DNA of 44,960 nucleotides from an uncultured Tissierellaceae bacterium (GTDB lineage: Bacteria > Bacillota > Clostridia > Tissierellales > Tissierellaceae): assembly GCA_964477045.1 (NCBI GenBank), contig CAYZDC010000001.1:1-44960 (forward strand), given 5' to 3'. The translations under genes were made by a program, and so were the position numbers. This document shows, one piece after another, positions 1-44,960 of this stretch. The first letter of the stretch is position 1, and each line of letters starts with the position of its first letter. The notes under the pieces are model-generated. The model had not been told where the DNA came from. It ran no database searches and saw only the letters and a program-made list of their open reading frames with translations.

Positions 1-61
1 GCCCCCTTAATAATTCAGCTATTTTCCATATAAAACTTATCTTGTCATTAAAATTAACCAT
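1..61 (-). CDS. N-terminal 20 codons (gene runs off the left edge) of an N6-adenine DNA methyltransferase, type I R-M HsdM-like
   Basis: Hand translation of the minus strand from the ATG at 61..59 gives MVNFNDKISFIWKIAELLRG. The F-I-W-x-I-A-x-L-L-R-G string is the characteristic N-terminal motif of HsdM-type methylases. AGGAGG RBS (plus-strand cctcct, 72-77) lies 10 nt upstream. Only 20 aa are visible, so the family call is tentative. Confidence 0.45.
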   Translation of the reverse strand, partial: MVNFNDKISFIWKIAELLRG

Positions 62-127
62 TTATGCTATACCTCCTATTGTAATCATATTAGATATTAT
101 TATATCATTAAAGCTAATGAAAACAAT

Positions 128-2119
128 TTAACTAAGTTTGTCTTTTATTATACCTAAAATCCCACTCTCTTTTTTAAAATCAATGTTAAAGAATTCAGAA
201 GCTTTGTCTAAATCCATTATTATATATTTGCTAGATTTTTTAGCATATATATCTTCTGGAAGTTCTTTTAATATCCTATCAGCTTCCCAAGTCTCTGCTG
301 CATTATATATAAGTTGAGAATGTCTTTTCTTAATTTCAAATGCTTTTCTATTAACCTGCCAAGCTCTTTGAATAGTCTCAATAGCTTGAGAACCAGTAAC
401 TTTTTCATTGAAGTAGTCATCTAAAGTTAATAGTCTAATGTAATCTGGTAAATCTCCATTATAATGTTCTCTTAGAATTTCATAAATTATAAGAGATGAT
501 TCTTCTAATAAGTCTACAGCCCCTTCTAGTTCTTCATTCTTTAAATCCTCTATAAGTTCTGGCATTATAGTTAACATTCTTTTTAAGTATTCTCTATAAA
601 AAGCAGTCCCTATATTGTTTTGTACTCGTCTAACAATACGAGTTTTCATAATATCTGTATTCGTTAAGCCAGCTTGTACATTACATATTACGGTTCTTCT
701 TATAATTTCTGCTGCAACTGCTTTAACGTCCTCATTTGCGCTAATTACAATTGCAGGATAGGTATTATCATTATCTAGTACTCCAAAGTCATCATTTTTG
801 ATTGTTTCTATGGCGTGGTTTTTAAATCTTGCGTGAGTTAAGTCGTCTACTATAATTGGGGCTCCTTTTACAGTTCTTCTTAAATTGTCTATACTAGTTC
901 TTGTGAAATCCGGAGCAGACATTTTTGGTTTTTGTCCTATCATCATTTTAAGTAAAGTTTCTAAAAATGTAGTTTTACCCGCTTTTGACTGACCATATAT
1001 TAACCCGAATACTGGATATGGCAATAGGTTTTGGTTATGTTTTACAGCCATATTTCGCATTAATGCCATAAAAGGACTTGTCAGAAACCAAATAGCAAAA
1101 CTATAATATTTCATTTGCATTCCTACTACATCTCCATGAAATTTTTTATAGCCTTCCATATATTCTATAAATAAATCTACATCATTTTTTATTTCTTCAT
1201 TATTAGGGTTTAGATTTAATTCGTCCTCATTAAGTGTCACTTTTGAATTTTCAATATCTATAATTAAATGTGGATATTCACTCCTTAACTCTTTTTCTTG
1301 AATACTTGCATCTATAATTTTTCTTCTAGTTTGAATCATTACCTCTGGTGATAAACTAATTTTCCCTTTCTTATCTACTCTCGGCATATAGGAAGATATT
1401 TTATTTGCTAAGTTCTTTACATCAAGTACAAATTTAATTTCTTCTCGTTGAGATATATCTGGTTCAATTACCATTGCTTTTTTAATTTTTATTGTTTGAT
1501 TTATTGGTAACTCCTCTAAATTATCCTTATCAGAAACTGATAGGGCTGATACAGTTATATCATCAGAACTTGATTGTTTTAAATCAGTATAGCTATTAAA
1601 ATACCAATCAAATGCCCTGTCCCCATCTGTATAACTAATATTCTCTCTTTGTCTACCTGTAAAAGCAGAATAAGACATATTGGCAGAACCTGAAATTACT
1701 CTTTTTCTACCATCATATGATTCTAGCAAGTAAATCTTCTCATGAGATAACTTTTGTCTAGCAACATACAATTTTAATTTATTGTCATCAATTTTTGAAA
1801 TTAAATCAATCTTGTTTTTATTTGTAGTTTCTTTTAATCTTTTAATAGTCTCCTGCTGAAAAGCCATAATTTCTTGTAGGTTATATGACATAACCCCTTC
1901 AAAACCAAAAATGACTTCTGTATATTCAAATAAGTTTAAAAGTTCACACATAAATCCCATACCTGATGAGTAAGTTATAGCATAAAGTTTGTCATACCCC
2001 TTAAATAATTCTTGCCAGGTTAAGACTTCTGCACCAATAAATTCCATTTGCACTACATCCAGTTTTGAATTATCTTCTATCTTTTCATTTAAGAAATTCA
2101 TTTCTTGTCTTTCATTCAT
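128..2119 (-). CDS. Fusion protein: N-terminal single-HKD phospholipase-D-family nuclease domain plus C-terminal SF3/VirE/D5-like P-loop NTPase
   Basis: 663-aa ORF. HKD motif SHEKIYLLE..ISGSANMS (res 125-148, nt ~1679-1744). Walker A GQSKAGKT (res 376-383, nt 971-994). Walker B PIIVDDL (res 421-427). IVISAN (motif-C-like) followed by IIRRTV. RBS AAAGGTGG upstream of the ATG at 2119. Confidence 0.7.
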   Translation of the reverse strand: MNERQEMNFLNEKIEDNSKLDVVQMEFIGAEVLTWQELFKGYDKLYAITYSSGMGFMCELLNLFEYTEVIFGFEGVMSYNLQEIMAFQQETIKRLKETTNKNKIDLISKIDDNKLKLYVARQKLSHEKIYLLESYDGRKRVISGSANMSYSAFTGRQRENISYTDGDRAFDWYFNSYTDLKQSSSDDITVSALSVSDKDNLEELPINQTIKIKKAMVIEPDISQREEIKFVLDVKNLANKISSYMPRVDKKGKISLSPEVMIQTRRKIIDASIQEKELRSEYPHLIIDIENSKVTLNEDELNLNPNNEEIKNDVDLFIEYMEGYKKFHGDVVGMQMKYYSFAIWFLTSPFMALMRNMAVKHNQNLLPYPVFGLIYGQSKAGKTTFLETLLKMMIGQKPKMSAPDFTRTSIDNLRRTVKGAPIIVDDLTHARFKNHAIETIKNDDFGVLDNDNTYPAIVISANEDVKAVAAEIIRRTVICNVQAGLTNTDIMKTRIVRRVQNNIGTAFYREYLKRMLTIMPELIEDLKNEELEGAVDLLEESSLIIYEILREHYNGDLPDYIRLLTLDDYFNEKVTGSQAIETIQRAWQVNRKAFEIKKRHSQLIYNAAETWEADRILKELPEDIYAKKSSKYIIMDLDKASEFFNIDFKKESGILGIIKDKLS

Positions 2120-2245
2120 AATCAGATACCACCTTTAATAATTAATATTTTATGTGAGACCTATTTATCTATTTCTATATAAATTCTAAATATCCTTCTA
2201 TTTATAAAAATTTATCCACTTTAAAATATATTAAGCCAAGATAAT

Positions 2246-2296
2246 AAAATACAAACTGAGTCTTCAGTTATGTACTGTAGACCCAGTTTGTATTTT
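2246..2296 (-). terminator. Rho-independent terminator after the 170-aa gene
   Basis: 17-nt arms AAAATACAAACTGAGTC / GACCCAGTTTGTATTTT. On the minus-strand RNA the only non-Watson-Crick pair is G-U, and the stem is followed by UUUUAUUAUC. Confidence 0.7.
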
Positions 2297-2301
2297 ATTT
2301 A

Positions 2302-2814
2302 TTATATCCACTTTTTAAAAAAGTTCCAATCATTTACAGTTCCATCTTCATTTAATAAATCTAAATATACACCGTCAGAAATTCCAACTTCCCAAATAGC
2401 TTGAGCATCTTCAATATTATTGGAAATTTTATGTTCTATAATATATTCATTAAATCTTTCTTGACCTTCTCCATAGCTTTCTGAAACATAAGCTACTAAA
2501 TAAATAGCTATGGCATTTGAACCTAAATCAAAAGGATCAGTTTTTAAAATATGTTCTCTAACCATATCAACCCATTTATCTTCTGATACGCGCAAAAGTC
2601 TCTTCCCTATGTTTTCAATACAATAGGAAGCATAGCATCTCTTTTCTTCTAATTCTAAATAGGTAAAATTACCCTCTGTTTCTTTTAAACTAATTAAGGT
2701 ATCTTCTAGTTTTCCTACTATTGGAATAACATCTTCAAATAAATTTCTACCCCTTATATTGTCAGGTAGATCAATTGGATGTGCTTGATTTCTAGTAAAA
2801 GCTTTTTTAGCCAT
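2302..2814 (-). CDS. Hypothetical protein (170 aa), no family recognised
   Basis: Clean ORF ending just before the terminator. No motif I can assign. Confidence 0.55.
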   Translation of the reverse strand: MAKKAFTRNQAHPIDLPDNIRGRNLFEDVIPIVGKLEDTLISLKETEGNFTYLELEEKRCYASYCIENIGKRLLRVSEDKWVDMVREHILKTDPFDLGSNAIAIYLVAYVSESYGEGQERFNEYIIEHKISNNIEDAQAIWEVGISDGVYLDLLNEDGTVNDWNFFKKWI

Positions 2815-2870
2815 TTTAAACCCTCCCTAAGCTGACTTACCCATATATCCATTATATCGAATAATAATTA

Positions 2871-3095
2871 TTAGTCCAATTCTAATTTATTTAAGATATC
2901 TCTAAGTTCTTTAATTTCATCTACATTGAATGTGACACCTTTACTCATCATTTTGTGATCAGGATCCCAGTCTCGTATATCATATTTTGGTGCATAGTTA
3001 TTCCATGCCACCATATTTATTTCTCTAGTCCATCCTTTTGAAGTTTCTGCTATAACCCCAATATTTTTAACTATTTCATATTTAATCTCTGCCAT
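2871..3095 (-). CDS. YdbC-like / PC4 (p15) family ssDNA-binding protein
   Basis: The 74-aa ORF carries KGWTREINMVAWNNYAPKYDIRDWDPDH..GKGVTF, which closely follows the bacterial YdbC PC4-like family pattern. RBS AAGGAGG upstream. Confidence 0.85.
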   Translation of the reverse strand: MAEIKYEIVKNIGVIAETSKGWTREINMVAWNNYAPKYDIRDWDPDHKMMSKGVTFNVDEIKELRDILNKLELD

Positions 3096-3192
3096 CTGTT
3101 TTGCCTCCTTTTTATACTATCTTATGATATTATACCAAATTCTATATTAGATTAGTAATATATATAAACACAAATCTATATATTCTTAAAAT

Positions 3193-3876
3193 TTATCTGT
3201 GTAATGGAGAATAATCTGCATTGAAAAACAATTTATAGTTATCTATATCGTAGTCATATTCTTTTAACATTTTTACTATTAATTCACTATAACCATTAGC
3301 TGACATTGAAGTGGTTATATAAATTTTATTCATAATTTTTATTGGAAGAATCATGTTTGAGCTATCTTTGGAGAAATAATCTCTAAGTTCTCCATTCATT
3401 CTTGTTAGTTTTTCAAAACTTAAAAACTTTTTTTCGTCAATTTTTAATAACATTTCACAGGTTTTTATAAATATATCTTTCCAAGTACTTGCTAGGATTA
3501 ATTCATTATTATTAAATCTAAAACCATAGGGTCTAATATGTGTTAAATCTTCTAATAGACTGTGTTCTATAGTATTATCAACCCTGTATTGCTCATAGTT
3601 TGGATTTAACCTTTCTTCGGCATCAATCTTTTCATTTCTTAATTCACCCATAGTTAATTGTCCATAATTAATATCAAGGTCACTTTTTATATCTTCAATA
3701 ATTTTTGTTATATTGGTCAATTCCTGTATAAATTCATCTTTATTTTCTTCAAAACTATATACATCTATTATTATTTCAACTTTATTTTTAAGCTCGCTAA
3801 TTAGATTTGAAATATAGATTGCATCTTCTGGGAAATCTTTTTTTATAGAACTGATTAACTTTTTAATAAGAATCAC
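3193..3876 (-). CDS. Hypothetical protein (227 aa): E/K/I-rich helical N-half and an unassigned C-terminal domain
   Basis: ORF track. The start is a GTG (plus-strand cac, 3874-3876) with only a weak GAGGTG-type RBS overlapping it, so the start is uncertain. Confidence 0.55.
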   Translation of the reverse strand: MILIKKLISSIKKDFPEDAIYISNLISELKNKVEIIIDVYSFEENKDEFIQELTNITKIIEDIKSDLDINYGQLTMGELRNEKIDAEERLNPNYEQYRVDNTIEHSLLEDLTHIRPYGFRFNNNELILASTWKDIFIKTCEMLLKIDEKKFLSFEKLTRMNGELRDYFSKDSSNMILPIKIMNKIYITTSMSANGYSELIVKMLKEYDYDIDNYKLFFNADYSPLHR

Positions 3877-4083
3877 CTCATTTTTAAGTTGTTGATACTA
3901 TTGTATCACTATCTACAACTAATAATAAAGTACTTTTATTTTCTATCTATCCTCATTCTTATTCATTTTCTTTAAATATTCCAAACACATACCTTATATA
4001 ATAATCATTTTTTATGAATATGGTATTATATCTCTTTAATAGGGTATAAATGTAATAGATAAAAATAGAAAGGATGTGTCAAT

Positions 4084-4518
4084 ATGAAGAAAATTTTAGT
4101 CCCTGTAGATGGTTCGGATAATGGTAAAAAAGCGTTAATGAAAGCTAAGAGTATAGGAACAGCATTTAATAGTGAAATCACAATAGTATATATTATGGAT
4201 GATGTTTCAGGTATATCTTCTTTTAATATTACTGATTATCAAACTTACAAAGAGCCTTTAACAGATGCATTTAGACAACATGCTAGAAAAATACTAGATG
4301 ATGCCATGGAAAATTTTAAAGATTACAATAATAAGGTAGATACATTAATTGAACAAGGAAATCCAGCATATAAGTTATTAGAAATCTCAGAAGAAGGAGA
4401 CTATGATCTTATTGTAATTGGTAGTAGAGGCTTGGGTCCTTTTTCTAGAGCAGTTATGGGTAGCGTTTCTAATAAAGTAGTACATCATGCCAAGATGTCT
4501 GTTTTAGTAGTTAAATAG
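4084..4518 (+). CDS. Universal stress protein (UspA family), copy 1
   Basis: KILVPVDGS..., GSRGLGPFSRAVMGSVSNKVVHHAKMSVLVV. RBS AAAGGATG upstream. Confidence 0.9.
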   Translation: MKKILVPVDGSDNGKKALMKAKSIGTAFNSEITIVYIMDDVSGISSFNITDYQTYKEPLTDAFRQHARKILDDAMENFKDYNNKVDTLIEQGNPAYKLLEISEEGDYDLIVIGSRGLGPFSRAVMGSVSNKVVHHAKMSVLVVK

Positions 4519-4533
4519 AGAGGATGGTTTAAT

Positions 4534-4968
4534 ATGGAAAAAATCCTAGTAGCTATAGATGGTTCAGAAACTGGTAATAAAGCCTTGCTCAAAGCAAAGG
4601 CAATGGGAACAGCTTTTAGAAGTGAAATCACAATACTATATGTAATGGAATATGCTTCAAGTCTATATTCTGTATATATGTCTGAGAACAAGATTAATAC
4701 AGATCCTTTAAATGAGGCATATAAAGAGCATGCTATGGAAGTACTTAATAATGCATTGGAAAATTTTAAAGATTATAATTATAAGGTATGTACATTACTT
4801 AAGAAAGGCAATCCTGCATTTAAAATACTTGAAGTTTCAGAAGAAGGAGATTTTGATCTCTTAATAATTGGTAGTAGAGGGTTAGGTCCTTTTTCCAGAG
4901 CAATTATGGGTAGTGTATCTACTAAAGTTTTAAATAATGCAAAGATATCAGTATTAGTAGTTAAATAA
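4534..4968 (+). CDS. Universal stress protein (UspA family), copy 2, tandem paralog
   Basis: Same length (144 aa) and collinear with copy 1. GSRGLGPFSRAIMGSVSTKVLNNAKISVLVV. 15-nt spacer with its own RBS GAGAGGATGG. Confidence 0.9.
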   Translation: MEKILVAIDGSETGNKALLKAKAMGTAFRSEITILYVMEYASSLYSVYMSENKINTDPLNEAYKEHAMEVLNNALENFKDYNYKVCTLLKKGNPAFKILEVSEEGDFDLLIIGSRGLGPFSRAIMGSVSTKVLNNAKISVLVVK

Positions 4969-5005
4969 TATTTGAGAATAAAAATATCTCATGTAAATTT
5001 TAAAT

Positions 5006-5040
5006 AACTGTTACGATTTGTCGTAACAGTTATTTGTTTT
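5006..5040. terminator. Hairpin terminator between convergent genes
   Basis: AACTGTTACGA-TTTG-TCGTAACAGTT followed by ATTTGTTTT. Confidence 0.7.
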
Positions 5041-5044
5041 AAAG

Positions 5045-6001
5045 TTAATTTCCTAAGAGCTTCTCTATGACTTTATGAGTATTATACCCTTCTTGAAAAT
5101 CAACAATATTTGAAGGTTTCCCTTCAATTGCATCTAATACATTATTGAGTAATTCTACCAAGCTATTGTTTTCTGGGACTTCCATCCTATTCATATCCAT
5201 ATCAGCATTTGATATCCATAATTCTCTCCAGTTTTTTAAATAAATAACACCTTTAGATCCAAACATTTTTAAATTTAATTTTTCTTTCATACCAACTCCT
5301 GCAATTGCATTTATTAAAACTGGTATACCTTCTACCTTAGCTTTTGCTATGATGCTTGTTTCAGATAAAATAGGATTTTCTGGATATTCTATAAAGGATT
5401 GTATATCTTCTAGCTCTCCAAATAGCCTTTGAATTATTTGAATATAGTGAGTAATTACTTCTCTTGTAAAGCCACCTTGTTCTTTTGTTGAAATCCATTT
5501 ATTTTGTTGCCAAGGTCTAGGCCATTGAGAAAAGTATCCTTGAAATTCAATTCTTACTAGGTCTCCTAAGAAACTATTTTTTATTAATTCTTCTAATTTT
5601 GAAAAAGTATTGGAATACATAGTTGGAAAATTCATTGCAAAGACTTTATCACTTTCTTTTGATAATTCTGACATAGTTTTAGCTTCAACTGTTGAATTAG
5701 CTAATGGTTTTTCACAAATAAAATGTTTCCCTGCCTTGAAAATATCTAAAGCAATAGGATAATGATATTTTGGTGGAACTGCTAAATATACTACATCTAT
5801 ATCTTTGTTCATTAATAAGTCTTTTTGAGAATTTGCAGCTTCTATACTGTATTTTGTTGTAATTTCAGATAGTCTCTCTAGATTAAGGTCATAGATACTC
5901 TTAATATTTACTCTAGGATTAATCTTTGATGCATTGATAATTCTCTCAGCCACCACTCCTGCACCAATAATACCTATGTTTATTATTCTTTCCATAATCA
6001 T
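5045..6001 (-). CDS. Gfo/Idh/MocA family NAD(P)-dependent oxidoreductase
   Basis: N-terminal Rossmann motif IGIIGAGVVAER, and ...HFICEKPLA, typical of the family. Confidence 0.85.
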   Translation of the reverse strand: MIMERIINIGIIGAGVVAERIINASKINPRVNIKSIYDLNLERLSEITTKYSIEAANSQKDLLMNKDIDVVYLAVPPKYHYPIALDIFKAGKHFICEKPLANSTVEAKTMSELSKESDKVFAMNFPTMYSNTFSKLEELIKNSFLGDLVRIEFQGYFSQWPRPWQQNKWISTKEQGGFTREVITHYIQIIQRLFGELEDIQSFIEYPENPILSETSIIAKAKVEGIPVLINAIAGVGMKEKLNLKMFGSKGVIYLKNWRELWISNADMDMNRMEVPENNSLVELLNNVLDAIEGKPSNIVDFQEGYNTHKVIEKLLGN

Positions 6002-6191
6002 ACCCCTTTATTTTTTATCATATTTATACTTTAAATCAATTATATCATAAACAGATATTTATCTGATAGTTACAATATTTGTATTAATAAGGTATCCAAT
6101 AATACCCTAGTATCATAATTAGTAAATCCAATAAATATATGTTAGAATTTACATACAAGATATTATAAATTTTTAACCGAAAGGAGCCATT

Positions 6192-7253
6192 ATGAGAATA
6201 GATGAGAGGGATATAATGTTTTCCAGAATGAGCAGAAAAAAGAATACTCCAGAATATGAAGATTATTATAATAAAAACCCTAATCTTAAAATTATTGATG
6301 ATGAGATTAGAGAAATGCCTGAAGTAGATTCTAGTGAAACAGCATTTTATAATCCAATTAGTAGCCCTATTGTTTCATCTACTTTTAATTTCATGGCAGA
6401 TATTAAGAATTTAGTTAATGGTCCTGGTTTAAGTGCAAATAAGATAGAAGATAGCCCAGAAAATTTTACTTCCAAGATTAAAGGCTTAGCTAAATATTAT
6501 GGTGCGGATTTATGTAATATAACTATTTGTGATGAATCTTATTACTATAGCCATAGAGGTAGAGAAGATAATATTTATGGTGATAAAGTAGATAAATTAT
6601 ATAAATATACTATAGTCTTTGCTGTAGAAATGGATAAGAATTATATTGACACTGCTCCCAAATTACCTGAATCTGTAGAAGTTACAAAAGGATACTTAGA
6701 CGCAGCAATCATTGGAATGATATTGACATATTATATTAATCATTTAGGTTATAATGCTAGAAATCATATGGATGGTAATTATGAAATAATTTTGCCCTTG
6801 GTAGCTAAAAAAGCCGGATTAGGGGATATTGGTAGACATGGAGTTTTAATTAATGAGCAATATGGGTCAAGAGTTAGACTAGGAGCAGTTACTACAGATT
6901 TACCATTAATTACTGATCAAGAATCTAACTTTAATGTTTCTGCCTTTTGTGAAGTTTGTAAAAAATGTATACTTACATGTCCTGCTAAAGCTATTCATGA
7001 AGAAAAAATTATTGATATGAATGGAATAAAAAGGTGGCAAATTACCCAGGAAGAATGCTATAAAAAATGGAGATCTTTAGGGACCGATTGTGGTATATGT
7101 CTATCAACATGCCCTTTTAGTTCAAATATCCCATTTGAATCAATAGAAAAATACAAACAAGATCCTGGTTATGCTATGGAGATTATTAAAAAACATGAGG
7201 AAACTTATCCTATAAGACCCTTTGTAAAGGATAATCCTGAGTGGTTAGACTAA
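6192..7253 (+). CDS. Cytoplasmic RdhA/QueG-superfamily protein with two 4Fe-4S motifs (reductive-dehalogenase-domain / epoxyqueuosine-reductase-like)
   Basis: CEVCKKCILTCP and CGICLSTCPF cluster motifs. GSRVRLGAVTTDLPL precedes the first cluster, as in RdhA/QueG. No Tat or signal peptide. Confidence 0.65.
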   Translation: MRIDERDIMFSRMSRKKNTPEYEDYYNKNPNLKIIDDEIREMPEVDSSETAFYNPISSPIVSSTFNFMADIKNLVNGPGLSANKIEDSPENFTSKIKGLAKYYGADLCNITICDESYYYSHRGREDNIYGDKVDKLYKYTIVFAVEMDKNYIDTAPKLPESVEVTKGYLDAAIIGMILTYYINHLGYNARNHMDGNYEIILPLVAKKAGLGDIGRHGVLINEQYGSRVRLGAVTTDLPLITDQESNFNVSAFCEVCKKCILTCPAKAIHEEKIIDMNGIKRWQITQEECYKKWRSLGTDCGICLSTCPFSSNIPFESIEKYKQDPGYAMEIIKKHEETYPIRPFVKDNPEWLD

Positions 7254-7256
7254 ATA

Positions 7257-7283
7257 AAAGGTGGACTAAAAAGTCCACCTTTT
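7257..7283. terminator. Bidirectional hairpin terminator
   Basis: AAAGGTGGACT-AAAA-AGTCCACCTTT between convergent genes. It overlaps the stop codon of the 7282 gene. Confidence 0.75.
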
Positions 7284-7785
7284 ATATATGCTTAGTCTTC
7301 CATAATTCATAATACCTGATGGCATTGTTCTTGATATCTTGGATTTCTCCTTCTGTTACTTGTCTTATGACTTTTCCTGGTGTTCCCATTACCAGCGAAT
7401 TAGGTGGGATTACTTTTCCTTCTGTTATTAAACTACCTGCTGCTATAATTGAATTATCTCCTATTTCGGCACTATTTAATACAATTGCACCCATTCCTAT
7501 GAGACAATTATTACCTACCTTGCAACCATGAATTATTGCGTTGTGACCAACTACAGTGTAGTCTCCCAATTCTGTTGGTATATTGGTTTCAGTATGAACT
7601 GTAGCATTGTCTTGAATATTTGTATATTTACCTATTTTTATATTTTCGATATCTCCTCTTACTACAGTGTTATACCAAATACTAGATCCTTCTCCTATTG
7701 TTACATCACCTAGTACATTAGCTGTGTCTGCTATAAAAGCATTTTTATGGATTTGTGGTTTTATATTACCTAGTTCTTTTATCAT
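7282..7785 (-). CDS. Gamma-class carbonic anhydrase family / hexapeptide-repeat protein (YrdA/PaaY-like)
   Basis: Left-handed beta-helix hexapeptide repeats. IGEGSSIWYNTVVRGD..IKIGKYTNIQDNATVH. Confidence 0.85.
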   Translation of the reverse strand: MIKELGNIKPQIHKNAFIADTANVLGDVTIGEGSSIWYNTVVRGDIENIKIGKYTNIQDNATVHTETNIPTELGDYTVVGHNAIIHGCKVGNNCLIGMGAIVLNSAEIGDNSIIAAGSLITEGKVIPPNSLVMGTPGKVIRQVTEGEIQDIKNNAIRYYELWKTKHI

Positions 7786-7936
7786 TTATCTTGTCTCCTT
7801 TAGTTAATCATCTACAATTATCATATCATAAATTTATTTATATTATTTAAAATAATATACTATTCCAGTTCTTGTTAATTCCCAATATAAGTAATATAAT
7901 GGACATTCATTATAGTATACAAATGGAGGTTTTTTT

Positions 7937-8779
7937 GTGAATTTTGATTTGAAACGTTTTTTAAAAATTAACTTAGGTGTTATAATTAGTGCCTTAGGAC
8001 TGTATTTCTTCCTAATGCCTTCAAATCTAGCTACTGGTGGTGCAACTGGTCTTGCTATTGTCCTTAGTCATTTATTACCAATATCCATGGGAATTCTTTT
8101 AGGAATTATTAATTTAACTTTATTTATAATAGCTTTTATTGTTTTAGGTAGAGATTTTGGTGGATATACCCTTTATGCAAGTTTAGCTTTATCTTTTATT
8201 ATAGCAGTTCTAGAAAAATTGGTTCCCATGAATCAACCAGTTACTGATGACTTGTTTATTAATTTGATATTTGGAGTATTCATAATTGGTGTTGGAATGG
8301 GAATTGTATTTAATCAAAATGCATCTACAGGGGGAACTGATATTATTGCAAAGATTATTAATAAATATACTCATATAGATATTGGTAAATCTTTACTTAT
8401 GAGTGATTTTCTTATAAGTTTGTTTGCAGGCCTAGTATTTGGTCCTAGACTTGGTATGTATGCATTACTAGGAACTGTAATAAATTCTTTGATAATTGAT
8501 AAAATGATTTCTGGTTTTAATGTGAAAATAAATATGATTATAATATCGGATGAATTCCAAAGCATAAACAAATATATTTTAGAAGAAATTATTAGAGGTA
8601 CTACGATTTACCATGCCACAGGTGGTTTTTCTAAAGAAGAAAAAGATGTTATAAATACAATAGTTTCAAGAAGGGAATATATAAAAATTAGAGATTTTGT
8701 TCGACTGGTTGATAAAAAAGCATTTGTTTCCATATCTTATGTTTCTGAAGTAGAAGGCGAAGGATTTACCTTTGATTAA
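7937..8779 (+). CDS. YitT family membrane protein (with C-terminal DUF2179 domain)
   Basis: GTG start. Multi-TM N-region with GGATG/GGTD motifs, plus a soluble C-terminal ~80 aa. Confidence 0.85.
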   Translation: MNFDLKRFLKINLGVIISALGLYFFLMPSNLATGGATGLAIVLSHLLPISMGILLGIINLTLFIIAFIVLGRDFGGYTLYASLALSFIIAVLEKLVPMNQPVTDDLFINLIFGVFIIGVGMGIVFNQNASTGGTDIIAKIINKYTHIDIGKSLLMSDFLISLFAGLVFGPRLGMYALLGTVINSLIIDKMISGFNVKINMIIISDEFQSINKYILEEIIRGTTIYHATGGFSKEEKDVINTIVSRREYIKIRDFVRLVDKKAFVSISYVSEVEGEGFTFD

Positions 8780-8782
8780 GAA

Positions 8783-8817
8783 GGTGTAAAATGGGAGAAC
8801 CTCTCCCTATTTTACAC
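8783..8817. terminator. Hairpin terminator between convergent genes
   Basis: GGTGTAAAATGGGAGA-ACC-TCTCCCTATTTTACAC (one bulged T). Confidence 0.65.
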
Positions 8818-9291
8818 TCAGGTGTTACACACTCTTTCATACATCTTTACAAACTGATTTCCTGTATCTTTTTCTTCTTCTGATAATTCGACAGACTGAA
8901 TAATACTTAGTAATTCTTCGTCTTCATCAATTACTACATCATGATTTCTAAATAGATATACTAAATTTGTAATTTCTTCTTTTTCCATATTTAGGGCTTT
9001 AAGGAACTTAGTTTTGTCTTTCTGATATAAGTCCAATATTATATTAGAAAACTCATCTACATATGCTCCATGAGGGTTATTATATAGCTTAATAATTAAG
9101 GCGATTTCTTCATTAGAAAAGTTGTCTTTTCTAAGATAGTTGAATATCTTTTCAATATGATATGGATATTTTTCATTTAGAATGTCCCAATCCGCCCAAT
9201 AGAACTCCTCTAATAATTCTAAACTTTCTTCTTTTGTTATATTATCTTTATCAATAAATTTTATTATCTTATCTTCAGCTGACATATTCAA
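8818..9291 (-). CDS. Hypothetical acidic protein (157 aa)
   Basis: ORF only. No family recognised. Confidence 0.5.
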   Translation of the reverse strand: MNMSAEDKIIKFIDKDNITKEESLELLEEFYWADWDILNEKYPYHIEKIFNYLRKDNFSNEEIALIIKLYNNPHGAYVDEFSNIILDLYQKDKTKFLKALNMEKEEITNLVYLFRNHDVVIDEDEELLSIIQSVELSEEEKDTGNQFVKMYERVCNT

Positions 9292-9324
9292 AGCACTAAC
9301 TCCTTCAGTATTTATTATGACTAA

Positions 9325-9591
9325 CTAGTCATGTAAGGGATTTTCTCCGACAATTAGAATAGCCTTCGTGACTTCTTTAACTATATCTGCATTATACTGG
9401 TAAGTCATATTGTTAATTCTACCATACAATCTTCCTTTTTCTGATACTACATACTTGGGCTTTAAGTTATTTAGTGTAATGGCAACAATATCCATTTTGC
9501 ATTTGTCACAATCACAGGCTATGGTTGTTTCCTTTAATCGATTATTAACTGCTTTAATAACTTCTTCTTCTAATAAGTTATGCATTTCCAT
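9325..9591 (-). CDS. ComFB (late competence development protein) family protein
   Basis: LLEEEVIKAVNN...CDCDKCKMDIVAITLNNLKPKYV matches the ComFB pattern. I prefer the ATG at 9591 (RBS AAGGGTGA 5 nt upstream) over the ORF-track start at 9624. Confidence 0.8.
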   Translation of the reverse strand: MEMHNLLEEEVIKAVNNRLKETTIACDCDKCKMDIVAITLNNLKPKYVVSEKGRLYGRINNMTYQYNADIVKEVTKAILIVGENPLHD

Positions 9592-9676
9592 ATAATCACC
9601 CTTTTTTATTATTAATAATATCATCTTACCATACTAAAACTAGAAATATAAGTTCATTATATAATTGTTATCTAAT

Positions 9677-10348
9677 TTAACTTTTCGAAGGAACGAAAGG
9701 TATTATCTTGGAAGCTAGATTTGATATTGGCATTGATTGAAGTATTGCTTTCCCGGGACCTGTTAGCTTTACTAAAAACAGTCCTTCTCCGCCAAATAAA
9801 ACGTTTTTCATTCCTTTAACTGTTTTAATTTCATAGTTTACACTTTCTTCAAACATAAAAACATGTCCTTGATCTACTAGAATTGATTGTCCTGGAGCCA
9901 AGTTATACTCAGTTAAAGACCCATCTGCCTCTAAAAATAGTTCCCCATGACCTGAAAGCTTTTGAAGTATAAATCCTTCACCCCCTAACAAACCTGCGGA
10001 AAATTTCTTTGTAAATACTGTTTGTAGTTCTACAGATTTTTCAGATGCTAGGTATGCAGTCTTTTGAGCTATTAGAGTTTGCCCTTCCATTTTTATATTT
10101 AATATGGTTCCTGGCAGTGATGAAGCAAAGGTTATTTCTTGGTTATTTCTTGCTGCAGTATAATAACTAAAAAACATACTTTCTCCTGCAAACATTCTAG
10201 AAAGTCCTTTCATAACTCCTCCTGTTGTAACTTCCACATCTATATCCTCTGTCATCCAAGACATTGCTCCAGCTGTAGTTTTAATTGTCTCACCTTGATC
10301 TAAAGTGCATCTTAGAATAGGATAGTCCCCTTCAATCGAAAACTTCAT
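9677..10348 (-). CDS. AIM24 / TIGR00266 (DUF124) family protein
   Basis: Family-typical beta-rich sequence: ...AGAMSWM..., GGEGFILQKLSGHGELFL, GGEGLFLVKLTGPG. Confidence 0.85.
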   Translation of the reverse strand: MKFSIEGDYPILRCTLDQGETIKTTAGAMSWMTEDIDVEVTTGGVMKGLSRMFAGESMFFSYYTAARNNQEITFASSLPGTILNIKMEGQTLIAQKTAYLASEKSVELQTVFTKKFSAGLLGGEGFILQKLSGHGELFLEADGSLTEYNLAPGQSILVDQGHVFMFEESVNYEIKTVKGMKNVLFGGEGLFLVKLTGPGKAILQSMPISNLASKIIPFVPSKS

Positions 10349-10425
10349 TTAATCTACCTCCCTGATTTAAAATTCCATACATAGTCTTTTATACCCTTAG
10401 TAACTACTTTCTAATTATCTGTAAT

Positions 10426-10455
10426 AAAAGGACTACTTTTTAAAGTAGCCCTTTT
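10426..10455 (-). terminator. Rho-independent terminator after the ATP-grasp gene
   Basis: Minus-strand AAAAGGGCTACTTT-AAA-AAGTAGTCCTTTT followed by a U-rich tail. One mismatch in the stem. Confidence 0.6.
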
Positions 10456-10473
10456 AAATCTTGTTAAATAATA

Positions 10474-11463
10474 CTATTCATTTTCTTTTCTAATTCTCTC
10501 TTTACTAATATTGACTATGGTTTTTATTAATGTGTCATAGTCCATGCCTTCTGCTTCTGCCATTTTTATAATATCACTATTGTATCTATCAAGCCCTGGC
10601 AATGAATTTATTTCAATTACATAGGGTACTCCATCTTTTAGTCTTATATCTACTCTAGAATAATCTCTTAATCCAAGACTATTAAAGGCTTTAATTGCAG
10701 TTTCTGATATTTTTTTGTAGGTTTCTTCATCAACTCTAGCAGGTATATGATAAGTAATATATTTGTCATATTCAAATTTAGCTTCAAAGCTATAAATCTT
10801 ATTTAATTCTTCTGGCAATCTAGAAAAGTCGATTTCTAATATAGGTAATATTCTTATATCATCACCGTTGCCTAGAACCCCTACTGTAAATTCAGTACCT
10901 TCAATATATTCCATCACCATCATTGGAGGATTATATATTTCTAGCCCTTCTTTTACCTTTTCTATTAAGGATTCTCTATCAAAAGTCAAGCTATCGTCTT
11001 GAATCCCTCTGCTTGAGCCTTCATCCTTTGGTTTTACTAGTAATGGAAATTTTAACTCTAAATTGTCAAGTTCTTCAATATTTTGAACTTGAACGAATCC
11101 TGGAGTTGCTATTCCAGATGCTTTAAATATCTTGCCTGAATAAATTTTATTATATGCAATTCCATGACCTAGTGGTGCAGATCCGGTATAATCAATATCT
11201 TCAAATTCCAATAAGGATGGCAATTGTATTAAACTAGCTTCCCCTTTAACTCCATTACAAAGATTAAAAACTAAATCTACTTTTTCCCTATCTAAATTTT
11301 CAATTAAATTATGATCCATTATTAGGTCTATTACTTCATAGGTATCTTTTAAAGCTTCTTTAATATGTCCCATAGTAATTTTATGTTGCCTATCTTCTTG
11401 TATTCCTTCTTCTCCCGGCAAAAATTCTGCTCTTGATTGGTCTCTTACTATTGCAATTTTCAT
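10474..11463 (-). CDS. ATP-grasp enzyme of the D-alanine--D-alanine ligase family (divergent; substrate unknown)
   Basis: ATP-grasp core (LLVKPKDEGSSRGI, MVMEYIEGTEFTVGVLG, EINSLPGL). It lacks the canonical Ddl N-terminal GGxSxE motif. Confidence 0.7.
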   Translation of the reverse strand: MKIAIVRDQSRAEFLPGEEGIQEDRQHKITMGHIKEALKDTYEVIDLIMDHNLIENLDREKVDLVFNLCNGVKGEASLIQLPSLLEFEDIDYTGSAPLGHGIAYNKIYSGKIFKASGIATPGFVQVQNIEELDNLELKFPLLVKPKDEGSSRGIQDDSLTFDRESLIEKVKEGLEIYNPPMMVMEYIEGTEFTVGVLGNGDDIRILPILEIDFSRLPEELNKIYSFEAKFEYDKYITYHIPARVDEETYKKISETAIKAFNSLGLRDYSRVDIRLKDGVPYVIEINSLPGLDRYNSDIIKMAEAEGMDYDTLIKTIVNISKERIRKENE

Positions 11464-11538
11464 TTTTACATCTCCCGTTTAATTAAATTCCACTGATTCT
11501 ATGGCTTACTATTATTTTAAGATGTTGGAAACCAAAAG

Positions 11539-11916
11539 TTAAGCTTGTTCTCTATACTTTCTCATATCTTGAGAGTCTTTGATCTCAAGTCCTTTTTCCC
11601 CAGCTAAGGATTCCAAATGATGTGTAAATTCATGTAAGAGGGTTTCTTTTAAATGTTCATACAATGCTTCTCTTGATGCTCCTCTATATACATTTTTAAA
11701 TGACCCATAGTAAATCTTAATATTTCTACCAGTTACACTCCTACTATACTCACCCATTATATAAAGGGATTGTTTGTCTCTGCTTTCAGGATGGATTTTA
11801 TATTCCTCTAATAAAACCACTCCTTCATTTAATCTTTCAAAAAATTCTACTGGTATTTCTGTTGCTATTTGATCTAGCATGTCATGTACATCTTCTATTG
11901 TTGGAAAATCATTCAT
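11539..11916 (-). CDS. Zincin-like metallopeptidase family protein (DUF1025 type)
   Basis: HEFTHHL (HExxH) near the C-terminus. ~125 aa, typical of this small family. Confidence 0.7.
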   Translation of the reverse strand: MNDFPTIEDVHDMLDQIATEIPVEFFERLNEGVVLLEEYKIHPESRDKQSLYIMGEYSRSVTGRNIKIYYGSFKNVYRGASREALYEHLKETLLHEFTHHLESLAGEKGLEIKDSQDMRKYREQA

Positions 11917-12106
11917 TTACTATCACCTTTACTCTGCCTACTAAGCCATTTTCTAATCTCACCTTTATTCCGTGTGGGTGGCTACTAGAATTTGTAAGTA
12001 TATCTTTCACTATGCCTTCACTTAATATACCATTCTTTTGATTTTGCTTTTCAGCAATTTTTACTTTACTACCTATTTTAATATCTTTGAGGATTGTTCC
12101 TTCCAT
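11909..12106 (-). CDS. YwbE family protein
   Basis: IKIGSKVKI..KQNQKNGILSEGIVKDILTNSSSHPHGIKVRLENGLVGRV. I prefer the ATG at 12106 (RBS AAGGAG) over the ORF-track start at 12139. Confidence 0.8.
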   Translation of the reverse strand: MEGTILKDIKIGSKVKIAEKQNQKNGILSEGIVKDILTNSSSHPHGIKVRLENGLVGRVKVIVNE

Positions 12107-12277
12107 AATTATTACTCCTTTATCTTCTGTAATAATCATATTATATCATATGTATAGACGATTTTTACCCAATATTTAAGATAGTATTTTAAAGTTCTAG
12201 TATTCTATGATATATTTAGTTTAATCTTTGAAACTCGTAATAATTAATGATTATTTAATTGAAAGGTGGATGATGAT

Positions 12278-12802
12278 ATGGATATGTTGGATTTGTTGTT
12301 AAATCGAAGAAGTATACGAAAGTATAAGGATGTAGAAGTAGAAAAAGAAAAGATTGATATTATTTTAAAATCAGCACTGACTTCTCCCTCGGGAAGAAAT
12401 ATTAGACCATGGGAACTTATTGTAGTCACTAATAAGGAAGTGCTTTTTAAACTTGGTCAGTCTAGAGGTGAAGTTTCAAAACAATTAGCTGGTGCAGCCT
12501 TGGCTATAGTAATAGTTGCAGACCCTAGCCTTACAGATATTTGGATAGAAGATAGCTCTATACTTTCTACTATAATACAGTTGACATCTCAATCTTTAGA
12601 TCTTGGCTCATGTTGGGTTCAAGTTCGGGAGAGGAAAGACAATAATGGAATAAGTGTTGAGAATACTGTTAAAGACATATTAAATATTCCTACTGATTTT
12701 AGGGTTGAATCTATGATTGCTATAGGATATCCAGATGAAGAAAAAGAGCCTTACAATGAAGATGACCTGCTTTTTGATAAAGTTCACTACAATACTTATT
12801 AA
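12278..12802 (+). CDS. Nitroreductase family protein
   Basis: LLLNRRSIRKY, SPSGRNIRPWE. I prefer the ATG at 12278 (RBS GAAAGGTGGA) over the GTG at 12266. Confidence 0.85.
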   Translation: MDMLDLLLNRRSIRKYKDVEVEKEKIDIILKSALTSPSGRNIRPWELIVVTNKEVLFKLGQSRGEVSKQLAGAALAIVIVADPSLTDIWIEDSSILSTIIQLTSQSLDLGSCWVQVRERKDNNGISVENTVKDILNIPTDFRVESMIAIGYPDEEKEPYNEDDLLFDKVHYNTY

Positions 12803-12812
12803 TAGTATTAAA

Positions 12813-12834
12813 AAAAGGACCCTAGGGTCCTTTT
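12813..12834. terminator. Bidirectional terminator (perfect palindrome)
   Basis: AAAAGGACCCTAGGGTCCTTTT between the convergent nitroreductase gene and sodA. Confidence 0.8.
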
Positions 12835-12839
12835 ATAAT

Positions 12840-13448
12840 TTATTTTGCTTTATTAAATTTATCTGCTACATATTTCCAATCTACTGTATTCCACCATTTG
12901 TCTATATAATCTCCTCTTAAGTTTTTATACTTAAGATAATAAGCATGTTCCCAAACGTCTATACCTAATAATGGTTTCTTTCCTTCTGAAATAGGATTAT
13001 CTTGGTTTGGAGTGGCTGTTACTTTTAATTTACCATTGTCTAATACTAACCATGCCCATCCACTACCAAATTGACCTAATGCTGCTTTTTTAAAGTCTTC
13101 TTTAAACTTGTCTAAACCGCCTAAATCTTCATCTATTTTCTTGGCTAATTCACCTTCTGGATTTCCTCCACCATCTGGAGACATAAATTTCCAGAACATA
13201 GCGTGATTATAGTGGCCACCTCCGTTATTTCTAACAGCTGTTCTTATTTCTTCAGGTAATTTGTCTAGATTTTTTAATAATTCTTCAACATCCATATCTG
13301 CAAATTTTTCTTGTCCCTCTAATGCTTTGTTTAAGTTGTTAACATATCCTTGGTGATGTTTGCTATAATGCGTTTCCATTGTCAGTTTGTCTATATTTGG
13401 CTCTAATGCGTCATAAGAATAATTTAATTCTGGTAGTGTAAATTTCAT
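12840..13448 (-). CDS. sodA: Fe/Mn superoxide dismutase
   Basis: [36 protein letters not shown] ... [13 protein letters not shown]. Confidence 0.95.
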
Positions 13449-13526
13449 AATAATATCTCTCCCTTTTTTTTAATATCTATTTTTCTGAGATTCATTTGCT
13501 CTCTAATCTATATGTACCCACCATTC

Positions 13527-13549
13527 TAATTGATAAACATTATCAATTA
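13527..13549. promoter_or_regulatory. Fur/PerR-family-like operator upstream of sodA
   Basis: 10-bp perfect inverted repeat TAATTGATAA-ACA-TTATCAATTA. The core TGATAAACATTATCA (13531-13545) matches the 7-1-7 Fur box TGATAATnATTATCA at 14 of the 15 positions (14 specified). It lies ~80-100 bp upstream of the sodA ATG and overlaps a possible -35 (TTATCA). Confidence 0.4.
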
Positions 13550-13558
13550 AGTATAAAA

Positions 13559-13600
13559 AATAACAAAGATTTCTTTTTTAAATAAGAAAACTTTGTTATT
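13559..13600 (-). terminator. Terminator after the yciI-like gene
   Basis: AATAACAAAGATTTCTT / AAGAAAACTTTGTTATT arms (one mismatch), with a U-rich tail on the minus strand. Confidence 0.55.
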
Positions 13601-13614
13601 TTACTTCTAAATTA

Positions 13615-13878
13615 TTAAAATGTACTTTTCCATTCCTTTAATTCATAGGTTCTAGTTTTATGAATTGTTATAGGGTCATTATCTATTAATCTTTTAGCCT
13701 CTTCTATGTTTTCCACATTAAATATAACCAATCCACCACTATGGTCTGTAAATGGTCCCTTTGCAAAAATCTTTCCTTCTGCAATATACTTATTAAGATA
13801 TGCTATATGGTCTTCTAATATTTCTGCATCCTTTATAGGATCTACCATTTTTAAAATAGCTGCATATAAAATTTTCAT
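13615..13878 (-). CDS. YciI family protein
   Basis: 87 aa, with ..HIAYLNKYIAEGKIFAKGPF..GGLVIFNVENIEEAKRLIDNDP. Confidence 0.75.
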   Translation of the reverse strand: MKILYAAILKMVDPIKDAEILEDHIAYLNKYIAEGKIFAKGPFTDHSGGLVIFNVENIEEAKRLIDNDPITIHKTRTYELKEWKSTF

Positions 13879-13894
13879 TTCAACCTCCCCAGTA

Positions 13895-14653
13895 TTAATT
13901 ATTTTGAATTAAATCCACTGTTTCTTTTAAGCTGCTTACTTTATATTCTAAGGAAATAACCGGATTGATATCGTACTTATCTAATAAACTTTTAATATAT
14001 TGTATATCTTCCTTTGATGGCTCCAGATGCTGATCATATAAACCATCATTCCAGTGCAAGTGTATATATGCAATATGATCTTTTAATTCACTTATCCATT
14101 CTTCTAGTGGAACCTTACCTAATTTTGCATGGCCTATGTCTAAGTTTATTTTTATGTTTTCCATATTCACTGTTTCAATATAGTCTTTTAACATTGCTGG
14201 ACTTTCTTCAAATATGTTTTCTATTAATATAGTACCCTTAAATTCTTCTACCTTTCCCATTATATACTTCCAAAATTCTCTGGATTGTCTATTATTTAAG
14301 TCTTTAAGAAATGGTTGATTTAAAAAAGGATTGATTTGGCTATGGAAAATCACATAGTCCATTTCCAATTCTATTGCACTATTTATTGTTCTAAGATATT
14401 TATAATAACTAACTCTCATTATATCTGCATCAGGACTAGCTGGTTTTAAATCTAAAAATGGTCCATGGAGAGATTTTGTATATGGAAAGTTTTTTAATAA
14501 TGTTTTATATTTAAAAACAATTTTTTTTATTTCATCATCAGACAGATTACTTTCTGTAAAGTCTTGTATTTCTACTCCAATATTTAAGTCTAAATGTTCT
14601 TTTAAAAGAAAATCATTTACTGTTCTTACACAATTTATTATGTCTCTTTTCAT
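13895..14653 (-). CDS. Sugar phosphate isomerase/epimerase (xylose-isomerase-like TIM barrel) family protein
   Basis: Pattern of alternating beta/alpha segments with LENIFEE, NLDIGHA and IHLHWNDG motifs, typical of the AP-endonuclease-2/TIM family. Confidence 0.6.
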   Translation of the reverse strand: MKRDIINCVRTVNDFLLKEHLDLNIGVEIQDFTESNLSDDEIKKIVFKYKTLLKNFPYTKSLHGPFLDLKPASPDADIMRVSYYKYLRTINSAIELEMDYVIFHSQINPFLNQPFLKDLNNRQSREFWKYIMGKVEEFKGTILIENIFEESPAMLKDYIETVNMENIKINLDIGHAKLGKVPLEEWISELKDHIAYIHLHWNDGLYDQHLEPSKEDIQYIKSLLDKYDINPVISLEYKVSSLKETVDLIQNN

Positions 14654-14671
14654 TTTTACCTCTCTTTCTAG

Positions 14672-15571
14672 CTACGCAATAAATAAGATTGCTACTCCTA
14701 CAACTGAAATTAATGTGCCTAATATCTCCTTTGGCTTTACCTTTTCCTTAAAAAGTATTATAGAAAATGGTATTATAAGCACAGGCATAATTGATGTAAT
14801 GGTGGCAGAAATTCCTGCTGTAGTATTTTGCAAGGATATAAGTGCCAGAGATACCCCAACAAATGGGCCAAAGAAGGCTCCTATGGTTATTCCTGTCATT
14901 GCTTTTTTGTCTTTAAATGCAAGAGCAAGGTCTTTCCACTTTTTCTTATATAAAAACAAGATAAAAAAGCCTATGAAGCCTGTAATAATTCGTATTTGAG
15001 TAGCTGCAAATGGATTGTATGTGCCCATTCCTATTTTACTTAATATAAGTCCTACTGATTGGCCTAAAGCGCCTAAGAATGCGTATGTCAATCCTTTTAC
15101 AGAATGGGTTAATTTTAGCTTTTTCCCCCCTGTGTCTTTGCTTAGTATTACTACAGCTATGCCTAGGGTTGTAATAGCCATTCCTAATAAGCCTTTTGGT
15201 GTAATTACCTCTCCCATAAATATAAACCCTAGTAAGGCTGTAATAGGAGGGCTAGTTGCCATAATTAACATGGCTACTCTAGTACCTACTTCTAAATAAG
15301 ATTGAAATAAAAACAAATCACCTATGAAGAAACCTATTATGCCTGACAGTCCTAGCCATATCCAATTAAAGGAGCTAGAGTCTGTTGGTAGCAGTAGTCC
15401 CCTAGTTAAGTAAGTGAATAAACTTATAAAAATAAATCCTAAAATAAGTCTAATAAAGTTTACTGCTAATGATCCTACTTTTTTCCCTGCATACTCAAAT
15501 GATATTCCTGTAAAAGTCCAACAAAATGCAGTAGCTAATGCAGCTATTTCTCCTATATGTGATTTTAACAT
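14672..15571 (-). CDS. DMT superfamily (EamA-type) transporter
   Basis: About ten predicted TM segments in a 5+5 duplicated arrangement. Confidence 0.85.
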   Translation of the reverse strand: MLKSHIGEIAALATAFCWTFTGISFEYAGKKVGSLAVNFIRLILGFIFISLFTYLTRGLLLPTDSSSFNWIWLGLSGIIGFFIGDLFLFQSYLEVGTRVAMLIMATSPPITALLGFIFMGEVITPKGLLGMAITTLGIAVVILSKDTGGKKLKLTHSVKGLTYAFLGALGQSVGLILSKIGMGTYNPFAATQIRIITGFIGFFILFLYKKKWKDLALAFKDKKAMTGITIGAFFGPFVGVSLALISLQNTTAGISATITSIMPVLIIPFSIILFKEKVKPKEILGTLISVVGVAILFIA

Positions 15572-15591
15572 TTCACTCCTCGCTCTCCTGT

Positions 15592-16572
15592 TTATTCAAA
15601 TTTTTCATATGCTCTTAGAATTAATATTGTAGCTACTTCTCTAGAGGAGTTACCTAGTGGATCAATTTTACCATATCCATCTCCCTTTAAAATTTTATTC
15701 TTATACATAAATTGCATTCCTTCTAATGCCCATTGGTCTATACTAGCTTGATCAACAAATCTATCTACATTTTGGACATTAAAATCTAAGTCTGGATGTA
15801 ATAGTTTTATAGCTCTATAAATCATAGTACATAATTCTTGACGGGTCACATACTCATCTGGCTTAAATTGGTCGTAGCCATTACCTGTTACTATGCCTAA
15901 TTCAGCTGCTTTTAAAACTTCTGGATTCTCTGTATCGCTAAAGTAATTTTCCGAATAAGCTACTGTTTTACCGGTTACCCTAACATACATTTTCATTAAT
16001 ACTTCTGCAAATTCTTCTCTGGTTACATTTTTTGTCATATCATCTCTAATTGCGTTAGTAATTAAATCCAAGTCCTTTGCTCTATCTAGCTCCTCTTCTG
16101 CCCATTCACTGGCATTTTCATAGTAATCCATATTGCCTGCAGTTGTAAGGGTTGAGAAGCTTCCATAATTTCCATTAAACTTATATCTAATTCTAAAACT
16201 ATAGTAGTTATTTTTAACATCAATTTTTTCACTGGATATTTTTTCTACTATAGGATCGAAAACAATATGAGATACATTTGCTCCATCCCAAGTCAAAGAA
16301 TTACCACTTAGCTTTGCATTTGTTTCAGATTGCCATGGATTATTTCCTACTTTAAAGTCAACTTCATATAGCACATTACTTCCCAACTTAATAATAGAAG
16401 CTGGATTATTCCAATTTATTTTAAAATAGGAATCTCCTTGTCTGCTACCATCTTCATAGGTCTTTATTTCACTAGTTGGCTTCAAAGGACTATCTAAGTC
16501 TTCAGCAGCAAAAGCAAAGCTGGAAATAGATATTACTCCTATTAATAAAAATACTATTATTCGCTTAAACAT
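15592..16572 (-). CDS. Secreted SLH-domain cell-wall protein
   Basis: Signal peptide MFKRIIVFLLIGVISISSFAFA. C-terminal SLH-type repeats (FSDT..AAELGIVTGNGYDQFKPDEYVTRQE). ATG at 16572 with GGAGG 6 nt upstream is preferred over the ORF-track start at 16623. Confidence 0.8.
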   Translation of the reverse strand: MFKRIIVFLLIGVISISSFAFAAEDLDSPLKPTSEIKTYEDGSRQGDSYFKINWNNPASIIKLGSNVLYEVDFKVGNNPWQSETNAKLSGNSLTWDGANVSHIVFDPIVEKISSEKIDVKNNYYSFRIRYKFNGNYGSFSTLTTAGNMDYYENASEWAEEELDRAKDLDLITNAIRDDMTKNVTREEFAEVLMKMYVRVTGKTVAYSENYFSDTENPEVLKAAELGIVTGNGYDQFKPDEYVTRQELCTMIYRAIKLLHPDLDFNVQNVDRFVDQASIDQWALEGMQFMYKNKILKGDGYGKIDPLGNSSREVATILILRAYEKFE

Positions 16573-16675
16573 TATTGACCTCCTATAATAACTATTGTGT
16601 TCTTCATATCTTATCAAATACACATTTGATACTATTATAATACATTATTTAAGAGGAAAACACAAAACAAAAAGA

Positions 16676-16714
16676 CAAAGTGATCAAAGGTGTCCGACCC
16701 TTTTGATCACTTTG
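16676..16714 (-). terminator. Terminator closing the cobalamin operon
   Basis: 13-bp perfect stem CAAAGTGATCAAA / TTTGATCACTTTG, followed on the minus strand by UCUUUUUGUUUUGUGUUUU. Confidence 0.75.
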
Positions 16715-16716
16715 GT

Positions 16717-17280
16717 TTAAATATTCAGGTTATTGATGTATTTATCCCCATCATTTATCTTTATTACTGTTATGCTTCCATTGTCAGCTTTGAATTTAAA
16801 AAAGTAATCTGGCTTATCAAATACCCAGCAACAAGCTAACTTTATAATCCCATCGTGGGTAACCAATACTACATCCTCATTCTTTTCTACTAATTCATCT
16901 AGAAATGTTTTCAATCTATTATAAACCCCAATTATACTTTCTCCTTCAGGAATTTGATAGTTAAATACATCATCTGTCCACGCTTGTGATTCTTCTGGAT
17001 GTTTTTCTGTATATTCTTTGAAGTTCATTCCTGTGAATATTCCAAAATTTAATTCTTGAATTCTACTTTCTTCTATACCTTCAAGTTCTAAATGCTTATG
17101 AGTTTCTACGGTTCTTCTTAGAGGACTATAGTAGACTTTTGAGAATTTATAATCTTTTAATTTTTCCCTGGTATTTTTTATTTGCTGGATACCATTTTTA
17201 GAAAGTCTTGTCTCTGCAGCACTAAATACTTTTTTTATATTATCTTCTGATTCCCCATGTCTTATCATAATTATATCCAT
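16717..17280 (-). CDS. cobC: Alpha-ribazole phosphatase (histidine phosphatase family)
   Basis: RHGESEDN catalytic motif, and its position after cobS. Confidence 0.8.
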   Translation of the reverse strand: MDIIMIRHGESEDNIKKVFSAAETRLSKNGIQQIKNTREKLKDYKFSKVYYSPLRRTVETHKHLELEGIEESRIQELNFGIFTGMNFKEYTEKHPEESQAWTDDVFNYQIPEGESIIGVYNRLKTFLDELVEKNEDVVLVTHDGIIKLACCWVFDKPDYFFKFKADNGSITVIKINDGDKYINNLNI

Positions 17281-18008
17281 TGTATCACCCCCATAAATAA
17301 GAGTAATGAAAAAGCTTCACATAATTCTATAGTGGCTCCATATACATCACCTGTAAATCCATCTATTTTTTTATAAGTAATTTTTGTTATTAATTCTCCT
17401 AATATTATTGACCCTAATAAAGGTATTAAGAATTTAATATTTAATATACTAATTATTGTAGTATAAAGTATAAAACTTCCTATCATATAATTCTTAGGTT
17501 TACTATTATGAAACAGTTCCCCTAGACCTCCTGGTCTAGAAGTTTTTTTATAGGTCATTTGAATTAAAGTTACAAGTCTACTATTTCCTAAAGATAATAT
17601 TATTGCCAATCCTACATTATAGGATAAATTTGATATTATTATATACTTAAATAAAATTACTAAAATCAAGCTTATTACACCAAAAGCTCCTATCCGACTA
17701 TCCTTCATTATTACTAGCATTTTTTCCTTGTCTCTAGCTGAATAAAAACCATCAGCAGTATCTGATAGTCCATCTAGGTGTAAGCCTCCAGTTAGAATTA
17801 TTATCATTAAAACGGCTACAAAGGATGCTACATCCTTATTAAATGGAAGCAATATATAATAAGAAAGAGCTGTAATAGCTCCTAGTAAAATTCCTATAAA
17901 AGGAAAAAAGAAAGTAGATTTTCTAATATTTTCTTCCTTAAATTCAATTTCCTTGTTTATTGGAATTCTCGTTAAAAATTGTAATGAAAGTATTAATCCA
18001 TTTATCAT
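17271..18008 (-). CDS. cobS: Adenosylcobinamide-GDP ribazoletransferase (cobalamin synthase)
   Basis: LSLQFLTRIP..., LDGLSDTADG. ATG at 18008 forms an ATGA overlap with the cobU stop. Confidence 0.9.
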   Translation of the reverse strand: MINGLILSLQFLTRIPINKEIEFKEENIRKSTFFFPFIGILLGAITALSYYILLPFNKDVASFVAVLMIIILTGGLHLDGLSDTADGFYSARDKEKMLVIMKDSRIGAFGVISLILVILFKYIIISNLSYNVGLAIILSLGNSRLVTLIQMTYKKTSRPGGLGELFHNSKPKNYMIGSFILYTTIISILNIKFLIPLLGSIILGELITKITYKKIDGFTGDVYGATIELCEAFSLLLFMGVIQWI

Positions 18009-18541
18009 TTTATCTTCACCGGAATTCCACAACACACCAAATAAACCTGATCTGCCAATGCTGCAATTTTTTGGTTAACACGCCCTTGTATGTCTCTAAA
18101 TACACGGGATATATGATGTTCAGGTACTATTGAGTCTCCAACTTCGTTAGTTATCAAAATTAAATTATAACCTCTCTTATTTATTTCATTTATGAGAGTT
18201 TCTAGTTCACCCATTATTGTATCTTCTACTTGTTTTTGAAGTTTATAATCAATATATTCTACATCCTTAGTTTGGTAAAAGAGAATATTAGAACTTAGAA
18301 TGGTCACACAATCTAAAAAGTAATTTTCTTCTACACCTATAGCATTGGTTAAGTTACAATTTGCTTCAAATGTTCTCCATTCACTAGGTCTAGAGTTTTT
18401 GTGAAGATCTATTCTTTCTTGCATTTCTTTATCATTAATTTTAGATGTAGCTATATAAACTACATCTAAAAGGTCTTTGTATAAACTTTCTCCATAAGTG
18501 GATTTACCGCTTCTTGCACCACCAGTTACTAAGCTTATCAT
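18005..18541 (-). CDS. cobU: Adenosylcobinamide kinase / adenosylcobinamide-phosphate guanylyltransferase
   Basis: VTGGARSGKS P-loop. ATG at 18541 with a GGAG RBS is preferred over 18583. Confidence 0.9.
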   Translation of the reverse strand: MISLVTGGARSGKSTYGESLYKDLLDVVYIATSKINDKEMQERIDLHKNSRPSEWRTFEANCNLTNAIGVEENYFLDCVTILSSNILFYQTKDVEYIDYKLQKQVEDTIMGELETLINEINKRGYNLILITNEVGDSIVPEHHISRVFRDIQGRVNQKIAALADQVYLVCCGIPVKIK

Positions 18542-18551
18542 ATTTTCTCCT

Positions 18552-19013
18552 TTAATCTTCCTCATCAATTTCTTCAACATCAAAGATATCTATTATATTC
18601 TCTTTATCGAATTTCCATTTTTTGTAAACTATTAATTCCTCACCAATTTTTTTGAATACATATGCCAAAACAGCTGCATCATCTAAAAATCCGCCGGGTA
18701 AGAAATCCGGCACTAAATCTATTGGGCTTACTAAATAAATCAAACCACCTATAATCAATATAATGGAGCCTTTTGTAATGTCCTTGTATTCTCCCTTAAG
18801 CCAATCTTTTGATAAATCTAAAGACAACTTAATATCTGACCACAATTTTTTTAAAGTGGTGTTCTCTTCAGCTATATGCTTAGCATTTAATATTAGCTTT
18901 TGTAGTTTTTCATTATCATGATAAATAGCATTTGATTTAGAGTTTAGGTTTTTAAATATATTTTCAAAGTCAATCTTCATAATCTTCACCATCTCTTTTT
19001 TTATTTTAATCAT
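18552..19013 (-). CDS. YkvA / DUF1232 family membrane protein
   Basis: LIYLVSPIDLVPDFLPGGFLDDAAVLAYV is the DUF1232 signature. Confidence 0.8.
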   Translation of the reverse strand: MIKIKKEMVKIMKIDFENIFKNLNSKSNAIYHDNEKLQKLILNAKHIAEENTTLKKLWSDIKLSLDLSKDWLKGEYKDITKGSIILIIGGLIYLVSPIDLVPDFLPGGFLDDAAVLAYVFKKIGEELIVYKKWKFDKENIIDIFDVEEIDEED

Positions 19014-19051
19014 TATATATTTACCATTATTCTGGAATTTTAATCTTTTAT

Positions 19052-19330
19052 CTAAAAGCTCATATTATTTTTAATATATTCTTCTAATTTCTTGTCATTT
19101 ACTGCAGTTATTTTTTTGTTTATATAATCATAACCATTTGGTCTATGAGGAATTATACAATTTGAACAATCTTTTACACCATAATTCATTATATATTTGC
19201 CTCCACAATCTTCTAGTAGGTATAGTGGACAGTAGCAAAACATACAATTAAATTCTTCCACATTATCTATCTTGTGGCAAGGTAAGTATTGGCAATCTTT
19301 GTTTGTATAAAATCTATATGAATTTTCCAT
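19052..19330 (-). CDS. Cysteine-rich small domain protein (PF04071-type, B12-cluster associated)
   Basis: CQYLPCH...FNCMFCYCPLY...CGG...DCSNCIIPH. ATG at 19330 with GGAGG 6 nt upstream is preferred over the ORF-track start at 19357. It overlaps the cbiJ 3' end by 17 nt. Confidence 0.8.
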   Translation of the reverse strand: MENSYRFYTNKDCQYLPCHKIDNVEEFNCMFCYCPLYLLEDCGGKYIMNYGVKDCSNCIIPHRPNGYDYINKKITAVNDKKLEEYIKNNMSF

Positions 19331-20078
19331 TCTTTTCCTCCAATCTTTTATGTTCATTTCTAATGATTTCTTCTATTATTTTTAAATCACATATACCTTT
19401 TTCTGCATCTCTACCAATTATTATAGGTACTACTCCTAACTCCTTACAGGCTTGTATTTTTTCTTCAGTACCACCTGGTTTCCCACTATCTTTCATTATA
19501 CAATAATCTGCTTTGTATTCACTAAGCATTGTCTTATTGAATTCCAATGAAAATGGCCCTAGTATTGCTACAATATCTCTCATATGGATGTTGTTCATTT
19601 TGCAAATCTCTAAGCTCTCCATAGCTGGTAGAATTCTATATACAAATTTGTTTGTTCCTCTTATCTTTTCAAAGTCTCCAATGTTTTTAGAGCCTGTGGT
19701 AAATAAAACTGTTCCATTGATTTTTGATAAAAATTCATAAGCTTCTTCATAATTTTTTAGATAAATTGCATTATAAGTTTTTTTGCTTATATTCCTTATA
19801 TATCTAATATATGATATATTTAATTCTTTAGCAACTTTTTTTCCATTGTCAGAAACTATTTTAGCATAGGGATGGGTTAAATCAACTATCATAGTTATTT
19901 TATTTTCTTTCCCAAAGTTAACCATTTCATCATAGGTCATTCTACCCACTACTAAATTATTAATAGGAAAGAATTCTCGACCACCTTCTGTAGCAATTGT
20001 TACAAGAAAATTATCTAAGTCCTGTATACTTTCCACAATTATTCGTCCTTCACTTGTTCCTCCTATTATCCAAATCAT
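19314..20078 (-). CDS. cbiJ: Cobalt-precorrin-6A reductase
   Basis: MIWIIGGTSEGR N-terminus, CbiJ/CobK length, and operon context. Confidence 0.9.
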   Translation of the reverse strand: MIWIIGGTSEGRIIVESIQDLDNFLVTIATEGGREFFPINNLVVGRMTYDEMVNFGKENKITMIVDLTHPYAKIVSDNGKKVAKELNISYIRYIRNISKKTYNAIYLKNYEEAYEFLSKINGTVLFTTGSKNIGDFEKIRGTNKFVYRILPAMESLEICKMNNIHMRDIVAILGPFSLEFNKTMLSEYKADYCIMKDSGKPGGTEEKIQACKELGVVPIIIGRDAEKGICDLKIIEEIIRNEHKRLEEKNGKFI

Positions 20079-20797
20079 TTTATATTATATCCTCTCGGTG
20101 TTATAATCTTTCCATGTTTTATATAGGTATTAGTATTCCCTACTATTAAAACAGTTAACATATCTATATTAACATATTCTATATTCTCAAGTGTTGTAAC
20201 TGTAATTGACCTATTCTCTCTTCCTGAGTTTTTGACTATGCCTACAGGAGTATTAGACTTCCTATACTGTGCAATAATTTCTATAGCTTTTGATAAATGC
20301 TCTGCTCTTCCTTTTGACTTTGGGTTATAAATAGAAATAACAAAATCAGCATCAGCGGCTCTATGTAATCTTTTTTCTATTACTTCCCAAGGTGTTAATA
20401 AGTCACTAAGACTGATACTAGCGTAGTCATGCATTATAGGTGATCCTAATTCTGCAGCTGCTGAAAAGGCTGCGGTTACTCCTGGAATTATTTCTACTTC
20501 TATGTCTTCTGCCAGTTCTAAGATTGGACCTGCCATTCCATATAATCCTGCATCTCCAGTACTAATTATAGCAGTATTCTTACCTGCTTTTACCATTTCT
20601 ATGGCTTGTTTACATCTAAGTATTTCTCCCTTCATTCCTGTGGAAAATAATTCCTTTCCTTCTACTAGTTCACCTAAATAGTCTATATAGGGTGTATATC
20701 CTACTATTACATCACAGGCTTTAATTGTTTCTACTGCTTTAAAAGTCATATGTTCTGGCCCACCTGGACCTATTCCTATTACATATAATTTAGCCAT
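20075..20797 (-). CDS. cbiH: Cobalt-factor III / precorrin-3B C17-methyltransferase
   Basis: Tetrapyrrole methylase fold: YVIGIGPGGPEHMT, STGDAGLYGMAG. Confidence 0.9.
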   Translation of the reverse strand: MAKLYVIGIGPGGPEHMTFKAVETIKACDVIVGYTPYIDYLGELVEGKELFSTGMKGEILRCKQAIEMVKAGKNTAIISTGDAGLYGMAGPILELAEDIEVEIIPGVTAAFSAAAELGSPIMHDYASISLSDLLTPWEVIEKRLHRAADADFVISIYNPKSKGRAEHLSKAIEIIAQYRKSNTPVGIVKNSGRENRSITVTTLENIEYVNIDMLTVLIVGNTNTYIKHGKIITPRGYNIK

Positions 20798-21803
20798 TAT
20801 AATTCTCCTTTGAGATTGAAATTGTTATTCCATTATGCTTTGATTTTCTAATGATTAGTTCTCCACCTAAAAGATAGGCCGCCGGTTCAGACACAGAATA
20901 TACTCCTATAGTATCCTTTACAAATTGAGATTTTTGGAACATTTCTTCAACTTCTCTAATTTCTTCTACAGTGAATATTTTTAAGGAACAATTATAGAAT
21001 TCTGAAGCTTCTATAATTCCTCTTTCGTGTTTTTTTACTTCAACAGTACCTATGCTTTTAATACTATTAGAGGATAGCTTTGCCCCTTTAAGTGATGATT
21101 CAATAGCTTCTCTTATCTTATTAACTTCTATACCTTTTTTACAACCTATGCCTATATTTAAATTCTTTGGTCTTAGGATAGTGTGTGGAATATTTATATC
21201 CTTTATAATAGTTGAACTTATTATTATTAGTCCCTCTATATCTTTATGTACTATCTCTAATTCTTTTAATACTATTAAGTTATTATAATTTATTATATTC
21301 TTATCTTCAGAATAAAATCCTATTTTTTTACCATTTACCATCATTGATGTTAAAGCTGTTATAGAATCTAAATCCTCTATGTAATAATTATTCTTTTGAG
21401 CAAATAGGTCAATAGATTCTATGCCTCTGCTGTCAGATGCTGTAGTTATAATTGGCAGGGCATCCATTCTCTCACTAATATAATGGGTTAATTCATTGGC
21501 CCCTCCTATATGTCCTGATAGCAAAGATATAACATATTTAGAAAAATCATCTATAACAATAACTGCTGGATCTTTAGTTTTATGATTTATCAATGGATTT
21601 ATCATTCTTATAGCTATTCCTGTTGCACTAATAAATACTAAACCATCATAATTATTCCAAGCATAGGGGACAATTGATTTTATTCCTCCTTTTATTTCCG
21701 AATTATGATAATGATTAAATGTATAATCTTCATTCACTAATTGGACTAGCTTTTTGCCAATTATATTGCCCATATCTGTAAAAGAAAAACAAGCTATTTT
21801 CAT
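20790..21803 (-). CDS. cbiG: Cobalt-precorrin-5A hydrolase
   Basis: CbiG N/C domain pattern (LLSGHIGGANEL, GIGCKKG), between cbiF and cbiH. Confidence 0.88.
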   Translation of the reverse strand: MKIACFSFTDMGNIIGKKLVQLVNEDYTFNHYHNSEIKGGIKSIVPYAWNNYDGLVFISATGIAIRMINPLINHKTKDPAVIVIDDFSKYVISLLSGHIGGANELTHYISERMDALPIITTASDSRGIESIDLFAQKNNYYIEDLDSITALTSMMVNGKKIGFYSEDKNIINYNNLIVLKELEIVHKDIEGLIIISSTIIKDINIPHTILRPKNLNIGIGCKKGIEVNKIREAIESSLKGAKLSSNSIKSIGTVEVKKHERGIIEASEFYNCSLKIFTVEEIREVEEMFQKSQFVKDTIGVYSVSEPAAYLLGGELIIRKSKHNGITISISKENYNG

Positions 21804-22555
21804 TGGCTTGCCTTCCTAAATTTATGAGTAAATGTTGGATCATAAAGTTTTGATCTTTCATAGTCACCTTCTATAAAGTTTCCAACTAATATCTGAGCCA
21901 TTTTATTTATATTTTTATCTTTTACTTTTTTGCTTATATCTCCTAATGTTCCAAGTATAATCTCTTCATCTATCCATGAAGCTTTATATACAACAGCTAC
22001 AGGGATATTATAACTACCATAACCTTTAACTAATTGTTCTACAACTCTATCGATTTCTTGCACAGATAGAAAAATTGCCATTGAAGCCTTGTGACTTGCT
22101 AGACTTTCCAAATCCTCACCCTCTGGTACTGGAGTTCTTCCTTCTATTCTTGTAAGTATTACTGTTTGACTTACTGATGGTAGTGTAAATTCTTTTTTAA
22201 TAGATGCACATGCAGCAGTAAATGAACTTACCCCAGGTATTACTTCATAGGAAATATTTTTACTATCCAATATATCCATCTGCTCTCTAATGGCACCATA
22301 AATAGTTGGATCTCCTGTGTGAAGCCTAACTACTTTTAAACCCTTAACAAGAGATTTTTCCATTAATTGGACTACCTCTTCTAATGTCATTGATGCACTA
22401 TTATGAAAATCTGTTCCTTTTTTACAAAAGTCTAAATGTGCTTTAGATACTAAGCTACCAGCATAAATGACTACATCTGCATTCTCTAACAAATTTCTGC
22501 CTTTTATAGTTATTAAATCCACATTTCCTGGACCTGCTCCTACAAAACTAATCAT
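21800..22555 (-). CDS. cbiF: Cobalt-precorrin-4 C11-methyltransferase
   Basis: FVGAGPGNVDLITIKG, HTGDPTIYGA. Confidence 0.92.
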   Translation of the reverse strand: MISFVGAGPGNVDLITIKGRNLLENADVVIYAGSLVSKAHLDFCKKGTDFHNSASMTLEEVVQLMEKSLVKGLKVVRLHTGDPTIYGAIREQMDILDSKNISYEVIPGVSSFTAACASIKKEFTLPSVSQTVILTRIEGRTPVPEGEDLESLASHKASMAIFLSVQEIDRVVEQLVKGYGSYNIPVAVVYKASWIDEEIILGTLGDISKKVKDKNINKMAQILVGNFIEGDYERSKLYDPTFTHKFRKASQ

Positions 22556-23108
22556 TATTCTTCACTCCTTTAATTATAAATATAGGATTTTCACCTTTCA
22601 TAAGGCCTATTTTATCCATATATGAAGTTTGTACTAGCTGAGTTTCAATATTAATATAATTGTGAATTTTAAGTAATTCTATAAACTTAGTAGCATTATT
22701 TATGAGTATAAAGTTACCACATAATATTCCTCTATTATCTAAGTGAATATCCAAATATTGAAGTATTTCATCAACCTTGCCTCCACTTCCACCTAGAAAA
22801 CATTTATTAAATTTTTTATCTGGCAATTTATCCGGAGCATGTCCATTAATAATATCTATATTTAAATTAAATTTTTCCATATTTCTTTCTATGAGTTCTA
22901 ATGCCTCTTCTTCTCTTTCAATAGCCCAAACCTTTGCTCCCTGCAATGTAGCTTCTATGGAAATTGAACCTGTTCCTGCTCCTATGTCAAGTAATCTGTC
23001 GCCCTTCTCTATAGCTAAATATCCCATGGTTAAGATTCTAATGTTGAACTTAGTCATAGGTATATTTCCTCTTATAAAATCTTCATCTTTAATCCATTTC
23101 ATTTTCAA
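22548..23108 (-). CDS. cbiT: Cobalt-precorrin-6B C15-methyltransferase (decarboxylating)
   Basis: Class I SAM-MTase motif LDIGAGTGSISIE. ~186 aa, following cbiE. Confidence 0.9.
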   Translation of the reverse strand: MKMKWIKDEDFIRGNIPMTKFNIRILTMGYLAIEKGDRLLDIGAGTGSISIEATLQGAKVWAIEREEEALELIERNMEKFNLNIDIINGHAPDKLPDKKFNKCFLGGSGGKVDEILQYLDIHLDNRGILCGNFILINNATKFIELLKIHNYINIETQLVQTSYMDKIGLMKGENPIFIIKGVKNND

Positions 23109-23685
23109 TTACCACCACTCCAAGTGAAGAATAATCTTCTATTGCTTCACCTATATTTGATTCTATTATTTTTTCATTGTCATAAGAAAGATCAAAACCT
23201 ACAAACATTTTCCCTTTAATATTCAACTTTTGTAATTCATCTGAAATAAATTGTGGATTATTAACTTTGTCTATTAATACTATAGATAATCTATTTTCTT
23301 TTACAGATTGCAATCCTTTATTTCTTCCGTGAAGTGATATAAAGTTTGCTTCTTGCCAAGGTTGATTTAGTTTTGCCATAAGATATTGGAATGATGATAA
23401 ACCTGGAAGAACTTTAGTTACCTTGATTTTTTCTCTCTTTATAAAATCAACTATTCCAAAAAAATTTGGATCTCCCGAGGCTAAAAGAAGTGTATTTTCC
23501 CTGAGTTTTATGTAATCTAATATTTCATCTACTTTCTTAACTTCTATTATGTCATCTCTTATAGGGCTTAATGATTTAGCAACTCTAGGAAATGCTAAAA
23601 TATATTCTGCTTCTTTAATAGCCTCTAATACTTCCAAAGTTAAATACTTTGGATTTCCTGGTCCTATACCTGCAATAGTTAACAA
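23089..23685 (-). CDS. cbiE: Cobalt-precorrin-7 C5-methyltransferase
   Basis: Tetrapyrrole methylase fold: IAGIGPGNPKYLT, ASGDPNFFG. Confidence 0.9.
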   Translation of the reverse strand: MLTIAGIGPGNPKYLTLEVLEAIKEAEYILAFPRVAKSLSPIRDDIIEVKKVDEILDYIKLRENTLLLASGDPNFFGIVDFIKREKIKVTKVLPGLSSFQYLMAKLNQPWQEANFISLHGRNKGLQSVKENRLSIVLIDKVNNPQFISDELQKLNIKGKMFVGFDLSYDNEKIIESNIGEAIEDYSSLGVVVIENEMD

Positions 23686-24755
23686 AAGTCTACACCTCTT
23701 TTCATAGAATAAATAATTACTTTTACTTTATAGTCTTCATCTTTAAGGTATTTCTTAATCCTGATTTCTGCACCCTTCTCCATATGCTTTACTATGTCAC
23801 CATAGCCAGCTTCAATACAAATGTTTAACGCCTCTTCAGCAGTTATACATTTATTAATCTTTTCCAGTAATTCACTGGGAGCATTCATTAATGCTAAATA
23901 GTAAACAAAGGCTTCCATTCTTCCATCACAGACCTTACTATGGGTATTAAATACTCCTATGGATAGTTTAGAAAACTTACCTATATGTCCAATTAAAGTT
24001 ACTGACTTAAATCCTTTGTTATAAATGTATAAGAGACTATCACCTATAAAGTTGCTGATCTTAGTTCTAGGTTTGTCTATACCTAAGGTTGCAGAAACTT
24101 TCTCCCCATAATTTCCTGGAACAAGTACTATATGTTCATTGCCATATTGATCTAATAGCATATCTACTTCCATATATATGGTTTTTAGTATCGCGTCTTC
24201 ACTCATAGGATATACAATACCTTTTGTTCCTATAATAGATATCCCACCTTCTATTCCAATATATGAATTAAATGTTTTTTTACCTATTGATACTCCTTCA
24301 GGGGCATAAATCATAACATTGTAACCTTCAGAGCTTACCTCTCCTAATTCTTTTTTAATAGTTTCACATGGGACAGGATTAATAGCAGCTTGTCCAACTT
24401 CTCCAAATAATCCATTTCGAGTTATCCTACCAATGCCTATTCCACCATCTATAATTACTTGCCCATCCATTCTTTTGCTAACCTTAGAATATATTTCAAT
24501 TCCATCTGTATTATCTGGATCATCACCTGAATCTTTTATAATAGAACAAAGTGCATAATCTCTTCCAATTACTGGATTATGTACCTCTAGTTTAAGTTTG
24601 ATATTTGCAGGAGTATCTATTTCTACGTATTTTATAACTTTATCTGTTTCTAGCATAATAGCTGCAGCTTTTGAAGCGGCTGTAGCACAAGATCCTGTTG
24701 TATATCCACATCTTAAATTTTTGCCTTCTTTTATTACAAATAAATCTAAGGTCAT
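23679..24755 (-). CDS. cbiD: Cobalt-precorrin-5B C1-methyltransferase
   Basis: LRCGYTTGSCATAASKAA N-terminus, typical of CbiD. Confidence 0.92.
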   Translation of the reverse strand: MTLDLFVIKEGKNLRCGYTTGSCATAASKAAAIMLETDKVIKYVEIDTPANIKLKLEVHNPVIGRDYALCSIIKDSGDDPDNTDGIEIYSKVSKRMDGQVIIDGGIGIGRITRNGLFGEVGQAAINPVPCETIKKELGEVSSEGYNVMIYAPEGVSIGKKTFNSYIGIEGGISIIGTKGIVYPMSEDAILKTIYMEVDMLLDQYGNEHIVLVPGNYGEKVSATLGIDKPRTKISNFIGDSLLYIYNKGFKSVTLIGHIGKFSKLSIGVFNTHSKVCDGRMEAFVYYLALMNAPSELLEKINKCITAEEALNICIEAGYGDIVKHMEKGAEIRIKKYLKDEDYKVKVIIYSMKRGVDFC

Positions 24756-25372
24756 CTTCCCACAACCATATATAATAAAGCATTTATAATAGATGCCGCT
24801 ACATTACTTCCACCTTTGTTCCCTTCAGTTGATATTGATGATAGGTCAAATTCTCTTAGAAGTTCTTTTGATTCTGATGCTCCTACAAATCCTACAGGCA
24901 CTCCAACAATAAACTTTGGATTTAGTCTGCCCGCTTTAACATGTTCTAAGATTCTAAATAAGGCTGTAGGAGCATTGCCTATTACAAAGCAATCTATTCC
25001 ATTTGCTACTGCCATATCTACAGCACAAGCAGATCTAGTGGTCTCTAATTCCTTGGACATTTGAAAAACTTTTTCATCATCTATAAAACATTTAAGTTCG
25101 CAATTTGCTTTAATTAGTGCAGGTTTATTAATTCCCATATAAGACATTTTAGTATCAGTAAATATTGTAGTTCCTTTTGATATTTCAAATTTTGCCGATT
25201 CAATAAAATTTCCTTTAAAACAAATGATTTTTCTATAATCAAAATCACCTGTGGTATGAATCATTCTCTTAGCTATTATCATTTCTTCTTCAGAAAAATT
25301 TGTATCTCCCATAACCTTATCTATAATATCCATACTTTTATTTTCTATTGCCATTGGGTTTTTAATATACAT
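24752..25372 (-). CDS. cbiC: Cobalt-precorrin-8 methylmutase
   Basis: RMIHTTGDFDY, VIGNAPTAL. Confidence 0.92.
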   Translation of the reverse strand: MYIKNPMAIENKSMDIIDKVMGDTNFSEEEMIIAKRMIHTTGDFDYRKIICFKGNFIESAKFEISKGTTIFTDTKMSYMGINKPALIKANCELKCFIDDEKVFQMSKELETTRSACAVDMAVANGIDCFVIGNAPTALFRILEHVKAGRLNPKFIVGVPVGFVGASESKELLREFDLSSISTEGNKGGSNVAASIINALLYMVVGR

Positions 25373-26682
25373 TAATTCACATCCTTTTCAATTTTGCTAA
25401 GAAGATAATCTAAGGCTTCTTTATTTCCTAAAAAGTTTATATGCTGATAAATACCTAGTGCATTTTTATAAGAATATCCACACTTCCATTTTCTTTTACT
25501 CTTAGGTTTGGTAATTTGGAGAATTTGTCTTTCATCTGAATTAATAATAGAACGATGAAACTCCTGTCCTGTTAACCTGACTCCAGCTTTACCTAAAATG
25601 CAATCTTCTTCCAAGCTTATATTTACATATCCAAATCTTTGAAGCCTGTCTGTCATGGTGGATTTTCCAGAGAATATACCGCACATAGGATAATCTTCTA
25701 TAGTGTCTACTAAGTACATTAATCCTCCACCTTCAGCATACAAATATCCACCTGCTTCTACATAATCTCTAATTGACATAATCATTTGCTTATTTTTGGA
25801 TAACTGGTCTAAAAATAATTCTGGATACCCTCCACCTATGTATATCAAATCCGTTTCAGGTAAATAATTGTCATTTAAAGGAGAAAAGTATTCTATATTA
25901 CATTGTTCTTCTAATAGTTTAATATTCTCCTCATAATAAAAATTAAATGCATTATCATAAGCAATTGCAACTTTAATATTTCTTTTTTTACTATAGCTTT
26001 GTTTATTAACTATAATGTCTTTTGAAATTTCTATTATTCTATTAATATCAATAGTGTCTTCAACCATATTCCCTGCTTTAATAATTAACTTATCTAATTC
26101 CAAGTTTTCATCTGCTTGTAATAATCCTAAATTACGACTTTCAATATTTAGGCTTTCATCAAGAGGTAAAAATCCTAATACTTCTATATTGATATGATTT
26201 TCTACTTGTTCTTTTAACAACTTATACATAAACTCACTTGTTTTATTAAAGATTATTCCTTTAATTCTATTTTGTGAGAAATCTACCATTCCTTTTATCT
26301 TTGGAATAGCTGAAAACATTTCTCCCTTAGGTGAATAAATTAGTATAGATGGAATGTCCAATTCTTTTGAAATATCATAAGAAGAATTTTCATATGTATT
26401 ATATATTCCATCAAAATAACCCATAGCTCCTTCTATAACTCCAAAATCCCCATTATTCATCCCCAAGGATTCTTCCAGCCCCTCTTTTCCCATTAAGTGC
26501 ATATCTAAATTACTTGCCACTTTTCCAGAAGCTATACCAATATATTTTCTGTCTATAAAGTCTGGCCCTGTTTTAAAAGCTGATACATTAAATCCACGGT
26601 TTTTAATCTCTTTTATAATACCTAAGGTTACAACTGTTTTTCCTGTATTACTTGATGGCGCTGTAATCATTATAGTCTTCAT
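25372..26682 (-). CDS. cbiA: Cobyrinate a,c-diamide synthase (ATPase plus GATase domains present)
   Basis: APSSNTGKTVVTLGI, FKTGPDFID. Full-length at 436 aa, including the C-terminal amidotransferase part. Confidence 0.92.
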   Translation of the reverse strand: MKTIMITAPSSNTGKTVVTLGIIKEIKNRGFNVSAFKTGPDFIDRKYIGIASGKVASNLDMHLMGKEGLEESLGMNNGDFGVIEGAMGYFDGIYNTYENSSYDISKELDIPSILIYSPKGEMFSAIPKIKGMVDFSQNRIKGIIFNKTSEFMYKLLKEQVENHINIEVLGFLPLDESLNIESRNLGLLQADENLELDKLIIKAGNMVEDTIDINRIIEISKDIIVNKQSYSKKRNIKVAIAYDNAFNFYYEENIKLLEEQCNIEYFSPLNDNYLPETDLIYIGGGYPELFLDQLSKNKQMIMSIRDYVEAGGYLYAEGGGLMYLVDTIEDYPMCGIFSGKSTMTDRLQRFGYVNISLEEDCILGKAGVRLTGQEFHRSIINSDERQILQITKPKSKRKWKCGYSYKNALGIYQHINFLGNKEALDYLLSKIEKDVN

Positions 26683-27446
26683 TACAATATAGCCTCTAAA
26701 TGGTGGAAAAATATATCTTGAATCTGCTTTATTTGTCCCAGCCCACTAATTTTCGTATGAACTTCTATATTATTGGCCTCTAATATTCTTTTCCATGAAT
26801 CCTTCTCATCTGAAGCCATATCATTTATAGCATGATCTCCAGCCACCAACATAAAAGGTTTTAAGATTACCTCATTTATATTTTTCTTTTTTAATTCTAC
26901 TAATATATCCTCTATAGTTTTTTCTCCTTCTACAGTTGCAACAAATGCACTATCATAGCCATCTTTTCTTATAGCACTTTCTAATTTTTCGTAACTTGCA
27001 TCTGTACTGTGATCTGATCCATGACCCATAAATACTGTAGAAATTGACTTTGAAATATTTAAGGATTTGACTACATTTTCATAGTCTTCTTCGGAAGATA
27101 AAAGTGGCTTAGCAATTGTAATATTTATTTCTCCATTGCCTTTGGCAAAATCCTTGGCTTCTTTTAATATCTTTTCATATTCAATACCTTCAATGATTAA
27201 TAAAGGCTGTATATAAATCTGTGTTATTCCTGCTTCTTTCATTTTTTCTAATGCCTCTGTAGGATTGTAGTTATGTACATTATCTCTTTTCATAATACGA
27301 GATATGACTACTCTTGAAGTAAAAGCTCTAAGTACAAGGTAATCCGAAAACTGTTCCCTGGCTCTATTTTCTATGCTTTCAATACATAGCTTTCTAGTTT
27401 GTTCAAAGGTTGTACCAAAACTTACTATTATTATCCCTTTTTTCAT
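26682..27446 (-). CDS. cbiK: Sirohydrochlorin cobaltochelatase (anaerobic type)
   Basis: IIVSFGTT..., FMGHGSDH, VAGDHAINDM. Confidence 0.88.
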   Translation of the reverse strand: MKKGIIIVSFGTTFEQTRKLCIESIENRAREQFSDYLVLRAFTSRVVISRIMKRDNVHNYNPTEALEKMKEAGITQIYIQPLLIIEGIEYEKILKEAKDFAKGNGEINITIAKPLLSSEEDYENVVKSLNISKSISTVFMGHGSDHSTDASYEKLESAIRKDGYDSAFVATVEGEKTIEDILVELKKKNINEVILKPFMLVAGDHAINDMASDEKDSWKRILEANNIEVHTKISGLGQIKQIQDIFFHHLEAIL

Positions 27447-27465
27447 AATATCCTCTTTTCATAAT

Positions 27466-28248
27466 TTATTTATTAAAATCTTCCTCATTTTTATATAATG
27501 GCAAGCCAAACTTTTCATGAATTTTTACTAACCAAGGCTTATCTAATAGTGCCTTTTCAATTAACTGTGATTGAGTAAATACTTCTTCCGGTGTTCCTTC
27601 GCCAACTATCCTGCCTTCAGATAATACATAAATATAATCGCAGATTTCATATATGAAATCCATATTGTGGCTAGATACTATAAGTTTCTTTTCAATTTTT
27701 AATCCATTTATTATTTTTATCATTTCTTTTGTCATATTTGGATCTAATCCTGAAGTAGGTTCATCTAACAATAGTACTTCTGAGTTTAAAACCAAGGATC
27801 CTGCTATAGCCACTCTTTTCTTTTGGCCATAGCTTAAAAAATGAGTCGGTTTATCTACTAAATCAAGGGCATTTACAAGCTTTAAAGCATTTTCTACTTT
27901 TTCTTTTATGGCTTCTTCTGAATAATCTAAATTTCTAAGTACAAATGCTACGTCATCATATACTTTAGAATAAAATAGTTGTTTTTCCGGATCTTGAAAT
28001 ACCATTGTTACTTTCTTTCTATATTTTCTTAAGGATTTTTTATCATATTCTATTTTATTACCTTTAAATAAAACCCTTCCATTTGTAGGATGCAAAATTC
28101 CAATTATATTTAAAAATAAAGTGGATTTTCCTGATCCATTAGCTCCTATAACACCTATAGCCCTACCTTTATTTAAATCAAAGTTAATATCTACTAAGGC
28201 CTTTGTTCCATCTTCATAATTGTAATGTAATGAATTTATTTTTATCAT
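27466..28248 (-). CDS. cbiO: Cobalt ECF/ABC transporter ATPase
   Basis: GANGSGKST Walker A, LSYGQKKRVAIAG signature, LLLDEPTSGLD. Confidence 0.9.
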   Translation of the reverse strand: MIKINSLHYNYEDGTKALVDINFDLNKGRAIGVIGANGSGKSTLFLNIIGILHPTNGRVLFKGNKIEYDKKSLRKYRKKVTMVFQDPEKQLFYSKVYDDVAFVLRNLDYSEEAIKEKVENALKLVNALDLVDKPTHFLSYGQKKRVAIAGSLVLNSEVLLLDEPTSGLDPNMTKEMIKIINGLKIEKKLIVSSHNMDFIYEICDYIYVLSEGRIVGEGTPEEVFTQSQLIEKALLDKPWLVKIHEKFGLPLYKNEEDFNK

Positions 28249-28932
28249 TTAATCACCTATTTTAAAGTCCCCATCATATAGTTTGCATTCTAAGGTTATT
28301 ACCATATCTTTATATCGTAACATTAGCCTCAGAAACAAAGTCCTAAGCAAAAGAGAAGTAGATTTTAAGCTTTTCTTAAAACTGGAATATCCAAACTTTA
28401 TTTCTTGGCCTCTGCGAATTTCTCCTACTTCTTCTAAAAATATAAATATAGATCTATATATAAGTACTATTAATTCTATTAATATATTGGGTAACCGAAT
28501 TTTCTTAAAAACTTTTATTAAATTGTTTAGTGGTGTAGTAAAACCTAAGAAAAATGTAGCTGATATGGAAGCTAGGACTCTTGTTGTCAGTAATATTGAT
28601 ACATTGAAGGAACTTTCAGTTATACCCATATAAGTCTGAAATAGTTTAAGACTCCAAATATAAATATCTACTTTTGAAAAGCTAATCAATACGGTTAATA
28701 TGCTAAGGAGTAAAAAAGACATTGGGAGCATGAATATCTTTAAGTAATTTTTAAATGAAATACCTGCAACAATAGTAGTTAGAAAACTCATAACAAAGAA
28801 TATTGCAATATTTATATAATTATTATTTGCAATAGTAGTTAGTCCTAGGCTAAAAGCTACTATTGCAAATTTTATATATGGGTTACTATTTGCTAATTTA
28901 TTTGTATATGCATACCTATCTATTAGAAGCAA
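28249..28932 (-). CDS. cbiQ: Cobalt ECF transporter T component
   Basis: Polytopic membrane protein starting IDRYAY.... The ORF-track start (GTG 28983) would overlap cbiN by 68 nt. TTG at 28932, preceded by GGAGAGAGA, gives a 17-nt overlap and is preferred. Confidence 0.8.
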   Translation of the reverse strand: MLLIDRYAYTNKLANSNPYIKFAIVAFSLGLTTIANNNYINIAIFFVMSFLTTIVAGISFKNYLKIFMLPMSFLLLSILTVLISFSKVDIYIWSLKLFQTYMGITESSFNVSILLTTRVLASISATFFLGFTTPLNNLIKVFKKIRLPNILIELIVLIYRSIFIFLEEVGEIRRGQEIKFGYSSFKKSLKSTSLLLRTLFLRLMLRYKDMVITLECKLYDGDFKIGD

Positions 28933-29206
28933 TTTTACGTCTCTCTCTCCACATGCCAAAGATATATCCAAATACTCCTGCACCTATGGCTACTTGAAGG
29001 GAAAATAAAAGACTTTCTATTTCTCCACTTGGTGGTTCCCAGAATGGTTCTACCCAAGGTTCATAATCAGGATTAATTTCTCCTATTACATCTTCTGCCT
29101 GCCCATCTGCTCCTTCAAATTCAGAGTCGCCCATAAATATTAATGGAACTAACACAATAACTACTACTAATAGTAATAAAACTAAATTAATCTTAGATGT
29201 TTTCAA
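28916..29206 (-). CDS. cbiN: Cobalt transport protein CbiN
   Basis: ~96 aa with two TM segments. EGADGQAE...[22 protein letters not shown]. Confidence 0.9.
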
Positions 29207-29927
29207 TAGTAATCACTCCTTCTCTATTATATTCTACCAACAAGTTGTAAATTATTGCTGTAAGCAGACCTTCTACTATTGCCAAAGGAATTTGAGTTAC
29301 GGCAAATACTGTTAAAAATTTTGCAAGTGAGCCTAATAGCCCTGAAACCGGGTCATGAAATACCAAAGACAATTGAACTGCTGTAACAACATAAGTGGTT
29401 AGATTTCCAACTGCAGCAGCTAAAAACACTATAAAAGCTTTGTTGATTTTAGTTGTCTTTAGCCCAATATAAATACCATAACTTACTATAGGACCTACTA
29501 TAGCCATTGAAAATACATTGGCTCCTAAGGTGGTTAGACCTCCATGTGCAAGCAATATGGCTTGAAAAAGTAATACTATAGTTCCTACTACAGTCATAAT
29601 AGTTGGCCCAAATAAAATAGCTCCAAGACCTACTCCCGTAGGATGAGAACAACTTCCTGTAACTGAGGGTATTTTTAAAGCTGATAATACAAATACAAAT
29701 CCACCTACTAATCCTAATAATACTTTAGCATTAATATCTCCTTTATAAACTTTATTCATTTTATTAATGCCTAAAATTAAAAATGGAAGTGATATTAAGC
29801 CCCATAATATAGCCCACTTAGCTGGAAGAAATCCCTCCATAATATGCATTCCATGGCTAATACTTGGTGTAGAAAGTAATAATAATAAAACTCCTAACAT
29901 TAAACCTTGTTTTTTTCTCATAACCAT
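29193..29927 (-). CDS. cbiM: Cobalt ECF transporter S component CbiM
   Basis: The signal-like leader followed by MHIMEGFLP is the conserved CbiM N-terminus. Confidence 0.92.
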
Positions 29928-29934
29928 TCTCCTA

Positions 29935-30978
29935 TTATTTTATTTTTTTAAATATATTAATTAATTTTAAATTATTTTCTCTATTTTTGATGGCTATTCT
30001 TATATGGTTATTGCCTAGTTCTTTAAAGCTAGAACATTTTCTAATTACTATTCCATGCTTTAAGAAATGATTAAATAGGTAATCTTCATCCCACTTTTCC
30101 AGCTTAATTAATATATAATTTGTATGAGTTTCGTATACTTTAATGTTATTTAACTTTCTTAATCTATCCATTAAAAAGTCACGTTGCACTTCTATGTAGT
30201 CTTTGCTTTCATTTATATAATCTTTATCCTTAAAAATAAATTGACCAGCAATATCTGCTAAAGCATTTATACTCCAAGGTAATTCTATTTTAGATATTTC
30301 TTCTACCTTTAAACTAGATGCACAGCCATAGCCCAGCCTAATGCCAGGTAATGCAAAAAACTTTGTGGCAGCTCTTATTATCCCTAAAGACTTATAGTCA
30401 TTTCTTTTAAATATTTCTATAGAATCATAGTCCGGAGGTGCAAATTCGTAAAATGCTTCATCTAGTAATAAATAGGCATTTTTATTTTTTACTAGATTAT
30501 ATATTTGAAGCAAAACATGTTTTTCTATTCTAAGTCCTGTTGGATTATTTGGATTCCCTAGTATTAATAAATCCTCTTCTTGTAAAATTGTATTTAGCTT
30601 ATGTAGATCTATTGAGAAATCATCATTATACTTTAGCTTCACTACTTCTTTTCCATGAGCTATAGCTCTTTTCTCATACTCGGAAAATGCAGGAGTCATG
30701 ACAATAACTCTATTGGCTAGAATAATAAAGTTATTTATAATTTCTACTGCTCCATTACCTACTAATACATTTTTACTATTACACTGTAGGTATTTAGATA
30801 TGGATATTTTAAGTTTTCTATACTGAATATCTGGATATGATTCTAATGATTTAAAACTATTTATTAAAATTTCATCTAACCCCTTAGGAGGTCCTAATGG
30901 ATTAATATTGCTAGAAAAATCTATTAGTTCTCCATCATAATGGTGCTCGTAAGTTAGTAAATCTCCACCATGGTCCAT
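29935..30978 (-). CDS. cobD: L-threonine-O-3-phosphate decarboxylase (PLP, class I/II aminotransferase fold)
   Basis: HGGD...[13 protein letters not shown]-terminus, LGNPNNPTG, and the operon context. Confidence 0.85.
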
Positions 30979-30991
30979 GTTCTTTGCCTCC

Positions 30992-31771
30992 TTAAATAAT
31001 TTTATATGGGATAAAATACGGGCATGAATTTACTTCATCCTCATATACATGTGCTTCTATTCTAAATATCTCTTGAAGCAACTGAGGATTCATTATATGT
31101 CTAGGTTGTCCATATTTAAATATTTGTCCTTCATTTAATACATAAATTTTATCCGAATATCTAGCAGCTTGGTTTAAATCATGTAATACCATGACTACAG
31201 TAATTCCAAGAGATTCATTTAACTCTTTTACAAGCTCCAATACTTCTAATTGATAAGATATATCTAAAAATGTAGTTGGTTCATCTAGAATTAAGATCTC
31301 TGGTTTTTGCGCTAAAGCCATGGCAATCCATGCTCTTTGACGTTCACCACCTGAAAGTGTTACTACATTTTGACTTTTAATTTTTTTTAATCCTGTTTTT
31401 TCAATAGCCCAGTCTATAGCTAGATAATCATGTTTCTGTAACCTTTGTCCGAAATTTAAATGTGGATATCTTCCATAAGATACAAGTGTTTCTACACTTA
31501 TATCCCCAGAAATATTTTTAACTTGAGGAAGAATAGCTATTCTTCTTGAGATAACCTTTGTAGGAATTTTATTTATATTCATACCATCTAGTAATATTTC
31601 TCCTGATTTTGCTTTTAAACATCTGGACATTGCTTTTATTAGGGTAGATTTCCCGGATCCATTTGGTCCAATAATAGTCACTATCTCACCATCATATATT
31701 TGTATGTTTGCATTTTTAACTACCACTTTATCTCCATAGGCTATCTGTAAATTTTTAACTCCAATTCCCAT
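30992..31771 (-). CDS. ABC importer ATPase, FecE/FepC/BtuD family
   Basis: GPNGSGKSTL, LSGGERQRAWIAMALAQ, LILDEPTTFLD. Confidence 0.88.
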   Translation of the reverse strand: MGIGVKNLQIAYGDKVVVKNANIQIYDGEIVTIIGPNGSGKSTLIKAMSRCLKAKSGEILLDGMNINKIPTKVISRRIAILPQVKNISGDISVETLVSYGRYPHLNFGQRLQKHDYLAIDWAIEKTGLKKIKSQNVVTLSGGERQRAWIAMALAQKPEILILDEPTTFLDISYQLEVLELVKELNESLGITVVMVLHDLNQAARYSDKIYVLNEGQIFKYGQPRHIMNPQLLQEIFRIEAHVYEDEVNSCPYFIPYKII

Positions 31772-31774
31772 ATA

Positions 31775-32770
31775 TTAAATCTCCTTTCTTCTTAACAGGT
31801 ATAAAAAAAATGGGGCTCCTAAAACTGACATAATTATTCCCACTGGTATTTCCATAGGTGCAAATATTATTCTAGATAATGTATCGCAAATCATGACAAT
31901 AGATGCTCCAAAAAAAATAGTGCCTGGGAAAAGATATTTATAATCAGATCCGATAAATAACCTAGCCATATGGGGAACAATTAAACCTACAAATCCTAAT
32001 AGTCCAACAACAGCAACTGCAGATCCTGCTAGTAGAGATGATATTATTATAAATAGTAATCTAGTTCTTTCAACATTAATTCCAAGTCCTGTAGCAATTT
32101 CATCGCCTAGCATTAATATATTTAATTTGGTAGGTAAAAAGGCTATTAAAATAATACCTATTATTGCATAGGGTAGGATCATCCTTACATCTTTCCATAC
32201 TATGGCAGATAAACCACCTACCATAAAACTTATTACCCCTGATACTCTTTCAGGGAAGAATGTCATAAGTGAGTTACTTCCTGCACTGAAAAGAGAAGAT
32301 ACTGCTACTCCTGCTAAAACTAATCTTGTGGGCAATACTCCCTCTTTCCAAGCTAATGTATAAATAAATAATGTGGCTAGTAAGGCTCCTAAAAATGCTC
32401 CAATTGGAACTAAGTAATAATACTTGGGGAAAATTATAAGTATTATTAGTGCAAAGAAGCCACCTCCTGAAGATACTCCTATAATATTTGGCCCTGCTAG
32501 TGGATTTCTCATAATGCCTTGCAATATAACTCCAGATAGGGACAAACAAATACCTACTAATGCTGCAACTATTGTTCTAGGTAATCTTACATTCCAAATT
32601 ATTTGATAATTCACAGTGTCTTTTTCATAAAGTATGGACCTTATAATACCTAATGGACTTATTTTTACTGCTCCATTTCCCATGCTAATAAAAAAGCTTG
32701 CCATGAAAAGCAATATAAAAATACAAAGAATAATTGTCGGTTTAAGTTTTATTTTTATATTTTCTTCCAT
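31775..32770 (-). CDS. FecCD/BtuC family ABC permease
   Basis: Polytopic, with RLPRTIVAALVG and GLIVPHMARL family motifs. Confidence 0.88.
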   Translation of the reverse strand: MEENIKIKLKPTIILCIFILLFMASFFISMGNGAVKISPLGIIRSILYEKDTVNYQIIWNVRLPRTIVAALVGICLSLSGVILQGIMRNPLAGPNIIGVSSGGGFFALIILIIFPKYYYLVPIGAFLGALLATLFIYTLAWKEGVLPTRLVLAGVAVSSLFSAGSNSLMTFFPERVSGVISFMVGGLSAIVWKDVRMILPYAIIGIILIAFLPTKLNILMLGDEIATGLGINVERTRLLFIIISSLLAGSAVAVVGLLGFVGLIVPHMARLFIGSDYKYLFPGTIFFGASIVMICDTLSRIIFAPMEIPVGIIMSVLGAPFFLYLLRRKEI

Positions 32771-32781
32771 AGCATCTCCTT

Positions 32782-33813
32782 TTATTTGAATTGATCTGGA
32801 TATAATATTTTTGCTACATTCTCATAAGCTTCTGCATAACGATCATTTGCTTTATATGTGTATAAATCTTTTGCTAAAGCTATATATCTATTGTTTTTAA
32901 CAGCTTGAAGTGATGACCAAGCAGGGTTTGATTCAGCATCCATTTCTAATCTTTCTTGAATAGCTTCTAAATCTGACCCCATTGATTGTACGAATATAAA
33001 ATCTGGGTCTTCTTCTAGAATTTTTTCCATACTAAAGTTTTTATCACTTAGCATGTCATTGGATGAATCTGCTATGTTTATTGCATTTAGGTCGAAAAAT
33101 ATTTCCCCTACTGTGGTATCAGAAGTCCTTGCAGATATTGATTTTTTTGTGGCAAATATTATTAGAACTTTGGGATTATCTACTTTCGGAGCTTTATGTA
33201 TAATAGCCTGGGTTTCTTCTTTAACCCTTCCTGCTTCTTGTTGGAATAGTTCTTTTTTATTATTTACAGCCGCAAATACTTTTGCAATTTTAAAATAGTC
33301 TTCTTTAAATTTATAATCCATTACTAGCACTTCTATATTATTTGATTCAAGTGCTGGTATTAATTCCATTTGAGATTTTGTGTTAGCAGACAAAATCACT
33401 AATTCTGGCTCTAGTGCTATTATCTCTTCTAAACTAAAACTTCCTTGTTTCCCTACTGTAGGTATATTCTCAGTTCCAGGCAAATTATATTCTTCTGAAG
33501 CCTCTACCATACCTATTAATTCTCCACCTTGCTTCATCCAAATATCTATAAAAGAAGCAAATAAAACTATTGTTTTTTTAGGTTCTTTTTTAATATGTAC
33601 TTCTTCTCCTCTTCCGTCTATAAAGTTTACTGTGTCTTCATAAATCTTTATTCCATATTCATCTGTTTCACTATTAATAAAGTCTTCCGCAGCTTTTTCT
33701 ACATTTGCTGTAGGTATTCCTTCCTTACCTTCTACATTAGGTGCGCATCCTACTAATGATGATATTGATAATGATAATACTAATATAATTAATAGTATTT
33801 TTGAATTTTTCAT
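32782..33813 (-). CDS. Lipoprotein substrate-binding protein, BtuF/FhuD (PF01497-type) family
   Basis: Lipobox SSLVGC, plus a class III periplasmic-binding-protein layout. Confidence 0.8.
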   Translation of the reverse strand: MKNSKILLIILVLSLSISSLVGCAPNVEGKEGIPTANVEKAAEDFINSETDEYGIKIYEDTVNFIDGRGEEVHIKKEPKKTIVLFASFIDIWMKQGGELIGMVEASEEYNLPGTENIPTVGKQGSFSLEEIIALEPELVILSANTKSQMELIPALESNNIEVLVMDYKFKEDYFKIAKVFAAVNNKKELFQQEAGRVKEETQAIIHKAPKVDNPKVLIIFATKKSISARTSDTTVGEIFFDLNAINIADSSNDMLSDKNFSMEKILEEDPDFIFVQSMGSDLEAIQERLEMDAESNPAWSSLQAVKNNRYIALAKDLYTYKANDRYAEAYENVAKILYPDQFK

Positions 33814-34478
33814 TAATCTTCCTCCTCTTGTTTTCTTCCTAAAATTAAGGATATATAGTCTCGGTCTTTTAATATTATTTCTTTATCTTTTAATATCTGT
33901 TGGTTTTCCATACTTGCTCTTTTTATATATGTATATTCAATATTATTCTCCTCTAATGTTTTTATTAGATTATCTTTATTTTTAAAGGTTTTTAATATGG
34001 CAATTGAATTAATATTTAATAATAAATCTTCATTAAGCTCATCACATAATAAAAAATTATCTCCCTTCACTGTTATGGGAACTTTAGAAGCACTTGCTGC
34101 GGCTACAAAAGATGGAATCCCAGGAATAATGTGTATTTCAATATCTTTTCCTTCTAATTCATCCATAACATATATAAAAGTGCTATATATCATAGGGTCA
34201 CCAATGGTTAAGAAAGTTCCTATTTCTCCGGAAGGTATTTTTCTGAATATAATCTCAGCAGCTTCAATATAATCTTCTTTTGTTACCTTTCCCATGGGGA
34301 AATCGATAAGTACTACTTTTTTATCTCCTATATACTCTTTAGCAGTATCAAGAGCCAAATTTGTTCCCTTATTATTAGGTGCAAATATTACACTAGCAGC
34401 TTTAATAATTCTTGTAGCTTTAATTGTTAATAATTCTGGATCCCCAGGCCCTGTCCCTATTCCATATAATGTTTTCAT
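33813..34478 (-). CDS. cbiL: Cobalt-factor II (precorrin-2) C20-methyltransferase
   Basis: LYGIGTGPGDPELLT, TIGDPMIYS. ATG at 34478 with GGAGAG RBS is preferred. The ORF-track start at 34517 would lie inside the riboswitch terminator. Confidence 0.9.
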   Translation of the reverse strand: MKTLYGIGTGPGDPELLTIKATRIIKAASVIFAPNNKGTNLALDTAKEYIGDKKVVLIDFPMGKVTKEDYIEAAEIIFRKIPSGEIGTFLTIGDPMIYSTFIYVMDELEGKDIEIHIIPGIPSFVAAASASKVPITVKGDNFLLCDELNEDLLLNINSIAILKTFKNKDNLIKTLEENNIEYTYIKRASMENQQILKDKEIILKDRDYISLILGRKQEEED

Positions 34479-34502
34479 AGTCTCTCCTTTCGATTTTAAA
34501 AT

Positions 34503-34534
34503 TAAAAAAATCCCCAACCAAAGGTTGGGGATTT
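34503..34534 (-). terminator. Expression-platform terminator of the cobalamin riboswitch
   Basis: Minus strand: AAATCCCCAACC-UUU-GGUUGGGGAUUU followed by UUUUUUAAU. Confidence 0.8.
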
Positions 34535-34594
34535 ACTTTTGCATATGACAATTAAAAATCACAAAAATAATAAGCCTCTCCTTCCCTCCGAAGG

Positions 34595-34750
34595 TTGATC
34601 ATTCTAACTATTAGGCAGGTCTCCTGACTTATGAATCATCCTACTCTCAACACCTTCCCAGATTTCTCCAGTGGTATAAGTTGATTTCGTCCTCACTTAC
34701 AGTAGCGGGGGCTGTATTGGATTTTAACCAATTTCCCTATTATTCTTTAT
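34595..34750 (-). promoter_or_regulatory. Cobalamin (B12) riboswitch aptamer
   Basis: Minus-strand read: AATAGGGAAATTGGTTAAAATCCAATACAGCCCCCGCTACTGTAA...CCACTGGAGAAATCTGGGAAGG...AGTCAGGAGACCTGCC (B12 box at 34614-34630). Confidence 0.9.
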
Positions 34751-34809
34751 AGAACCTAAAGTTTCTATTTAATTTTCATTTTTAATACTAACACAAATAA
34801 TGCACATAT

Positions 34810-35739
34810 TCAACCTATTAATTTTACTATTAATAAATATAATGTTATAAGTAAAATTTCACTTCTATACATAATTTCAATTGTTGAGTATACATGGTTA
34901 TTATTTAGCTGAAAACCTTTATCACCAATTGTAGGTTTATCTACTAATTTTCCATGATATATACTGCTTCCACCTAATTGAATTTCTAAAAGTCCAGCTA
35001 TTGAAGCTTCTGGATATACAGCATTAGGACTTTTGTGATTTTTTCTATCTCTTATCATAATTTTAAATCCATTTCTCACATTAAATCTAAATACAGAAGA
35101 TAGATTCATTAATACACCTGTTATTCTAGCTGGTATATAGTTAAAAACATCGTCAACCTTTGCTGGAAAATATCCTAAGTCTATATACTTTTCATTCATA
35201 TATCCTAGCATAGAATCCATGGTATTCACAAATTTGTACATAAGTCCTCCAGGGGCTCCCAAAATTATTATAAACAATAAAGGTGCTATAACTCCATCTG
35301 AAGTATTTTCAGCCACAGTTTCTATGGTAGCTTTTATAATTTCAACTTCTGAAAGTTTGCTAGTATCTCGGCCTACTATGTAAGATAATCGCTTTCTGCC
35401 TAATTCTAAGCTTTCTTTAAGGGTCTCCATAACTTTACTTGCTTCAAAATGAAGACATCTGGCTGCTATGCAAGTATATATTAAATAAATATTTACAATA
35501 TGATATAAAGGTTGAATATGCTTAATAGAACTGAGTAATAAATAAGGAATAAAAAAACCTAGAGAAATATTTATTAAAACAATAAATAGTCCCATTAATT
35601 TTAAATTATTACTTTTACTTATTTTTCTAAAAAACTCATCTTCAAAAGCAATAATCTTACCCATTAATTTTATTGGGTGAGGAAAGCTATAAGGATCTCC
35701 TATAATAAAATCTAGTATAGAAGCAATTAATATGCTCAT
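34810..35739 (-). CDS. cbiB: Adenosylcobinamide-phosphate synthase
   Basis: DFIIGDPYSFPHPIKLMGK N-terminus, SPNAVYPEA, and a membrane protein of CbiB length. Confidence 0.9.
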   Translation of the reverse strand: MSILIASILDFIIGDPYSFPHPIKLMGKIIAFEDEFFRKISKSNNLKLMGLFIVLINISLGFFIPYLLLSSIKHIQPLYHIVNIYLIYTCIAARCLHFEASKVMETLKESLELGRKRLSYIVGRDTSKLSEVEIIKATIETVAENTSDGVIAPLLFIIILGAPGGLMYKFVNTMDSMLGYMNEKYIDLGYFPAKVDDVFNYIPARITGVLMNLSSVFRFNVRNGFKIMIRDRKNHKSPNAVYPEASIAGLLEIQLGGSSIYHGKLVDKPTIGDKGFQLNNNHVYSTIEIMYRSEILLITLYLLIVKLIG

Positions 35740-36581
35740 ATATTTTTACCTAATAAAGAATATACTCTTTTTATATCTAAATGTTCCCTAAGTACTTTTG
35801 CCAATTTATTTAATTCTATATCTATTTGTTCTTTTGTTTGCGGTTCTTGGTTACATTGCTTCTTATAGTCTATTAAAGTATCCTCATCCTCCAATTCTAA
35901 ATGTGTAAAAGGTATTGTACCTATAACTGGAATATTTAGTATTTCTTCAATCATTTTTATTCCCGGTTCTAAAAGTGTTTTATCGCCTCTAAATTTATTA
36001 ATTATAAGACCTTTAATTCTTTTTCTTTCATGTTCTTCAAGTAACATTACAGTCCCATAAAGAGAAGCAAAAACTCCACCTCTATCTATATCCGCCACTA
36101 ATAATACTGGGGCATCTGCAATTTCCGCCATTCCCATATTTACTATATCATTTTGTTTTAAGTTTATTTCTGCTGGACTTCCTGCTCCTTCAATTACTAC
36201 TATTTCATTTTCAATCGCTACTCTTCTAAATACTTCTACTATCATAGGTTTTAAAGCTGTTTTGTATTTAAAATAATCTACAGCTTCCATATGCATAAAA
36301 TCTTCTCCATTTAAAACTACCATAGAGCCCATATCGGTTTTAGGTAATAAGAGTATAGGATTCATATCGGGGTGTGGTTCCAAGCCTGCAGCCATTGCTT
36401 GTAAAGCCTGAGCTGTACTTATTTTATAACCTTCTTTAGTAATATAGTATTTTGAGCTCATATTTTGAGATTTAAATGGAAATACCTTATATCCATCTTC
36501 TTTAAAAATTTTACAAAGCCCTGTACAAATAAGACTTTTTCCAGCAGATGAAGTAGTACCTTGAATCATTATATTAGCCAT
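35736..36581 (-). CDS. cobQ: Cobyric acid synthase-like protein, ATPase domain only (GATase domain absent)
   Basis: IMIQGTTSSAGKSLICTGLCKIF..PFKSQNMS..MNPILLLP..GAGSPAEINL..DIVNMGMAE..VADIDRGGVFA..INKFRGD..LEDEDTL then only ~45 aa more. 281 aa versus the ~500 aa I recall for CobQ/CbiP. ATGA overlap with cbiB. Confidence 0.8.
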   Translation of the reverse strand: MANIMIQGTTSSAGKSLICTGLCKIFKEDGYKVFPFKSQNMSSKYYITKEGYKISTAQALQAMAAGLEPHPDMNPILLLPKTDMGSMVVLNGEDFMHMEAVDYFKYKTALKPMIVEVFRRVAIENEIVVIEGAGSPAEINLKQNDIVNMGMAEIADAPVLLVADIDRGGVFASLYGTVMLLEEHERKRIKGLIINKFRGDKTLLEPGIKMIEEILNIPVIGTIPFTHLELEDEDTLIDYKKQCNQEPQTKEQIDIELNKLAKVLREHLDIKRVYSLLGKNI

Positions 36582-36613
36582 GCTATTCTCCTTTCGTTTT
36601 TAATGCTAAAATT

Positions 36614-36642
36614 ATAATACACTAAATTTGATAATTTGACAA
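36614..36642 (-). promoter_or_regulatory. Putative sigma-A promoter for cobQ-cbiB
   Basis: Minus strand: TTGTCA (36642..36637), 17 nt, TATTAT (36619..36614). ~30 nt upstream of the GGAG RBS. Confidence 0.4.
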
Positions 36643-36663
36643 AATTATTATAATTATTCATAA

Positions 36664-36730
36664 ATAGTTATTGACATATGTCAGAAATATAGTATAATTA
36701 AGGTAGTAATGAACATATGTCAATAACTAT
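36664..36730. repeat. 18-bp perfect inverted repeat (31-bp spacer) bracketing the DUF5320 promoter
   Basis: ATAGTTATTGACATATGT (36664-36681) and ACATATGTCAATAACTAT (36713-36730). The left arm contains the 12-bp palindrome TGACATATGTCA (36672-36683). Confidence 0.85.
36671..36698 (+). promoter_or_regulatory. Consensus sigma-A promoter for the DUF5320 gene
   Basis: TTGACA (36671-36676), 16 nt, TATAAT (36693-36698). AAGGAGG RBS at 36731-36737. Confidence 0.55.
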
Positions 36731-36744
36731 AAGGAGGATTAATT

Positions 36745-37017
36745 ATGCCAAGAAGAGATGGAAGTGGACCAATAGGTAATGGTGCAATGCAAGGTAGAGG
36801 ACTAGGACCTTGTGCAGGTATAGAACCAGTAAGATATGGAGCAGGCTATGGTAGAGGTGCTGGATTAGGTTGTAGACGTGGTTTTGGTAGAGCTTATAAT
36901 ATAAATTATGATAACTATGAAAATATGGATATGACTGAAAATGAATTACTTAAAGAAGAAAACCAGTTACTAAAAAGTAGATTAGAAGCTATTGAAGCTA
37001 AATTAGAAAATTTATAA
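36745..37017 (+). CDS. DUF5320 family protein (Gly/Arg-rich N-half, coiled-coil C-half)
   Basis: MPRRDGSGPIGNGAMQGRGLGPCAG...GRGAGLGCRRGFGR...EENQLLKSRLEAIEAKLENL. Confidence 0.8.
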   Translation: MPRRDGSGPIGNGAMQGRGLGPCAGIEPVRYGAGYGRGAGLGCRRGFGRAYNINYDNYENMDMTENELLKEENQLLKSRLEAIEAKLENL

Positions 37018-37040
37018 AATTTAAATGTTATATTATAAAT

Positions 37041-37074
37041 AAGCAACCTAGCCTATAGGTTGCTTATTTTTTTT
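37041..37074 (+). terminator. Rho-independent terminator after the DUF5320 gene
   Basis: AAGCAACCTA-GCCTA-TAGGTTGCTT followed by ATTTTTTTT. It overlaps the last codons of the convergent XDH gene. Confidence 0.8.
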
Positions 37075-39399
37075 AGATTGGTATTTTTCTAGTAAAAGCA
37101 TTTTTAATTTTTCAGGTGTTATGGGAAGCTCTCTAATTCGTATACCTACTGCATTATAAACTGCATCTACAATAGCTGGAGGTACTGGATTAGTAACAAC
37201 TTCACCAATGGATTTTGCCCCATAAGGGCCTGTTGCATCAAAACCATCTGCAAATTCAACTGTAATGCTATTTATGTCCATTCTACAAGGAATCTTATAT
37301 TGCATAAAACTATTAGTAATAAGTTTTCCTTTCTTTGTCTCTTTTACTTCTTCAAACAATGCCATCCCTATTCCTTGCACAATTCCACCTTCTGCTTGGA
37401 TTCTGGCTAGTTTTGGGTTTATAACTGTTCCACAATCAATAACTGAAACAAATTCTAATAAATCTACTTTTCCAGTTTCTAGATCAACTTCCACTTCTGC
37501 AAAACCTGATATAAAAGGTGGTGCTAAATCTACTGTGGCAAAAGAACCACTTGCTGTTAATTGAACATGAGGCCTTTTGTAAATTAGTTTATTACTTAAA
37601 TCAAGTAAAGATATTTTTTTACTACCATCTTGTAATTCAATATTTTCACCATCATATACTACATCCTTTACTTCCACTCCTAATTCTCTTGCTCCTTCTA
37701 ATATGACTAATTCTCTCATTTTTAATGCAGCTTCTTTCACTGCATTACCTGAAAAATATGTGGTTCCTGATGCATAGGCACCAACATCAAAAGGTGTTAG
37801 TTCAGTATCCGCTGAAAAGACGGATATAGAATCATTAGACACACCTAAGCCTTCTGCTGCAATTTGCTTTAATATAGTATCACTGCCTGTGCCTATATCA
37901 GCTGCTCCAGTAAGTAGTGTGAAAGTACCCCCATCATCTAATCTAATTGTAGCTGTAGCAGTATCTATTCCTGGGATTCCTGACCCTTGCATTGCAATAG
38001 CCATTCCAACCCCACGTATTTTTGTATCTGAAATTTCTCTGTTAGGAAACTTTGAATCCCAATCAATTAATTCTTTGCCTTTTTGTACACAATATTCTAA
38101 TTCACAGCTATCCATCATTATTGGATCTTTCCCAGCTCCGATAGTTGTCATATTAAATAATGGCGTGGTTTCACCTTTTCTAATCATATTTTTCTCTCTT
38201 AACTTTAAGGGATCCATTTCTAATTTTACTGCTAATTCATTTATTGCTGATTCCAGTGCAAAAGTACCTTGAGTAACACCGTACCCTCTAAATGCTCCTC
38301 CTGGTGTACGATTTGTATATATGGCTTTTCCTGTAAATCTTACAGCATCTACTTTATTATATAAAGGGAGAGATTTATACCCTGCAGCTCCTAAAACAGT
38401 AATAGCATGCTCTCCATATGCTCCTGTATCAGATATAGCATTCATATCAATAGCCTTAATATTGCCCTCTTTATCTGAACCAATGGTAACATCTATATAC
38501 ATGGCATGTCTGGTAGTTGATGATTCAAAAGTTTCTCTTCTATTATAAATTAACTTTGATGGTTTACCAGTTTTGTAGGTTACAAGGGCTGGATAAAATT
38601 CTATTTGTACGGTTTGCTTGCCTCCAAATCCTCCACCTATTCTTGGCTTTATTACTCTTACCTTATTAATAGGGAGTCCTAATGCTTGAGCAACATCACG
38701 TCTTACATGAAATGGAATTTGGGTGGATGCAACTATTACTAGACCACCATATTGATCTATATATGAATATGCCCTATAACTTTCCATCATTCCATGTCCC
38801 TGTGCCTGTGTAAAATACTTTCCTTTGGCAATTACATCACAGGATTTTAAACTTTCTTCTACATTCCCAAGTTCAAAATTATATACGCCAGCTATGTTTT
38901 TGTCTGGATTAAAACCTTTATCCATATTCATAAATACCCTGTCTCTAAAATGCAACTTGCTTAGACTATCTTCAGCTTTAAGTACATCAAGTACCGGTTC
39001 AAAGACTTCATATTCAACCTTTATCTTTTTAATTGCTTTTAAAGCTATTTCTTCACTTTCAGCTGCTACTATTGCTACTTCATCACCTACATATCTTACA
39101 TATTCATCTAAAATATATTTATCATACACAGAGGGTTCTGGATAAGATTGACCTGCTCTAGTATATAAGTTCTTAGGTACATTCTTATGTGTAAAAATTA
39201 TTTCAACACCTGGCATCTTTTCAGCATTGACTGTATTAATATCTACTATTTTTGCAAAAGCATGAGGACTTCTAAGTATTTTTATTATCAAGCAATCTTT
39301 TGGGGCTAGGTCATCCGTATAAGCTGGCTTACCTGAGACTAAATGTATTCCATCTACTTTTGATAATGGTAGACCAACTGAGTTTCCACTTAGCTTCAT
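37048..39399 (-). CDS. Xanthine dehydrogenase family, molybdopterin-binding large subunit
   Basis: ~783 aa with aldehyde-oxidase/XDH a/b-hammerhead and Moco-binding motifs (GGGFGGK, GAFRGYG, GSGSDT-like, KSIGE). ATG at 39399 with GGAGGTGGGG RBS and an ATGA overlap with the small subunit is preferred over 39456. Confidence 0.88.
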   Translation of the reverse strand: MKLSGNSVGLPLSKVDGIHLVSGKPAYTDDLAPKDCLIIKILRSPHAFAKIVDINTVNAEKMPGVEIIFTHKNVPKNLYTRAGQSYPEPSVYDKYILDEYVRYVGDEVAIVAAESEEIALKAIKKIKVEYEVFEPVLDVLKAEDSLSKLHFRDRVFMNMDKGFNPDKNIAGVYNFELGNVEESLKSCDVIAKGKYFTQAQGHGMMESYRAYSYIDQYGGLVIVASTQIPFHVRRDVAQALGLPINKVRVIKPRIGGGFGGKQTVQIEFYPALVTYKTGKPSKLIYNRRETFESSTTRHAMYIDVTIGSDKEGNIKAIDMNAISDTGAYGEHAITVLGAAGYKSLPLYNKVDAVRFTGKAIYTNRTPGGAFRGYGVTQGTFALESAINELAVKLEMDPLKLREKNMIRKGETTPLFNMTTIGAGKDPIMMDSCELEYCVQKGKELIDWDSKFPNREISDTKIRGVGMAIAMQGSGIPGIDTATATIRLDDGGTFTLLTGAADIGTGSDTILKQIAAEGLGVSNDSISVFSADTELTPFDVGAYASGTTYFSGNAVKEAALKMRELVILEGARELGVEVKDVVYDGENIELQDGSKKISLLDLSNKLIYKRPHVQLTASGSFATVDLAPPFISGFAEVEVDLETGKVDLLEFVSVIDCGTVINPKLARIQAEGGIVQGIGMALFEEVKETKKGKLITNSFMQYKIPCRMDINSITVEFADGFDATGPYGAKSIGEVVTNPVPPAIVDAVYNAVGIRIRELPITPEKLKMLLLEKYQSKKNKQPIG

Positions 39400-39848
39400 T
39401 TCCCCACCTCCAAATACTTCATAATTCCTCTTAATTGTCCGACATAGCCTGTACATCTACATAAATTTCCCGTAAGGTATTGACTTACTTCCTTTTCTGT
39501 TGGATTAATTAATTCTTTTTTCATTGCAACAACTGTTAAAATAAGCCCTGGACTACAATATCCACATTGGTCTGCTCCTTCATCAACTAGAAAAGTTCCT
39601 AGTAATTTCTCTTCTTCAGCTATTCCTTCGATTGTGGTTAAAGATTTATTGTTTGCTCTTGCAGCAAAATAAGAACATGAAAGTATAGGCCTACCATCAA
39701 CTAATATAGTGCACACTCCACAGGAACCAGTATCGCATGCTTTTTTAACGCTTAAGTATCCATATCTTCTAAGAACCTCTACTAAATATTCATCCGGTTT
39801 TATGTCAAATATTTTATTTACACCATTTATGGTAAGATTAATATTCAT
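39396..39848 (-). CDS. (2Fe-2S)-binding small subunit of a molybdenum hydroxylase
   Basis: CDTGSCGVCTI and QCGYCSPG...NLCRCTGY motifs. Confidence 0.9.
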   Translation of the reverse strand: MNINLTINGVNKIFDIKPDEYLVEVLRRYGYLSVKKACDTGSCGVCTILVDGRPILSCSYFAARANNKSLTTIEGIAEEEKLLGTFLVDEGADQCGYCSPGLILTVVAMKKELINPTEKEVSQYLTGNLCRCTGYVGQLRGIMKYLEVGK

Positions 39849-40639
39849 TTTGCCACCTCCAAAATAGCTCTTTTTACTAATATCTTACAAAGTTCTCTTC
39901 TATAATCTGCAGAACCCCTATTATTAGTACCAAAGTGTATTTCATCAGCAACCATTTTCCCTGCTACAATTGCTATTTCTTCAGTGATTTCAATATTACG
40001 TAGATATTCCATTGTATTGTATGCTAAAGTAGCCTCTCGGGGTCTAGCCCCTATAGAAATTCTATAATCTTCTAGGGTTTTAGTAACAGCCACAGAAAGA
40101 ATAGCATAATCAACTGCAGAATTTCTTAATGTTTGAAATGAACTTTGCCCAGTATTTTTCTTTATTATTATCTTCTCTAATAAATCCTTCCTACGGTCCT
40201 CTTCTTTTAGGAAATCTTCTAGTGAAATCCTACCACCATTATGTAAATATATATCTGCATTTAAAGATAGTAAAGCTGTAATAGGGTCAGAAAAACCATA
40301 TTTGGAGAATACAGTTGCTCCAATAGTTGCTATATTTCTCAATTGTATCCCTATTATATGTTTTACAGAATCTCCAATTATATCCCCAAAATTATCTTTT
40401 AGGATAGGGGATGTTTCAAAGTCTCTTAAACTAGTCATAGCGCCTATTTCTATTTCTGATCCCAAGTCATTTATATAATCTAGTCCAGCCTGTGATAAAT
40501 CAATAGCTAGACCTATTCTTTTATGTCCCATTCTTAAAAAGCAACCGCCACCAATTAATCTGGCGGTTTTTTTAGATATTAATGCTTTGTATGCATCTTC
40601 TGGTGTTTGAGGAAGAACATATTCTCCAAATGTAATCAT
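39845..40639 (-). CDS. FAD-binding medium subunit of a molybdenum hydroxylase (CoxM/XdhB-like)
   Basis: 264 aa with the family-typical ...LIGGGCFL... and its position in the three-subunit cluster. Confidence 0.8.
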   Translation of the reverse strand: MITFGEYVLPQTPEDAYKALISKKTARLIGGGCFLRMGHKRIGLAIDLSQAGLDYINDLGSEIEIGAMTSLRDFETSPILKDNFGDIIGDSVKHIIGIQLRNIATIGATVFSKYGFSDPITALLSLNADIYLHNGGRISLEDFLKEEDRRKDLLEKIIIKKNTGQSSFQTLRNSAVDYAILSVAVTKTLEDYRISIGARPREATLAYNTMEYLRNIEITEEIAIVAGKMVADEIHFGTNNRGSADYRRELCKILVKRAILEVAK

Positions 40640-41982
40640 AGCAAATCTCCTTTCTCCTTACTGATTCCTTCTTCTTTATCTTTTGGCAAAATGAGATTTA
40701 AAATAATTGCTACTAAAGTAGCTATTACTACTGATGAAGTTCCAAACACAGTTCCAACCCAAGTAGGGAAACCATCTAAAGATCCAGATACAGAAGTAAC
40801 TCCTACTCCCATTGCTACTGCTAAACCTACCACTGCCATATTACGTGGGGTTAATTTAGATGATGAAATCATCTTTATACCTGTCATTGTGATCATTGCA
40901 AATACAGATATTGTAGCACCACCAATAACACTTTGTGGAATTGTAGTTAATATAGATGCGAATTTTGGTATCAAGCCTGCAATTAAAAAAACAAAAGCTG
41001 CGAAAGTAAATACCATCTTGTTAACAACACGGTTAACAGTTACAATTCCAACGTTTTGGCTATAAGTAGCTGTAGGCAATCCTCCTAAGAAAGCGCTTAT
41101 TATACTTGCTAAACCATTTGCTTTAATACCACCTGATAATTCTTTATCTGTAGGTTCCCTATCCAAACCTCCTATGGTCGTAGAAGATAAGTCTCCAATT
41201 GCTTGAACTGCATTTACTATATACATTATGACCATTGAAATAATTGCACTAATTTCAAATTCTATTCCAAAATGCAACGGTGCTACTATTTGAAACCAAC
41301 TTGACTCAGTAACTGCATTAAATGAAACCATTCCCATAAAAAATGCAACAATATATCCAACTATCATTCCTAAAAGTATTGCAGCCAATTTTGTAAATCC
41401 TTTTGTAAAATAAGTAAAATAAATAACAACAAATAATGTAATCATTGCAACTAGCCAATTCTTAGGAGAGCCAAATGTAGGACTTCCTCCACCACCAGCC
41501 ATATATCTAACTGCAACTGCATACAATGACAATCCTATAGTAAATATAACTGTACCAGTAACAATAGGCGGGAAAAATATCCGTAATTGTTTAATAAAAA
41601 TACCTACTAAAAATGCGGCTAATCCTCCAAATATTTGAGCACCAAATATTGCGGCTATCCCAAATTGTCCTCCAATAGCAAGTATAGTAGGAACATATGC
41701 AAAGCTCATTCCAATAATAACTGGTAACCCAGAACCAATGCCTCCAATAGGAAATAACTGAAGTAATGTTGCAAGGGCAGTTACTATAAGAGAAACTTGA
41801 ATTAATATAGTTTTATCTGCACCACTTAAACCTGTAACATTAGCTACCAATATAGCTGGTGTAACTACACCTACTATTGCAGCTACTACATGTTGGAAAC
41901 CTAATGGAGCTACTTCTCTTAATGGTGGGATTCCTTCTATTTCAAAGATGGATCCCGCCGCTTTCTTTGGTTTTTCTTTCAT
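40636..41982 (-). CDS. NCS2 family nucleobase (xanthine/uracil-type) permease
   Basis: LGFQHVVAAIVGVVTPAILV.., TYSQNVGIVTVN. ~14 TM segments. Confidence 0.88.
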   Translation of the reverse strand: MKEKPKKAAGSIFEIEGIPPLREVAPLGFQHVVAAIVGVVTPAILVANVTGLSGADKTILIQVSLIVTALATLLQLFPIGGIGSGLPVIIGMSFAYVPTILAIGGQFGIAAIFGAQIFGGLAAFLVGIFIKQLRIFFPPIVTGTVIFTIGLSLYAVAVRYMAGGGGSPTFGSPKNWLVAMITLFVVIYFTYFTKGFTKLAAILLGMIVGYIVAFFMGMVSFNAVTESSWFQIVAPLHFGIEFEISAIISMVIMYIVNAVQAIGDLSSTTIGGLDREPTDKELSGGIKANGLASIISAFLGGLPTATYSQNVGIVTVNRVVNKMVFTFAAFVFLIAGLIPKFASILTTIPQSVIGGATISVFAMITMTGIKMISSSKLTPRNMAVVGLAVAMGVGVTSVSGSLDGFPTWVGTVFGTSSVVIATLVAIILNLILPKDKEEGISKEKGDLL

Positions 41983-42385
41983 CCTAACACATCCTTTTAT
42001 TTTTAGTAAACTATCTCAATTTATTTTATCTTATTTTGAGAAGATTTAATACTATAAAGTTTATACAAACTTTACCACTCTAATTTGAATTGCTATAAAA
42101 ATACAACAATTAACATTCCTCATATGATGAATAATTTTGCCCACCTAATAGTCTATATTTGCACAAAGTTTGATTTTAGCCATCTATAAAGTACTATTCT
42201 AATTAATTATCTATTTGTATAATTCTAACAATACAAAAGTTTTCATAAGTATTTATATTGTTTTTAGAAAAATAAAAATAATTATATTGTCAATATGTTG
42301 TCATCTAAATATAATATTTGTGTTATACTCAAATAAAGGAATATTATTAAGCGTTTAATAGAATACATTTCTAAAGGAGAATTTT

Positions 42386-44071
42386 ATGGATACTAAAGAA
42401 ACTAGGTTATATCAAATCATTAAAGATCATTATAAAGTAGGCTTAGTTTTTGTTTTTTCAATAGTTGTATACATAATTGCTGCAATTTTTAACGCTGACT
42501 TTGTTAAAATAATGCCTGTAAGTAGTTACCTAACATGGCATACTTTAATGGAATTTGCTAGCATAGTGGTCTCTTTTACAATATTTACTGTTACATATTT
42601 TATTTACGAAGAATCTGGGAATCTAAAAATGATAATATTTGGTTGTGCCTTTTTCTTTATGGGTTGGTTAGATTTATTTCACACTTTCAGCTATAAGGGT
42701 ATGCCAGTTTTTCTTATTGCAAATGAAGGTGCAAATAGGGCTACCACATTGTGGATTCTTGCAAGATTTATAGGTAGTATAGGTTTTCTCTCTGCTATTA
42801 AAATACCGGCTAATACTATTAGCAATATTAAAAAAGAGGCTTATGCCATAGGAACAAGTGCTTTTGCTATTATTTTATTTTTATTAGTTACATATTATCC
42901 AGGTGTTTTTCCACCAATGTATATTGAAGGTCAAGGACTAACGGCGATTAAAATTCTCTTAGAATATATTACCATAATAATTCTGGGAATATCATTTTTT
43001 ATTATTGCTGATCAATATAAAAAGACTAATTCGCATAATGAATATAGGTTTTTAATAGCTATAATATTTATGATATTTAGCGAGTTTGCCTTTACTAATT
43101 ATGGTAGTATTTACGATGCATACAATTATATTGGTCATATCTATAAAATCCTAGGCTATACTTTATTGTATACTTCCATTTATGTAGGAAATGTTAGCAT
43201 GCCTTATAGAGAATTAAGAAGAGCTAAAAATGAATTAAATCATTATGCTGATAATCTTAATCTTATTGTAGAGCAAAGAACAAAGGAATTGGAAAATCTA
43301 AATTCGGTTTTGTTAAATGATATTGAATATGCAAAACAAATGCAGTTTTCATTGCTTCCTGAATTAATGCCAAATGATATATCTGTATCTTTCCATGCAG
43401 AATACTTAGCAGCTGATAATCTTAGTGGCGACTTTTATAATGTAGTGAAACTTGATGATGATAATATTGCAATATATATTGGTGATGTTTCAGGACATGG
43501 TGTAGCGGCAGCAATGTTATCGGTTTTTGCTTATCAAAATGTCATTCAATTAAAAGAAAAAATAGAAGATAATGAAATAATAATAGAGCCAGGTTTAATT
43601 TTAGAAACTATGTATAATAGTTTTAATGAAACAAATATCCATGAAGAAAAATATATAGTGATGCTTTATGGTATATATAACATCAAAACTAAAACCTTTA
43701 AATATTCTTCAGCAGGAATAAATGTATCACCATATATTATTAAAAGATCTGGAGAGATACAAGAAATGGATTCAAAAGGTTTTCCAATATGTAAGCTAGG
43801 TGATTTATTCTCCCCTAGTTACAAAAATAGAACTATTCAACTTGATAAAGGGGATAAAGTATTATTCTACTCTGATGGATTAGTTGATGGCAAGAATAAA
43901 AATGGTGAGATTTACGGACATAATAAATTAGAAAAAGTCCTTAAAAATAATTTTGATTCAGATTCTACTCAACTTAACAATGCTATAAAAAATGATTTCT
44001 TTAATCATATGGGAAATGATAGCGAACTAATGGATGATGTAACATTATTAACTATGTTTCTGGTGAATTAA
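42386..44071 (+). CDS. Membrane sensor (MASE3-like) fused to a PP2C/SpoIIE-type serine phosphatase
   Basis: N-terminal ~260 aa polytopic with WHTLMEFASIVVSFTIF (MASE3-like). A coiled linker. C-terminal SGDFYNV...GDVSGHGVAAAM...YSDGL...DDVTLL. Confidence 0.8.
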   Translation: MDTKETRLYQIIKDHYKVGLVFVFSIVVYIIAAIFNADFVKIMPVSSYLTWHTLMEFASIVVSFTIFTVTYFIYEESGNLKMIIFGCAFFFMGWLDLFHTFSYKGMPVFLIANEGANRATTLWILARFIGSIGFLSAIKIPANTISNIKKEAYAIGTSAFAIILFLLVTYYPGVFPPMYIEGQGLTAIKILLEYITIIILGISFFIIADQYKKTNSHNEYRFLIAIIFMIFSEFAFTNYGSIYDAYNYIGHIYKILGYTLLYTSIYVGNVSMPYRELRRAKNELNHYADNLNLIVEQRTKELENLNSVLLNDIEYAKQMQFSLLPELMPNDISVSFHAEYLAADNLSGDFYNVVKLDDDNIAIYIGDVSGHGVAAAMLSVFAYQNVIQLKEKIEDNEIIIEPGLILETMYNSFNETNIHEEKYIVMLYGIYNIKTKTFKYSSAGINVSPYIIKRSGEIQEMDSKGFPICKLGDLFSPSYKNRTIQLDKGDKVLFYSDGLVDGKNKNGEIYGHNKLEKVLKNNFDSDSTQLNNAIKNDFFNHMGNDSELMDDVTLLTMFLVN

Positions 44072-44092
44072 TTTAAATTTTTACAATCAATT

Positions 44093-44121
44093 AAAGCCTT
44101 GTTTTCCAAGAACAAGGCTTT
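44093..44121. terminator. Bidirectional hairpin terminator
   Basis: AAAGCCTTGTT-TTCCAAG-AACAAGGCTTT between convergent genes. Confidence 0.75.
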
Positions 44122-44139
44122 AATCTTTAATTAGTCAAA

Positions 44140-44960
44140 TTAAGCAACAGTAAATTTCTTTAATTTTTCTTTAAAATCAAAAACATCTTTTATAACTTGT
44201 TCTAAATTATCTACTTGTAATACTACTAGATCTCCTGATTTAGCCATTTCTAGAGCAGTTTTTGTAGCTTCTCGTTCATCCATAATAATAGTAATCATAT
44301 TATTTTTAAACCCACCACTTATAAGACCTTGTTTAACAATGTCCGCAGTTTCTCCAATTTCTCTATGCCTTTGGTCAGGGTCGCAAATAACTATATGGTC
44401 ATAGTATTTCGCCAATGCAGATCCAAATTCCAATATATCTTGATCTCTTCTATTACCAACACTAGAAGCCATGCGAATTTTTTTGCCTGGCATTAAACTT
44501 TTTATAAACTCTCCTGTAGCATTTATAGCTCCTGGGTTGTGACCATAATCTATTACAACTTTAAATTCACCCATATCTATTATGTTCATTCTTCCCCTTG
44601 AGTAATCCATTGAAGGAGTAAAGCTTATTACCCCTTTCCGAATCTGTTTTATATCTAATCCCAAGGCATATGATGATGCTACAGCTGCAAGTACATTTTC
44701 AATATTAAAAGCTGCTTTACCATCAAAAGTTATAGGTATATTACATACATTTTCAACTGGCAAACTATACCCCTTTTTTTCTATTGTAATTATGCTGTTT
44801 TTCAAAATAACATTTACATTACCCTTATCATAGTTTGCTTTTATAGCTTTATTATCAGGTTCTTTTGAGAATAATATAGGAGATGCCTTTACTTTGTCTA
44901 TACGAGAAAGAACTAGAGGATCATCTGCATTTAGAACAGCATATCCTGTTTCTTTCACCG
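44140..44960 (-). CDS. cphA: C-terminal (Mur-ligase-like M domain) part of a cyanophycin-synthetase-like enzyme; the 5' end lies outside the window
   Basis: The ORF is open to the window edge. VLNADDP, VIDYGHNPGA, GNRRDQDILEFG and ..DPDQRHREIGET follow the CphA C-terminal pattern (DYaHNP, GDRRDeDI, RGR..GE) as I recall it. Confidence 0.6.
   Translation of the reverse strand, partial: VKETGYAVLNADDPLVLSRIDKVKASPILFSKEPDNKAIKANYDKGNVNVILKNSIITIEKKGYSLPVENVCNIPITFDGKAAFNIENVLAAVASSYALGLDIKQIRKGVISFTPSMDYSRGRMNIIDMGEFKVVIDYGHNPGAINATGEFIKSLMPGKKIRMASSVGNRRDQDILEFGSALAKYYDHIVICDPDQRHREIGETADIVKQGLISGGFKNNMITIIMDEREATKTALEMAKSGDLVVLQVDNLEQVIKDVFDFKEKLKKFTVA

Follow-up and report, generated by a model that had tools for sequence, protein, structure and literature searches.

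Gene organization

The window analyzed here is a stretch of 44,960 nucleotides from an uncultured Tissierellaceae bacterium (contig CAYZDC010000001.1 of assembly GCA_964477045.1); all features described below lie on the reverse strand. A complete ORF at 128..2119 encodes a protein of 663 aa in which a predicted PLD nuclease domain, a linker, a helical-beta middle domain, an SF3-like AAA+ ATPase and a C-terminal helical, winged-helix-like region follow one another. The PLD (HKD) nuclease domain (1565..2032, residues ~30-185) was assigned from Pfam RE_NgoFVII and Foldseek, and its single HKD motif, H126-E-K128 ... G144-S-A-N147 (1679..1744), from a motif scan and conservation. The linker (1424..1534, residues 196-232) has a pLDDT below 50 and carries a motif conserved in the alignment, EIPV..T.K.KKA. 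The middle domain and the long helices ahead of the ATPase core (1028..1423, residues 233-364) have a pLDDT of 80 in the AF2 model of the C-module, and this region falls inside the Foldseek structural alignments with Cch and with primase-helicases. The P-loop ATPase core (665..1027, residues 365-485) was delimited by motifs, conservation and Foldseek and contains Walker A (971-994), Walker B (842-856), the sensor-1 sequence ISAN (734-745) and Arg474-Arg475 (695-700). A helical bundle with a small alpha/beta, putatively winged-helix-like domain (131..664, residues 486-663) was recognized from the secondary structure of the predicted model.

The gene is followed by a 66 bp spacer with an AGGAGG ribosome-binding site (62..127) and by the first 20 codons of hsdM, a type I methyltransferase gene (1..61). 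An HsdM-like start 66 bp away with no terminator in between had been reported in the first-pass annotation; the ORF does begin at nt 61, and the spacer holds neither a terminator-like nor any other stable structure (folding z = 0.01). Co-transcription with the downstream hsdM is plausible. On the other side, a terminator-like hairpin at 2246..2296 (-31.7 kcal/mol, z = -10.7), 3' of an upstream 170-aa ORF, sets the PLD-ATPase gene transcriptionally apart from the upstream genes.

A regex scan found each catalytic motif once in the protein: HxK (H126), GSxN (G144), Walker A (G376-QSKAGKT) and hhhDD (I422-IVDD). The ORF at 128-2119, its one HKD motif, the Walker A GQSKAGKT and the Walker B IIVDD are thus present as first annotated, and the nucleotide positions originally given for the motifs (1679-1744, 971-994, 842-856) were right on recomputing from the ORF start. 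The order of A, B and C motifs plus arginine was also recovered, with IVISAN (residues 457-462) and IIRRTV (472-477) both after Walker B.

More than 1,800 homologues have 55-75% identity to the 663-aa protein, and the family comprises 908 clusters at 50% identity. In a sample of 116 full-length representatives (25-58% identity) the nuclease residues are near-invariant (H126 and K128 in 112/116 each, N147 in 113/116); in the ATPase, K382, N462 and R475 are each found in 116/116, and at D425/D426 an acidic residue (D or E) is present in at least 109/116. Since homologues are so numerous and the key residues almost invariant, the gene is real and not a chance ORF. The alignment shows both predicted active sites, nuclease and ATPase, to be under strong purifying selection across the family, and the fusion of nuclease and motor in one chain, noted at the outset, is accompanied by conservation of both catalytic sites across the 116 representatives.

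Nuclease domain

The N-terminal domain scored 29.3 bits with Pfam PF09565 RE_NgoFVII (cut-off 23.8) and 22.9 with PLDc_2, under the cut-off of 27. The top Foldseek match of the predicted model was R.NgoAVII (4rct, E 1.1e-4, prob 1.00); FAM83 and Nuc (1byr) also matched with prob 1.00, the model being moderately confident in this region. These results support a predicted single-HKD PLD nuclease of the NgoFVII/NgoAVII type. The PLD-like character proposed from the motifs is borne out both by the RE_NgoFVII profile and by the structural matches to R.NgoAVII and Nuc. There is one HKD motif per chain, and therefore at least a dimer would be required for the active site. In at least one representative the same C-module carries a T5orf172/GIY-YIG-like head in place of the PLD domain.

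ATPase domain

The best PDB match of the motor in Foldseek was the Cch helicase of SCCmec (5dgk, E 6e-4, 410 columns), followed by the SaPI5 primase-helicase, the JCV and SV40 T antigens, D5, E1 and NS1. Phage primase-helicases in BFVD also matched, with a best E of 5e-7. The TM-scores were low (0.2-0.35), and clamp-loader and RuvB AAA+ proteins scored only about ten-fold worse than the SF3 matches, with RuvB/RFC near E 5e-3. Because of the low TM-scores and of RuvB and clamp loaders so close behind, 'SF3' is to be read as the best fit and not as proof. The motif order of SF3 is found within one AAA+ domain (K382/T383, D425/D426, N462, then R475). K441, between Walker B and motif C, where SF3 helicases have the B' motif, a DNA-binding beta-hairpin, is kept in 113/116 representatives; the model has a loop there, not a hairpin. 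At the sequence level none of the PDB chains gave a meaningful match to the family profile, and profile searches of PHROGs and NCBIfam gave nothing significant. The motifs and the Foldseek comparison of the predicted model support a P-loop ATPase in the C-terminal half whose nearest structural relatives are SF3/D5-type helicases, as the first reading of the sequence had suggested.

Relationship to TrgA

Pfam PF27394 (Aq_aa27) is assigned in precomputed annotation to the C-terminal two thirds of the 663-aa protein, of all listed homologues and of TrgA (LAR_0821) of Limosilactobacillus reuteri ATCC PTA 6475 (Ortiz-Velez et al. 2018, PMC6122466). The TrgA sequence was obtained via a degenerate DNA pattern on metagenome contigs. 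Pairwise BLASTP against TrgA was significant for the PLD region only. An HMM of the 116 representatives matched TrgA with 88.8 bits (E 1.4e-29), collinear over TrgA 31-557, and hhalign of the family against TrgA gave a probability of 94.9% (E 4.6e-8, 424 columns). The two proteins share, in the same order, a single-HKD PLD domain, a middle region, Walker A, Walker B, the sensor-1 Asn and Arg-Arg, with catalytic residues that align one to one, and both genes lie beside restriction genes. They differ in that identity is ~20%, that TrgA has 755 aa with a longer C-terminus, and that TrgA has a genetic phenotype whereas the 663-aa protein is known from sequence alone. By these alignments the 663-aa protein is a member of the TrgA / PLD-Aq_aa27 family and a profile-level homologue of TrgA.

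Loss of trgA raises plasmid transformation at least 100-fold, and the barrier persists both when the plasmid has first been passed through the host and when the adjacent HsdR is lost (PMC6122466). Under plasmid pressure TrgA function is lost again and again in strains, and transformant colonies of the wild type are small and uneven (PMC6122466). Among the spontaneous missense losses of function reported in the same study (PMC6122466), S408L corresponds to T383 in Walker A, M502I to A461 beside the sensor-1 residue N462, and R522C to the invariant R475. The BfiI/NgoFVII-like N-terminus alone was identified in that paper, not the ATPase (PMC6122466). The family is already known, its experimental knowledge consisting of TrgA genetics.

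Genomic neighbourhoods and distribution

Neighbourhoods were compared in 79 loci with ORFs from a simple in-house caller. The sample is skewed to relatives of at least 54% identity and is phylogenetically non-independent; all counts are raw and uncorrected for background. Clustering of the neighbours within +/-6 genes yielded no fixed partner, the commonest cluster being present in 15/79 loci. At least 30/79 loci (a raw count over related loci) have within 10 kb a restriction or defence gene such as a SauUSI-like enzyme, McrBC (in two loci, L006 and L033), Mrr, GmrSD, the BREX genes PglZ/BrxL or a Schlafen-type helicase. Many loci have housekeeping neighbours only, and in many cases the gene is a lone insertion between housekeeping genes. 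A recurring cassette consists of a SauUSI-like gene, a NUDIX gene, the target gene, two MazG-like genes, a ResIII helicase and a NucS-like gene; it is treated as an inherited island and not as a system, since it occurs in related Oscillospiraceae only. The gene moves by itself into diverse chromosomal sites, in many cases beside restriction or defence genes.

Members of the family occur in Bacillota, Kiritimatiellota, Lentisphaerota and Spirochaetota and on plasmids of Acetobacteraceae. The identity of 54-60% across phyla is unusually high conservation for a defence gene, an observation that counts against a defence reading.

Comparison with known systems

No full-length match to the 663-aa protein was found in PADLOC-DB v2, which has no model for it. 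MADS mad8 (4.6e-4, over the P-loop), DISARM DrmC (1.9e-3) and Azaca ZacB (0.014; both over the HKD motif) gave weak partial matches only and were rejected. The literature search found no paper on a PLD nuclease fused to an SF3/D5-type AAA+ ATPase; MANTIS/Gao_RL, the Dnd/Pbe analysis, CoCoNuTs and a metagenomic selection paper deal with other proteins. The first-pass annotation had recognized no named defence system in this architecture. As far as the PADLOC v2 models go this stands, but a homologue of the same architecture, TrgA, is already a genetically defined plasmid barrier (PMC6122466).

Four groups of enzymes invite comparison. SauUSI is a type IV ATP-dependent restriction enzyme composed of PLD, SF2 helicase and DUF3427 domains. 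Like the 663-aa protein it unites an N-terminal PLD nuclease and an ATP-driven motor in one chain, and SauUSI-like genes are frequent neighbours of the homologues. Its motor is an SF2 RecA-tandem, whereas the single AAA+/SF3-like domain of the 663-aa protein would have to oligomerise, and the DUF3427/SRA-like reader of modified cytosine in SauUSI has no counterpart here.

In the NgoAVII/CglI systems the R protein combines a PLD and a B3-like domain and is joined by a separate N/H ATPase and a cognate methyltransferase; DNA cleavage depends on NTP hydrolysis. In structure and in Pfam alike, the 663-aa protein matches their PLD domain best. Nuclease and NTPase are, however, separate proteins in NgoAVII/CglI and the NTPase is SF2-like, whereas here a single chain carries an AAA+/SF3-like motor. 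A B3-like DNA-binding domain was not found in the 663-aa protein: the match to 4rct covers ~170 columns, the PLD part only, and past residue 185 follow the linker and then the ATPase module. A separate ATPase subunit and a C5-methyltransferase were not found beside the gene in the window, and the 79 loci showed no constant partner.

The SF3/D5 helicases (SCCmec Cch, the SaPI5 primase-helicase, P4 alpha, poxvirus D5 and large T antigen) are the best fold match of residues 233-663 and share Walker A and B, the motif C Asn and the following Arg. They differ in the lack of sequence-level similarity, in the primase or origin-binding domain, which is replaced here by a nuclease, and in genomic context, which for the 663-aa protein is not that of a replicon.

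McrBC is conceptually similar in that an oligomeric AAA+ motor works together with a nuclease to cut foreign DNA. It is unlike the 663-aa protein in being a two-protein system that uses GTP, McrB belonging to a GTP-specific clade, and in having a PD-(D/E)xK nuclease and a dedicated reader of modified DNA.

Function

The best explanation, given a probability of about 0.6, is that the 663-aa protein, a member of the TrgA / PLD-Aq_aa27 family, acts on its own as an ATP-dependent nuclease in one polypeptide and restricts foreign DNA, namely plasmids and probably phages. Because identity is only ~20%, the function of TrgA is carried over to this protein provisionally. The ATPase module would oligomerise on DNA, a hexamer like that of SF3 helicases being most likely, and ATP hydrolysis would drive loading or translocation; neighbouring PLD domains would then pair into a composite HKD active site and cut the DNA. 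On the best reading no cognate methylase is needed for discrimination, and adjacency to hsdM would reflect co-location in a defence island. Since no cognate methyltransferase is linked, foreign DNA is probably told apart by some property that it shows on entry or during replication, for instance ssDNA or fork intermediates, rather than by a missing methyl mark.

A bolder version, tentative and on the unlikely side, is that bacteria captured an SF3/D5 replicative-helicase module of plasmids, satellites or viruses and fused it to a PLD nuclease. The product would be a methylation-independent immune enzyme that loads on and destroys foreign replication intermediates, for example the ssDNA or forks of rolling-circle plasmids and phages. 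If this were true, the invader would be recognised by its mode of replication and not by the marks it carries.

A type IV restriction enzyme, in which the motor-nuclease detects and cuts foreign-modified DNA like SauUSI or McrBC, is an improbable alternative. The nuclease-plus-NTPase logic of those two enzymes, the lack of a linked cognate methyltransferase and the frequency of type IV neighbours (SauUSI-like, McrBC, Mrr, GmrSD) agree with it, but neither Pfam nor Foldseek revealed a reader of modified bases (SRA, DUF3427, YTH or similar), and TrgA still restricts plasmid re-isolated from the same host, which is expected to lack foreign marks (PMC6122466).

Abortive infection is a similarly poor candidate. 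Here the ATPase would sense an infection cue and license indiscriminate DNA degradation including the host chromosome. A single gene with no self-marking component would suit such an effector, as would a cost to the cell, with which the repeated loss of TrgA under plasmid pressure and the small uneven colonies are compatible (PMC6122466). The small colonies could, however, just as well result from an ongoing attack on the plasmid, and no sensor domain was identified in the 663-aa protein.

The proposal made at first annotation, that the protein forms the restriction arm of the HsdM system next to it or is an accessory to that system, fared worse and is now regarded as very unlikely. Under it, HsdM (with HsdS) would mark self and the PLD-ATPase would cut unmodified DNA instead of or alongside HsdR. 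The downstream product is indeed an HsdM (HsdM_N 2.5e-27 and N6_Mtase, as seen in longer contigs with this sequence), and the two genes share a strand and a 66-bp gap without a terminator. hsdM is also found at +1 in L053, L055 and L057, with a non-orthologous HsdM; TrgA of strain 6475 directly adjoins a type I system (locus L097), and its authors left cooperation with LreRMI possible (PMC6122466). Against this, counting showed hsdM adjacent in 4/79 homologous loci, and in L057 the neighbouring type I system is complete with its own HsdM-HsdS-HsdR. Among L. reuteri strains trgA stays in place while its upstream neighbour varies between a type I R-M system, two Mrr genes and an unknown gene. 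An hsdR null leaves the effect of TrgA unchanged, and host-prepared plasmid is still restricted (PMC6122466). In L009, from a 99%-identical strain, the hsdM frame ends early at codon 366; the contig end past this shortened hsdM was sought in the window as a repeat and had no match. An obligate link to R-M is not supported.

Least probable of all is a replication or maintenance protein of a mobile element. It would be a replicative SF3 helicase like those of SCCmec Cch, SaPI and P4, in which a PLD domain for nicking or processing has replaced the primase, and it would work for the element rather than defend the host. The motor's nearest structural relatives are such helicases, integrases lie within 10 kb in 5/79 loci and distant homologues sit on a few large plasmids amid toxin-antitoxin and IS genes, but no integrase, primase or origin-binding protein is a constant companion in the 79 loci, many copies are lone genes between housekeeping genes, homologues were found in 0/50,697 phage records, one IMG/VR locus and 14/72,556 plasmids, and the trgA null gains transformation instead of losing an element (PMC6122466).

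Significance

The family is large (908 clusters), well conserved and widespread, and has barely been studied. In a probiotic Lactobacillus its one studied member, TrgA, is the chief obstacle to transformation. An SF3-like ATPase in TrgA-type proteins, together with escape mutations at Walker A and at the arginine, provides a concrete, testable mechanism for this barrier. Current catalogues (PADLOC v2) miss the family, which is a candidate for a defence system made of a single gene, and hard-to-transform Clostridia and lactobacilli could become tractable if the gene were deleted or inhibited.

Gene organization and transcription signals

The PLD nuclease-ATPase gene encodes a protein of 663 aa and is located at 128..2119 on the minus strand (ORF call). 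In a regex scan, H126-E-K128 was the sole HxK, G144-S-A-N147 the sole GSxN, G376-QSKAGKT the sole Walker A and I422-IVDD the sole hhhDD motif. Conversion to nucleotides placed the HKD motif at 1679-1744, Walker A at 971-994 and Walker B at 842-856, which reproduces the first-pass annotation, as does the order of IVISAN (residues 457-462) and IIRRTV (472-477) after Walker B. The downstream ORF starts at nt 61 on the same strand (MVNFNDKISFIWKIAELLRG), 66 bp past the stop codon, and was identified as HsdM (HsdM_N 2.5e-27, plus N6_Mtase) on longer contigs with an identical target gene. The spacer contains nothing resembling a terminator and does not fold stably (z = 0.01); the methylase start and the missing terminator had both been read correctly from the sequence. 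A terminator-like hairpin is located at 2246-2296 (minus strand), just past the 170-aa ORF that precedes the gene, where a 21-bp stem (-31.7 kcal/mol, z = -10.7) leads into a U-rich stretch, UUUUAUUAU. The hairpin is long, AT-rich and near-perfect, and was missed by the consensus terminator scan because its stem is GC-poor. The gene thus forms a transcription unit of its own, perhaps shared with hsdM.

Contigs with the exact gene all end within hsdM, at differing points (window 1-61; the ends of the homologous contigs L001-L005, L010 and L011), so that the remainder of the putative type I system is out of view at this locus. In a 99%-identical strain (L009:12059-13261) the reading frame of hsdM ends early, with a stop at codon 366 (…RRWIIEGQL*) that leaves it about 130 aa short, and the sequence beyond is unrelated; hsdM may be disrupted in some strains, or border a repeat or variable region there.

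Upstream, a 74-aa PC4/YdbC-like ssDNA-binding protein (2871-3095; Pfam PC4 6.9e-10; PHROG 'DNA binding protein' 8e-25) lies between ORFs of 170 aa (2302-2814) and 227 aa (3193-3876) without family match, all on the minus strand like the target; none of the three recurs beside target homologues elsewhere. In L010 a 68-aa ORF is called at the place of the 227-aa ORF of other strains. Two tandem universal stress protein paralogues of 144 aa each (4084-4518 and 4534-4968, plus strand) lie just outside this small island. The remainder of the window holds a cobalamin (cbi) cluster, transporters and a molybdoenzyme. The long same-strand cluster for anaerobic cobalamin biosynthesis and cobalt transport (CbiA/C/D/G/J/K/M/Q, CobD, CobS, tetrapyrrole methylases; ~19300-36600, minus strand) confirms the ordinary chromosomal setting.

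Domain architecture

The proposed PLD assignment of the N-terminal domain was supported by Pfam RE_NgoFVII (29.3 bits against a curated cut-off of 23.8) and by the whole-protein AlphaFold2 model (mean pLDDT 72.5), in which the best PDB match of this domain is R.NgoAVII (4rct, E 1.1e-4, probability 1.00), together with the PLD folds FAM83 and Nuc. The rest of the model matches SF3 helicases. A separate model of residues 233-663 (pLDDT 80, pTM 0.72) matched the SCCmec Cch helicase best (5dgk, E 6e-4, 410 columns), followed by SaPI5 primase-helicase, JC virus T antigen, ASFV PrimPol, poxvirus D5, papillomavirus E1 and parvovirus NS1; RuvB and RFC matched with E-values about ten-fold weaker. Among predicted viral structures, the best 50 matches were mostly phage primase-helicases (DUF927, COG3378 and D5 family; to E 5e-7). 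These folds support the SF3-like NTPase of the first-pass annotation, though the TM-scores of the motor matches are low (0.2-0.35); the modelled motor is accordingly named AAA+, closest to SF3/D5-type helicases, rather than proven SF3. A search for sequence-level relation to solved structures or any PHROG found none.

Family size and conservation

Over 1,800 homologues came from a word-indexed search; the top 120 are 60-100% identical and nearly all 650-710 aa long. An exhaustive search of 50%-identity cluster representatives matched 908 clusters at E<=1e-3, 280 of them at E<=1e-30, and the full-length architecture persists to about 25% identity. In 116 full-length representatives the PLD residues H126, K128 and S145 are each kept in 112 and N147 in 113; on the ATPase side K382, N462 and R475 are invariant (116 each), D425 is kept in 101 (Glu in a further 8) and K441 in 113. 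Both the nuclease and the ATPase site are therefore maintained; the gene is genuine, widely distributed and under strong constraint. Residues 196-232 (nt 1424-1534) are predicted to be disordered, with P205 invariant and T209, K214 and E219 conserved at 90% or more; this segment may be a strand docking onto a neighbouring subunit of an oligomer.

The same C-terminal ATPase module was also seen behind different N-termini in five cluster representatives (P0249, P0204, P0205, P0185, P0235): one T5orf172/MUG113 (GIY-YIG-like), one SPFH and several without Pfam match. These may reflect effector swapping or gene-call fusions.

Gene neighborhoods

Eighty homologous loci were taken from species-representative genomes, mostly Clostridia, with Kiritimatiellota, Lentisphaerota, Chitinispirillia, Verrucomicrobiota and Spirochaetota; ORFs were called, and clustering of the +/-6 neighbors in 79 loci revealed no constant partner. 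The commonest neighbor cluster (15/79) consists of SF2 helicases, namely SauUSI-like PLD-helicase-DUF3427 proteins and a 757-aa ResIII helicase. The gene had been tentatively proposed as the restriction arm, or an accessory effector, of an R-M-like system with the adjacent methylase. HsdM is the +1 gene at only 4 of the 79 loci, three of them close relatives of each other with an HsdM non-orthologous to that of the window, and at one locus (L057; GmrSD, target, HsdM, HsdS, a 225-aa ORF, HsdR) a full type I system is present without counting the target. A dependence of the gene on the methylase was thus not supported.

Other neighbors include McrBC, Mrr, PglZ with BrxL, a Schlafen-type helicase (PDC-S41), NUDIX and MazG-like proteins, with integrases at five loci. 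A recognized restriction or defence gene lies within 10 kb at no fewer than 30 of the 79 loci (at least; a raw count uncorrected for background), and many loci have plainly housekeeping neighbors (thrS, Tex, glycyl-radical enzyme, GH31 hydrolase, proBA). None of 50,697 phage records matched the family, and IMG/VR contributed one locus. Copies occur on 14 of 72,556 plasmids, all 20-26% identical; in the one region examined, on an Acetobacter pasteurianus 386B plasmid, the copy sits among toxin-antitoxin and IS genes. Rather than a subunit of a fixed system, the pattern is that of a solitary, horizontally moving gene tending to land in defence islands.

A recurring cassette was observed in Oscillospiraceae and relatives (L039, L051, L063, L056, L044, L008; e.g. 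L051:3601-12094), comprising the SauUSI-like protein, NUDIX, the target, one or two small MazG-like proteins, the 757-aa helicase and a NucS-like protein; its nucleotide pyrophosphatases flank the target.

Relationship to TrgA

In Lactobacillus reuteri 6475, every high-transformation derivative was mutated in trgA (LAR_0821, 755 aa), and a null mutation in this gene let two rolling-circle plasmids derived from pSH71 transform at least 100-fold better (Ortiz-Velez et al. 2018, PMC6122466). The phenotype is independent of HsdR and of host passage: also inactivating hsdR of the adjacent type I system gave no significant further gain, and plasmid recovered from the host remained subject to restriction. 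Wild-type transformant colonies were small and uneven. The authors considered TrgA only distantly BfiI/NgoFVII-like, at its N-terminus, and purification was unsuccessful (PMC6122466).

The TrgA sequence was recovered from the reading frame of a published recombineering oligo by a degenerate pattern scan of metagenome contigs, as a 755-aa ORF (L. reuteri contig L097:4431-6698) agreeing with 16/16 published mutated residues. Precomputed Pfam PF27394 (Aq_aa27) is present on both proteins. A 33-sequence profile matched TrgA with 94.9% probability (E 4.6e-8, 424 columns), and an HMM of the 116 representatives with 88.8 bits (E 1.4e-29 as a single comparison), collinear over TrgA 31-557. The alignment equates TrgA H114/K116/N134 with H126/K128/N147, K407/S408 with K382/T383, D466/D467 with D425/D426, N503 with N462 and R522 with R475. 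Spontaneous TrgA missense mutations fall on the Walker A Ser/Thr (S408L), next to sensor-1 (M502I) and on the invariant Arg (R522C), and are therefore genetic evidence, from a remote homologue, that restriction requires the ATPase. By these comparisons the window protein is a new, distant member of the TrgA/PLD-Aq_aa27 family. The architecture had not been recognised as any named defence system; it is indeed absent from PADLOC v2, yet the family is not nameless.

The chromosomal position of trgA is constant on L. reuteri metagenome contigs, with a nucleoside hydrolase gene downstream. What lies on its upstream side varies (HsdS-HsdR, two tandem Mrr, or an unknown 421-aa protein; L095, L096, L097, L100, L102), which again argues for autonomy. 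The site is a chromosomal hotspot, a small place of exchange for defence genes.

Proposed mode of action

The modelled AAA+/SF3-type domains would work as rings, and with one HKD per chain a second chain would be needed to complete the active site; an oligomer is hence the simplest model, and the PLD domains would be brought together for cutting as ATP powers loading onto DNA or translocation along it. Discrimination as in classical R-M or type IV systems seems unlikely, given that there is no linked methyltransferase and that passage through the host leaves plasmid unprotected. An attractive, if speculative, idea is that the protein recognises intermediates formed when foreign replicons replicate; it would fit an SF3 origin, the use of rolling-circle plasmids in the TrgA study and the small, uneven colonies of wild-type transformants. 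The family, to which the window protein belongs, is large, uncharacterised and known through one genetic study only; it is a good candidate for a single-gene defence system whose type of motor has had no earlier link to restriction.
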